64,000 bases of DNA from Mobula hypostoma (lineage: Eukaryota): the NCBI RefSeq assembly GCF_963921235.1, contig NC_086097.1, positions 147,748,001-147,812,000 on the forward strand. The letters run 5' to 3'. Made by a program: the position numbers and the translations under genes. Of this stretch, positions 1 through 64,000 are shown piece after piece. The notes under the pieces are model-generated. The model made no database searches. It worked only from the letters and a program-made list of their open reading frames with translations, and was not told the origin of the DNA. Within the stretch, counting starts at the first letter, position 1. Each line of letters opens with the position of its first letter.

Positions 1-680
1 CAGTTGAAAGGCAGCGTACTGTTACCTGAGCTTATAGGATTCACAGGAAATCCTGTAAATTTCCACCATTTCTGGAAGGATCATCAGAAATACCGGATTA
101 ATACCATCTAAAAACCCATAAAGAAGCTCAAATCACAGCTAATGCAGGTCAAAGATGACTTGGGGCTCAGGTTGGCTGGTGTTTACAGGAATCCTTGTGA
201 ATATAGAGCAGCATATTTCAACCAAACGGGATGCACGGTGGAAACCCACATCAAGGAACACAGAAGGTGTATCCGTTTGGGTTACCTGGAGAAATCAGTG
301 GTAGCAGAACATTGCATTCACAATGGCCATAGAATTGACTACTGTGCTGCACCAATAGCTTTTGGGACCACCTAGTAAAGGAAGTCATTGAAATAAAATT
401 AGAGGAAAAGAACTTTAACAAAGATGAAGGTCTCATTCTAAGTGAGAATCAGGATTCAGTTGTAAGCAGTGGAAACCTGGTTGGATGAACACTAACCATT
501 CGGGAAGGACGGACAACAGAGTTATAAATACCACTGGACTAGACATGCCCAGGCATCATCCCTGATGAAGATGGCAGAGTTTGTCATCAAAACATTGGTT
601 AAAATCGGTATCTGTACCTGGCTGGAAGCTCGAGAAGGGTTTATTCATCATACATGCTGGCAAAGCACCAGATCCTTTTT
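1..680 (+). mobile_element. Degenerate 3' end of a Penelope-like element (GIY-YIG endonuclease and terminal repeat with a decayed hammerhead), family A
   Basis: ORF 142-375 has GVY..PC....Y..QTG.....IKEH...EKS.VAEH, a PLE-type GIY-YIG. CTGATGA at 562-568 is followed by the hairpin gatggca..tgtcatc and a CpG-decayed (g)aaac(g)t(c). Confidence 0.75.
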
Positions 681-835
681 CATCTCACTTCATATTTTCT
701 ACAGTTTGCATGTCTTTGGAAAATTCATTGCTAGGAATCAAATGGTATCATTTCATTGATGTGATGGTGTAGAGCAGTAATTGTAATTATAGTAATATGG
801 CTGTTTATGCTTGTATTCCTTATATTGCTATTTAG

Positions 836-992
836 GTGGCTGATGTTTATTCCTTGGTCTATCAGACAATGACACAACCCCCAGTGAAAGACTATGTTCC
901 ATTCTCTTGGACAACTATGGTTCAGGTCAAATCTGAGTACTTCAAAGCTGTTTCACATTATTTTGCTGCTATTGCATTTTGTGACCAAACAA
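836..992 (+). CDS. RHPN1: Rhophilin-1 internal coding exon (BRO1 domain): VADVYSLVYQTMTQPPVKDYVPFSWTTMVQVKSEYFKAVSHYFAAIAFCDQT
   Basis: Acceptor tttag ends at 835 and donor gtaagt starts at 993. The peptide matches the rhophilin BRO1 region (PPVxDYVPxSW..VK.EYF is RHPN1-type rather than RHPN2-type). Ends in phase 1, which fits the next exon. Upstream exons lie outside the window. Confidence 0.93.
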
Positions 993-2624
993 GTAAGTAT
1001 TTCACCAAGTTGGCTGCATTTAGTTGGTGATTGATATTTTGATAGAATGTTTGACATGAAAGAAGGAATGTTTAATTTTGCCATTGAAAACTAGTACAAG
1101 AGCGAATGTAGTGATTAAGTTAAGTGGGTAAACAGTAATGGTCAATTGGAATGATAAGCTCTTGTGAACACACTGTTGATAGAACCTATTTTCACTTTGG
1201 AGAGCAGTGCCCTTGCTTGACAGTATTTTAATCGCAACATTGCTAAGTTTCTTACATTTCAATTATTATAAATGTGTGCTTAGAAACTGAAGCACACGGT
1301 ATTGTTTCTTTAATTTAGTCTTCTGTAAATTGCGTACTTCCAAAGTAGAGTGTCATTGCAATCATTTATATATCAAATTGCAGCACAGTTGTGATTCATT
1401 GCACTGACTGTGGTACAAATCGCACCTTAAATCAGACAAACTAGACTGTTTTGCTCCAAGGGCTACGCTTCTGGATTCCATAGGACACCTACAAAAGCAG
1501 CAAGGTAGCTTAAGAGGCTCCTGCAGTATTTCACAGGACAGTGGAGTAAAAAAAAGATGCTTTCCTCAGATCTTAACATGCTGTGCCTGCCTGCCCTACC
1601 ATTGTCCCCAAATAACTTCCCAAAATCATCCCTTCCCCATAGGTACTCTGTCCCCTATGGGTCAATCTCTAGAATCTCTGCCCTCTGACCCAGAACTCTA
1701 GGCAATTACCCACAGTTACCAGGCCCCTATTTCCAGGTACCAATACCATCCTGTGGACAACCTTACACTTACATCGCATGAAACCAAGTGTACAACTGGC
1801 AATCGGTGATATACAAGTTCTTGGGGCGCCATTCGTGTTGCAGGTTAGTCTCTGGATTATGACACTAATATTCAATGGTCTAAATGGAGCTTCACTAGAA
1901 TAAGGTCATGAGGGCATCTACAACATAAAGAAAGGCAGCACGAAGCAAAGCAAAATATCTATTCTTCTTTCATACATTCAAAGCGAAGAGCAAATCAAGC
2001 AAGCAAAACTTGACTTGACATTCAGATAAATGTCCTATAAAACTGAATACGTTATCTTTTTATTTTGCTGTGCACATATTCTGGTGGTGATATTTGATTG
2101 AATTCTAACCTTTTGATTCTTCCTTGAGCAATTACAATGTTTAATATCGATGCCCTATTGAATCTCAAATATATAATATATGTATATATATGTGCATGTT
2201 TTGTAATTTGTACAATTATTCTGTGATGTGCGAGAAATGGTCTACATTCTGAGATGGCACATTGCAAGCATTTCGTAGCTGACATAGAAGTGAACTGACG
2301 CTGTTACTGACTGAGCCGTTTCTCTCCATTTAATGAACTCCTGGACAAAATACTTAGCAAAGAAAAACAAATAGAACTGTCTAGCTTCCTTGCAACCCAA
2401 AACAAAACAAAAGATAAAGATAAACTTAACTCTGACTTAGCCACCTTGAACAAAAGTGCCATTATGATTTTGGGGAGAATTTTGCGGACAAAAGCTTTAA
2501 TAGTTGGAAGCAGGCCTCTTTGGAATAGAATGCTTTAGAATACATGAAATGGCAATTGTCCTCTGGGATTTGAAGGTCAGAGCAGATCATCTTAATAAAT
2601 CAATTAATCTTTGAGGAGCTTGAC

Positions 2625-2881
2625 TAAGACTGTTGTGCGTGAAAATCCCAGATCAGCAGGTTCTAAGTTACTCGAACCACCCTGTCTGCTACCAACAATC
2701 ATTTCACAGTCAAAGTCACTTAGATCACATTTCTTCCCCATTCTGATGTTTGGTCTGAACAACATCTGAACCCCTTGCCCACATCTGCAAGCTTTTATGC
2801 ATTGAGTTGCTGCTACATAATTAGGTGATTAGATATTTGCATTAACAAGCAGGTGTACCTAATAAAGTGGCCACTGAGTGC
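2625..2881. mobile_element. Partial non-autonomous Tc1/mariner-type MITE (same family as 11053-11604)
   Basis: Aligns by eye with 11340-11604 and ends in the TIR gtacctaataaagtggccactgagtg. Confidence 0.7.
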
Positions 2882-3287
2882 ACATGGGTAACATTTTTAT
2901 AAGTGTTCAGTCCAATTCCTCCAATCATTCATTGTCAGCTGTTGAGATTACCAGGCAGAAAACAAGGAGTGGAAATAGGTGATTTCTCTGGTTGGCAAAA
3001 TGAATAACGTACTGCAGGAATAGTGTTTGTGCCCAGCTAGTTGAAATCTATATCATCTATTTGGCTGATGGAACCAAATGTCATTTACAAGTTTTGGATT
3101 GTTAGCTAGTCTTAATGAACTGCATATTGACTGGACTGAAAGTTTTAAAAAGAAAATGAAGGTTGCGTGCCACTTGCTTGACCCCAAGTGGACGCAAATA
3201 AACAATGGACATGAACGGGTTGCTGCCTGGAAAGGTAATATTTAAGAGAACTTGAAAGGAACCTTTTTTGCATACTCTTTTTTTCAG

Positions 3288-3404
3288 TGGGTCCTGATGA
3301 TGAAAGTGAACACATAAAGGCTCTTCAGCAACTTCATGTAACAATGCCTGAGGGTCCGTCATTGGTCACGGTACTTAAGGATAATGAGGAGCGACGCAAA
3401 TTAG
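3288..3404 (+). CDS. RHPN1: Rhophilin-1 exon: (M)GPDDESEHIKALQQLHVTMPEGPSLVTVLKDNEERRKL(G)
   Basis: Polypyrimidine tract plus cag acceptor, gtatgc donor. Phase 1 to 1 and open. ERRKLG joins KAHL of the next exon as in rhophilins. Not in the ORF track. Confidence 0.9.
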
Positions 3405-5171
3405 GTATGCAGTAAAGACAATCTTGTAATGGTTCATAATGTTTAAAGTTTCAACTGAAGGAATGCAAACCATACATTTCTGAACAGCCTGTCATTGTGT
3501 ACATACAATGAATAGATTGTTTTTGTAGTGCAGTGACTAGGCTTTGTAAGTAAGTGTAACTTTGTTTACCAGTAGTGTTCAAAGATTATTAAAAAAGTGT
3601 TTGAAATAAGAACAGAAAATGGGAAATACTCAACATATGTCTATTATTTATTGTTTTTATTCCAAATGTTAACCATTTGCAGTTTTTAATATTTAAATAA
3701 GATGAATAACTTATTTTACAGTTTGTTAAGCCAGGACTGTTGGCCAAGGTGATAGCAGATTTTCACATGTTAGGTCTATGGGGTCCTTGCATTGGAACAG
3801 CCAAATTGGACTTAAATTTAAACCCTGTATCCTGAAGTTAATCTTGAGTTATACACTGTATATGCATAGGGCTCTTATTTTTGTAAAATATGCAAATCTT
3901 TAGAGGCAAAGTCAGAAATAACTAGACTTTGAACCAAAAGAGAACATACTGGATTAATTAAAATAGAAATCCTTCTCTTGCCTTGGAAGGGCTGATCTGA
4001 TTGTTTACCTGTGCTGGTGGGGAGAACAGAAGTGATTTCTGCATTCCCATTGCCCAAAGCCAATGAAACTGTCAGTGCACTCGGCAGTCAAAGGATGAAA
4101 GGGACTCCATACACCTCCAACCATCCTTTGCTTACTTAATCAGGGACCAAAATTTTGTTAAACCCAAAGCACCGATGTAAGAACTTTGCAGCCATCAGAA
4201 AAGCACCCATTGTAAGGAGTTTCATAAAGCCGTGGAACCCCATTGTTTTTGGAACGATGTAGACGGCCTTCAGAATCCTCTGTAATAGAAGTTAATGTTG
4301 GAATCATTACTTTTCAAGTAAAGTATTTGCATGAAATCCAGGTGATTGGTGTCTGCCTGACAACAACTGTTCTTTCAATAAAGAAGTCATGCAATTTCTC
4401 CTGGAGATTCCCTAAAATGTCATGAAAATTTATGTTATTAGGTGCACATCCACTGTAGAATACATTTTAAGCATCAGGAACACCTTGCAACCAGGTCAGA
4501 TTTCTGGAACTGTGTAATTCAGTTTTGAAAATCTGTTCTACTCTGAGAATAATTGATCTTCATATATATAGTGCTGGGGGAAAAAAACAATGTCACCTGA
4601 TTGAATTTCCAGTCAGGTATACTGTAGTTTCAGGTCATGCAAGGTGTTCCTTAGATTCTGTTTTTGTACTGCACCTGTACAACAGCATTGTTCTGCTTCA
4701 TGTTGGATGATTCTTGTCATTTTTTTTCTTTAACCTGTTTATAATGCAAAATACTAAAAATAATCTGGCAAAATAGAAATTTTCAGTTATAATCCTTCAG
4801 TGCCATCTAGAGTATCAGTACAAAATTACAGTATCATCAAAAGAAACCCAAGAAATTTACTGAAGTACACTATGAATTAGAAATGATAAGCAATATGGAT
4901 CTGAAACATTCATTTGTATTTTTATTTTGGTTCTTGTACGTTTCAGTTATTCTCTAGTACCTTGGAGATTTCCTTACTGTACAGTTCATCCATTTAAGCA
5001 AGTTATAAATGTTATCAGATCCAAATCACATACAATGGGAAAGCAGCATGAAGATTCTTTCCACTTGTTAATCTTATCCTTGTGAATAATGATGCATTAA
5101 TCAGGTTACTAAATTTTCCCTGGTGTTGCATTATTTTGAAAATTGAACAGATTTGTTTAAATTCAAAAGAT

Positions 5172-5380
5172 TCTGCAGATACTAGAGATCTTGAGCAATA
5201 CACACAAAACGCTGGGGGATCTGAGCAAGTCAGGCAGTATCGATTGAGGGGAATATACCGGTTGCCATTCTGCCCGCTTCCATTCCAGTCCTGATGAAGC
5301 ATCCCGTCCCAAAACATTAACTGTTTATTCCCCTTCCTAGATGTTGCCTGACCTGCTGAATTCCTCCAGCTTTTTGTTTT
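5172..5380. mobile_element. Short fold-back Penelope-derived element with a decayed hammerhead
   Basis: Inverted arms (gctgggggatctgagcaagtcaggcagtatc / gatgttgcctgacctgctgaattcctccagc) around cagtcCTGATGA...caaaacatt. Confidence 0.65.
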
Positions 5381-5903
5381 TAACAGTGTTTTCAGTACTT
5401 TCTGGATGTCTCACTTGAAAGCTTGTTACTTTCTGGATCTCTCACTTTCTAGGAAATATTTAGAATGGCTCAGAGTAAATTATGCCACTGATCCCACACT
5501 TGGGAAGCAATTCTCCATTTCTTTCCACTAAGATAGTATCTCTCTGTATCTCAGACTATAATTTGAAATAGTCTTATAAAACCCCTTTAAATTTCCAACA
5601 GCAATCCTATTTCTGGTATAATTAAGCCAGATTCCAAAAAAATATTCTAAATAACAGTTCATTTAGTCACCACGATCAGTTCGAGACTGATCTAGCCTCA
5701 TTCCATCAATGATTGCTATGTTTTGAAATTTGAAACTACTTGTATTCCACCACTCAGGATTAGACTCTAACTGTGGTGTGCAAGATAAAAGGATTGTAAG
5801 GAAGTCAGTCACCCCTAACCTTTCACAGAATTATGGTTAATAAGTAATCAATGCAATGAATGTTTTCCCATGTTTACCTTTTTTTGTCCTTTCATTACTA
5901 AAG

Positions 5904-6098
5904 GAAAGGCTCATTTAAAGAAAGCAATAATTAAGCATGAAGAAGCGATGAGGATTCACAGCCTATGTCGGATCCTGAGGAAGATGGATATCCTGCAGGA
6001 GGTGCTAGTTGTTGCCCATAAACGATCATTGAAGAAGTATTCTGAGATTGATCGTGAAGATGATTTTTTTGAAACTGTTGAAGCTCCAGACATTCACC
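5904..6098 (+). CDS. RHPN1: Rhophilin-1 exon: KAHLKKAIIKHEEAMRIHSLCRILRKMDILQEVL...EDDFFETVEAPDIH
   Basis: aag acceptor (5901-5903), gtaagt donor at 6099. Matches the rhophilin BRO1 C-terminus and is in frame with both flanking exons. Confidence 0.93.
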
Positions 6099-6457
6099 GT
6101 AAGTTGTTTTTCAATATTGATGTTGTCATTACCATCTGCTAAAGAATATTACCTGTATCTGACAACACTGGGGCTTTGCATAAACTTCATGAGGGATAGA
6201 CCTACTGTTATATGAGTGTGTTAAGTACTGAGCTCGAGTAGCGTACATTTTCTATTTTTTGCTGTTCAAATCTCACTTATGGCAGTTCATATTTAATTCA
6301 ATATATGAAATGATTTAGAACTGACAAAAAAAGATATGATTGCACTATTAAATTCTTTTTTTTAAGCGTTACGTACCAGACATTCAGCCATTCTTGTCTG
6401 GCACATGGTGTCAGGATCAACTGGGTCACGTTATGAACCTTCCTGACTCGACCCTTG

Positions 6458-6604
6458 TATTTTTTTTTAACGAGGCCGAGTGGCTAACTCAACACTCAAC
6501 ACAGCATGGATAGAAAGCGTGCTCGGGGGTGGCCCGATCTGGATTCAAACTCGGGAACCTTCGCTCTGGAGTCCGGCGCTGATCTCACTGCGCCACTAGC
6601 CGGC
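6458..6604 (-). mobile_element. tRNA-derived SINE
   Basis: On the minus strand: gccggctag, A-box-like TGGCGCAGTGA, B-box-like gaGTTTGAATCC, then an A-rich tail (T run at 6460-6468). Confidence 0.65.
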
Positions 6605-7989
6605 TTATCAGGTTCATAAGACCCCATTTATTTGGTTCGTAACCCCACAAGGGAAAGAAAATTAATCCCAATTTGATTTGATTGCAGTTGCAGATTTTGG
6701 ATGACTTTCATAGGCTTCACAAATGGTTTAATAAACTATTTGGTAAAACAGACGATCACAAACGAATTTGGGCAGCATTCCCCTATTTCTTCACACCTCC
6801 TCTTCTGTCTGTTGTGACTGTGACTAAGTTACTGGGGAAGTTGGTGCATTTGGTAGATATGAAAATCTTTATTCACCACGACAAACAGACATTCTCTTAG
6901 AAACCCTCTCGGTCGAATCCCCCAAGCTCAAGGTATATACCCTTAGATCAAAGGTATAGCAGGCGATTCAATGCAGTTTCCATGATTACAATGACATAGT
7001 TACAACAATATCAGTCTGGTCGCAGCTGTAGAATCAGTTCATCGCTGAGGCGAGTAAAGCCTCAAGAAGTAGAGCTGAACACAGGTTTGTATTTTGCCCT
7101 CGGCCTCAAAGCTTTAATCTTTTAAATCTGGCTCGGCCCTTAAAGCAGCTGAATATTGGTTCGTTTTCTACTGTTGGGCCCAGGCCCCGATGTGTCAGTC
7201 CGGCCGAAGTCTTGTCCAGCAATGGCCATCACAGCCATACCTGCATTCTCAAGAGTCCTGTTCACCAAATCCTTGTGGATACCACAAAACGCCAGGTCAT
7301 ATAGATGGTCCAAAAGCACAACTCCTCCCAAAGGAAAATTACAGGCTGCATATTGCAGAGAAAATATTCCAGAAAAAACATAGATTTGTGTATTTAGTAT
7401 TTAAGTAACATTTGAGTAATATTGTAAATATATTGTTTGATTAAGCATTTTTTTGTTTGGTTAAGTAATTAATTATGGGCTATACGTAAAAGTACATGTT
7501 TGACATATATCATCACACCAACATGTGAAATTAAGACACATCCCAGGCTCTTGTGCTTTTGCTTTCAATTAGTTTCATATTTTGGCGTTACCGAACATAA
7601 CAGTACTATTGTGTGCTGCCAGAAAATGTCGCCATGTCTTGCCAGTGCCATCTTGGCAGCTGAGTTGGGTTCAGTCGCTCAGATAACTTAGCTGTAGTTG
7701 CCTGATTTGATACAGGCCAATTAACATAACCACATTGTCTCAACATTTGGCTGATGCATATGTAAATGTCTCATGGTCACCATTTTGCAATCATAGTATT
7801 TTGGCCAGCCTTCTCTCTGGGGACAATATTGTTTATTTGTAAAGGTGTCTCTTTAATTTCAATCCAGTTTCTGCTTAAAATTTACATTAAGAACTAAAAA
7901 CTGGTCCTCGTTTGAATTTATATCTGATATATTCGCTTAACTTCATTACTCAATAATCCCTAACACTGTCTTTTCTCAAATCTTGCTTC

Positions 7990-8265
7990 TCTCAGTCCTT
8001 CCCCACACTGCTGTCTACTCAATCTCCTCTCTCCTCACCCCACTTCCACCTCAATCCCGCCCGCTGCTCCTCTCCGCCTCTCGCCCCTCTCTACTCACCC
8101 CCTACTCTTTCCACCTTCTCCCTGACCTCCCCCTCCCTCTCTACTCACTCTCCCATCAGCTCTCTCCTCTCCTCATTGCCTCTCGCTGCCCCATTTTCTC
8201 TTCATCCCTTCCCCTATTTACCCACACCCCTTACCCTTACCTCCTCTACCCATCTCTCCCTTCCT
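7990..8265. repeat. Pyrimidine-rich (CT) low-complexity tract
   Basis: About 270 bp that is mostly C and T. The overlapping ORFs are artefacts of this composition. Confidence 0.75.
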
Positions 8266-8369
8266 TGGGAAGTCAAAGATAGTATTATAGGAAAAGAGAG
8301 GGCATATATTATGGCAAACATAATGGGATATTACATGATTGGTAAGCTTTTAAAAACTAACAGAAGGCA

Positions 8370-9675
8370 ACTAAAACTACCATTAGGAGAGAAAAGATGA
8401 AGTATGAGGGTCGGCTAGCCAAAATATAAAAGAAGATACCGAAAGTGTTCTCAAATATATAAAGGGTAAAAAGGGGGGGAGAGTGAATATTGGACTGCTG
8501 AAAAGTGATGCTGAAGAGGTAGTAATGGGGTCAAAGAAATTGTAAATGAACTTAGTAAGTATGTTGTGTCTTCTTTCACTGTGGAATTCGAGTGTCAAAG
8601 GATAGAAATGAGCATAGTTGCTATTACTAAAGAGAAGGAGCTTGGGAAGCTGAAAGGTCTGTAGGTAGGTTTGTCACCAGGACCAGTTGGACAATACCTC
8701 AGGGTTCTGAAAGAGTTAGCTAAAAAGATTGTTGAGGCATTAGTAATAAACCTTCAAGAATCTCTAGATTCTGATATGGTTCTGGAGGACTGGAAAATTG
8801 CAAATGTTATTCTACTCTTTAAAGGAGGGAGGCAGAAGAAAGGCAATTGTAGGCCAATTAGCCTGATCTCTGTGGTTGGGAAGATGTTGGCATCTATTAC
8901 TAAGGATAAGGAGAACTTGGAGACAAAGGATAAATAGGCCAAAGTCAGCATGATTTCCTTGAAAGGAAATTTCTCCTGACAAATTTGTTGAAATTCTTTG
9001 AGGAAATACAGGCGGGATAAACAAAGGAGAGTCAGAGGATGTTGTTTCTTGGATATTCAGAAGGTCTTTAACAAGGTGCCATATATGAGGCTGTTTAACA
9101 AAACAAGAGCCATGGTAATAAAGGAAATATACTAGCTTGGATAGAAGGTTGGTCGACTGGCAGGAGGCAAAGAATGGGTATAAAGAGCATCTTTTCTGGT
9201 TGGCTGCTGGTGATTAGTGATGTTCCATAGAGATTAATGTTGTGACTGCTTTTCGTATTATATGTCAATGATTTGAATGACAAAATTGATGGCTTCATGG
9301 CCAAGTATTCAGATGATATGAAGATAGATGGAGGGGTAGGAAGTGTTGATGAAGCAGGGAGTTTGCAGAAGAACTTAGATTGGGAGAATGGGCAAAGAAA
9401 TGGCAATTGGAATATAGTGTAGGGAAATGTATGGTCATGCACTTTGGTAGAAGGAATAAAGGCGTAGACTATTTTCTAAATGGTGAGAAAATTCAAAGAT
9501 TAGAGGTGCAATGGGATTTGGAGTCATTGTGCAGGATTCCCTAACAGTTAACTTGCAGATTGATTCGCTGGTAAGGAACACAAATGCAATGTTAGCATTC
9601 ATTTCAAGAGGGCTACAATATAAGAGCAAGGACATAATGCTGAGGCTTCCAAAGCACGGGTCAGCCCACACTTCA
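8370..9675 (+). mobile_element. Degenerate CR1 LINE fragment (RT region)
   Basis: SPGP..., EDWKIANV..LFKGG, RPISLISVVGK and further pieces collinear with the 20392-22640 CR1. Frameshifted. Confidence 0.85.
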
Positions 9676-10102
9676 TAGTCAGAGTCAGAATTAAGTTTAA
9701 TATTACTGGCATATGTCGTGAGACTTGTTATGTGGCCCAGTACATTGCAATATATAACTTTGCACAGTACTGTAAATAAAACCAGTGTAGATTTTCAGAC
9801 TTTCTTTCTTCCTCATGCATTTGCTGCCAACTAGATTTGCTTGCTTTACTATCCATATTTACCTAAACTTTATCATCTGCCATTACAATTTGGATCGAAT
9901 CCATGCAATATATCTTACATTGCATCTTAAAACTGACCAGCTGAATTGTGCTTCAATCACAGGTTGTGGTACAGTATCATCCCATTCCCCTGATGGAAAT
10001 TCTCTTGTAAGGGAGGAGATGAAAGGATGTGGTTTCAGTCCTGAGTATTCTGTAGCCAAGTTTAATTTAAATATATCATACAATGTCACTTTATCTTTGC
10101 AG

Positions 10103-10179
10103 CAAAAACACAGCAGAAACCAGAAATTAAAACTCCAAACTTCTCCAAGGTGAAAGTCACAGATATTTTTCACAGATTG
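10103..10179 (+). CDS. RHPN1: Rhophilin-1 exon: (P)KTQQKPEIKTPNFSKVKVTDIFHRL
   Basis: tttgcag acceptor, gtaagc donor, phase 1 to 0. Contains the rhophilin motif F.KV.VTDIFHRL|GPLSVFS. Confidence 0.92.
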
Positions 10180-11052
10180 GTAAGCACATTGGTCATATAT
10201 CATAAATAAATATATATGTTTTTGTTATATATGTCCTAATTAATGGGTAAATATAAAACTATAATTGCATTTGTTATTTCATGTTTTTCAGTGTTATAAA
10301 GATAGAAAAAAGCTAATTAGCTAGCAATGACCATATATTTTTAATTCATTTCACTCTATGCGTCTCTTATCACAATCTTTATTCCACTCACTTTCTAGGA
10401 GTTCACTCTTGAATCTACTTGCATTTGCTTCCTCCAGAACCTTACTTAGTGACTTCAGCTTCTTTTCTTACTCCTGATTTTATGGATTTAACTTGCATTG
10501 AATATGGTTTGATAACCAATCTGTTGATATAGATTCTTGAGAGTTTCAGTTTGGTTGCCTTTTTTCCTAGGACAAAATGTTTTATGAAATGTGATAGATT
10601 TTTCCTCTTCTGCCACGGTTCATGAATAATCCTGACCTGAGGAATATTTATCATCTTAATCTATATTTTTGTTTGTAATCTGTGAAATTTCTGTCCAACT
10701 CACTTTCCTTTATGTGTGTTATCTGTTATCCGTAATAGATTTCTTTGTATAAACTATGAGCAATGCTGTTGGTTGAAGCACTGAAAGACGGAAGTGCGCA
10801 CTAAAGGATATGGGTTAAGCCTTGTGGTAGAGAAAAGGCACTGCTCAGATTTTAAATACTGAGCACTAATGGAGGAATGCATGGACTTCCAAGGTTTTCA
10901 GGAATGAAGCAACAAGATAAGTTGTGATTTCAGTGCTGTAAAAACTCTAAAAGAAATAAACCAGGATAGAAAGGAAATCAGAATATATAATCCAAGTAAT
11001 TATATGCCACATTGTTCAAATTATTTGATTCCCTGCCGAGAGATGGAACATA

Positions 11053-11604
11053 CAGTCAGTGGAGACTTTATTATGTACCTCCTCATAATAGAGTGGCCAC
11101 CAAATGTAGGTTCATTGTCTTCTGCTGCTGTAGCCCATCCACTTCAAGGTTCAACATGTCATGTGTTCAGAAATGCTCTTCTGCACACCACTGTTGTAAT
11201 GTGTGTTTGTTTGAATTACTGTCACCTTGAACCTGTCAGGCCATTCTCTGACCTCTCTCGTTAACAAGGTGTTTTCGCCCACAGAACCATAGTTCACTAG
11301 ATTTTTTTTAATTTTCTTGCACCATTCTCTGTAAACTAGAGACTGTAGTATCTGAAAATCCCTGGAGATCAATAGATTCTGATATACTCAAACCTACACT
11401 GAATGGCACCATGAATCATTCCACAGTCAAAGTCACTTAGATCACATTTCTTCCCCTTTCTTATGTTTGGTCTGAACAGCAGCTGAATCTCTTGAACATG
11501 TCTGCATGCTTTTATGCATTGAATTGCCTCCACATGATTGGCTGATTAGTTATTTGCATTAATGAGCAGGGTACAGGTGTACCTAATGAAGTGGCCACTG
11601 TGTG
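11053..11604. mobile_element. Full-length non-autonomous Tc1/mariner-type MITE (about 550 bp)
   Basis: Imperfect TIRs of about 26 bp (cagtcagtggagactttattatgtac / gtacctaatgaagtggccactgtgtg), TA on the left and CA (decayed TA) on the right. A second partial copy lies at 2625-2881. Confidence 0.75.
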
Positions 11605-12170
11605 CATGCAAGTAATTACAGGCCACTTAATGTACAAATTATTTGAATCCCTGCCAAGAGATGGAATATACTGTTAATCTAGTATAGATCAAACAGCAAC
11701 GTGCAGCATGGTCTGTTGATTTATTAAGGGAATGTCGTGTCTGATTAACATGATCATGAGGAGACTGTTGTTAGTAGGCGAGTAGCTTGATGTAGTCTTC
11801 ATGGATTTTAATAAGCCATAATTAGGCATGTTAGTTGAAAACCTGGAAGCCTATGGGATCCAAGGATGAGACAAGAGAGACGAGAGGAGAAGATAGAGGG
11901 ACATGGATAGAGAGAAGAGGGGAGAGAGGAAAGTAGGGAGATGAAGCAAGAGAGAGAAGGGAGGCAATCAGGACGGAGTGAGGAGACAGAGAGGTTAACC
12001 TAATGATTACAGCAGGGTTTCTCAACCAAGGTTCCGTGGAACCCTAAGGTTCTGTGAGAGGTCGCTAGGGGTTCCATGAGAGATCAGATTAAAAAACATC
12101 GATTGTTGACCTTCGCACAATGCTAGCACTCACAGTGGTGGGCAGTGACTGAGCAGACTCATTGGCAATC

Positions 12171-12603
12171 TGTGAGAGATGTCCCAGCCCAGTGTGGCAG
12201 TCCACAATAGGACCGTGTTTATTTCTGAGAGTTGTCTCAGCCCAGTATGGCAGTATGCAATAGGACCGTGTTTATTTGTGAGAGCTGTCCCAGCCCAGTG
12301 TGGCAGTACACAATAGGACCATGTTTATTTGTGAGAGATGTCCCAGCCCAGTGTGGCAGTACACAATAGGACCGTGTTTATTTATTAGAGACATGCCAGC
12401 CCAGTGTGGCAGTACACAATAGGACCGTGTTTATTTGTTAGAGACGTGCCGGCCCAGTGTGGCAGTACACAATAGGACCGTGTTTATTTGGTAGAGATGT
12501 CCCAGCCCAGTGTGACTGTACACAATAGGACTGTGTTTATTTGTGAAAGATGTCCCAGCCCAGTGTGGCTGTACACAATAGGACTGTGTTTATTTGCGAG
12601 AGA
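12171..12603. repeat. 53-bp minisatellite, about 8 copies
   Basis: AATAGGAC recurs at 12206, 12259, 12312, 12365, 12418, 12471, 12524 and 12577, an exact 53-bp period. Confidence 0.95.
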
Positions 12604-12905
12604 TAAGGGAGGATGGTAGGCTGATAATTTATGAGCGGTGTACTATACAGAGAGAAGGACAGTACGCTAATAACTGGTGAGCGCTCTACTGTATGGAGGG
12701 GAGGACAGTAGGTTAATAACCGGTGAGCGCTCTACTGCATGGAGAGGAGGACAGTAGGTTGGTAACTGGTGAGCACTGCATTACATGGAGTGGAAGGCAG
12801 TAGGGTGATAATTAGTGAGCAGTGTATCGCCTGGAGGGAAGGATGGTAGACTGGTAATTGGTGAGTGCTCTATTCCATGGAGAGAAGAACGACAGGCTGA
12901 TGAGT
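12604..12905. repeat. More diverged 46-bp minisatellite, about 6 copies
   Basis: TGAG(c/t) recurs at 12632, 12678, 12724, 12770, 12816 and 12862, a 46-bp period. Confidence 0.85.
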
Positions 12906-13241
12906 GTGAAGTGCATTTTCCGAGCATTGAATGGACTCGCCCAACTTGGGCTGAGACTTCAGCCTCTCCCTCCCAAATTACCTCCCCCAACTTCCATTTA
13001 CACACTGCCAACTGACTTCTAGGAACGAACAAACTCTACCGGTCTCGTAGAAAATTGAAGGGAAATTTTCATTCTAAAGATGGTCCAGTGTGGAGATTTT
13101 TCAAGGGGAGGTGTGAGATGGAAGAGGAGAATTCTAGGCCTAGGGCTATTGACAATTCTGATGAGGTTAATGATGAAGAATTACAATCTTTAAGTCATTT
13201 TACTGTACTAGTGCAACAATGGGCACAAAAAGAATCCATCT

Positions 13242-14575
13242 TTTTTTTACAAATCTATTCAAATTTATTTACACAACAAATACACGAAGTACAAACATTC
13301 AGTATTTACAATTCTATGAATAAATTCAAATCAAAATATGATTACTACTGTCTATAAAACAGTCAATTCCCTGGGATGCCCACCACTCCTGGAAATCCCC
13401 CACTGTAATTGTTGTGACCATATGCTCCCTCTCCAAGGGCAGCCGAGCACAAATGTATCCTCGGAAGAGGGGCAGAGAGTCGGCCCTGGCAGAGCCCTTG
13501 ACTTTCTGTCACCTAGACCCGTGATGGCCATCTTGGCCAGGCCCAGGAGCAAGCCCACCAGTAGATCCTCTTTCAATCCGCCCCCTTCCTTACTGGATGC
13601 CCGTTTATAACGAGTGTGGGACTGAAATGCAACCAGAATCTGAGCAGCAGCCCCTTCAAATACTCAAACAGGGCCTGCAACCTCTCACACTCCATATAAG
13701 GGTGGTACACTGACTCCTTCCGGCCATAAAATGGACGGGTGGACGGGGTGTTGGTGAACCTGCTCAAAACCCTGTTGTACGGTACTGCCCTATCCAACAC
13801 CTTCCATTCCAGGTCTCCAATGTACAGAGGAAAGACCCCTGCATAAAGAGATTTCCACTGGGGACCTCTTCCGCTGCCAAATGGTGTAACAGACCAGCAA
13901 GCTGAGTCTGGTTGGCAGATGAAGTAAAAGTGTTGTCCAAGGGCAGCTGGTATAAGAAACAGTTTGGAGCATCACAGAAGGACACAGTGGGCATCCCCAT
14001 GATATGGCTCACGTTATGCAGGACCCTCTCCCACATGGTAACCTGAGGCCTAAGTCCAACGAGCACTTCCGGCCCATCATGTGGTGGTGCAGCTGGAACC
14101 CCTCCGTTTCCCCACACCCCTCGACACTCGCTGTGATAGGATGGGGACCAGTCCCCCTTGCAGCTAGAGCACCGTCCCCCACCGGTGCAGGAGGACCCTG
14201 TCTGGATGAGACTAGACCCCCATTCCCTCAACCGCTCGTGGTAAAAGCGAGGCAATCCTTCAAAGCAGTGCAGCTCATGCTGTCTGTGGGAAGCTGTGAG
14301 TCCTCCTGCAGCCAGTATCCCGGCAGAGAAAGTGCATTGCCAGTGCATGCCATCTTGGAACTTGATCATTATACATGTATTTCTGCAGGCTCCTGACATG
14401 GAGAGCTGCCAGTTGGGTGCACATGCACACCAATGACTGACCGCCCACCACTATCGGAGGACTCAGGACTGCAGCGGAGACCCAATGCCTCCTGTTGACC
14501 CAGAAGAAGTCCACCAGCCTCTTCTGGGTCCTGGAGACAAGAGCATTGGGCGGGACTAAAGTAATCAGCCGATAT
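13242..14575 (-). mobile_element. 3' portion of a Tx1/L1-clade LINE nested in the hAT transposase
   Basis: Minus-strand peptides R.L.RAVP.NR.LSRFT...ESVYH.YMEC.RL..LF (zinc-knuckle region) and DLLVGLLLGLAKMAI. AATAAA and an A tail are present on the minus strand at about 13242-13270. Confidence 0.8.
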
Positions 14576-16229
14576 CATATCCTTACAATGAAAGCTTCAT
14601 TTCAATGTGTTTTATATGGACTGGTGATCCAAGTTGTCCAATTCCATTGTCCCTAGTCTGTGGCAAACAATCTACAAATGTAGTAATGGCTCCAGCAAAA
14701 TTGAAAAGACATTTGACTACAAATCACAGCCATGTGACACGTAGAAGTGTGATTATTTTAAACGACTATTGGAATCTGAAAACAAACAGATTAAAGCTTT
14801 TGAAAATAAAGTCACAGTCAGTAAAAGGATTAAGGAAGCAATTTATTTAGTAGGTTTAAGAGCAGTTCATTTGAGAATGATTAAAAAACTGTGTGAAAAC
14901 CTGGACAAAAAGTACACCAATTTCCTGCTACATACAGAAATCTGGTGGATTAGCAGAAAAAGAGTTCTTAACAGGGTGTTTGAGCTGAAAAGTGAATTCC
15001 AGGAGTACTTTCAAGAAAATAGTAGGCCGGAGTTTGCTGAGTGCTTCGAAGATGAAGAATGGCTGCAGTAACTAGCCTACTAAGCAGACGGTTTTCATCA
15101 TATGAACCAGTTGAACAATCGAGGCCCTGGAGAAAATGTTTTGACTTTAAGCGACAAGAATCTTGGATTTAAAATGAAACCAGACCTTTGGAAAAATCAT
15201 GCTGCAAAAGGAAATCTTGAAATGTTTCAATTACTGTTAGGGCTTGAGAGTGAGGAAGGATATCAGAAAGTCTCGATTCTTATTGAAGTTCACCTGGAAG
15301 AAGATTGAACAGTATTTTTCCTCTCTTTCAACACAAGTGTATGACTGGGTGGGGGAGCCTTTCTCTTAATCTTCTGCTCAGCCTCAGAACTTGACTTTGA
15401 GAGAAGAGGAGGAACTTTGTGAGCTGCACGCTGATCATGCACTCAAGATGAGATTTACTGATCTGCCCCGGACAAATTCTTAATTTCTGTGAGAGTATGC
15501 TGCTATTCATAGGAAAGCAATGAACATTTTGCTGCAATTTTCAACATTTTACAAGTGTGAACAAGTTTTTTCTTGTTTAACGAGCATCAAGAGCAAGGAT
15601 AGAAATCTTCTCATTTCAGTTGAAGGTGAAATCCATATGTGCTTACTTTGACCAAGAATTGAGAAATTTATTATGTTTGCCTTATGAGGTTTTGAAATTT
15701 ATGACAGAGAAAGAAAGCGTAATTTCGAGAAGGATAAGCTAAGCTTAACTATTTGTGTTTTTTTTCAAGAAAGGTTGGCTAAAAATTCATTCTCTGCTCA
15801 AAAGAGCATTGACATTTATTTTTGGATTATTATAATTAACAGCTTACTGATCACATTAATGTTCAGTGAGCTCTAGATATAATCTAGATATAATAATTTT
15901 TATGCAGGGGTTCCTTGAGACCTGAAAATTGTTTCAAGGGTTCCTCCAAGGCAAAAAAGTTGAGAAAGACTGGATCAGAGATCAGATATAGAGAATGTTA
16001 GAGGCTCAGCTACTTGGTGACATGTGGTTTCTCCAGTGCTTAAAAGCTGTCTACTGCCCAATCACCTTCTGAGTGTAAAGAATGGTGATGCTCATCTAAG
16101 GTAATCCCACTTGCCCATATTTCTCTAAAGCTGTAGCCAACATCCATTTCAATGGCTTCCTCAGCCATGACTCTCTCCAGGATATGGATTGCATCCCTTA
16201 GTATCCTATTCATGCCAGCCTCACTGCCT

Positions 16230-17795
16230 TCCTTGAGCAACGTGAAGTCAAGAAGGACGTAACTCAATTCCAAAAATAATAAGGTGTTAGGAGCAGATAG
16301 CATTGGAGCTGAAATCTTAAAACTTGGCAATGAAGGGCTTCAGCAATAAAGCAATAATTTTACAGTCTGAGAAGAGGAGGATGCCTTATGATAACCATCT
16401 TCAAGAAAAGACACAAGCTGAACATTAGACTGTGGAAAGAAACACAGGTCTCCCAGTTATTGCCTTAGGAAAGTAGTTGACAGGATCTTTCTTAACTGTC
16501 TCATCACAGTTGCCAGACTTGCTTCCCAAGTTACAGTGTGAATTCCATCCATCTGGGGGCACAATGGACAAGATTTTCATCATGCAACAGCTCCAAGAAA
16601 AATGGAGGGAGCTACACAACTATACATGAGTTTCTTCAATCTCATCGAAACATTTGACTCCACCAATGGTAGAGATCATGGAACACCATCCTCAAATTTA
16701 GCTGTCCATAAAAATTGTTATCCATCTTAGGAATGCTGAATGATGCCATGCAAGCAGTGATACTAACCATTGGTGCATCAACAGAATGGGTCAGTGAACT
16801 GCCCTGCACTTTTCTCAGTCTTTCTCACTGCGTGGACTCGTCTTGCTTCCAACAAGCTTACTACGTAAGTTTAGCTAATTTTTAAAAATAATGGAAAACT
16901 TTGCGTCCTGCAGTGAACGTAATCCAAGACCAAAGTCACTCAACTTAAGTAAATGAGCTTATGTGTACACATGCTCAAAGGCTGTACTTCAGGACTATGT
17001 TCACTCATTCACTGTAAGAGTATGGGAAAATGGGTCTTACATTCAACATCTGCAAGACCAAGGATCTCTACCAGCCTGGCACTGCTTTATCATAAAAATT
17101 TACCATGAAACCATGGAGTATTTCCCACATCTTAGGAGCCACCTCTGAACGGAGGTAGACTTTGAATCTGAAATTCACCATAGCCTTGAATATGTCAGCA
17201 CACCATTTGGTCATTTGGGGAAAACTATATTTTAAAGAATATTCTTTAGAACTGACACAAAATGCATGATCTAACGGCAGCAATGATTCCTTCCCGTATA
17301 AGTGCTTCAATGACTGTTTTCAGTAGGTCCTTCAAATCACTGCAAACTACTTTAACTCAGTTTCTTCAAAATCTTCAAAAGTTCACTGGAAGAATAAGCA
17401 TCCTGGTGGCAGCACTGCTGACAGTGAGACCCTATTTGCTGTCAGTCAGCAGAGTTGAGATTGCCACATGCCCAGCACTCTACTCCCAAAATAGACAGTT
17501 TATTCTGGACTCTTGGTGTGAGAGGGTATTAACTCTCATTGACTGCTGGGAACCTCTAGCCTCTGACATGGTCCAAGTGGAGAAGTAGCATTTGGAATGA
17601 TGTTGTGAATTGCAAACCATTGCAAGAAGAGAGCACAGAAACTATTTGTAAGGTCAAGGAATCTTTCCATTTGCTCATCTTTTTCAGGCACGTCCTGCCA
17701 CATCTGTAGAAGAGTTTGTTTCTCTTATTAGAGTCATTAGCCACATTAGAACCAGCAAAAATGAGTGGAAGAATATCATCCTTGATCCTGAGGAA
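16230..17795 (+). mobile_element. Old RTE (BovB-like) LINE fragment
   Basis: Decayed QC.F.PS.GTMD.IF..QQLQEK..E RT motif at about 16530-16610, with an RTE-like 3' end near 17770-17795. Confidence 0.6.
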
Positions 17796-17799
17796 GTGG

Positions 17800-18600
17800 A
17801 TTTCACTGGTTCTTAGATGTTTGAAGGATATTTTAATGATTTAGATCTAAATGTAGCGTATAATAAATAAGCTTTACAAATATGCAGTGAGGAAAGGTAT
17901 AGATGATCAGGTTTGGTGGACAGTTGGGCAGAAAAGGATTGCAGTGAAGTAAAGGGAAATACAGAGAGAGGAGCTGGCCAAAGTTGATTGGAAGGGGATA
18001 CTATCAGAAATGATGGTAGATAGCAATGGCTGATATTTCTGGGAGGAATTTGGAAGGCACAGGGAAAAAGACTCTTTCATGTCAAAGATCTCTACAAAGT
18101 GATCTAAATTAATTATGAATATAAAACACAAAACAACTGATTGCATAAATATTCACCCCCCCCCCCCCCAATATGACATACCAAAACATCACTGGTGCAA
18201 CCAATTGGTTTTGAAAGTCACATAATTAGTTAAATGGAGATCTGTTTTTGGAGACATGCATGCAGTCAAGGTGTTTCAGTTGATTCAATTGGAGAGGATG
18301 TTTCCTATGTTGAGAGAGTCTAAGATTAGAGAGTATAGCCTCAGTATAGAGGGATGTCCGTTTAGAACAGAGATGAGAAGGTATTTAACCAGAGGGTGGT
18401 GAATCTGTGGAATCCATTGCTACATATGGCTGTGGTGACCAAGTCATTGTGTATATTTAAAACAGAGGTTGATAGATTCTTGAATAATAAAGGTGTCAAA
18501 AGGCAAGAGAATGAGGTTGAGAGGGATAAAGATCAGCCAAGATGGAATGGTGGAGCAGAGTCGATGAGCCAAATGGCCTATGTCCCATGGCCTAAAAATG
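17800..18600 (+). mobile_element. Mixed CR1 fragments with an inserted Tc1-like end fragment (about 18070-18290)
   Basis: CR1 3' end (VVNLWNPL...IFKTEVDRFL, 18396-18600) and a Tc1-type terminal motif, ttgcataaatattcacccc. Confidence 0.55.
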
Positions 18601-19772
18601 ACAAATTGCATTGAATCCAAAAAATGTGAAACAATATGTACGTTAGGTAGATGAACTTTCATCAAAACTGGTGAACGGCCATTGATCAAATCCTGTTGGC
18701 ATAGATTTAAAGTAATTGGTAGAAGGGTTAGAGAAGAGCCTTTGTAATCTAGAAGGTGGTTGGGATCTTGAATTTGCTGTCTCAAAGCATGGTAAGGTTG
18801 ACTAGTACAAATACAATGGTTTAAATGGCCTTTCATTTTCCCCTTATACTCTCTGTGTTAGCTTGTTGCAACTGGATTGTTAACAATATTGAAATTAAAA
18901 TACCTCAGTATTACTCCTTTTTCTTTTGTAATAACTCCATCTTATAAGAAACTGTGTAGTGGTGTAAATATAAATGTTTTATAATTTCTTGATAACTGTT
19001 AATGTCTTGCAATGTAAATTGTATTGAAGTATGAATTGAAAATGCTGAAAATATTCATTATGTCAAGTAGCATCTGTAAAGAGAGAAAAGCAGTATTTCA
19101 GGTAGATGACCTCCTATCTGAACTGGTGAACGGCCACTTACCTGAAACGTTATATTTCTCTTTCTGTAAATATTGAATTGCTAAGCATTTCCAGCAATAT
19201 CTATTTTATATTTAGATCTTGAGCATCCTTAGTATTTTGCTATTGTACAATTGTGCATCAAATGAAGTTAGCATAAGTAAAAATTGCCATCACTTGTTGA
19301 ATCAGTTGCAAAGGGGAAAGCATTTTGATAAACTGTTGATTTCTTGTCTGCATTTCTCCAAATTTTGGCACTGTAAGGCATAATATGAGACTTTTCCACA
19401 ATTACATGGCTGACTTTGAGGATTATGTTTTAAACCAAAACTTGATTCCAGGTTTGTGCTGTTTTTTATTTTCTTTTGTTACCTAGGTTATTCCATGACC
19501 AAATAAATGTACAACATAGATATTAGGTTAATTTTCTAACTCCATTATCTAACAATGAAACACTTCCATTGGGATGAATAAAGAGGTCTCACTTTGTCTT
19601 ATAGCATAAAAATTACTATTAATTTATCATAAAGTGAAAGAGATGGAAGTAAGACATCAGAAACACAAATTCATCTTGTGTTAACTATCAGAACAGTAAT
19701 TGGAGATTTCTCTGTGTGCACCTAAAAATGATGCCTTGCCTTTTTCTTCATTTCTGTTTCTTTCCTTTGTAG

Positions 19773-19919
19773 GGTCCATTGTCAGTTTTCTCCATCAAGA
19801 ACCGTTGGAGCTCTGTCAGAGAAATTCATCTTGAGAAAAGTGATAAGGGATTTGGATTCACACTGCGTGGTGATTCTCCTGTCCTTATTGCAGGCGTAGT
19901 CCCTGATGGCTCTGCAGAT
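19773..19919 (+). CDS. RHPN1: Rhophilin-1 exon, first half of the PDZ domain: GPLSVFSIKNRWSSVREIHLEKSDKGFGFTLRGDSPVLIAGVVPDGSAD
   Basis: Long polypyrimidine tract plus tag acceptor, gtaagc donor. Contains the PDZ carboxylate-binding loop GFGFTLRG. Confidence 0.94.
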
Positions 19920-20391
19920 GTAAGCCTTCTTCACACCAAATTATTGATGTTATAAAATTCTTTGGATTTCTATTCCTGCTTTGTGATAAGATAAGTAACC
20001 AAATATTAAAAAACTCAACGTCTTTCAGACTTGTACATAAGCAACTAATTATATTTAAGGGAACGTGAGGGGAACTTCTTTACTCAGAGGATAGTGCGAA
20101 TGTGGAACCAGCTGTCGACAGAAATGGCATTGACCTGAAACGTTACATTTCTCTTTCTGCAAACATTGCTTGAGCTGCTCAGCATTTCCAGCAATTTCTA
20201 TTTAGATTTTGAAAGTACAGATATGGCCTTTTATTTTCCCCTTATTCTCCCTGTATTGCTGCTACTGGGGTATTAACAGTATTGAACACTGTCACACCAT
20301 CTTTCATGTTTTGTAATAACTATTTCTTACAGGATGGAGTTTAGTGGTATATTGATTAACGTTCTTCGTAAATGTTACTTAATGTCTCTCA

Positions 20392-22640
20392 GAGTGACAT
20401 AGTTAATTCAGAAGCAAAGGTTCTGAACTTAAAGAGGGGTAACTTTGAAGGTATGAGACGTGAATTAGCTAAGATAGACTGGCAAATGACACTTAAAGGA
20501 TTGACAGTGGATATGCAATGGCAAGCATTTAAAGGTTGCATGGATGAACTACAACTATTGTTCATCCCAGTTTGGCAAAAGAATAAATCAAGGAAGGTAG
20601 TGCACCCGTGGCTGACAAGAGAAATTAGGGATAGTATCAATTCCAAAGAAGAAGCATACAAATTAGCCAGAGAAAGTGGCTCACCTGAGGACTGGGAGAA
20701 ATTCAGAGTTCAGCAGAGGACAAAGGGCTTAATTAGGAAGGGGAAAAAAGATTATGAGAGAAAACTGGCAGGGAACATAAAAACGGACTGTAAAAGCTTT
20801 TATAGATATGTAAAAAGGAAAAGACTGGTAAAGACAAGTGTAGGTCCCCTGCAGACAGAAACAGGTGAATTGATTATGGGGAGCAAGGACATGGCAGACC
20901 AATTGAATAATTACTTTGGTTCTGTCTTCACTAAGGAGGACATAAATAATCTTCCAGAAATAGTAAGGGACAGAGGGTCCAGTGAGATGGAGGAACTGAG
21001 GGAAATACATGTTAGTAGGGAAGTGGTGTTAGGTAAATTGAAGGGATTGAAGGCAGATAAATCCCCAGGGCCAGATGGTCTGCATCCTAGAGTGCTTAAG
21101 GAAGTAGCCCAAGAAATAGTGGATGCATTAGTGATAATTTTTCAAAACTCATTAGATTCTGGACTAGTTCCTGAGGATTGGAGGGTGGCTAATGTAACCC
21201 CACTTTTTAAAAAAGGAGGGAGAGAGAAACCGGGGAACTATAGACCGGTTAGCCTAACGTCGGTGGTGGGGAAACTGCTGGAGTCAGTTATCAAGGATGT
21301 GATAACAGCACATTTGGAAAGCGGTGAAATGATCGGACAAAGTCAGCATGGATTTGTGAAAGGAAAATCATGTCTGACGAATCTCATAGAATTTTTTGAG
21401 GATGTAACTAGTAGAGTGGATAGGGGAGAACCAGTGGATGTGGTATATTTGGATTTTCAAAAGGCTTTTGACAAGGTCCCACACAGTAGATTAGTGTGCA
21501 AACTTAAAGCACACGGTATTGGGGGTAAGGTATTGGTGTGGGTGGAGAATTGGTTAGCAGACAGGAAGCAAAGAGTGGGAATAAACGGGACCTTTTCAGA
21601 ATGGCAGGCGGTGACTAGTGGGGTACCGCAAGGCTCAGTGCTGGGACCCCAGGTGTTTACAATATATATTAATGACTTGGATGAGGGAATTAAATGCAGC
21701 ATCTCCAAGTTTGCGGATGACACGAAGCTGGGTGGCAGTGTTAGCAGTGAGGAGGATGCTAAGAGGATGCAGGGTGACTTGGATAGGTTGGGTGAGTGGG
21801 CAAATTCATGGCAGATGCAATTTAATGTGGATAAATGTGAAGTTATCCACTTTGGTGGCAAAAATAGGAAAACAGATTATTATCTGAATGGTGGCCGATT
21901 AGGAAAAGGGGAGGTGCAACGAGACCTGGGTGTCATTATACACCAGTCATTGAAAGTGGGCATGCAGGTACAGCAGGCGGTGAAAAAGGCGAATGGTATG
22001 CTGGCATTTATAGCGAGAAGATTCGAGTACAGGAGCAGGGAGGTACTACTGCAGTTGTACAAGGCTTTGGTGAGACCACACCTGGAGAATTGTGTGCAGT
22101 TTTGGTCCCCTAATCTGAGGAAAGACATCTTTGCCATAGAGGGAGTACAAAGAAGGTTCACCAGATTGATTCCTGGGATGGCAGGACTTTCATATGAAGA
22201 AAGACTGGATGAATTGGGCTTGTACTCGTTGGAATTTAGAAGATTGAGGGGGGATCTGATTGAAACGTATAAGATCCTAAAGGGATTGGACAGGCTAGAT
22301 GCTGGAAGATTGTTCCCGATGTTGGGGAAGTCCAGAACGAGGGGTCACAGTTTGAGGATAGAGGGGAAACCTTTTAGGACTGAGATTAGGAAAAACTTCT
22401 TCACACAGAGAGTGGTGAATCTGTGGAATTCTCTGCCACAGGAAACTGTTGAGGTCAGTTCATTGGCTATATTTAAGAGGGAGTTAGATATGGCCCTTGT
22501 GGCTACGGGGGTCAGGGGGTATGGAGGGAAGGCTGGGGCGGGGTTCTGAGTTGGATGATCATCCATGATCATAATAAATGGCGGTGCAGGCTCGAAGGGC
22601 CGAATGGCCTACTCCTGCACCCATCTTCTATGTTTCTATG
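20392..22640 (+). mobile_element. Young 5'-truncated CR1 (HER1-like) LINE with an uninterrupted ORF2 RT region
   Basis: Open 725-aa frame containing KSPGPDG, YRPVSL, QHGF, YLDFQKAFD, GVPQGSVLGP and FADD. 3' UTR hairpin (ggctcgaagggccgaatggcct) and (TTCTATG)n tail. No APE endonuclease domain, so 5'-truncated. Confidence 0.95.
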
Positions 22641-22669
22641 TAATTCTGTATTAAAGTATGAATAGAAAA

Positions 22670-23650
22670 TGCTCATTCTCCTACGCTCCAGAAAATAAAG
22701 TCCTAACCTGTTCAACCTTTCCCTATAACTCCAGTACTCAAGACCTGGCAACATCCTTGTAAATTTTCCCTGTACTCTTTCAATCTTAATGATATCTTTC
22801 CTATAGATAGGTGACCAGAACTACACATAATACTCCAGATTTGGCCTCACCAGTGTCTTATACAACTGCAACATAACATCCTAACTCCTGTACTCAATAC
22901 TATGATTTATAAAGACCAATTTGACAAAAGCTCTCTTTCCCACTCTCTCTACCTGTGATGCCACTTTTATGGAATTATGGATCTATATTCCCAGATCCCT
23001 TAGTTCTACTGCATTCCTCAGTGCTCTTCTGCTCACCATGTAAGACCTGCCCTGGTTGGTCCTCCCAAAGTGTAATATCTCATACTTGTCTGCATTAAAT
23101 TCCATTTGTCATTTTTTAGCTGGTCCAGACCCTGCTGCATGCTTTGATAGCCTTCCTCACTATCCACTGTGACCCCCATCTTGGTGTGATCCACAAATGT
23201 GCTGATCTCATTTCGTACACTATCATCCAAATTAAAATAGATGACAAACAACAATGGACCCAGTGCCAATCCCTGTGGCACACCACTAGTCACAGGGCTT
23301 CAGTCAGAGAGGCAACCATCTACTACTGTTCTCTGGCTTCTCCCACTAAGCCAATGTTGAATCCAGTTAATTACTTCATCATTAATGCCAAGCGACTAAA
23401 CTTTCTTGACCAGCCTCCTATGTGGGAATTTGTCAAAGGCCTTGCTAAAATCCATGCAGACAACAGCCGTTGCCTTTCCTTCATCAACTTTACTGGTAAC
23501 CTCTTTGAAAGCTCTATAACATTGGTTAGATACGACCTACCAGGCACAAACTCATGTTGTCATAGGTACATGACTATTCCAAATCAGGACATATCTATCC
23601 AAATGCTTATATATCCTCTCCCTTAGAATACCTTCCATTAACTTACTGAT
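22670..23650 (-). mobile_element. Degenerate CR1 fragment, antisense
   Basis: Minus-strand TSGVPQG..LGPLLFVIY and YRERLNRLGLY.LERRR. Confidence 0.85.
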
Positions 23651-25096
23651 GTCACACTGAATAATAATAATAATAAAGAAGTTATTATGACCACTGGGAA
23701 ATGATGCTGGTGAGGTAGTAATGGGGGACAAAGATATGGCAGATGAACTTAATGAGTACTTTGCATTAGTCTGCACGGTGGAAGACACCAGCAGTGTGTC
23801 AGAGGTCCATGACTATCAGGGAGCAGGAGTGAGTGCCATTGCTTTTACAAAGTAAAAAGTGCTAGGCAAACTGAAAGGTCTTAAAGTGGATAAGTCACCT
23901 GAACCAGATGGACTACATCTCAGGGTCCTGAAAGAAGTTGCTGAAGAGATGCATTGGTCATGATCTTTCAAGAATCCTTTGATTCGGGCATGGCCTCTGA
24001 GAACTGGAAAGTTTCAAATGTCACTCTACTCTTTAAGAAGGGAGGAATGGAAAAGAAAGGAAATTATAGCCCAACTTCAGTGGTTGGAAAAGTGTTGGGA
24101 GTCCATTATTAAGAATGCGGTTTTGGGGTACTTGGAGACTAATGATAAAATAAGTCAAAGTCAGCATGGTTTCTGTCAAGGGAAATCTTGCCTGACAAAT
24201 CTGTTAGAGTTGTTCGAGGAAGTAAGAAGCAGGGTGGACAAAAGAGAGGCAGTGGATGTCATTTACTTAGATTTTCAGAAGGAATTTGATAAGGTGCCTC
24301 ACATGAGGCTGCTTAACAAGATGAAATCCTATGACGCTACAGGAAAGATATTGGCATGGATAGGGGAATGGCTGACAGGCAGTCGCAGCGAATGGGAATA
24401 AAGGGGGCCTTTTCTGGATGGCTGCCAGTGACTAGTGGTGTTTCTCAGGGGTCAGTATTGGGACCGCTACTTTTCACATTGTTTGTCAATGATTTAAATA
24501 ATGGAATTGATGGCCTTGTGGCAAAGTTTGCAGATGATACGAAGATAGGTGAAGAGGTAGGTAGTGCTGATAGGTACTGCATTGTTGTTGCAGTAGGTCT
24601 TAGACAAAAAAGTGGCAGATGGAGTACAGTGTTGGGAAATGTATGATAATGCATTTTGGTAAAAGGAACCCATAGTGCAGACTATTGTTTAAATGAGGAA
24701 AAAATTCAAACATCAGAGGTGCAAAGGGACTTGGGAGTCCTCGTGCAAGACTACCATAAGATTAATTTAAAGGTTGAGTCTGTGGTAAAGAAGGCGAATG
24801 CAATGTTGGCATTTATTTCAAGGGGAGTCGAATATAAAAGCAAGGAGATAATGTTGAGGCTTTATAAGACACTAATCAGCCTGCAGTTGGGATATTGTCA
24901 ACAGTTTTGGGCCCCATGTCGCAGAAAGGATGTGTTGTCAGAGAGTTCAGAGGAGGTTCACAAGGATGATTCTGGGAATGAAGGGGTTAACATATGAGCA
25001 AACACGAGGAATTCTGCAGATGCTGGAAATTCAAGCAACACACATCAAAGTTGCTGGTGAACGCAGCAGGTCAGGCAGCATCACTAGGAAGAGGTA

Positions 25097-25134
25097 CAGT
25101 CGACGTTTCGGGCCGAGACCCTTCGTCGGGACTA
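25097..25134 (-). ncRNA. Hammerhead motif with a U4-to-C change (CCGACGA)
   Basis: Reverse complement of the 26060 motif with one core substitution. Confidence 0.7.
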
Positions 25135-26059
25135 ACTGAAGGAAGAGCTAGTAAGAGATTTGAAAGTGGGAGGCGGAGGGGGAGATCGAAAATGATAGGA
25201 GAAGACAGGAGGGGGAGGGATGGAGCCAAGAGCTGGACAGGTGATTGGCAAAAGGGATATGAGAGGATCATAGGACAGGAGGTCCAGGGAGAAGGAAAAG
25301 GGGGAGGGGGGAAAAACCCAGCGGATGGGCGAGGGGTATAGTCAGAGGGAGAAAAAGGAGAGAGAGAGAAACGAATGGGGTATGAGGGGGAGGTGGGGCA
25401 TTAGCAGAAGCTAGAGAAGTCAATGTTCATGCCATCAGGTTGGAGGCTACCCAGATGGAATATAAGGTGTTGTTCCTCCAACCTGAGTGTGGCTTCATCT
25501 TTACAGTAGAGGAGTCCATGGATAGACATATCAGAATGGGAATGGAATGTGGAATTAAAATGTGTGGCCACTGGGAGATCCAGCTCTCTCTGGCAGACAG
25601 AGCATAGATGTTCAGCAAAACGATCTCCCAGTCTGCGTCGGGTCTCGGCAATATATAAAAGGCCACATCGGGAGCACCGGACGCAGTATATCACCCCAGC
25701 CGACTCACAGGTGAAATGTTGCCTCACCTGGAAGGACTTGACTTCTCTAACTTCCGCTAATGCCCCACCTCCCCCTCGTACCCCATCCGTTATTTATTTA
25801 TATACACACATTCTTTCTCTCTCTCTCCTTTTTCTCCCTCTGTCCCTCTGACTATACGCCTTGCCCATCCTCTGGGTTTTTTTTTCCCCTCCCCTTTTCC
25901 TTCTCCCTGGGCCTCCTGTCCCATGATCCTCTCATATCCCTTTTGCCAATCACCTGTGCAGCTCTTGGCTGCATCCCTCCCCCTCCTGTCTTCTTCTATC
26001 ATTTTGGATCTCCCCCTCCCTCTCCCGCTTTCAAATCTCTTACTAGCTCTTCCTTCAGT

Positions 26060-26097
26060 TAGTCCTGACGAAGGGTCTCGGCCCGAAACGTCGACTG
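26060..26097 (+). ncRNA. Minimal type-I hammerhead ribozyme motif with an intact core
   Basis: tagtc-CTGACGA-a-gggt(ctcg)gccc-GAAA-cg-TC-gactg. Stem I is tagtc/gactg, stem II gggt/gccc, stem III the palindrome ACGT. Predicted cleavage after GUC at 26092. Confidence 0.85.
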
Positions 26098-27083
26098 TAC
26101 CTCTTCCTAGAGATGCTAACTGGCCTGCTGCATTCACCAGCAACTTTGATGCGTGTTCACATATGAGGAGTGTTTGGCAGCTTTAGGCCTGTACTCACTT
26201 AAATTTAGAAAAATGCTGGGGAGACTTATTGAAACCTACCAAATGTTGAAAAGACTAGATAGGGTGGATGTGGGAAGGATATTTCTGATGATGTGGGCAC
26301 AGCCTCAGAATTGAGGGGGGCGACCCTTTAAAACAGAGGTAAGGAAGAATATTTTTAGCCAGAGAGTAGTGAATCTGTGGAATGCTTTGCTTCAGACTAT
26401 GTGAAGGTCAAGTCCATGGGTATATTTAAAGCGGAAGTTGATAGTTTTCTGATAGGTTAGGGCATCAGAGGATATGGTGAAAAGGCAGGTGCATGGGGTT
26501 GAGTGGGATATGGGATCAACCATGATGGAATGTTGGAGTAGACTTGGCCTCCATTCAGCCCTTGGCCTCCATGCCAGTTCTTAGCAAGCGATCAGATTAG
26601 TCCTAATTCCTCTCTTAAATGCTTTTGAGTGTAAAGACGTAATGTTTTAATGATTTTACTACTTCTATTACTTACTGACCTTGCAGAACAAACTTATACT
26701 GAGTTGGTGGCAAGTATTAAAATCTGTTCACAGATTGCTTCTGATACAATTTAGAGATGAGCGGGAGAGAGTGACTTTTTTGTTAACAACTACTACAAGA
26801 TGCTTTTAGTTTACACCTCATAAGCGTTTTATTGCAAGACAAGCATTGATTGACCTTGAAGAAGATGACTTTAAGTGTTCTTCCTTTGGGAAATTGTCCT
26901 TGCTCCATTTTCCCTTGACAGAGGTGACATTTCTTGTAGGAGTTAAAAGTGTGGCCATATGAATTAGAGCTCCTGGCTTAGAATGTTTTGGCCTATTTGG
27001 AGAGTACTCTATGTATTTCCTTGTGATATTTGTACTGCGTTCTTGTAATGAGAGATAAACTGAGACTGATGAATTTTTTTCAG

Positions 27084-27242
27084 AAAGCCGGTCTTCGAGA
27101 AGGCGACTACATTGTCTCAGTGAATGAACAGGATTGCAAGTGGTCCAAGCATTCTGAAGTTGTTCAGTTACTGAAAACTACCAGCACAGAGAGTGTCAAG
27201 ATTGGTGTAATAACACTAAATACTTTTGAACACCAGAATAAT
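27084..27242 (+). CDS. RHPN1: Rhophilin-1 exon, second half of the PDZ domain: KAGLREGDYIVSVNEQDCKWSKHSEVVQLLK...EHQNN
   Basis: tttttttcag acceptor, gtaagt donor, phase 0 to 0. Contains the PDZ motifs AGL..GD.I..VN and H.EVV.LLK. Confidence 0.94.
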
Positions 27243-28222
27243 GTAAGTGATAACTATTAGATGTGACTTTTAATGATAAGTGGTGAGTTGATAGTTGTGT
27301 AAGTCAATAGTACAATTAGGATATCACCACATGTAGGCACTTTAGAGTTGGTTACTTTTATGAGAAACTTGGAGCAAGAATCTGAATTTGTTACATGCTA
27401 ATATCTAATCACTGTACCAATTACTTTAATCCAGTGCAGTAGCCCCCCACTTCCCCATACCAAACGGTGATGCAGCCAGTCAGAATGCTGCATTGCCACA
27501 TTCATGAATATCAACATTCATTTGTTGTCATTTCCTGCACAGTTGCAATAGCACAGAATCAGAAGGTCCCACACCAAATGACTGATTTCGACGTCCTTGA
27601 AATATCAGTCGAAGCTGAATTGTGGACAGGTTTTATTTCCTGAACACTAATTCCCATTTTTAATGAATATCTGTTATCCATATAATTTCATAGTTCTAGA
27701 ATGTCCTAACATAGACACTTCTGTTCTCATCTAGAGTTGGTATCTTTCACAATGCTTTAATGGTCTTCCAAAGCAATAATGATGAGATGTGAAAAAACAA
27801 TCAGGATGACTTCCTACTTCTGCTGCTAATTGATCCTTGCTTGGTGTCAGATGTTGATTTTATTTGGTTGAACTCTGATCGTCCCTATTAACAGTAAAGT
27901 TAAATTTAAGTTGAGTGTGCCACCTTCCAACATTTACTACATGTAGAATAAGTAGGTTTGGGAAGAAACGAAAAGAAGACAGACATGCAATAAACTCTAA
28001 AAACATCCTGAACTTGGGAATACCACTAGCCAAACCTTCCCTCAATATGTTAATTCTCCCTGTGGGAATACTATCTGAATTCATTGTGGGATCTCTACCA
28101 AATTGGCATTGCCAAGTTGTCTCGATGGAGAAAAATCACAGATATTATCTAACTGATGAAAGTTTACACACGAATGAAATATAGGAACCTTGGTCTACTT
28201 CTGCAGGAATTGCAAAAAGTTA

Positions 28223-28411
28223 CAAGCAAGAGAAAATCTGCAGATGCTGGAAATCCAAGCAACACACAAAATGCTGGGGGATCTCAGCAGGCCATTCAGC
28301 ATTAATGGAAAAGAGTCCTGCCAAAGGGCCTCGGTCCGAAGCATCGACTGTACTCTTTTCCGTAGATGCTGCCTGGCCTGCTGAGTTTCTCCAGCATTTT
28401 GTGTGTGTTGC
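28223..28411. mobile_element. Short fold-back Penelope-derived element with a decayed hammerhead and a 13-bp TSD
   Basis: Inverted arms of about 55 bp around gagtcCTGCCAA-agggcctcggtcc-GAAGcaTCgactg. TSD TTGCAAAAAGTTA at 28210-28222 and 28412-28424. Confidence 0.85.
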
Positions 28412-28424
28412 TTGCAAAAAGTTA

Positions 28425-29135
28425 GCAGGCGGGTACAGCAAGTAATTAGGAAAACAAATTACATATGGGCATTTTATTGCTAAAGGGTTTGAGTATATAA
28501 ATGAGAAGATCTTGTCATAATCATATAACAAGAGTGCTAGTGTGGCCCCACCTGGAATAACATGCAATATCTTGGTCCTCTTATTTAAGAAAAAATATAG
28601 TGGCATTGAAAGCAATCCAAAAGTGATTCACTACGCTAATTCCTGTAACAAATTCCATGACATATCCCGGTGATAGTAAACCTGATTCTGATGAGGGAGT
28701 CGTCCTATCATGAGCAGCTAAAATTTTTGATGACTATTCTTTGGAATTGAAAAGAATAAGAGTTGAGCTTATTGAAATGTGTAAGATCCTTGGGGACCAT
28801 GATAGGATAGATGTCAAGATGTTTCTACAGGTGGGAAAATTTTGAATGAGAGGATATAGTTCCCAAGTATTTCTTTTTAAATGAATGCTCCCTATTGTTG
28901 TAATTACTGATTGCAGAGGATGGCGAATCTCTGGAAATCTTTGCCCCAGAGGATTACGGAGGCTTGATCATTGGTCTGTTTAAAGAGCACATAGAGAGAC
29001 TTTTGAAAGTTTAGGGAATTGAGATCCGGTATAGAACAGGAGGTGAGACCTGGGTCATAACAGCCATGATCATATTAAATGTGGAGCTAGCTTGTGAGGC
29101 TGGTATCCTACTCCTGCTCTAAGTTTCTTATCTCC
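28425..29135 (+). mobile_element. Old CR1 3' fragment
   Basis: Collinear with the CR1 C-terminal coding region and 3' UTR (cagccatgatcatattaaatg...cctactcctgctc). Confidence 0.65.
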
Positions 29136-29442
29136 TCATGGCTAAAATCAGTAGGGACTGTTAAGTAGAATAAGTAGTAATAAGAAGAATTATTATTTCA
29201 GGATGTATATTGTACACATTTCTCTGACATTAAATGTACCTATTGAAATCTATTGAAGTAGCCCATGCAATGTAATTAGAGCATTGTATCTCTTAACTTT
29301 AAGTGCTACCTAACAGTCTTTTAATCTAGTTTCAAAGGCCATTTTTGAAAATGGTTCTGCTGTATTAAATTATGAGTCTGTGCCCGATGGCAGACTTTTC
29401 ATTTAGCAGTTTACTATTCATTCCACTTTTTCTTTCTTCCAG

Positions 29443-29562
29443 GCAGACAGGAAATCACTTCTAGGTACAATGTCCTCGACAAGCATCTTCTCTGGCAGTG
29501 ATAAAGAGAACAGCAGGAAAATTGCTGATTCCAGCAAAGGTTCGGGGTTGTTGACAACCTGA
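29443..29562 (+). CDS. RHPN1: Rhophilin-1 terminal coding exon to the first stop: ADRKSLLGTMSSTSIFSGSDKENSRKIADSSKGSGLLTT*. The frame stays open to a second TGA at 29644-29646
   Basis: Strong polypyrimidine tract plus cag acceptor at 29440-29442, phase 0. In-frame TGA at 29560-29562, then NKKKSTSKDGSTHSLPFIAVTDDGSFY*. Confidence 0.8.
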   Translation, partial: ADRKSLLGTMSSTSIFSGSDKENSRKIADSSKGSGLLTT

Positions 29563-29646
29563 AACAAGAAGAAAAGTACAAGCAAGGATGGCAGCACCCA
29601 CAGCTTACCTTTCATTGCCGTGACAGATGATGGATCATTTTACTGA

Positions 29647-32600
29647 AGAGTATCATCAGTACTATATATGAGAATTATTCATTAGTTACACAAACATACA
29701 CATCTCAAGTCTGGATGCAGAGCAATTGTATCGAGGTTCATGTCACTCAAGGCCTTGCCAGTTAAAGACAGCACAACTTGAATCCCTTCCTGCAATGCTT
29801 GTGAGCACATCTTTATATTCAAAGCTTCATTTGTGAAAAAACACAGTGTAATAGAGGAAAGACAAGATAAGGTGTGGAACAAAAATGGAGTTTGTTTCAG
29901 TATTATTTATTGATCCCAGCTTCATTCTCCATGCCTGATGTGCAGCAAGATTTCACTGGAAACACTGACTGTTATAGTCACTGACTTGTGCAGAAGAGAA
30001 ACATGCCCTTTGTTTCAACATGTCTATGTCTACTGTCTCTTTTTTCTATAAGATAAATTTCTTGAATTGTTATTTTCACTCAGTGAGAATTTACAGGATA
30101 TTAACAAATGGCATTGAAGCTGCTACTCCAGGATAAGACATTTTTCAAACATCATATGGATTTTTTTGTTCTTTTTAGGCTGATCAAGAACTTGTATTTT
30201 TCTTTTTCAGGAAAAGCTTTTGTTAAATTTGTAATGATTTATTTTCACAAGTTACTGAAGGTCTAACAAGCAGATGATAAGACAGTATTATTCTTTATGG
30301 ATTAAATAGGCTGTTTTAGGATTAATACCACATCCAAAGTGCAAGAGCCTCCTGTATTGTCCCCTGTATCTTTGGATTGCATTCTGCCCTATATTACATT
30401 TCGTTAATGTGTCCTGTTAGTAGCTTTACACAAAATTTGCACTTTAGGATCCAGAAACATGTTTACTCCCTCCTACCACTTACTAAAAGAAAAATTAGGA
30501 GCCATGCTTGGTTTGGCTTGGTAGGATTTATCATTTGCTGTCAGTTGATATAGATTTTTTTAAAGAAAGAGGACAAAGCTATACTTTTAGAATTAATTCA
30601 TAATTTAAAATTTATTGATGTCAAAAGGAAAACAAATGGACGATTTTCAATCTCAAACTATCATCGTTTCAGAGACTTAGATAAGTTACAGAGGAACTAC
30701 TGAAAACATTTTATATTTTAAAAATATGGGTCTAGTTATTCCTAGGTAGCAGAAGTTTTAGATAGCAAATTTCATGTACAGTAGTCAATAGCAGAGCCAA
30801 AGGCAGTTATTCTGACCATGGCAGAGTTTAGCAAAGGACAGACTAATGTCAAAACTGAACTCAATGAGGAACCAGTATTATAATACTATCTTTAATGTCT
30901 ATTATGTATTGTGTTCAATTTATCAATGTTAAATTCCAGTTTTTAAAAAGAGGTAGCACCTGCCAGACAGACTTTCAGTATAGATCAGCTGAACTGTGCT
31001 TCCCCTCTATTTTTATTATAAAAAACATTCCACTTGTTTTTAATCTTTTTGTTTTAAGTAACGTTTTGTAGATTTTAGTTCTTCCCTGAATAACGAAACT
31101 GATTATAGCCAATAGTTGATTGAGTTACTATAAAACAACTTAAGAGTCTTTTAAAAAGTTTTTTCTCTATTTTCAGACATAGTGGTGTTGCTTTTTCATT
31201 TGTTAACATTATAATGTATCTCGTAACTCCAGATTTTATTTGTGCTGAATGACAAAACAACATTATTTTTTCATTTTTGACTGGCAGTTACGAGTTCAGT
31301 TGATTTGTGCAGAGCAGATTCTCACAAAAAAGAATCAGATTACTTTGATAAACTTCCAAATAACATAATTGATAGGCAAAGGCACAAATGTTACCTCTCC
31401 TACTTTTAAATTGTTGCCATTGAATATTTAATAACTACAAATAGAATTGGTTGTCTATCTCTACCAAAAGATGATGGCTCTCAACCTCATTGAATCAAAC
31501 AACTTCCCTGGGCCATTGACCATGTATATAGCATTGAATTCCATGTAGGTGCTTTAATTTCTTTTCTCTGAACCTTAGCACCAGCCAACTTGCTGTTGTA
31601 CCTCAGCACCCAATACCTCCTTTGCCCTGACAAAGTCCATCCACCCAATCTCGCCAAATCCTCCAGTCTTTTCACCAATGAATAACTATGACCAACTACT
31701 CCAACATTAACCCCTCTCACCATACCTCAACTCCATTCCCCAATTCACCACTAATAGCTAAAGAAAGTGCATAATCACACTGTAGGAAAATCAGGAATGA
31801 TAACAAATGTATTCTTGCCTATGCAAACCCACCTGAAAAATAAAATAAAATATTTGAAAGTATAGGAAAATATAACATAAAGCATTGACAAGCTTAAAAT
31901 TACAGTTGTGCTTTTAACTGGATAATGCATGGTTAAGATTTGTTTTGCACTTATTCACATTTATTTCTAAATCACTGAAAAGTACATTGTTTTTAATGTT
32001 CAGAGGTTTGACTGCCTAAATAAATTTAATTCAAACTCTCTGCTGAAGGAACTCAGTAGTTCAAGTGGCATCTTTGTCGGGGATGGGCACATGTGCAAAG
32101 GAATCATCATCACTTGGGGTCAAAACCCTGCATCAAGACCTGTACCTGAGCTGCTGAGTTAAACAAATATTTTGTTGTTCCAGATACCAGCATCTGCAGT
32201 CTCTTGTGACTCCTATCCCATCTTTTGCTATTATTCCTATCCCATCTTTTGATTATTGTTGTCTGGTCTCTGCTGACCACAGTCCAGGAAGATGTAAATC
32301 AGGTACGATGTATTAAAATAAACAATTGCACAAAATACTCATTGCCTTAAACAGATTAAACACTAAACTAAATGCTAGTCATGACTACTTTGGAATTTGT
32401 AAACAAACTTCCTACTGGAGGGATTTAACAGTATAAATAAATTTTATGTTTACATCATTATCATTCTTGTTTAATATTTGATGGCACATGGAACATGTCT
32501 TTTTCATTTCTAGTACTCATTGTCTTACGTAAAGACAAGTTGTTCAACCCTTCCTCTTGAATAGGAAAAAGTTGATTTCCATTGACTACCATTCTTGTTT

Positions 32601-34530
32601 TCATTCATTACCAGCTGACATCTGAATAAATCCTATACATATCCCTCAATTGCCTCCCTCATTCTTGACTCTTTGGAGCAAATCAGATGGAGTTAGAGAA
32701 ACATGGTATGGCATTATCCCTGAACATACTGTACTTTTTCCATCCAATACTTCCTGTTTTCTTTGGAGAAAATAATTTTCATTTCAAGTAAGATAAAAAT
32801 GCAGAAAGACTGCAAAGTAATTAAAAATAAAAGATGACTAATTGGGGTCGTACTGTTTGCATAGATCAAACTTAAATAAAAGTCATCAAAGATTGAAAAC
32901 TAATATTTTTTGGGTTTAGTTTAAGAATTAGATAGCTTGACATTGGTAGTTGACTATTGTCAGGTTTATGAAATAAGACTAAACTGCCTTGGTTATTAAA
33001 AGTCAACTCATGATTCAAATTTATCAGTGTAATGACTGGATTATTTTGGCATCAACTTATCTCTTTATTTGTTTTAGAATAATTTATAATTTTATTATTT
33101 CCCACAAAAATACTTTTGAGTAAGGGAAGCATAAGGGACACAATATGAATTGTTGCACTAAAATACAGTGCAAACTCTTAACAATGAAAGAGAAAGAAGA
33201 TTTACATTTTGAATTGAGTCTCTTCAAATCAGCAAGAACTAAACCAGAGCATCGATTTTTGTATGTAAAGTTTAAATGCCACAGTGGAGGCAAATGGGCG
33301 GGCATAAGAAACCACCTACAATTAATGTTAGAATTTGTAAGATAACACCATGATTAACATGCAGATATACTTGTATATTGCAAACTTTTTGTTGGGTGAA
33401 ATCTGAGCAAACATATGAAGTATTTTTTTCTATAGATTGAAATCACACCTAAAATGGATTTTTTAAAATTTATATGTAATTATCATCATAGGTAAATGTT
33501 AAAACTTGTATTTTGTTCTGTAACTAATACTTGATAACTTTGTGAGAAGTATGGATTAAAATAATGCAATTTCCATTTTTCATATTTAATTTTATGATCT
33601 TTCCAATTAAGTTTTCAAAAATGTATATATTTGTAACAAACAGTGATGAGTAGCATTGGCAGACCTATCTCTTACTGTTGTTCATTCTCAAGACGTGGAT
33701 TTCAGACTAGCATCTATTGACCATTCCTATTTGCTTTCAAAAAAGTTGTGGTGGTCCTTATTACTGATCTGATAAAATTGAAGCTATATCTTCAAGGATT
33801 TTGATTGTTATTGTTGATGTACTGTGTAAATCAAGTGATTGATATTTTTTAGAAACAGTAGAAAATTTTGATGGTTACGTTGTACCACCTTGCTGCTATG
33901 AATACAGTGCCCTTTCATGGTATTGCATTTTAATCCTATTTAAAATACTGTGTACTCTGGTGGGAGGTGGAAGTTGTAAATTGCTCTTCTTTTGCCAGTA
34001 TTATTCATTGCTGACTTTTTTTTGTGGATTGGACCCAAACTGGTGTAATAACTGATGTTCAAATTACTCACTAGATTTTCATTAGTTTGTAATGAGTAGG
34101 ACAGATCAGAAGGCTTTTAATATTTACTTTTGTGATTTGCAAATACAATGCACTTGCACCATTGATACGTTTGATACAAAACAAATTATTATTATTTTTC
34201 AATTCCCAGAAGCAGGTGTAGGAGAGACCTTGGATTGTAGCCAAGCTAATTTTTAAAATCATTTTATAAATTTCGTGCATAAGAAACAAATGTAAACTTA
34301 TGAAAAACTGCCAGGTATCTGATACATGTTGAATAACTGTACATCCATTTCTGAATGTCTGTGGGGAAATGTTTACGTTTGCATCAGAAATATTATCCTA
34401 TGTGTCTTTAGTCAATTGTTTTGGTACGAGATATATTTTTGGACATTCCTCAGATATTATGATTTAAGATGGTAGTTTTCTATTTCTGTACTATAATGTC
34501 TATGAATAAATTTCAAAATTAATTATCTGT
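29647..34530 (+). other. RHPN1: Probable long RHPN1 3' UTR, with a candidate distal poly(A) signal AATAAA at 34505-34510
   Basis: AT-rich and largely repeat-poor stretch after the stop. The AATAAA is followed by T/GT-rich sequence, after which repeats resume. Other AATAAA hexamers occur upstream, so the end is inferred. Confidence 0.4.
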
Positions 34531-35544
34531 TTCAATTGCTGATTGCCTTTGTCTGGGAATAGGACCAATTGGACTGGTTTTACATAGAGCCAACGTGCCA
34601 AATGCTGTGCTGTAATTTCATGATTCCGTGAATGGTCTGTGGACCTCTTGTTTACAGTGTCAAGGAGTTGTACAGAGCAGAGATGGCCCCTTTGCTCAGA
34701 ACATGTGCGCTGACCCCTTTGTCAATCTTTAGGAGCACCCTGCATTAGGATCATATCTTTTCATGCCTTACTGATTTAAATGTCTGTCCGAATACTTCAT
34801 AAATGTAATAGTTGTATCTGATTCCACCACCATCTCTGGCCGGGCATTCCAAATATTAACCATTCAGTCTGTACTAAATCTTGCTCCCTAGATCCTCTTC
34901 AAAACTCCTTCCTCTTGGGTTGAGTTGTTTTCTGATCTTGGTAATTCCTTTGCTAACGTTTCATCACCATATGAGGAGACATCATCAATGCACTGTTAAT
35001 TTGCAGCATGTCCTCCAAATATTTGGCCTTTAGATACTTATCAATTAGCTGATTGGTCATCATCATGGAAGCTCGTTTGTGATGTAGCAGAAGTGTCTTG
35101 TCACTGATTGGTTGAGTGGCGAACTCTGTGCGTTGTGGTCTGGAATTTTGCCTGCATTGGCTTATAAATAGGATTAAGGTCTACGTGTCTATTTATGGAT
35201 TGTTCATGGAAACCCATGGTTCTAGGAAGTCTCTTTCGTGCCTTGTGTTTGCTTGTGCCATAAGTTTCACTGATGCCCAGTCGAATTTGTGCCCCTCACA
35301 ATCTTCATGGGTAGAGACAAGGGAGAGATGGTCATGCCACTTAACAGCCAATTGATGTTCTTAGATCCTGTGGATAAAGAGGAGAAACATCTCTTCAAAG
35401 CATTCACACAAAATGGATGCCCATGTAACTTCATATGATGATGCCTTACAATGTAGACAATGCACCAACCAAGAAGTAACCAAATGGGTTGTCTTTCCAT
35501 ACATTTTAAATATGTCGGAAATGACAGCCCAGCTGCTCATCGCA

Positions 35545-35960
35545 TCAGTTCAGTGAAGTTATCCACCCCTGCTCAAGAGCCTGATGTTTGAGGGGTGGTA
35601 ATTATTCCTGAACCTGGTGGTGTGGGTCGTAAGGCTCTGTATCTGCTTCCTGAATGGCAGCAGTGAGAGAGAGCATGGCCTAGACGGTGGGGTCCTTGAT
35701 GATGGGTGCTAATTTCCTGCAACAGTGCTCCTTGTAGATGTGCTTAATGGTGGGGAGGGCTTTAATGTTGATGGACTGGGCTACACTCACTACTTATTGT
35801 AGGCTTTTCCATTCGAGGGCATTGGTGTTTCCATACCAGGTCATGACGCAACCAGTCAATATACTCTCCATTGCATATCTATAAAAGTTTGTCAAAGTTT
35901 TGGATGACATGCCAAATCTTTGCAAATTTCTATGAAAGTAGGGGTGCTGCTGTGCTTTCT
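35545..35960 (-). mobile_element. Rex1/Babar LINE 3' fragment
   Basis: FGMSSKTLTNFYR..MESILTGC...WYGN is the conserved C-terminal region, also seen at 53200-53320. Confidence 0.75.
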
Positions 35961-37209
35961 CTGTAACATTCAACAAGAAACCACAGCCAATTCCATTTTC
36001 CAATTTCAACAACCCAGACACCATCTTTGTGGTATTCCCGATCTCTACTGATATTCACTTCCTTTCTTTCTGTAGCCTCCAATGCATTTGTTGGAAATGT
36101 AATATTGTTTTTTCCCATTTCTGCTGTCACACCCAAGGTTCCAAAAATTCCACCCAGCTGAAGTGGTGAATAACATGTACTTCTTCCAATACTGAAACTC
36201 CATTTATTGTGGTCTTCTCTACGTTGGTGAAACCAAACACAGATTGCCTGATCACTGCAGAACATCCTCAATTAATCAACAATGATGATTCAAAGCTTCC
36301 AGTTGCATGTAACTTTCATCCCACTTGAAATCACCACTTTCACTGTTCAAAGCACTATCTCTTCCTCTAACTAAACATGTTACATAAATACTCAACAGTG
36401 AATTTATCAATTTCGGATTACCAGCTTTTCCCATTTGTGGTAAGGCTGGCCAGTTCAGGCAAAAAGTAAATAACCTGTAATGCTAAATGCTTTTTATCTC
36501 TGCAGATGTTGTCAGACCTGCTGAGTAATTTCAGCATTCTCTGTTTCAGATTTCTAGCTATTGCATCTTGCAGATTCAGTTCTCCAGACAAATATCCAGT
36601 TTTGTTTCTGTCTGTTCTCATTATCTCCTACTATTTTCATGTCATAGAACATAGAATATAGGACAGTACAGCGCAGGAACATGCTCTTTAGCCCACAATT
36701 TCTGCCAGATCAATTAAATTAGTAATCAAATAGCCAACTAAATCTCTTTTGCCTACACATTTTCTTTACAAACTCTTTAATGTATCTAACTCTACCACCA
36801 GGCACCCACTACTCTATGTAAAAAAAAAATAAATTGCCACTCACATCTCCTTTGAAATGATCCCTTCACACCTTAAATGCATGCACTCTGGTTTTAGTCA
36901 TTTTTCTTCCCATAATCATTGCCTATAGTGCTGTACATTTTTAGCATATTCAGCTGCAACTTTTTTTGTTGTTTTTTAGTTTCCAGAGATAGTTATCTAC
37001 CTTTGCAAATAAGTTGTCTTTTGGTGGTAAATAAAAAAGTACTGCTTTCCTACATAAAGTCTTATATAATTTACCTTGGTCTGTTTAAACAAAACCACAT
37101 TAGTGGCTTTCAGAGTAAATTAAGGAAACATACTGAGATAAAGACTAATAAGCAAATTAATTACCTCATCTAATAGATTCTCATGTTGTGAAAGGAGATA
37201 CTTTGTCTC

Positions 37210-37244
37210 AGTTCTGATGAAGGTCTTTGCCCGAAATGTCAATC
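37210..37244 (+). ncRNA. Isolated hammerhead-like motif with the core retained and stems partly decayed
   Basis: agttCTGATGA-a-ggtctttgccc-GAAA-tg-TC-aatc. Confidence 0.45.
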
Positions 37245-37710
37245 ACATTGGCCTTCATCAGTTGGGGCATTAAATACAGAAGCTGGGCATTGTGCTGCAG
37301 TTTTATAAGACACTGCTGAGGCTACTCATTGAAGTATTTTGTTTAGTTTTGGTGACCCTTTTATAGGAAAGATGCAGTCAAACGTGAAAATTGCAGAAAA
37401 ATATTTGTTTCCATGTTAAGAGGGTATTGGGAGAGTGTGGCCAAACTTGGTCTTTCTTCCTTGGAAGGTAGGACAATGAAGGGCGACCTTATAGAAATGC
37501 TTAAAATAGGCATAGACTTGGGGTGAGAGGGAAAGCATTTAAAAGGCCACGAGGGGCAATATTTTCATACAGAGGTTGTTGAGTATATGAAACGAGCTGC
37601 AAGAAATGGTCGAAGCTAGTACCATAGTATTATTTTTAAAAAAATCACTTGGATGAATACATGGATGGCGGGGCTCAGCCGGGTATGGGCCAAACATAGG
37701 AAATTGAGCG
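37245..37710 (+). mobile_element. Old CR1 3' fragment
   Basis: Collinear with the CR1 C-terminal coding region. Confidence 0.6.
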
Positions 37711-37889
37711 TGGACACCGTTGCTAAGCAATGACTGGTGGAAAGCAGGACCTGTCCTTGGCATGAAAGGAGAGCTAAAGTACTATTCGACTGTTCTGGGG
37801 AACTTTTAGAGCTAATGCCCCTTTACAGATTAAGGACCGAATCACTGGACCACTGTTGACAATTTTACACCCACAATGACTGCCCATCC

Positions 37890-38136
37890 ACATCACTCAC
37901 TTGCTCGCTGCAAAGCTCGATTTCACGAGAACTAGATTTGTTCCGCCCACCTTGATGTCAAATTCCAAATGTAATTGGTGATCAAGCGCCCGAGCGTCTG
38001 CCACCCTGGACTGGTTTACGAGGGTGTCAATCATGCGGGGATCACCCATCGGCGAATTACGTCATGACGTCTTGGGGATGTCGGTTAGGCCGTACGTATG
38101 AAGGTGTCGTGGGCGTCGTCGTGAGTAGCTAGGACC
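37890..38136 (+). promoter_or_regulatory. CpG-rich ZC3H3 promoter and 5' UTR with a GC box, an inverted CCAAT and tandem CRE/ATF-like sites
   Basis: The clearest non-repeat CpG-dense stretch in the window. CCGCCC at 37943, TGATGTCA at about 37953, ATTGG at about 37974, TTACGTCA-TGACGTCT at 38057-38072. Lies directly upstream of the Kozak context ACCATGG. Confidence 0.7.
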
Positions 38137-38182
38137 ATGGAGGAGCGGGCGGTGTTAGAGAGGCAAATCCGACTCTTGTCCG
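38137..38182 (+). CDS. ZC3H3: ZC3H3 first coding exon: MEERAVLERQIRLLS
   Basis: ACCATGG start and gtgagt donor. Resembles the ZC3H3 N-terminus as recalled (MEEKEILRRQIRLLQGLI). Phase 1 joins the exon at 40891. Confidence 0.9.
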
Positions 38183-38959
38183 GTGAGTGCTATTTGCTTC
38201 CGCCTCCAGACCTGGAGTTTGTGGATGGGATGTTTGCGAAGACCGTCTTGATGACGCTAATAATCGCCGCGTTTACGACGTGTTTATTGTAAGAAAAGCG
38301 GGTATGACCGTGGGTTAATTGTCAGTTTCACAGGCCCACAGACTGTTTTTGCAATAGATGGTAAATGTATTTATCATATGTGTGTCAAAACATCGTATCA
38401 ATGTGTTATCCGCGACTGGTTGTCATCTCTGAGTGAGGAATTTTTGGTTTTAAGTCCAGGCTGACTTCAGTTTCACACCATGGCAGAGATGCTGAATGAA
38501 GTTATTTCATCCTGGTCAATATTTTTCTACTAAAGATCAGTTGATCCAGTTATTATTACTGATTGTGGATTATTATTAATGAATGTGATGGAGGCATTCA
38601 CTTTTATCATTATCCTTTCAAGCAGAATGTTCCGGATAGTAGTCACAATCCAAGTAACAAAAATTCTCCTTGTATTCTCTCATTCTCTTACTCCTTACCT
38701 TAAAGCTGTGGCTGTTGGTTTTATATAATTTTACAACTAAAAAGAAGTTTTTTTAAAAAAAAACTAATCACCCTAACCATTCTCCATTTAACTGTCTACT
38801 TGGACCAAGTACCCCGCCCCCAACCCGCCGCTGCCCCTACCTTCCATTTTTCCAAACAGAACAAAGCCTATCTACTGAAATTTTTAAAAATGCTGAAACA
38901 TTGCAGCCTATCCAGACTTTCTACAAAAGTGAAATGCTTTTTTCAAGCAATAACCTGGT

Positions 38960-40065
38960 GATTCTTCTCAACATCTGTTCCAGTGTAAGCATAGCCTTTT
39001 AACAATGGCCAGAACTGCATGCATTATTCCAGAGGTGGACCAACCTCTGTGAGCTAATATCAAAACCTACATTCTGAGCCTTGGCTTGTGAAGGGAAATA
39101 TCCTACCTGTTAACTCTGCCTGTTCAGTGCATTTGTTATATCACAGGAGAGTCAGCCTAGACCTCAAATCTTCATGGTAAGAATTAAACCCAGAAACTTC
39201 TCACTTACAACTGAATCCTGAGTCATGGTTAATCTGTTGATACTATGTTTTGATATACTTATGATAAATATTTATCACCTATTTCAAAGTTCTTCACTGT
39301 TGTTGCCACCTTCCGGAATCACTGGAATTGTACACCAAGGCTCATCTGTGCCTCCTTACTCTTGAGGGTCCTGCCATTCCTTACATATGTCCTTTGCTTA
39401 TTAGTCCTCCTAAATTGCATTACCCCATTATATAACAAGATTAAATCACATTTGCCATTGCTCTTCCATTTTACTAACTCAATGATATTGTCCCAAAGTG
39501 TACAATTACCCCTCACTATCAACAACAATCTGTAAATTTATTAATGACACCTGCTACATTAATATCCTAATCATTCATGTGTATTTAGATAGTAAGGGCC
39601 CCAGTAATGATCACTGTTTTACACTTGGCACAGGTTTCCAAACACTGAAACAACTGATGGCCATCATCCTATGCCTCCTATTACCAGGCCAATTTTGGAT
39701 CAATTTTTCTAAGTTTTCTTGGATTCCACAGTCTTTGTCCTTTAAGGACAAATGCCCCATGTCAGACCTTGTAAAATGTTTTACTGACATCCATGTTGGT
39801 GAAATCAGCCACTTTGTCCTCATTAATACATTCGTTACCCCTTCAACAATATCGGTCATACTGCATCTCCCACTAGCAAAGTTTTATTAAATAGTTTTAG
39901 TAAATCTCTGCCTTTCTAATTGTTGATTAATCCTGTCCCTCAAAACTTCCTTTTCATTACTTGACACACAGGCCTATAACAATTTTGAAATCTTTGCTAC
40001 CCTTGAATAAAGATACCACATTTGCTATCATCCAATCAACTGGCATCTCTCTTGTAGTCAGTGTA
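38960..40065 (-). mobile_element. Old CR1 fragment in ZC3H3 intron 1
   Basis: Minus-strand remnants of the RT region (IQNW..NRR.R.M...CFS.WKPV.SV). Confidence 0.6.
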
Positions 40066-40890
40066 GGCATCTTTTAATCAATGTTATAAATCTCTTGATT
40101 TCCAAGAACAGCTTAGAGCATTTAGTGGAAAGTTCTTGCCTGTAAATGACGAAGATAGAAATGACTTGATGCTCTTTTTGGTGGAACTGGCTGAGAGGCA
40201 AATGTTTGCTGAAACTACCCTGGGTTTGCTTTGAAAAATGCTTTGGGGTGTATCTTTCAAAGATAGGATCTCAGTCATATTTGGCACCTGAGAAACATCA
40301 TCTTCAACACTTGAATGAAGTGTCAACTTGTATTATCCCTGTAGTATGGCTTAACCTCAATAATGTAGTGATATCTTTGAGTCAAACTACTGAAGGGTTC
40401 TTTGTCCCTTCATACAGCTGTTAGCTAGATTGATAAGAACTCATTTTGTACAGTCGTTTTTGAATGGGGGTACTGAGTCCAAACCTTACTTTAGGACTTG
40501 GACAAAATTCAGGTTCCTGGTGTGTGTGTGGGGGTGTTTGTATGTATATTTATATCTATATCTATCTATCTGGGGTTGGTGGCAGGGAGGAACTTGGCAT
40601 ATTGCATGTATATTTCATTTATCCTGCATATCTCACCATTGGAGTGTAAGATTTATTGTGAAATAGATGCTCTTATCATTCTTGCAATGTTGGGAAAATA
40701 TCCATGTTCTGAAACTCAATTGGTAACCCAATAATGGGAATACAGCGGTGGAACAACTTAGCATATTGTGCAGTAAGCTGAGACAGTTGAAAATGTAATA
40801 ATTTCAATTCTGGCATAGTCCTCTATTACGATACAAGTTCTGGTGCAGTCATTTGAGTTAATTGTTTCTTTTTCTTTTCAACTCCTGCAG

Positions 40891-42532
40891 CTCTTATAAC
40901 GAACCATAAGAATGTTCATGGAGATGTTCCTGCAGTTCCAGCATCTTGTAGTTCACACGGGCAAGGACCATGGGCAAAAAGCAACACTAAATTCACATCT
41001 GTTTGCCCACAAAAAGTGCCAGGACATCATGGGTCAGAATCCAGTAGCTCGTGGCGAACAAAATACTCTCTGGTAAATAAGAAGCCTGTTGATACAAGTG
41101 GTGAGGCACTTAATATCCCTGGAGGCCAGATAATGCCTGCTGGAGTACGTGAGCAGAATACTGTTGGAAAATGCATGGTGAAAACGACTGTGTCTGGAGG
41201 TGGAAACTTGGTTGTCAAGTCAGACAGAGAAGTTCAAGCAAATCCCCGAGCACAGTCTTTGTTGGACCTGAATTCTCAGCTTGCAATGAAGAACGATAAG
41301 CTGTTGGGACTGAAGGCAAAGCTGGATAAGGTGAAAATGAGCAGGAAAATTAATGTAATGGATGGCACAAAGTTAACCTCTTGCAATGGGTCTACTGTGA
41401 AAAGTGCATCAAAGCAAGAAGAGGAAAGGAAGTCCCAGAACATAGACAAGAAAAAGCCACTTGAAGCATCAGGAAATATCAAGGGGAGTGCTTCTTATGA
41501 TTGTTGCAGTATGTTGGCGCATTGTTCTACTAAAACCCCATATATGGAGACAAGTACTGTTAAAACATTTGAGACATCAAAGTATACACTTCAGAAAACC
41601 TATCTGAAGATTGATAAGATTGATCGCATTGCTCGTGAGACTGCTCAGGAAGAGGGTAAATTCCCACAAGTCATGGAGTCAAATAGTGGTGTTTGCACAG
41701 ACCTTGAAGTACCAATAGAAAAGTTGCACAGACCTGCTGTGATGAATAAAATTGCTGAGCACAACAAAAATGACTCTATAAAGTCAGGAAAAGTTCAGAA
41801 TGCTTCAAGTTCTCTAGACCAAGTGCCGTTTAGTACTTCCCCAATTAAAAAATCTAAATATACATGGCAGAAAGGATCAGATCTGAATCTAGATCCTTCA
41901 TCATGTAGGTGCCACAATGAGACTCTGAACAGAGTCATTGAAACAGCCTCTCCCTGTGCTTCTCAGGTTCAAACAATGAATGTGATTGGTAGCTCTTTAA
42001 AATCAAAATCCCCTTTGTCACTTCGAGTACATAAGAAACAAAGGGCCAGTACGCCTCTCTGTAACTGTATGGGTAAGGGTAGGAAAGCGAAGTATGTTTG
42101 GGTTTCTAGCACTGCTCAGTTAAACCAGTCCATGAACTCCACTGAGTTGACACGAAAGTCTGTTTCACCGAGGTTGGTTAAAAGTACTGTAAAATGCATC
42201 GCGGGAAGCAGTAGTACAGCACTCGGTCTAGATGCAGGAGTTAGATCTGTAGGAAAACATAAAAAGGCCGCAAGCTGTCAGAAAATAGGTGGCTTGTCAA
42301 GCAAGTACCGTTGGAAAGCAGTAGAAGCTGTCTCCCCTTCAAGATCACTTTATCAGTGGAAGTCACAGGACTCTTGTAAGACTAGACCTTCAAACCATCA
42401 GACAAGAACTGTATCCCTGAAAAAAGCTGAGCTTGCTATTGATGTCTCAAAAAAGGTGTTGAATGAATCTGCATCTACACATTACAAAATGAAAAGCACA
42501 ACAAAGATTATCAGGAGAAATGGAGGAAAGAG
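40891..42532 (+). CDS. ZC3H3: ZC3H3 large exon 2 (1642 nt; S/K-rich, probably disordered): (A)LITNHKNVHG...WRTKYSLVN...YKMKSTTKIIRRNGGK
   Basis: ctgcag acceptor at 40890, gtaagt donor at 42533, open frame (includes ORF 41016-42536). Contains the ZC3H3 motifs WRxKYSLVN, SKYxWKA and YKxKSxTKIIRR. Confidence 0.92.
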
Positions 42533-43581
42533 GTAAGTTTATTTTAAGGCATAACGCTACTTCACTGCTGAAATATTTGGAGTTGGAGGGGAGCCATAAA
42601 GTGAAATAACTTGAAACATTTTATTGCTTTAGAAGTATGATGTAGTCGCAAGTTATTACAGTTATTCTTTGAAATAGCTGTGTAATTAATTGCAATAGGT
42701 GAGAAAAATGTTTGGTTGGAAATAAGGAAAATGTATTTTGCCAAAAATAATTTTCAAGAACTTTAATTTAGCCAGCAATTATGCCATCTCAACTATTATC
42801 TTCTAGTGTTTCTGCAATTTTTTGTGGTCCAGGGTGTATTTCAGAGGGTGTTCTGCATGTACAGTTTCATTACAATATAATTTTTAACTGAAACAGATTA
42901 GTCTAAACCTCTTGATTTGGAGATGTTTAACTCAAATTAGCTAATATTTATTTTCGAAACACTTAATTTTTACTTTGCATTGTTATTTAAGTAGTTCCTT
43001 TCAAATTGTTTTTACCCCAAAACGATTTATTTTTAAATGAATTTAAATTATCCAATTCTTTGGGAATTTGTAATATTAGCTTAATAGATGAATTGGGAAG
43101 AAAATGGTTTTGTTTTTAATAAATACATTTACTTAGAAAATATATTGTACTTTGTTCATTAACTTGCCTTCTTATGAACCAATTATAATGTCTGAACTGC
43201 TTTTGCATAAGTTAATGTTTACAGAAAGTACTCTTAATGAAGCCAAAATATTTATTAGACCAAAAAACAATGCCATGGTTTTAACTTTCAGTCTGGGTGA
43301 TATGGATGGATTTTTCCTCCCAATATTTGCTTACTGTGAGTTGAACTGTCATTTATTATCCATTGTGGTTGGATGTTGAAAACTGGTATGGGGCTGGTAA
43401 TCAGAGGGTTAAAATACAAATCCAAGATCATTCAAGATATTAGAAATGCCCATGATCATGAGGCCTTAAGGATGTTTTTGACCATCCCTCCAGCAGACAT
43501 GGTGATGATATAATATGAACTTCATTTTGTAAAAATTTAAGTCAGATTTAACCTTCACAAAGTTTCACATAACATGGATAT

Positions 43582-44560
43582 TCCGCCACCTCCAACGGGA
43601 TCCCACCACTAAGCACATCTTTCCCTCCCCCCCCTCTCTGCATTCCGCAGGGATCGCTCCCTACACAACTCCCTTGTCCATTCGTCCCCCCCATCCCTCC
43701 CACTGATCTCCCTCCTGGCACTTATCCGTGTAAGCGGAACAAGTGCTACACGTGCCCTTACACTTCCTCCCTTACCACCATTCAGGGCCCCAAACAGTCC
43801 TTCCAGGTGAGGCATCACTTCACCTGTGAGTCGACTGTGGTGATATACTGCGTCCGGTGCTCCCGATGTGGCCTTTTATATATTGGTGAGACCCGACGCA
43901 GACTGGGAGACCGCTTTGCTGAACATCTACGCTCTGTCCGCCAGAGAAAGCAGGATCTCTCAGTGGCCACACATTTTAATTCCACATCCCATTCCCATTC
44001 TGACATGTCTATCCACGGCCTCCTCTACTGTAAAGATGAAGCCACACTCAGGTTGGAGGAACAACACCTTATATTCCGTCTGGGTAGCCTCCAACCTGAT
44101 GGCATGAACATTGACTTCTCTAACTTCCACTAGGCCCCACCTCCCCCTCGTACCCCATCTGTTACTCATTTTTATGCACACATTCTTTCTCTCACTCTCC
44201 TTTTTCTCCCTCTGTCCCTCTGAATATACCTCTTGCCCATCCTCTGGGTCACCCCCCCCTTGTCTTTCTTCCCAGACCTCCTGTCCCATGATCCTCTCGT
44301 ATCCCCTTTTGCCTATCACCTGTCCAGCTCTTGGCTCTATCCCTCCCCCTCCTGTCTTCTCCTATCATTTTGCATCTCACCCTCCCCCTCCAGCTTTCAA
44401 ATCCCTTACTCACTCTTCCTTCAGTTGGTCCTGACGAAGGGTCTCGGCCTGAAACGTCGACTGCGCCTCTTCCTATAGATGCTGCTTGGCCTGCTGCGTT
44501 CACCAGCAACTTTGATGTGTGTTGCTTGAATTTCCAGCATCTGCAGAATTCCTGTTGTTT
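43582..44560 (+). mobile_element. Penelope-like element, family B: 5'-truncated copy with GIY-YIG and terminal repeat, 8-bp TSD
   Basis: FRHLQRDPTTKHIFP...CKRNKCYTCP...VIYCVRCSRCGLLYIGETRRRLGDRFAEH. TSD ATGGATAT at 43574-43581 and 44561-44568. Confidence 0.92.
44426..44463 (+). ncRNA. Minimal type-I hammerhead ribozyme motif, core intact (G-U at the base of stem II)
   Basis: tggtc-CTGACGA-a-gggtctcggcct-GAAA-cg-TC-gactg. Confidence 0.8.
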
Positions 44561-44834
44561 ATGGATATGTTATTAATGTCTAGCTGATTTTTGGTAGTCT
44601 GTTACATAAAGCTATGCTACTTCTGTGGTGCATGAGGTTCCTCATATTGCACTAAAATTATTTATAATTTCTAATTTTAGAAATAATGCTGTTTTTGGGA
44701 TTTTTATATAACATTTGGAATTACAAAATTTCCAAGGAGCAACACCAAATAAAGTTGGCTCCAAACCACTTGTGTACTGCTTCCATTTATTTAGTACATG
44801 TAAATACATCAAGAAGGCCCCACAGTAACTTCCT

Positions 44835-45290
44835 CTTTTCAGGCTGTCCCTTGGAGCTAAAGATGACTTTCTTTCCAGTCTATTTGTGTGTGATTCTGAG
44901 ATGACCAGTGAGGCCATTTTGGGGCCAGCAGAGGGTGCCACATACAAGGGAGAAGCTGCATGATAGGGCTGATGTTTGGGAAGGGATGCATTGTTCCTGA
45001 AATTGGGTCTTGAAATTCTCAGTACCTTCCCAAATGATTCTTCATTTAAAACCCTCATGGGCTGGAGATCCCCATGATTTTTTGGGAAACAATTTGAGAA
45101 TATCTTAGATTGTTTCCATCATCTACCTAGAAATCTCTTGTTTTAATGGAACTCAAAATAGAATGTCTATTTCAGTATCTGTTGTGAGGCAAGCAGATGA
45201 AATGGGCTGCGGATTGGAACCTATTGTGTATGATTTGTGCTCTCATGCTAAGAACGTCTGTTTGGCAAAGAAGCCTGTTATTGATTTGTT
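44835..45290 (-). mobile_element. Old RTE-like LINE 3' fragment
   Basis: Minus-strand VLRISRPNFRNNASL region and an RTE-like 3' end. Weak similarity. Confidence 0.45.
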
Positions 45291-45909
45291 TATCCCACCA
45301 ATAAATTTGGACTTATAGGGTTTTTCACACATGGCATTTGTGATTTGAGGTCTCTGCTGAGGGAAATGGGTGGTGGGGTGGAGATGCATCCTACCAGAGG
45401 AGGTTTAAAGTCCTCCTTTCCTCCGCTAACCTGCAGGTCACCCTTGACCAAAACTGATATTCTTTGGGTCATGAGTTTTCTTGGCCCTTTGCTATCATGT
45501 TCAGGTTCCTGTGGACTGATTTATTTTTAATTATTTTTTCCTTTGACCTATGATGGAGTTTCCAGTCCAAAAATACCCAGCATTTGCTGGGTTTTTGTGA
45601 TCATTCTTTTAAAATTTGGCCTGGTGTTTTCTTTTGGAGAAGCTAAAGTACTGATTATGTGGACCTCACAGAAGGAGCAGTGTCCAAATGCTGTTGGTTG
45701 GAGATTGTCAGATTACAAGGTTTTTTTTCTGAATGAGCCTTCAGATTTTTGTCATTATTTTGTAGTTAAATTTCCAACTCCATTTTTATTTTGAGGCCAG
45801 GAAATTGAAGATAATGAGATGGATTAGGCAGCAGTTAGTCTAGTAGTCTTCAGTAAATTTATTTGCGATGGTAATGTGGATGCTAGTAGAAAAGTTCATA
45901 AACAACATA

Positions 45910-47620
45910 CAGTTGAAGTCAGCAGTTTACATACACCTTAGCCAAATACATTTAAACTCAGTTTTTCACAATTCCTGACATTTAATCCTAGAAAACATTC
46001 CCTGTCTTAGATCAGTTAGGATCACTACTTTATTTTAAGAATGTGAAATGTCAGAGTAATAGTAGAGAGAATGATTTATTTCAGCTTTTATTTCTTTCAT
46101 CGCTTTCCCAGTGGGTCAGAAGTTTACATACACTTTGTTAGCATTTGGTAGTATTGCCTTTAAATTGTTTAACTTGGATCAAACATTTTTGGGTTGCCTT
46201 CCACAAGCTTCTCACAGTAAGTTGCTGGAATTTTGTTCCATTCCTCCAGACAGAACCGGTGTAACGAGTCAGGTTTGTAGGCCTTTTTGCTTGCACATAT
46301 TTTTTCAGTTCTGCCCACAAATTTTCTATCGGATTGAGGTCAGAAAATGATGTCAAGTATGGTACATCCTTGGGAGCAATTTCCAAACACCTGAAGGTAC
46401 CACGTTCATCTGTACAAACAATAGTACGCAAGTATAAACACCATGGGACCACGCAGCCGTCATACTGCTCAGGAAGGAGAAGCATTCTGTTTCCTAGAGA
46501 TGAACGTACTTTGGTGTGAAAAGTGCAAATCAATCCCAGAACAACAGCAAAGGACCTTGTGAAGATGCTGGAGGAAACAGGTAGACAAGTATCTATATCC
46601 ACAGTAAAACGAGTCCTATATTGACATAACCTAAAAGGCTGCTCAGCAAGGAAGAAGCCACTGCTCCAAAACCGCTATAAAAAAAGCCAGACTACAGTTT
46701 GCAAGTGCACATGGGGACAAAGATCTTACTTTTTGGAGAAATGTCCTCTGGTCTGATGAAACAAAAATTGAACTGTTTGGCCATAATAACCATCGTTATG
46801 TTTGGAGGAAAAAGGGTGAGGCTTGCAAGCCGAAGAACACCATCCCAACCATGAAGCATGGGGGTGGCAGCATCATGTTGTGGGGGTGCTTTGTTGCAGG
46901 AGGGACTGGTGCACTTCACAAAATAGATGGCATCATGAGGAAGGAAAATGATGTGGATATATTGAAGCAACATTTCAAGACATCAGCCAGGAAGGGTCTC
47001 GGCCTGAAACGTCGACTGCACCTCTTCCTACAGATGCTGCCTGGCCTGCTACGTTCACCAGCAACTTTGATGTATGTAGCCAGGAAGTTAAAGCTGGTCG
47101 CGAAAGGGCCTTCCAAATGGACAATGACCCCAAGCATACCTCCAAAGTTGTGGCAAAGTTACTTGAGGACAACAAAGTCAAGGTATTGGATTGGCATCAC
47201 AAAGCCCTGACCTCAATCTGATAGAAAATTTGTGGGCAGAACTGTAAAAGCGTGTGCGAGCAAGGAGGCCTACAAGCCTGACTCCATTACACCAGTTCTG
47301 TCTGGAGGAATGGAACAAAGTTCCAGCAACTTACTGTGAGAAGCTTGTGGAAGACTACCCAAAACGTTTGATGCAATGCTACCAAATGCTAACAAAGTGT
47401 ATGTAAACTTCTGACCCACTGGGAAAATGATGAAAGAAATAAAAGCTGAAATAAATCATTCTCTCTACTACTATTCTGACATTTCACATTCTTAAAATAA
47501 AGTAGTGATCCTAACTGACCTAAGACAGGGAATGTTTTCTAGGATTAAATGTCAGGAATTGTGAAAAACTGAGCTTAAATATATTTGGCTAAGGTGTATG
47601 TAAACTTCTGACTTCAACTG
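45910..47620 (+). mobile_element. Sleeping Beauty/Tss1-family Tc1 transposon, rearranged and inactivated
   Basis: Ends cagttgaagtc...gacttcaactg with a TA TSD. IR/DR cores agtttacatacac. Transposase remnant SLGAISK.LKVPRSSVQTIVRKYKHHGTTQPSY...WSDETKIELFGHN...KHGGGSIMLWGCF...MDNDPKH...DLN.IENLWAEL with stops and frameshifts. Confidence 0.95.
46995..47077 (+). mobile_element. 83-bp Penelope terminal fragment inserted in the Tc1 transposase, 10-bp TSD
   Basis: ggtctcggcctGAAACGTCgactg...caactttgatgt matches the family B end. TSD AGCCAGGAAG at 46985-46994 and 47078-47087. Confidence 0.9.
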
Positions 47621-48919
47621 TATGTCAGTTGTTCAGAAGTGTCCCAACAAAATCTGATTTTTTTTTTTCCCTCTGGCCAAGTAAGATTGTTCCAAACATT
47701 GTGGTACATATAGAATGCTGTTGGCATTGGCTTTCCCTGTTTGCACTTTGTAAATCTTTCTTTTATGATGATCCATCATTTATGATTTGCATTGAGGTCA
47801 TGCAGAAGGGACTTTATCTCCTTGTGGGTGATAAGATTTGGATCTGTTTGCTTTTCTATTTTGAAGATCAGAATAAAAAATCCTCTGCCAAATCTGTATT
47901 TTTCGGGGTTTGTGTGTGCTGTGAGTATTCTGGTTCTGTGTTAGTTAGCTGGGGCAACATAACATTTGTGTTTCTTACCCCATGAAATTTGTGAATCAGT
48001 AGATGAGTTTATTCTCAACAGTAAAACCACTCATAAAGATAATGTTCCTAGTTTTTTTTTAGCCATTATGGAACTCTGGCTATAATTTCCCTACCCCGTT
48101 TCTTCTGTACCTCGAACTGCAGATACCTAATACTTTTTCCAGAAGCTATCCTGGTTCATGTTTGGATGATTGAAGTTCTCCATTATCATTACACTATGGC
48201 TTTTGCACATCTCTGCAGTTTTATGATAAATTTGGTCCTCCATATCTTTTCCAGTAGCTGGAGTTCTTTCCTACAGAGTTATCACAGTAATATAATTGCA
48301 CGTGTACTGTTTCTTAATTCTAAGATGCTGTTTGACAAATGTGAACCAGGATGGCAATAACTTAAAAGGCAAGGACATAGGAGTCACTATACATGATAAC
48401 TTTCTTGATTAGTAAGTTCCTGGCCCAACAAGGCAGCTGGCTTTACTGGAAGTCAGCTACAGAAGCTGAACCAAGCCAAGTACTATAGCTCATTTGCAGT
48501 GGAGGATATCTAGGAAACTTTGATTATAATATGATAACTTTTAGAATAGCTTCTGTAAAAAGTATTAGGTACTCCAAGTTATAAGCGGTCTATTAAAGGG
48601 CAAATTTCAATAACTGGGCAATAATTAGGCTTTAAAGTGGAGATATTTAATCTGCAGTTTGGGATGAATAGCTTTCTTTTGATCTCATAAGTTTCCGGAA
48701 CTTTTCACCTTTGGTCATTACAGGTTAATTGATTATAGCTTTATTGGTGTTGGTTTATTATTATCACATGTGCCTAGATACAGTGAAAAGCTTGACTTGC
48801 TGTTCATACAGATCAAATCATTACACAGTACAATGAGCTTGACTAAAGTAAAATAAAGTGTAAAAGCTACTGGAAAAAAATGCAGTGCAGGTAAATGATG
48901 AGGTGCAAGATCACAATAA

Positions 48920-49550
48920 GACCATAAGACAGGAACAGAATTGGGCTATTTGACCCATTGAGTCTGCTTTGCCATTCCATTCCAACAAGCCTGATTTATT
49001 ATCCCCTCAACCACAATCTCCCTCCTGCACTAATCAAAAATCTATCAACTTGCACTTTAAATATACCCAATGGCTTGGCCTTCACAGCCATCTGTTGCAG
49101 TGAATTGCTGTGATTCACTGGCTTCTGCTTAAAGAGATTCCTCCTCATCCCTGTTGTAAAGGGACACCCTTCAATTTTGAGGCTGTAGTCTCTGGTCCTA
49201 GACTCACCCACAATAGGAAACATCCTCTTCACATTCACTTTATTTAGGCCGTACTGCATTTGATAGGTTTCATTCTTCTAAGCTCCATTGTGTACAGGCC
49301 CAGAGCCATCAAATGCTCTTCATATGTTAACCCTTTCATTCCGAGGATTATTCTCATGAACCTTTTCTGGACCCCCTCCAATGCCAGTACATCCTTTCTC
49401 TGATAAGAGGTCCAAAACTGCTCACAGTATTCTGTGCAGTCCAACCAATGCCTTTTAAAACCTCAGCATTACATCCTTTTATATACTAATCCTCTCGAGG
49501 TGAATGCTAACATTGCAATTGCCTTCTTTACCACTGACTCAACTTCAAGT
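48920..49550 (-). mobile_element. CR1 3' fragment, antisense
   Basis: EYCEQFW..Y.RKDVLALEGVQ.RF and MFPIVGESRTR, plus a CR1 3' UTR. Confidence 0.85.
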
Positions 49551-50029
49551 CAAATGCACATCTGGCCAGGAAATGTATCATTGCAGCTTCAAAATAACTC
49601 AGCTTAAACTTGGCTTGCAATGTGGTGATGTCTTCCACATAAATATTGCGGGAATTTAAAATGGGGCTTTACCTCAATCTTATTAAAAACAAATAATGAA
49701 TGCCTGTTTAATGCTGGCCTTGCCAGTGATGCCACATGTAAACTATAAAAAAAGTTTACAATGGTAGTTGCCTTTAGATAGAAATGCAGGTTATTACCAT
49801 TAGAGGATAGTAATGAATTATTGAAACACTAGACATTCTGCTGCTACAGAATTTTCTATTAAGAGAAGTTTCTACAGGAGTAGTACATAACTTTCTAACG
49901 TGACAAAGGTACCTTGACAGTCTGGCACTCACCCATGAGAATTTTCAGGTCTTAAGCTTCAGGAAAGATCCAAGGTCCTATCATTTCTAACTATGTGCTG
50001 ATGGAAAAACTCCTTTCAGCATTTGCTTA

Positions 50030-50445
50030 GCTTCCTAAAACTGCCCCACCTCCCCTTCGTACCACTTCCGTTATTTATTTATTAATATTATTATTAGTTT
50101 TTTTTCTTTCTCTCTCTCCTTTTTCTCCCTCTGTCCCTCTCACTATACTCCTTGCCCATCCTCTGGGCTTCCCCCCTCCCTCTTTCTTTCTCCCTAGGCC
50201 TCCTGTCCCATGATCCTCTCATATCCCTTTTGCCTATCAACTTTCCAGCTCTTAGCTCCATCCCTCCCCCTCCTGTCTTCTCCCATCATTTCGGATCTCC
50301 CCCTCCCCCTCCCACTTTCAAATCTCTTACTAGCTCTTCTTTCAGTTAGTCCTGACGAAGGGTCTCGGCCCAAAACGTGGACTGTACCTCTTCCCATAGA
50401 TGCTGCCTGGCCTGCTGCGTTCACCGGCATTTTTTATGTGTGGTT
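50030..50445 (+). mobile_element. Solo Penelope family B terminal repeat; hammerhead at 50347-50384 with G12A and C17G changes
   Basis: Near-identical to 25750-26155. The core reads CTGACGA...cAAAAcgTGgactg. Confidence 0.88.
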
Positions 50446-51059
50446 CATGTTTCACAAACTCACCCATTTTGAAACAGATGGGAATGTTTCAGGCAATTTA
50501 AGTTTTTGAAACAAATGATTAGATATATTTAAATTAATATAATTTTCAAAGCTTCAGAAAATTTTCCAATGCTTCTGAATGCCGAAGTGACTCACAGATA
50601 CTCAAAGTCTTACAGCAGTTTTGACAAGTGGTAAGGCTGAAGTAAATGTCGACCAATTCTGGAGGTAGGCTTGCCATTTTCAGTGCAAAAGCTGGTACTG
50701 CTCCAGAAGTTGTAGTCTGGCTGTCACAAGTACAGATGATTAGCTGCACAGAAACATCTGCAGTTTGGACGTAGGCCTTCGATTGATGATATTTGTATTT
50801 TATTTCTCAAAAATTGCCAGTGAATTAGGCCAGTCAGTTGAACTTGACGCCTTATGGAATGGCGATCTCAAGCAGCAGAGCTCAGATATGATTAAATATT
50901 CTCGTTTTAGCCTGATACACCTGAGAATCACAACTGCTTCCAAGATCTGTACAGATAATAAAGATGTCTTAATGCAGTTGAATAAACTGTCACTGCTTAA
51001 AACCGATGAAAACAATGCCAACTGTGGCTGTACTTCCCACATTCAATGTAGGAAATATG

Positions 51060-53620
51060 GCTGTAGGTCAGGGATACAAGTCTGTTTAAGGAAATGGGAT
51101 TTTAGACTCCCAAGACCAACTTACCTTGCTGGAATTGAAGATCTCTGAACTAGAGTGCTGTATCAGAGGGACATTAAGACCGCCTGCATCCTTTGTTTCA
51201 TGGAATCCTGGTTAACTCCTCCTGTACCGGACACAACGATTCAGACTGACAGGTTCACTGTACAGTACACCATCAGGATAGGACTGTCAAGTCTCTGAAA
51301 AGCAGAGGTGGAGGTGTATGCCTCATGGTCAGCTCCCCTTGGTGCACAAATATAATTCTGATTACCAGACCTGGAATATCTCTAAATAAATGTCATTCAT
51401 TTGACCTGCCGTAGGAGATTTCTGTGATCATGTTGGTAACAGTGTACGTTCCACCTCAGGTCAATGTCAAACAGGCTTTAGATGATGTGAGCAATGGGAT
51501 CAACATGCATGAAACAGCATACTCTGACATCTTCATCATTTTTGGGGATTTTTAACTAGGCCAGCCTGAAAAAAATGACTAAATAATTATCATCAACAAA
51601 TCACTTGTAGTACTGGAAGAAACAGCACACTGGACCACTGTTATACCACCACTAAGAATGTTTACTGTGCTATTCTACACCCTCACTTTGGGAAGTCTAA
51701 TTACCTGGCTGTACTTCTACTCCCTAAGTAGAGGCAGAGATTGAAGACTGTAGCGCCAGAAGTGAGGACCAAGAAGGTATGGCCAAGGGAAGCACAGGAA
51801 TGCTTACAGGACTGCTTTCAATCAGTGGACTGGCCTGTATTCAGGGATTCATCTTTGAATCTGGATGAGTATGCCACAGTTGTTATTGATACCATTAAAG
51901 CCTGTGTAGATGAGTGTGTGCCTACGAAAACTTGCTATACGTGCCCAAACCAAAAGCTGTGGATGTACCAGGAGGTACATCACCTGCCGAGATTTGTGGC
52001 ATTTAAGTCTGGTGATCCAGGTCTGTACCAGTTATGACTTGCAGAGGGCTATTTCAAGGGCGAAGAGACAATTCTGAGCAAGGTTGGAGGTGACATTGGA
52101 TGCATGATAACTCTGACAGGTTTGCAAGACATTACTTCCTACAAAGCAAAACCCAATAGAATGAATGGCAGCGATGCTTCACTATCAGGTGGGCTCAATG
52201 CCTTCTATGCCCGCTTTGAAAGGGAGAATATAATTGCAGCTGTGAAGATCCCGGCTGCACCTGCTGATCCAGTGATTGTCTCAGAGGCCGATGTTAGGCT
52301 GTCTTCAAGGAGGGTCAATCCTCGCAAGGCAGCAGGCCCCGATGGAGTACCTGGTAAGGCTCTGAAAAAGTACCAACCAACTGGTGGGAGAATTCAAGGA
52401 TACTTTTCAACCTCTTACTGCTACAGTCGGAAGTGAGAACTACTTCACCTATTTCGAAAAGGCAACAATTATACCAGTGCCTAAGAAGAATAGTGTCAGC
52501 TGCTGTCCTCAGCAAGGACCTGGACCTACTGCAATTTGCCTATTGCTACAATAGGTCTGTGTTAGATGCAGTCTCAGTGGCTCTTCACATGGCATTACAT
52601 TCATCTGGATAATACAAACATTTACGTCACAATGCTGTTCGTTGACTATAGCTCAGCATTTAGCACCATCATTCCTATCACCCTGATTGATAAGTTACAG
52701 AATCTGGTCCTCTGGGCCTCCCCCTGCATTGGATCCTCGACTTCCAAACCGGAAGATCACAATTTGTGCGGAGTGGTGATAATACTTCCTCCTCGTTGAC
52801 GCTCAACACTGGTGCACCTTAGGGGTGTGTGTGCTTAGCCCACTGTTCTACTTTCTATTTACACATGACTGTGTGGCTAGGCATAGCTCAAATACCATCT
52901 ATGAATTTGCTGATGATGCAATCATTGTTGGTAGAATTTCAGATGGAAATGAGAGGGCGTACAGGAGCAAGATATATCAGCTAGTTGAGTGGTGTCGCAG
53001 CAACAACCTTGCACTCAATGTAAGAGGAAAGAGCTGATTGTGGACTTCACGAAGGGTAAAATGCAGAAACGCGAACCAGTTCTCATAGAAGGATCGGAAG
53101 TGAACAGAATGAGCAATTTCAGATTCCTGGGTGTCAATATCTCTGAGGATCTAACCTGGTCCCAACATATCGATGCAGCTATAAAGAAGGCAAGTCAGTG
53201 GCTATATTTCATTACGAGTTTGAAGAGATACGGTTTGTCAACTAAAACACTCAGGCTTCTATAGATGTACCGTGGAGAGCATTCTGACGCTGCATCACTG
53301 TTTGTTACGGGGGTGGCGGGGTGGGGGGGGGGGTCGGGGATGCTACTACACAGGACCGAAAGAAGCTACAAAGGACAAAATTAGTCATTTCTATCTTGGG
53401 TACTAGCCTCCGCAGTACCCATGACATCTTCAAGGTGCAGTGCTTCAGAAAGGCAACGTCCATTATCAAGGTCCTTCATCATCCAGGGAATGCCCTCTTG
53501 TCATTGTTACCTTCAGGAAGGAGATTCAGAAGCCTGAAGGCACACAGTCAGTGATTCAGGAACAGCTTCTTCCCCTTTGCCATACAATTCCTAAATGGAC
53601 ATTGAACCCATGAACACTAC
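51060..53620 (+). mobile_element. Degenerate near-full-length Rex1/Babar LINE (APE endonuclease and RT)
   Basis: Remnants [55 protein letters not shown] and LLPSGRRFRSL. Many frameshifts. Confidence 0.88.
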
Positions 53621-54090
53621 TTCACTTATTTTAAAAAGACATTATTTCTGTTTTTTGCACTATTATTAATTTATTCAATATACATATATACTTTAATTGA
53701 TCTATTTATTTGAATGAAGCAAGCTTCAAAATTTTATGAGGCACAGTTTTTTTGGGTATATTATGGTAAATGAAACCACATGAAAAGATGTGACAGTGGA
53801 CTATTAGTTAATTTAAAGTATTAATCCAAGTTTTACACATTGATATCCCTTAAAGGAGAGAAAAGAAAAACAGCAGGAAACATGCTGATCAAGAGCAATT
53901 GAAATGTTATTAGATTCAAAGAAAAACCTTGCTAAGAATACCAGTATATTGGTATTTTAGTGTCACATATCCCAGGGTTCAGTGAAAACTTTTGTTTTGC
54001 ATGCCATCCATACAGGTAATTTCATCCCATCAGTACGTCGAGGTAGTACAAGGGAAGAGTAAGTAAACCTAAGGATTTAGGTTTACTTAC

Positions 54091-54437
54091 CTCTGAATAT
54101 ACCCCTTGCCCATCCTCTGCGTTCCCCCCCCCCCCCGGTCTTTCTTCCCAGACCTCCTGTCCCATGATCCTCTTGTATCTCTTTTGCCAATCACCTGTCC
54201 AGCTCTTGGCTCCATCCCTCCCTCTCCTGTCTTCTCCTATCATTTTGGATCTCCCTCTCCCCCTCCCCCTCCAACTTTCAAATCTCTTACTAACTCTTCC
54301 TTCAGTTAGTCCTGACAAAGGGTCTCGGCCTGAAACGTCGACTCTACCTCTTCCTAGAGATGCTGCCTGGCCTGCTGCGTTCACCAGCAACTTTGATGTG
54401 TGTTGCTTGAATTTCCAGCATCTGCAGAATTCCTGTT
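54091..54437 (+). mobile_element. Penelope family B terminal fragment with a 16-bp TSD; hammerhead at 54307-54344 with a G8A change
   Basis: Near-identical to 44217-44557. TSD GTAAACCTAAGGATTT at 54063-54078 and 54438-54453. Confidence 0.88.
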
Positions 54438-54448
54438 GTAAACCTAAG

Positions 54449-54610
54449 GATTTGCAAGTTTTCAGTTCAGTAAATGCAGGGGGAGGGTGTGTGGCTAAGA
54501 TATTGATAAGGAAAGAAGTAGATCTGAAGATTTGAAGTTTTCACAGTTCAGTAAATGTGGGTGGAGTTGGGGGTGTGTAGCTAAGACATTGATAGGGAAA
54601 GAAGAAGACG
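54449..54610. repeat. Diverged tandem duplication of about 80 bp
   Basis: aagtttt(ca)cagttcagtaaatg...gggtgtgt.gctaaga.attgata.ggaaagaag occurs twice in succession. Confidence 0.75.
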
Positions 54611-55274
54611 AGTAGAGTTGTGACACATAAGAAATATTTAACAATTTCTGTAGAAGGAAAAGTAACTCTTGTATCTTTTCCCCCTCTTAAATCTATGCCC
54701 AATAGTTTAAAACTGATCATTCAGTTTATCTATGTCCCTCATGATTTATTTACCTTTACAAGTCAGCCCTCAGCTTCTAATATTTCAGGGAAAGCAGCAC
54801 CAGCCTATCGATTCTGTCCTTTATAACTCAAGCCCTCTAGTCTGAGGAAAATCTTTATGAATTTTTTCTGTGTCCCTTCATGCTTAGCCACACCTGCCCT
54901 AAATTACACTGAATATAACTGCACACGAGGCTCCTAATGTGGTGTCACCACCTCTTAAACAGCTGTAATGTGACAATGCAACTCTTGTACTCGGTGCCCT
55001 AACCAATGAAACCAGGTGTGCCTCTTAAGTTTCTCTGTTCTATAGCATTCTTCAGGGCCCTGCCATTTACTGTGCAAGGCCTGGCCCATTTTAACTTCCC
55101 AAAATAATAAGATATACAAACCGCGTTAGGCCATTTGGCCTGCCATTCAGTCATGGCTGATTTTTTTTCTCAAACCCATTCACGTGCTTGTTTCCTGTAA
55201 TCCTTAACCCTCTATACTTTAATCAAGAACCTATCACTCTCTGCTTTAAATACACATGACTTGGTTTCTGTTTT

Positions 55275-55580
55275 GGGCACGTGGCCAAGTGGTTAAGGCA
55301 TTGGGCTAGCTACCTGAAGGTTGTGAGTTTGAGCCCCAGCCGAGGGAACGTGTTATGTCCTTGAGCAAGGCATTTAATCACACATTGCCCTGCAACGACA
55401 CTGGTGCCAAGCTGTATGGGTCCTAATGCCCTTCCCTTGGACAACATTGGTGTCGTGGAGGGGGGAGACTTGCAGCATGGGCAACTGCTGGTCTTCCATA
55501 CAACCTTGCCGAGGCCTGTGCCCTGGAGAGTGAAGGTTTTCCAGGCGCAGATCCATGGTCTCGCAAGACTAACAGATGCT
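55275..55580 (+). mobile_element. tRNA-derived SINE
   Basis: A box TGGCCAAGTGG and B-box-like gAGTTTGAGCCC with tRNA spacing. Flanked by an approximate duplication of TGGTTTCT. Confidence 0.75.
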
Positions 55581-55738
55581 TTAAATGGTTTCTTTTGCAA
55601 CAAATTCTACAGGTTTAGCACCCTTTGGCTAGAGAAATTCCTCCTCATCTAACTTCTAAATTTCTAAGTGCAATATTTTCACATCTCAACTAAATTCCAT
55701 CTTTCATTCCTTGACCCACTTTTTCAGTTGACCTAGAT

Positions 55739-55821
55739 CAGGGGTTCCCAACTTTTTTTTAAACAACATGGACCAATACTATTAAATAAGGGGACTGTAG
55801 GTTCCAGGTTGGAAATCCCTG
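55739..55821. mobile_element. 83-bp hAT-Charlie-type MITE
   Basis: TIRs caggggttcccaac / gttggaaatccctg. 8-bp TSD acctagat / atctagat, close to the NTCTAGAN target consensus. Confidence 0.8.
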
Positions 55822-58074
55822 ATCTAGATCCTTTTGAAATCAGAAATATTCTTTTCTGTCCACTGGTGTCATCTGCAAAGTTATTAAACATAGTCTGCAT
55901 TCTCATCCAAAAACCAGCATGGATCTCAGTGGCACACCAGTATTCACATCTTAAACACAAGCCTCTACTACCAACCTCTTATTCCGGCCACCAGCAACAT
56001 TTGTTCATTTGGCTAGCTCACACTTGATGTCATATGATCTAACCTTTCAATCAGTCTACCATTCGTAATCTTGTAAAAGATCTTACCGAAGTCCGTATGG
56101 GTAATGTCTACTGCTTTGCCTCGTCAGTCATCTTGGTCAGTTCTTCAAAAACCTCAATCAAATTTGTGAGGCACAATTTCCACACACACAAGCCATACTG
56201 ACTTTCCTTAATCAATTCTTGATAAGAGAGATATAGTCCTGTAACATACCTATCCGCATGCAAGTAGAGCTTTTAACTCAGAATCACCTTTAGTAACTTT
56301 TCCACCACTCATATTAGGCTCACCAGTCTTTTGTTCCTTAGGTTTTCCTTGCAACCCTTCTTAAATAAAGACCCCCCAGCTTATACATCACCTGTAGCTA
56401 ACAATAGTACAAGTATTTTTGCTAAAACCCCTCCAGTTTTATCCATGGCTTCCTGCAATGTCATGGGATACACTTGGTCAGGCTCTAAGGATTTATCCGC
56501 CTTTATGCACTTTAACATTGCTAGTGCTCCTATTTTGTAATGTACATATTTATTTCTTTTATTATTTGTGTTTTTATTATTTTACTTTTCAAGACAGCAC
56601 TGTTCTCTTCCCTGACTTTCTCCACAGTAAATACAGATGAGAAGTATTTATTTTAATTCTCAGATTTCTCTTCACTTCACTCATAGACAATCACACTGAC
56701 CTTAAAGAAGACCACCTCTCTCCCTACATGCCCTCTTGTTCTTGCCCTCGTATCTCGTTAGATTCTCTTTTCTCTTGTTTGCAAAGCTGTCTCATCTTCT
56801 TTTTGTCCTCCTGATTTCCGTCTTAACTTTACTCCACTCAAGGGATTTGCTTGATCCCAGCTCCTTATACCTGACATATGCATCCTTTTCCCTGACCAGA
56901 CCCTCAGGATCCTTTGTTATTAACACAGTTCCCTAATCTTGTTAGCCCTGCCCTTCACTGTAACAGGGACACCCTGATGTTTTACTGGCTGGGTTGTTTA
57001 GAACCAGGGTTATATTCTCAAAAGTATGGAGTCAGCTATTCAAGATGGAAGTGAGAAGAAGTTGCTTTGCCTGTAGGATGGTGAAGTTTTTGAAATCAGA
57101 GTTCATTGAATTAAGCTATAAAATGATAATTTTTAAATTAAATATTATGGAGTTAATGCCGGGAAATGGCCATGAGGTGAAAGATCACCCATAACCCTAT
57201 AGAATAATGGAGTAAGTGCAAAGAGCCCAATGACCAACTCTTGTTTCTGTATCTTGCGTTGTTCTGGAGATTTTATTCTGGTTATATGTCCACTCCTGAC
57301 CTAGGACCTGGTTTTTGTGTGTTATAGCTTGTGTGCTTAGGTGCTTTAATGGCAGTTTAAATGGAGGATTGGTCAATGCATAGAAAAAAGAGTGGAAATT
57401 GACAGATCAACAAGTCACTGTTGGAATGCATAGTGTTGAATATCATGCATCTGCTAGCTCTTAGAAATCTGAGTGATGATTGGCTCTGCAGACTTCTGTC
57501 CATAATACACCTAATACATCAACAGTAAAAGAAATGCTTTGCATGTTCCGCACCTCTGATTATCTGTCAAATTCCCTTTCTAAAATATTTATGAAGTTGG
57601 ATTCTAGCATCTTTTATAGGCAGTGGATTCTTGAGGATGCCAAATGCAATTTTCCTCATTGCTTCTCTTAATTTTCTGTTCATAATTTTAAATCTATTGC
57701 CTCTAGTTATTGATCCATATGCTGTAGGCAATGCTATTTTCTACCAACACTTAAAACCTCTCTGCGCATTGTTCTTTTCTGCAGATTATAGTAATTAATC
57801 TTGTAGTTCTACCATTGAGTTTGGAATGTTTTCCTCAAGTTTTAGTGATAGAACTCACCAGAATATGTAGCTACACCAAAACATTTGTGTTTTGGTATGA
57901 ATTTCTTTGACTTCTAATTGAGCTATATATTTTTCAAAAAAATGTATGCGTGGAGCATCTTCCACATTCTCTACAGCCAATAACAATGACTCACTGCAGT
58001 ATGTTAATATTTTAAATGGGAAAACTGAAAATGGGGAGAGATGGCAATGAATTTCATAGTTGGCACTTCCTACT

Positions 58075-58928
58075 TGAAGATCACGTGAGCACAGTCAGCA
58101 TCGGAGGGAGGAACATCACAAACCTAAGATTTGCTGATGACATTGATGGACTTGCAGGAAAAGAGGACGAACTGGCCAATCTGGTCAGCCATCTTGACAG
58201 AGCCTCCACAAAGTTTGGAATGGAAATAAGTGCTGAGAAAACCAAGCTGATAGCAAATGCCAACGGTGCCATCACAACAGACATTTCAGTCCATGGTCAG
58301 AAACTTGAGAGTGCAACAGTTCAAATACCTGAGGGCATGAAGGATCAAGACCAGAAGTCCTGGCAAGAACCGCGCAGACAATGACTACCCTATCCAAACT
58401 CAAGACAATATGCAGTGACAACAGCATCACCTTGAAGTACAAGATCAGACTTCTGCATGCATTGGTATTCTCCATCTTCCTGTACGCATGTGAGACATGG
58501 ACCCTCACAGCAGAGCTACAGAGGAAGATACAGGCATTGGAAATGAGGTGCTATCGCAACATCTCGGGCATCTCATACTTGGACCACATCACAAACGAGC
58601 AGGTCCGCAAGACCATACAGCACCACATTGGCCCCCGTGAAGACCTTCTCACAACAGTGAAGAAACAAGCTGAGATGCTATGGCCACGTAACAAGATCCA
58701 GTGGCCTTGCAAAGACCATTCTACAAGGAACTGTGGAGGGGAAAAGAAGGAGAGGTAGACAGAGGAAAAGATGGATGGACAACATTAAAGAATGGACAGG
58801 GAAAACACTTGCGGTGACCTAGGCTCTGGTACACAACCGCGACAGATGGAACAGATTGGTGCAAAGTTTGTCATGACGGCGCCCCGATGACTCCACCGGG
58901 AGTTAAGGGTGCAAGGAAGGAAGGAAGG
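58075..58928 (+). mobile_element. RTE-clade LINE 3' fragment with a (GGAA)n tail
   Basis: ITNLRFADDIDGLA, GMEISAEKTK, YACETWTL and ALEMRCYR, followed by a short tandem-repeat tail. Confidence 0.85.
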
Positions 58929-59339
58929 ACTTCCTACAAAAAGAAGTCAGTATGGTCTCACTATAAAGCAGATATTCCATAGGGGTCGACAATGGATTTT
59001 GTGTCCCAGCTTGATACACAAGCCAGGGCAGTACAATATGCAGAGCAAGCTGTTGCTCGTGTAGCAGGCACCCACCTCTACACGTAGCTGATGAATCCAA
59101 AGGAGTGGCAGAGACCATTACAGTTTGGCATCAGCATAGGACTGCCTTAGGGACTTCAGCTCTGGAGTTTTCCTTGCGGTTTACTCCTGAAGCAACCTTC
59201 CCTCTAACTTTTTTTTACAACTGCGCGGACCAACCATTGTTCTGAGCAGGAAATTTTTACACAGCCTAAAAACTGCAAGGCACTTCGAATTTTTTTTTTG
59301 TAATATGCACACCAACATATGCACATTTGTTTGCACGTG

Positions 59340-60570
59340 ATCTGGAGGGGGACTAATATCCTAGTGGGAAGGTTTGCTAATACTGCATGGGCGGGGGTTT
59401 AAACTAGAGTTGCAGAGGGAGGGAATGAGAGTGCCAGCACCATTAATAGTGTGATTGTGGGGACAGATGTTAAACCTCAGACAATGTCAGGAAGCAAAAG
59501 CTTGAGCATGGTGAGTCTAATGTTCTGAGTTGCGTATATTTTAATGCAAGTTGTAGGAAAGGTAGATGAGTTTAAGGCTTGGATCAATACATGGAATTAT
59601 GATATTGTATCCGTTGGTGAGACTTGGTTGCAGGAGGGGCAGGACTGGCAGTTCAATATTCTGGGGTTCTGTTGTTTTAGACTTGATGGAGCTGGAGAGA
59701 TTAAAGGGGGAGGAGTGTTATTACTAGTCAGGGAAAAGGTCTCAGTACATAGAAGTCCCAATGAGTGAGTGTGCAATACTTGATCTCCTACTAGGGATGA
59801 GACACAGCAGATGACAGAAGTTTAAGAAGCAGGACACTACATTGAGCAATCATAATGCCATTAGTTTCTAGGTAATTATGGAAAAGGATAGGTCTGGTCC
59901 TTGGGTTGAGATTCTGAATTGGAGAAAGGCTAATTTTGAAGGTATCTGAAATAATCTGGCAAATATGGATTGAGACAGGAAAGTGTGTTGGTAAGTGGGA
60001 GGCATTCAAAAATGAAATTTTGAGAATACAATGCTTGAATGTGCCTTTCAGGATAAAACCAAGCATAAAAGGTTTAGGGTTTTGAGAGGTATTCAGGCTT
60101 TGGTTTTTTTTAAAAAAAAAAAGGAGATGCATAGCAGGTATAGGCAGGTAGGAACAAGTGAGGTACTTGAGTAAAAGAAGTGCAAGAGAATACTTAAGAA
60201 AAAAGTCAGAAGGGCTAAAAGAAGGCATATGTTTGCTCTAGCAGACAAGATGGAGCAGAACTCTAATGGCTCCTACAGGTATGTTGAGAACAAAAGGATT
60301 GCGACGAACAGAATTGGTCCTCTGAAAGATCAGAATGGTAATCTTTGCATGGAGCCAAAAGATATGGATGAGATCTTAATTGTTTTTTTTTGCATCTGTA
60401 TTAAGCCAGGAGACGGACACAGAGTCTATAGAAGTGAGGCAAAGCAGCAGTGAGGTCATGGACCCTACACATTACAGAGGAGGAAGTGTTTGCTGTCTTG
60501 GGGCAAATTTGGGTGAACAAATCCCCAGGGCCTGACAAGGTGTTCCCTCATCCTGGGAGAGGCAAGCGCA
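59340..60570 (+). mobile_element. Degenerate CR1 fragment (endonuclease N-terminus to RT start)
   Basis: YDIV.V.ETWL and KGGGV.LLVRE (APE domain), IGPLKDQNG and KSPGPD. Confidence 0.8.
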
Positions 60571-60714
60571 GAAATATCTTGCATTGGGATTGGGAGTATA
60601 TCTAGTTTAGCTTGACTTTATTCTTGCATCCAAAGAAGTGATGATGTTTAGTAGTTACACTGCATGATTTCACTTAAGAGTGTTTATATTTATATTAATG
60701 TTATTTCTTGCTAG

Positions 60715-60911
60715 CTCACCGACTGAGAAGAAGATTAACGTTGGTGGCTTCCCGGTTATGAAAAGTCGTTACTTACTCGTAAAGAAAAGCCCAGTACATG
60801 GGAAATCAACCCCTGTTCTAAAAAGGACACCTGGCAAAGGGCTTGTGCAAATCAGCAAACATAGGTTGCAGAGGCTACCAGCATCAGCACTGCATGTCAG
60901 TGCAAAACAAG
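60715..60911 (+). CDS. ZC3H3: ZC3H3 exon 3: SPTEKKINVGGFPVMKSRYLLVKKSPVHGKSTPVLKRTPGKGLVQISKHRLQRLPASALHVSAKQ
   Basis: ctag acceptor, gtaggg donor. Phase 2 matches the end of exon 2. GKS.PVLK.TP.KGLVQ..HRL.RLP is the recalled ZC3H3 motif. The CCCH zinc-finger exons lie beyond the window. Confidence 0.9.
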
Positions 60912-61139
60912 GTAGGGAGTTGATGCCAAATTGAAGTGATTTTTTTGGCAATGTGCTAAGAGGTTCTCTACTATTCACGCTGGGAATCCTACAAGACTTG
61001 GGCTTGTAGTGTCAATGGACTGATGAAGTGCATGGTCTATCGATTTTGCTTTTTGTCAGCTTGTTTATCACATATTTCAATGATAGCATTGTTGGATATT
61101 CATATCAGAAAATTTCTTTCAGTTGCCCTATTGCTATTG

Positions 61140-62870
61140 GGAGTATTCTCTAGGCTCTCCAGTAGCAACAGGAACACTGAGGGAACGGATCAATAGGCAG
61201 ATTTTTGAAAGTTGCAAAAGTAACTGGGCTGATCTCATGGGTGACATCAACTTCCCTAATATTGATTTGCACCTCCTTAGTGCAAGAGTTTTAGATGGGG
61301 CAGGATTTACTAGGTGTGTCCAGGAAGGATTCCTGACAGAATATGTGGACAGACAGGCTGACTAGAAGAGAAGCCATACTGGATCTAAGAACTAGGCAGT
61401 GGACCTAGTCGGGTGGTAGATCTCTAGGTGGGTGAGTATTTCAGAGTCAGTGACCCCAACTTCCTGACCTTTAGCATAACTTTGGACAAGTATAGGTGCA
61501 AATCATATGAGAAAGTACTGAAGAGGGAGGGATAATAATGATGCTTAGGATTCTGGATAGGCTTGGTCCATTGAGGCGGGGAGAGGATGGTAGAATGAAG
61601 GAATCATGGTTAACAAGAGGAGTGGAACATTTAGTCAAGAGGAAGAAGGAAGCATGATTAAGATTTAGGAGGCCAAGGTCAGATGAGGCTCTTCAGAGTT
61701 ATAAGGAGGTCAGTAAGGGCCTTAAGAGAGCTAGAAGGGGAGATCAGAAGGCCTTTGAGTAGGTATAAGGAAAGCTCCAATGCACTCTAAATGTTTGTAA
61801 GAAACAGGAGGATGGTAAGAGTGAGGGTAGAACAGATTGGGGATAAAAGAGGAAACATTGTGCTTGAAGTCAGACGAGGCAGGAGAGGCGCTTAATAAAT
61901 ACTTTGCTTCAGTATTCACCAGCGAGAGGGATCTTGATGAATGTAAAGTCACTGTAGAATAGGCTAATATGCTGGAACATGTCAACATTAAGAAAGAATA
62001 TGTTAGGAACTAAAAAATTACTTCCTTGGGCTCGATGAGATATACCCCAGGTTACTACAGGAAGTGAGAGGCCACGGTAGAACAACCAGAAGACTGGAGG
62101 ATGGCAAATCTTATTCATTGGTCCAAGAAGGGTAATGGGGATAATCCTGGGAATTAGACTAGTGAGTGGGCAGTTCGGAAGAATAGAGACATTTTGGGTT
62201 CCACTTCCATCGATCACTCAAAGTTGCCGTGCAAGTTGATAAGGTGTCCAAGAAAGCATTTGGTCTGTCTTCATTAGTGCGGAAATTGAGAGCCATGCAA
62301 TAATGTTGCAGCTCTATAAAATTCTTATTAGACCATATTTAGAGTATTGCGTTCAGTTCTAGTCACCTCATTATAGGAAGGATGTGGAAGCTTTGGAGGG
62401 GGTGTGGAGGAGATTTACCAGCATGCTTCCAGGGTAAGAGAACATGTCTTATGAGGAAAGGTTGATCAAGCTGGCTTTTTTGAGTGAAGAGGGATGAGAG
62501 TGACTTGATAGCACTGTGTAAAGATAAGTGGCATAGGATGGACAGCCAGTGCCTTTTTGTAGCCATGTTGGTAATGGCTAATACAGAGGGCATAATATTA
62601 AGTTGTTTGGTGGAAAGAATAGGGAGGGATGTCAGAGGTAGGCTTTTTACACAGAGGGGTTAATGCACGGAACACACTGCCAGGAATGGTAATAGAGGCA
62701 AATACTTTAGGGAAATTTAAGAGACTCTTGGGTAGTCACATTGATGAAAGAAAAATAGAGGGCTATGTGGAAGGGAAGGGTCAGATTGATCTTGGAGTAG
62801 GTTAAAAGGACTCTCCAACATCATAGGCCAAAGGGGCTATACTCTGCTATATTGTTCTATGTCGATGTTC
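61140..62870 (+). mobile_element. Degenerate CR1 fragment with internal deletions
   Basis: MGDINFPNID, CVQEGFL.EYVD, NKYFASVF and EYCVQF, followed by a 3' tail. Confidence 0.8.
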
Positions 62871-63018
62871 TATATAATCAACAAAGCTTGAAGGGGAAGA
62901 GAATTGTAGTGAAGCTTATTTTGGGAAATTGGTCCACAGTTGCATGTTTGTCCAACATGGCACATGTAATCCAGCGATAGCCCAGCAAAGTTAAGCTTGG
63001 TGGACTTGTATAGATAAC

Positions 63019-63260
63019 CACAAAATTCTGGAGGAACTCAGCGAGTTGGGCAGCATCTGTCGGGGGAAGGGGGTGGAATAAACAGTCTGTGTTTTGGTCC
63101 AAGACCATTCATCAGAACTTAGTATGTTCGTGATGAAGGCTCTTAGTCTGAATCATCAACTGTTTACTTCCCTCCTTGGATGTTTCCTGACTTGAGTTTC
63201 TCCAGCATTTTTTGTGTGTGTGTGTCTCGACTTCCAGAATCTGCAGAATCTCTTGTGTTT
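63019..63260. mobile_element. Short fold-back Penelope-derived element with two back-to-back decayed hammerheads
   Basis: Inverted arms. Minus-strand core at about 63083-63119 (ttcatcagaac) and plus-strand core at about 63127-63162. Ends with the PLE 3' terminus ctgcagaatctcttgtgttt. Confidence 0.7.
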
Positions 63261-64000
63261 GCAAAGATAACCTTTTTTTCTCTTAAAAAGTGGTATTTTA
63301 TCAGAACCTTCCTACCTTCACATACCAAAGGATATTCAGATTGTGGAACCGTCAAGAGAGTTTGGTAATCATACTGTGTCTGGTGCTAAAATATAAGTAA
63401 CATTTAAAATTACAATTATTTCCTCTTTGTGCACAGAATGGACTCAATTCCCTTGATGATTCTGCTAGTTGAATATTTTTGTGCTTCTATTGCACTCTTC
63501 TATATTGATTAAATATCAGTTAACAAAGCATAGATGAAGGACTCGACCTTCATTTTGCCTGTTCGTCCATCTCTATGCCACATTTGATTTTATATTGATC
63601 CCCTGAGCCAGCAGGGGAAGAGTTTAGTGAAAGATTGCTCATAAGGTTAAGGTGTATGGGGAGTAAATTTGCCATATGTCGCCTTGGAGAGGCTCTTCTG
63701 ATTTACCTTTGTTTTCACTATGTAATTATTGGGTGTGGAGAATATGACTGATAAGTGAATACATTGCAGATAAAGTTAGGAACTGAGAGACTCTTAGGAA
63801 GACTGCTAAACAATAACAAACAGCCACCAAAGGCCTCCAGAATTGTTCACTTGTTCTGCAGTTCTCTCAGCTAATTGATTGCCCAATTTTTTCTTTATGT
63901 GAAAAGAGACAGATATCAAGTAATTTGCAGCAATAATGTGCTTGCACTTGGCCTGCTCTATCTCTGTGTTCATTTCCGATTGCAGAAGAAATGCTAATAT

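Follow-up and report, generated by a model that had tools for sequence, protein, structure and literature searches.

Amniote introns hold conserved hammerhead ribozymes, each present as a single copy at the same orthologous site across species. The minimal hammerheads of metazoan Penelope-like elements (PLEs; Cervera and De la Pena 2014, PMC4209133), reported also for the Neptune PLEs of fishes, lie one per pLTR, mostly in single truncated copies; the relevant parts of that paper describe a type I motif without loop III, with a palindrome at 15.2-16.2, an extra base between 9 and 10.1, a G10.1-C11.1 pair and a short helix I. The Poseidon element PAc of Anolis carolinensis (Frangieh et al. 2024, PMC11167929, in the sections drawn on here) has a hammerhead near the start of its frame, two reverse transcription (RT) starts past the hammerhead and an optional tail, and its main template is uncut RNA. 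PLE units of the EN+ type with an inverted 5'-truncated copy, a one-sided tail and a target duplication are described in parts of PMC8557442 and PMC3846280, and the excerpted accounts of animal non-LTR retrozymes (PMC7229834; 10.64898/2026.07.22.740005) give a type I, PLE-related motif present in very many copies, as many as 120,000 in axolotl. The family described here shares the features listed for each of these PLE and retrozyme systems, its use of templates being suggested by its insertion ends. It is likely that the motif considered below is a PLE 3'-end hammerhead left in an intron of RHPN1 by a truncated head-to-head insertion, and that it does not cut the host pre-mRNA.

The motif occupies positions 26060-26097 of a window of 64,000 nucleotides, the whole stretch of Mobula hypostoma DNA that was analysed, and its sequence confirms it as a genuine minimal type I hammerhead motif. 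Stem I pairs 26060-64 with 26093-97 over 5 bp; the CUGACGA core (26065-71) is followed by one extra A; stem II, 4 bp of GGGU/GCCC around CUCG, leads to GAAA and then C-G-U-C; loop III is absent, and a palindromic ACGU stands at 26088-26091, in the place of 15.1-16.1, where a dimer helix could form. The type I order of CUGANGA, GAAA and UH is complete, and by the features given in the available text of PMC4209133 the motif has a helix I of 4-5 bp, a G10.1-C11.1 helix II and the extra base after A9; the helix II of 4 bp differs from the 7-8 bp reported there for Schistosoma. The core, the 5-bp stem I, the 4-bp stem II and the loop-less stem III had been read in the same way in a preliminary description, to which two U-G wobbles, one closing stem I on the outside and one at the top of stem II, can now be added; the cleavage position proposed there, 26092/26093, agrees with the cut predicted from the sequence. 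An Rfam search at the gathering score gave 0 matches across the 64-kb window, the 26060 motif included. The features of the window are as follows.

19920-27083, + strand: RHPN1 intron with GT-AG ends, 7,164 nt, from exon mapping
24990-24998, + strand: left copy of the 9-bp target-site duplication, in a LINE RT fragment
24999-25737, - strand: antisense arm with the GIY-YIG end, 3' UTR, hammerhead and a 37-nt tail, stopping 103 nt past its cut site
25097-25134, - strand: hammerhead of the antisense arm, with the core change U4C, predicted to pair with the sense copy in RHPN1 pre-mRNA
25404-25737, - strand: remnant of a GIY-YIG endonuclease frame, whose paralogous copy at 43573-44130 scores above the Pfam GIY-YIG cut-off
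25738-26158, + strand: sense arm, a 5'-truncated PLE 3' end without tail, stopping 66 nt past the cut site
26046-26076, + strand: predicted alternative hairpin occupying the 5' half of the core, from folding in context
26060-26097, + strand: minimal type I hammerhead with intact core and predicted cut at 26092/26093, from sequence and folds
26159-26167, + strand: right copy of the target-site duplication
43581-44572, + strand: longer truncated copy of the same family, its hammerhead at 44426-44463 having an intact core

Seven RHPN1 exons were mapped, all on the + strand and one of them 100% identical over 64 aa to Hypanus sabinus rhophilin-1, which marks the genome as that of a batoid, and the motif falls within a GT-AG intron, which bears out its earlier placement in sense orientation in this gene. 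Contigs from 2 of 4 sequencing runs, which are guessed to be RNA and may include the individual from which the genome was made, join the exon at 27084-27242 to that from 29443 onward with 0 other letters; the junction spanned is that of the two exons after the motif's intron, and the longer of the splice-joining contigs carries 1,357 further letters upstream. Spliced RHPN1 RNA exists. In the last RHPN1 exon, a TGA stands at 29560-29562 where Hypanus sabinus rhophilin-1 has Trp, making the C-terminus about 23 residues shorter; it is unlikely to be an assembly error, since contigs of 2 runs have the same letters. The intron that holds the motif also holds, in sense, a LINE RT frame of 725 residues (20372-22546; Pfam RVT_1, E 1.8e-33). 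Just downstream of RHPN1 and on the same strand lies a long ZC3H3-like exon (40857-42533, +; Atlas score 0.90, a lead); given this exon, at about 40892-42533 on the + strand, the later copies in the window are probably intronic too.

On the sequence, the motif is the 3' end (pLTR) of a putative Neptune-type Penelope-like retrotransposon, in a truncated head-to-head insertion with a 9-bp duplication. The arms are identical at 361 of 386 positions (93.5%), and the antisense arm, absent from the preliminary description, lies about 1 kb upstream of the motif in the same pre-mRNA. The layout is identical to that of the EN+ units mentioned above, with no substantive difference, and the one-sided tail is itself known for Penelope-like elements (PMC8557442, PMC3846280, in the parts available). 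Because the arms are 93.5% identical and the target duplication is clean, the insertion is recent; set beside the single-copy intronic hammerheads of amniotes, the 26060 family is multi-copy. A co-opted role of the 26060 copy in controlling the splicing or the level of RHPN1, whether it acted as a ribozyme or as long dsRNA for editing, is extremely improbable: its core is intact about 1 kb from the 3' splice site and its arms would, by prediction, form a duplex of ~390 bp, but the insertion is recent, as the arms and the duplication indicate, and about 4 in 10 young copies (20/49) have an intact core anyway, so that the intactness of this one requires no selection.

The RT end of the element was searched for in the genome, giving 69,113 candidates, of which 150 were scored; 12 loci with long frames and 3 tandem sites were examined. 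Three of these loci (L167, L168 and L169) carry uninterrupted frames of 1043 aa with RT, a DKG motif, a CX4CxxC linker and GIY-YIG, flanked by direct repeats that hold identical intact hammerheads. Both pLTRs contain a hammerhead in these three and in L175; a distance of 3,514 nt separates the cut sites of the pair in L167. The domains of the parent frame (RVT_1, E 3e-5; GIY-YIG, E 4e-4) are both under the Pfam cut-offs, and relatives have the same domains. A single RT frame with a C-terminal GIY-YIG and two cysteines between GIY and YIG was found, as in EN+ PLEs, together with direct or inverted pLTRs, partial tandems and a one-sided tail of 30-40 bp; the GIY-YIG remnant, the Pfam domains and these full-length parents uphold the PLE origin proposed at first. 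The CX4CxxC linker of L168 fits the CX2-5CxxC of Neptune, shared with Nematis according to the definition excerpted from PMC8557442. The label Neptune-type rests on the linker together with the vertebrate host; the linker by itself would mark Neptune or Nematis. As judged from the consulted part of PMC11167929, PAc belongs to a different clade, the CX4CxxC linker being the ray element's, and its first in-frame ATG lies before the cut, whereas that of the ray element lies ~60 nt past it. L167, L168 and L169 are ~99% identical to one another, so the family was active recently; the arms in the window are 87% identical to them. Three further loci (L170, L172 and L180) are near-full-length, with multi-kilobase inverted arms that are ~99% identical and would give very long dsRNA if transcribed.

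Ten places in the window match at least 26 of the 38 letters in an ungapped scan, the best of 100 shuffles reaching 24; they include 5286, 25097(-), 28313, 44426, 46981, 50347, 54307, 63120(-) and 63125. A profile search gave 17 copies, 10 on the + and 7 on the - strand, and recovered that at 37208 (E 1.7e-4). Of the related copies listed in the preliminary description, those at 5291, 25097(-), 28317, 37214, 44426, 46995, 50347, 54307 and in the 63083/63127 region were found again by scan or profile; the one at 562 proved to belong to a different decayed element, being by eye a long-stem-II motif behind a different GIY-YIG-like fragment. This fragment at 112-620, decayed and followed by the hammerhead-like remnant with a 7-bp stem II at 562, is probably part of a second, Poseidon-type PLE family; the Pfam search of the window gave no match for it near 562. 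The full core is kept in only 2 of the 17 copies (26060 and 44426), in line with the earlier remark that most copies in the window carry core changes. A sense bias among the first 10 matches disappears in the profile search and in the genes described below. At 46635-47207, a Tc1/mariner-like transposase remnant, recognized by motif and without a Pfam match, is broken by a hammerhead-bearing PLE stub at 46991-47080.

In the 3.48-Gb genome, an exact 34-mer of the motif occurs 5,457 times, and 65,202 motifs have an intact core and stems under a pattern in which the core and stem II must be present along with the cleavage triplet and 3 bp from stem I (reversed control, 0). Between the matched exons of 47 kinesin and myosin genes (1,339,516 bases), 227 family copies were found (reversed control, 0), a density that would correspond to ~590,000 copies genome-wide if typical; 16 intact copies in these 1.34 Mb are in sense. 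Both expectations raised earlier, very many PLE-borne ribozyme motifs in the genome and many of them inside host pre-mRNAs, are supported by these counts. The numbers given in the pertinent part of PMC4209133, obtained with another descriptor, are ~4,000 for coelacanth and ~9,000 for Xenopus; two supplementary files of that paper have no shark, skate or Callorhinchus entry, and the preprint 10.64898/2026.07.22.740005, in its accessible part, samples one chondrichthyan genome. A search chiefly of freely readable literature found no paper on this PLE in rays. Retrozymes, as these sources describe them, form short non-coding tandem arrays and are depleted in Xenopus introns, whereas in the ray a coding element has left truncated ends, most of them single or inverted, and no depletion was seen; these copies run into GIY-YIG/RT coding sequence, and among 16 intact sense copies 3 have another copy on the same strand less than 4 kb away.

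The preliminary description had also suggested that decay or selection may be inactivating the copies; in its selective form, this would mean that copies in sense damage the host and that selection removes or disables them. Core changes are present in most copies, the core being kept in 54 of the 150 that span the motif, and tandem retrozymes are under-represented in Xenopus introns (10.64898/2026.07.22.740005, as excerpted). Against purging, the orientation in the 47 genes is 115 sense to 112 antisense (p 0.89), and the intact motifs favour sense, 16 to 9, with 25.1 expected in all from a genome-wide density that includes genes; the sample is small, 16 versus 12.6 expected leaving room for a loss of about a quarter (Poisson). 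The intact-core fraction, a check named beforehand, shows no difference between sense (27/78) and antisense (27/72; p 0.74), and the non-CpG core changes of young copies occur at equal rates (6/243 and 5/198). In the rest of the motif, the CpG sites of these young copies mutate 5-7 times faster. Selection acting on sense intronic copies is therefore very unlikely on these numbers; core decay looks like ordinary CpG-led drift, and inserted copies would decay like neutral DNA.

Constraint appears to act elsewhere. Subfamily consensuses agree with one another at 89-97% of positions in the motif and at 55-89% in the 38 nt upstream of it, and this better preservation implies that constraint acts in active lineages and that the hammerhead matters to active elements. 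A comparison of core (11/441) and flank (122/2390) mutations in young copies was discarded as a measure of selection, since the filter demanded core matches and the flank holds subfamily differences. Stem covariation across genomic copies, which had been put forward as a touchstone of the fold, did not emerge within the genome: 10 two-sided changes were counted among 105 ungapped copies of the 227, versus a shuffled mean of 7.2, and 68 of 500 shuffles reached this number. The frequent stem variants in the 105 copies are one-sided, wobble-compatible changes. Dead copies descended from a few masters would be expected to covary this weakly, and the result neither establishes the fold nor disproves it. 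A cut in the middle of an intron may be tolerated by splicing, so lacking selection does not prove lacking cleavage.

Cleavage itself can be considered from predicted folds, whose energies leave aside tertiary contacts, co-transcriptional timing and proteins. The minimum-energy fold of the monomer is predicted to be an inactive rod in which GACG pairs with CGUC (-12.9 versus -8.9 kcal/mol for the open hammerhead). A double hammerhead can be drawn at -16.7 kcal/mol but is not the most stable dimer, the plain duplex having -34.1 kcal/mol. In the RHPN1 pre-mRNA, all 38 nt are predicted to be paired with the antisense arm (probability 1.00), which would be transcribed 1 kb earlier and lock the motif; forcing the hammerhead in the 1,160-nt insert costs ~74 kcal/mol. 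An inverted partner lies within 2 kb of half the intact sense copies in the gene sample (8 of 16) and is missing at that distance for the other 8, and positions 1-30000 of the window contain no other same-strand copy with an intact cleavage half. The hairpin upstream of the motif was compared with 1000 upstream shuffles, of which 20-29 fold as well in the young subfamilies and 82 and 466 in two older ones; an anti-ribozyme hairpin conserved across subfamilies was thus rejected, as only the young ones beat the shuffles. According to the portions of the two papers used here, minimal hammerheads showed no cleavage when single and only weak activity as dimers (PMC4209133), and the anole PLE hammerhead needs protein, while its mutants still insert, making it dispensable for insertion in vitro (PMC11167929). 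The predicted inert fold fits these bench data. In the active element, the ribozyme may cut only with help, from the element's protein or from a second copy.

The ends of inserted copies bear on the same question. Among 71 listed copies from the gene sample and the window, the 3' ends fall at +35 to +76 or at +95 to +114 from the cut, two groups ~37 nt apart and all past the cut site; the same groups recur in 59 of 60 further young copies, picked only by sequence past +22, and match the two RT start sites and tail reported in the available part of PMC11167929. As the 3' ends lie past the cut site, templates ran through it, and as the 5' ends pile at the 5' edge of the hammerhead and not at the cut, templates were mostly uncut. 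Reverse transcription would thus start downstream of the cut site on mostly uncut RNA. The 5' ends were taken from 54 young copies, after 6 partners of inverted pairs had been dropped: 16 of 46 at risk end at -45 to -17, versus 1.6 expected from the rate further upstream. Roughly one young copy in three stops at the 5' edge of the hammerhead, where the boundary is sharp and falls between -32 and -33. A piling of copy starts at the cut site was looked for and rejected (3/54 within 3 nt; 2/71 at +1).

A different explanation would be that sense intronic copies cut the pre-mRNA at a low rate, via trans pairing or the element's protein, and that the host tolerates this because long introns are still spliced. 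Family sequence is abundant in the contigs of the runs guessed to be RNA, the 65,202 intact copies could provide trans partners, half of the intact sense intronic copies lack a nearby inverted partner, and protein-assisted cleavage has been shown for another PLE (PMC11167929, in part). This explanation is nevertheless unlikely, since the rod and duplex folds are far more stable than the double hammerhead, few young copies start near the cut, the anole RNA-seq in the cited part of PMC11167929 has no reads ending at the cut site, and the 26060 copy is predicted to be locked by its antisense arm. The reading of a silent remnant is preferred.

Genome-wide, copies starting at -31 gave 1,908 matches (16 of 20 inspected being true ends), those at -32 gave 1,676 (30 of 30), and those at -33 gave 433 as a raw count of matches; a single-base peak at -32 was rejected, as -31 is equally frequent. 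A preceding G was found in 47 of 100 at -32 and 48 of 100 at -33 among the matches listed. Among solo copies flanked by a target duplication, 5 of 9 at -32 show one or two additional letters that include a G, and 1 of 6 at -31 shows an additional letter; a cap-derived G is a 5'-end signature in the part of PMC3287187 cited here. The pile-up may mean that the RNA starts there, the hammerhead being the 5' end of the transcript. It may also be that RT is stalled by hairpins (stem I and the upstream one, centred at -34 to -29), which would favour the fold-back joining visible at several inverted junctions; the relevant passages of PMC3846280 describe palindromes at the 5' ends of pLTRs and inverted junctions, and propose fold-back joining for palindromes at PLE junctions. 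The available text of PMC11167929 does not describe such a pile-up for PAc, and no paper describing one was found in a search chiefly of freely readable literature. A pyrimidine tract and AG directly before stem I (26046-26066) resemble a 3' splice site in all subfamilies, and in Drosophila Penelope an intron end meets helix I (PMC4209133, in part); no spliced copies using this AG as acceptor were found, the sole internal deletion having no GT donor.

Another finding concerns an older subfamily, B, with 29 of the 227 copies (~13%), which is about 13% diverged and has C at core position 6 in most copies, giving the core CUGCUGA. None of its 21 motif-spanning copies has the canonical core, and its members retain RT and GIY-YIG remnants; examples are window 28313-28350 and the loci L154, L155 and L159. 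Genome-wide, 956 otherwise intact motifs carry A6C, part of them being point changes in the young family, versus 653 with A6G and A6T together. Two other hammerheads cleave far less with Mg2+ when they carry A6C, according to the pertinent sections of Naghdi et al. 2020 (PMC7151607), and the same core variant occurs in the hammerhead of phage Bcep176; there it concerns one natural ribozyme and one engineered mutant, whereas in the ray most copies of an amplified retrotransposon subfamily carry it, the 26060 copy not being among them. The spread of A6C would fit cutting being dispensable or assisted.

Based on the 5' ends and this subfamily, a tentative model, which we consider possible rather than probable, is that transcription begins with the first bases of stem I, which would place the hammerhead at the RNA's capped 5' end, where cleavage would remove the cap from the message. 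The ribozyme would then be a protein-gated off-switch or an mRNA-to-template switch and not a unit-length processor, and the A6C spread would mean that mass amplification can do without Mg2+-dependent cutting. If this is true, the genome would be a fossil map of the element's RNA.

The class to which the motif belongs is already known (Cervera 2014; Frangieh 2024); what is new is the scale, the negative test of intronic selection, the map of 5' ends and the A6C subfamily. The single copy at 26060 matters little. The function of PLE hammerheads is called unclear in the part of PMC8557442 consulted, and the family is a good test bed for what they do, offering near-identical intact parents, ~65,000 intact motifs, by extrapolation about half a million remnants, a natural core-variant subfamily and mappable insertion ends. 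That introns show no purging of sense copies hints, in quantitative terms, that minimal hammerheads stay silent in host pre-mRNA.

Follow-up and report, generated by a model that had tools for sequence, protein, structure and literature searches.

The ZC3H3 gene of a devil ray carries, inside one of its introns, a dead copy of the Sleeping Beauty (SB) transposon in which both ends are of the right type. It is very likely that the SB family reached the ray lineage by horizontal transfer, since synonymous and non-coding distances to the salmonid-type element are about 5%, as against a synonymous divergence (dS) of roughly 1-3 expected after 473 Myr. The copy belongs to the SB clade of Tc1 elements and spans 1,711 nt (45910..47620, + strand) of the window, the 64,000-nt stretch of DNA that was analysed. 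An SB-family transposon had been called at this place in an earlier note on the same DNA, and the call is confirmed, both of the peptides and the DNA motif quoted there being present in the window.

The host was identified through ZC3H3. A 559-codon open frame (40857-42533) corresponds to a ZC3H3 coding exon (40891..42532, +), which is identical to the Mobula hypostoma protein XP_062913760.1 at 547 of 548 residues (99.8%), and the next exon (60715..60911, +) is identical to the same protein at 67 of 67 (100%). With splice sites read from the sequence, the two exons flank an 18-kb intron (42533-60714) that holds the SB element in sense orientation. A probable cartilaginous fish had been proposed as host, with the ZC3H3 exons as the means of checking the species. 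That comparison returned M. hypostoma and the proposal is borne out; judging from these exons the host is a devil ray, almost surely M. hypostoma, and a teleost host is ruled out. When 7,997 candidate proteins of 960-2,740 aa were scored against ZC3H3, 13 were returned, 12 of them with cartilaginous-fish labels. Over the long exon, amino-acid identity to the window is 96% in M. birostris, 86-87% in Hypanus and Hemitrygon, 71% in Pristis, 59% in Narcine and 46-55% in three sharks. Further upstream, an exon encoding a PDZ domain (27027-27257, +) is consistent with the RHPN1 call made for this region.

The element opens with CAG at 45910, closes with CTG at 47620 and is bordered on both sides by TA, the target-site duplication (45908..45909 and 47621..47622, +). 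Each end holds an outer and an inner direct repeat (DR), and all four are intact: the left outer DR, a transposase site (45910..45941, +), has one difference from the right outer DR (47589-47620), and the left inner DR (46106..46137, +) has the same sequence as the right inner DR (47393-47424), these right-hand repeats forming part of the native right inverted repeat (IR/DR; 47393..47620, +). A TA duplication, long terminal inverted repeats and two DRs per end are the traits of the IR/DR group of DD34E/Tc1 elements. The empty target site can be reconstructed, as had been claimed, as the palindrome ACA-TA-TGT, and a palindromic consensus has been described for SB target sites in the available parts of PMC5801840. 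The claimed fit to the SB preference stands as suggestive only, since 100 of the 4,178 TA sites of the window are also perfect 8-nt palindromes. The insertion site further fits the motif AYATATRT, which is taken here to be the SB target motif, as do 12 of those 4,178 sites; a literature search for this motif gave no match.

Between the ends lies the remnant of a transposase gene (46354..47392, +) covering codons 20-340. The intact 340-aa frame of an autonomous SB was not found: the start codon is gone, in-frame stops occur at 46517, 46622 and 47245 (codons 74, 109 and 286), three single-base frameshifts lie near 46680, 47095 and 47195, and 20 nt have been deleted at 47371. When aligned with the reference, the DD34E triad (D153, D244, E279) is kept, with a 1-nt deletion now lying between the second D and the E. 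Matches among solved structures (PDB) were to SB chains only, namely 5CR4, the catalytic domain of SB100X (E 1e-61), and two entries for the SB PAI subdomain, 2M8E (E 1e-14) and 6URS (E 6e-14). Because the first 19 codons are missing, the window copy would be unable to supply a whole transposase. An active or domesticated gene was considered and rejected; engineered SB vector DNA was likewise rejected, and the element has no evident function.

Two complete canonical SB copies from metagenome contigs (L001 and L002) have served as reference DNA. L001 is treated as salmonid-type because, by eye, its first 400 coding nt equal the row SB-Huchuc in the supplement of a dedicated survey of these transposons (Jia et al., 2022, PMC9777934). 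The window copy is 94.3% identical to L001 over 1,173 nt, which upholds the earlier claim that both the transposase remnant and the right IR/DR stand close to SB. The differences amount to 26 of 640 nt in the 5' part of the coding sequence (CDS), 29 of 305 in the 3' part and 12 of 228 in the non-coding right IR/DR. Across the CDS there are 55 in 945 nt, within the more than 80% CDS identity that delimits the SB clade, and over 300 aa its dead transposase agrees with salmonid-type SB at 87% of residues. The 3' CDS (47088-47392) is further from L001 than the 5' CDS (9.5% against 4.1%, Fisher p 0.0015); changes specific to salmonids, or recombination between lineages, may lie behind this pattern.

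With each difference counted singly on the L001 codon, 10 synonymous differences in 212 sites give a dS of 0.049 (95% range of the raw proportion 0.023-0.087), a value that stands for ten changes in one copy, and 45 non-synonymous differences in 724 sites give a dN of 0.065. Since dN is not different from dS (Fisher p 0.51), the codons give no sign of purifying selection, and constraint does not account for the resemblance. According to the supplementary time tree of PMC7070016, the chondrichthyan split lies at 473 Myr, and a vertebrate synonymous rate of about 3.1e-9 per site per year is stated in the same paper. Vertical descent would then be expected to yield a dS of 2.9, or 0.95 at an assumed rate of 1e-9, and the observed value would need a rate of 5e-11. 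In the available parts of their study, Zhang et al. (2020, PMC7070016) ask of a transfer that Ks be below 0.5 on at least 100 codons, that the hosts have split more than 120 Myr ago and that Ks lie under the 0.5% quantile of host core-gene Ks; for the first two, the figures here are 0.049, about 310 codons and 473 Myr. The host gene offers a contrast, in that the ZC3H3 exon shares 86-87% of its residues with stingrays and 46-55% with sharks, whereas the dead transposase shares 87% with salmonid-type SB. The low dS, the few differences in the right IR/DR and the lack of purifying selection together support the horizontal transfer that the earlier note had thought likely.

The left end has lost the canonical organisation, in which a distinct left IR/DR with a half-DR enhancer is followed by a 5' untranslated region (UTR). 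The left arm (45910..46343, - strand, 434 nt) is instead an inverted copy of the right IR/DR together with the last ~68 transposase codons, and it replaces the native left IR/DR; its template is the right arm (47207..47620, +, 414 nt). The two are 89.5% identical over 440 columns, with a bit score of 582 against a maximum of 32.8 in 50 shuffles, and the left terminus has 12 differences in 228 positions from the fish right IR against 72 in 222 from the fish left IR. A 15-nt relic of the native 5' UTR (46341..46355, +; element positions 261-275 of L001) follows the arm; the same 15 nt occur, unchanged and a single time, in the 5' UTR of all three fish-type loci. This relic overlaps the left arm by CAG and the CDS by CA, and a 171-nt deletion after it has removed the ATG and 19 codons, reading being resumed at codon 20. 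As the native SB left IR carries a half-DR enhancer (available passages of PMC5224488 and PMC5801840) and has been replaced here, the window copy lacks that enhancer. In a four-way alignment of the arms with the two fish-type loci (412 gap-free columns), 20 differences from both loci are common to both arms, 13 are private to the left arm, 10 are private to the right arm and 3 are of other kinds; the divergence between the arms is K = 0.06. Because those 20 differences are common to both arms, the ray master element differed from salmonid-type SB before the arm was duplicated. For a 13-mer of L001 that is presumed here to be the left-IR enhancer, even the best match in the left arm of the window copy has at least 3 mismatches.

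The transposase remnant is also interrupted by an 83-nt insertion of a local Penelope-like repeat (46995..47077, +), which is 80-94% identical to six other places in the window and is flanked by a 10-nt duplication of transposase sequence (46985..46994 and 47078..47087, +). This nested repeat is absent from all three fish-type loci (L001-L003). A longer copy of the family, at 43573-44130, encodes a GIY-YIG domain with a marginal match (E 1e-4; 23.1 bits against the Pfam cut-off of 22.6), and the family would be consistent with a Penelope-like element. Since the nested repeat has its own 10-nt duplication and kin elsewhere in the window, the SB copy was in a ray genome while the repeat family was active. 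Penelope-like copies have been observed at 24988-26183, 28223-28414, 43573-44572, 50042-50447 and 54090-54439, some of them head to head or hairpin-like, and the ends of the window copies hold a CUGACGA...GAAAC motif, which we take to recall the minimal hammerhead ribozymes of Penelope elements. Rfam gave nothing at the gathering score in window positions 43500-55000, and the folding of three Penelope ends was unremarkable (z-scores of 0.5, -1.4 and -0.75). Other repeats in the window comprise a fairly intact LINE with a 725-aa open frame and a reverse transcriptase domain (20372-22546, +), its diverged relatives (8618-9648 and 23839-24862), frames resembling by eye a decayed hAT/Charlie-type transposase (14560-15068, +; the one frame scanned had no Pfam match) and a tandem array with a period of ~53 nt (12168-12882).

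A second trace of SB in this species is found in the annotated M. hypostoma protein XP_062921089.1 (P0067, 'endoribonuclease LACTB2 isoform X2'), most of which is SB transposase (about 203 residues and a short tail); the model is either an exonised SB copy or an annotation artefact. Compared with two salmonid-type references, this protein and the window copy share nine residues, with 11 private to the window copy and 18 to XP_062921089.1; three or four of the nine are CpG-type changes, which could be the product of two independent events. A tree was built from 20 rows that the author picked among the fetched proteins; in it, an SB clade of 14 rows that includes SB100X and the window copy stands apart from the SB-like rows (100/100). 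Within it the two ray copies pair (84/81), and this pair, a salmonid-type group (84/96) and a third teleost group (100/100) form a polytomy at the base. The ray copies are not nested among salmonid copies in this tree, the salmonid-type group leaving out the ray pair with moderate support. Thus the ray copy is SB proper, of a sub-lineage distinct from salmonid SB, salmonids being at most a possible donor. Codons 96-97 have changed from TK to RQ by two transversions, neither CpG-type, in the window copy and P0067 and in no other stored protein searched. Within the first 400 characters of the rows of the PMC9777934 supplement (Erpcal, Lamexu and Angmeg being left out), the corresponding DNA motif occurs at 3 places, once in SB-Hetnil and twice in SB-Panhyp, against 37 with the salmonid form. 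Ray residues Q133, L143, A230, F303, P312, A313 and E317 match a more distant teleost SB group and look ancestral, and several residues in the 3' third of the transposase (47088-47392) were likewise seen to match that group. The labels SB-Hetnil and SB-Panhyp are presumed here to denote Heterotis niloticus and Pangasianodon hypophthalmus.

Several accounts of how such an element came to lie in ray DNA have been weighed. Vertical inheritance from the jawed-vertebrate ancestor, where either constraint or a slow pace of evolution in rays would have preserved the similarity, would draw on the low substitution rates reported for chondrichthyans (PMC10587355, in part). Yet the gene is broken and dN is not below dS, the non-coding ends are as close as the coding DNA, and a rate ~60 times below the vertebrate mean would be needed on both branches, so that descent from the shark/bony-fish ancestor is not tenable at ~5% synonymous and non-coding divergence and its probability is close to nil. 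Low chondrichthyan rates widen the date but cannot do away with the 470 Myr of the teleost branch. Almost as improbable is that teleost DNA was brought into the ray sequence by contamination or by a chimeric assembly. SB does turn up in metagenomes, and it is very abundant in some sequencing runs (65,768-195,397 contigs per run in four runs). Against this account stand the TA duplication inside a ray intron and the ray-type repeat nested in the copy with its own 10-nt duplication; the earlier note had already named a local Penelope fragment as making contamination unlikely, and the fragment, 83 nt long with six related places in the window, proves real and supports that view. A second M. hypostoma fragment, though perhaps from the same assembly, has the diagnostic residues too. 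A search for sequencing runs listed 24, none with half of the query words, and four of them were compared over window positions 46345-49900. All four give the same 55-56 majority differences, lack the junction, show loose ends running on into canonical CDS ahead of 46354, and lack cover on the flank, except for two depth-4 bins in one of the runs. These four runs are high-copy carriers of canonical SB and do not come from the window's organism, and the window copy is not the common canonical form. Scans for related loci gave 3 from 130 metagenome candidates and none from 62 candidates in prokaryote genomes or 9 in viral contigs, leaving no vector lead; in the flank of one of the three (L001:1-1110), the sequence resembles by eye a minus-strand Tc1-type element with SB inserted into its end. 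As for the route, sister lineages on balance probably entered rays, salmonids and other teleosts in separate invasions, for which a parasite or prey in common may have been the vehicle, with the ray lineage nearest to African bonytongue and Asian catfish copies and not derived from salmonids. This route is favoured by the 20 of 412 columns at which both arms differ alike from both fish-type loci, by the change at codons 96-97 and the presence of its DNA motif in SB-Hetnil and SB-Panhyp, and by the seven residues common to the more distant teleost group. On the other side, the link to these two fishes depends on one motif within the first 400 characters of the supplement rows and on a reading of species abbreviations, and in overall identity salmonid-type sequences still come out closest among those compared.

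The history of the left arm likewise admits two readings. The preferred one, held with modest confidence, is that an element already provided with two right ends moved to this place with transposase supplied in trans. SB terminal repeats of 44-415 bp, with 3' repeats overlapping the open reading frame, have been described in the available parts of PMC9777934, and long-repeat SB forms may already be known from fishes. A possible though less probable reading is that an ordinary left/right element was inserted and its left end later overwritten in place from the right end, by intramolecular gene conversion or template switching, so that the two-right-end form never transposed. The near-identity of the native left and right outer DRs, which would offer a priming point, the microhomology at the junction and the want of a good match to the left-IR enhancer (PMC5224488 and PMC5801840, in part) in the window's left arm are in keeping with such an overwriting. 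It is opposed by the completeness of the two ends with their four DRs, which resembles that of a mobile substrate, and by the arm-private changes (13 and 10 of 412), which are comparable in magnitude to the private decay of the copy, so that any conversion would have occurred near the time of insertion. Repeats of up to 415 bp with 3' repeats overlapping the reading frame (PMC9777934, in part) also suggest that such forms recur. No passage on the performance of SB with two right ends was found in the literature searched; SB also prefers one end, according to the available text of PMC4505599.

With a two-right-end element moved in trans as the preferred reading, a history of the copy can be proposed. 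An active SB of a non-salmonid sub-lineage would have entered the ray germ line and amplified. In one copy lineage, the left 260 nt would then have given way to an inverted copy of the right 434 nt, with 3 nt of microhomology at the joint, and a deletion of 171 nt, at a joint with 2 nt of microhomology, would have taken out the start codon. Transposase acting in trans would bind the four direct repeats, excise the element and paste it at the TA in the window, after which the copy would have decayed neutrally and received the Penelope-like insertion. The host, the boundaries, the TA duplication, the IR/DR ends, the ~5% distance, the breaks, the swapped end and the nested insertion were observed directly, and the order of the steps is inferred. 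At the two rates given above (3.1e-9 and 1e-9 per site per year), and uncalibrated, the divergence of the arms dates to 10-31 Myr and the split from salmonid-type SB to 8-25 Myr; given the slower rates reported for chondrichthyans in PMC10587355 (in part), both would be older. The transfer probably took place within the last tens of millions of years. Two Mobula species, said to have split ~20 Mya in the available part of a preprint (bioRxiv 10.64898/2026.10.27.761883), differ at 4% of ZC3H3 residues. The donor was probably among ray-finned fishes, direction, vector and date being matters of inference; the fish-to-ray direction is favoured because the SB clade of DD34E/Tc1 is recorded from 107 ray-finned fishes and one mollusc and from no chondrichthyan in the available parts of the survey by Jia et al. 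(2022, PMC9777934), where ZB-like elements are recorded from one chondrichthyan.

Transfer of Tc1 elements among aquatic vertebrates is common and well documented, and rays are probably a new host group for a phenomenon already known. In the available parts of PMC7070016, 975 transfers have been inferred, 93.7% of them involving ray-finned fishes and with Tc1/mariner the commonest; its genome list contains Callorhinchus and Rhincodon, and Mobula and Leucoraja were not among the names when searched. Tc1 transfer between teleosts and lampreys has been reported (PMC3516227, in part). Skates and rays are richer in Tc1/mariner than sharks according to the passages of PMC12361510 at hand, which name SB as a sub-category only and make no mention of transfer, and in the accessible part of a mobulid genome preprint DNA transposons make up 2.9% of the M. 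hypostoma genome, Tc1 being unmentioned. The available parts of PMC13320814 and PMC12400950 hold nothing on an SB element. No report of SB in a ray was found in the literature searched, a scope outside which most subscription papers and repeat databases lie. In protein searches, one chondrichthyan-labelled entry stood among the best 120 of 1,940, and only the query itself among the best 120 of 888, dead copies being rarely annotated. The finding adds to the range of SB, the transposon tool most used in vertebrates, a class for which the available parts of the dedicated survey (PMC9777934) do not record it, and offers a clear example of transfer between lineages that parted 470 Myr ago. The ray copies have states of their own at defined residues and IR positions and are hence a source of natural variation for both transposase and ends. 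What deserves to be followed further is the exchange of the left end and the affinity to non-salmonid SB. A bolder proposal, regarded here as rather unlikely, is that devil rays hold an amplified natural SB sub-lineage, which is sister to that of salmonids and also present in tropical freshwater fishes, and which moves mainly as a form with two right ends and without the enhancer. If the proposal is true, copies of this sub-lineage would furnish natural variants of the SB transposase and of its ends that arose in a cartilaginous-fish host; a two-right-end form, if amplified, would be a natural test of the importance of the left-end enhancer.

Among known systems, the copy is closest to Sleeping Beauty (SB10/SB100X) and salmonid-type Tc1, with which it shares the CAGTTGAA ends, the TA duplication, the IR/DR with two DRs, and the PAI and DDE domains, at 87% amino-acid and 94% DNA identity. 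It differs from them in its cartilaginous host, in the nine residues common to the two ray copies, in having lost the start codon, its native left IR/DR and the greater part of the 5' UTR, and in having two right-type ends and a broken gene. SB-Hetnil and SB-Panhyp (PMC9777934 supplement) share the codon 96-97 motif and, by eye, the states of codons 63, 115 and 133, and differ from the ray copy by many private changes over the first 400 nt compared. The Tc1 elements previously found to have been transferred among aquatic vertebrates (Zhang et al., 2020, PMC7070016; Kuraku et al., 2012, PMC3516227; the ZB-like elements of PMC9777934) belong to the same superfamily and, in the available parts of these papers, show the same low synonymous distance across vertebrate classes, but involve other Tc1 families or hosts. 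The SB-like elements of Astyanax (P0080) and Nothobranchius (P0082), a clade label assigned here, form a sister clade of the same architecture, with only 61-62% identity and a position outside the 100/100 clade that contains the window copy.
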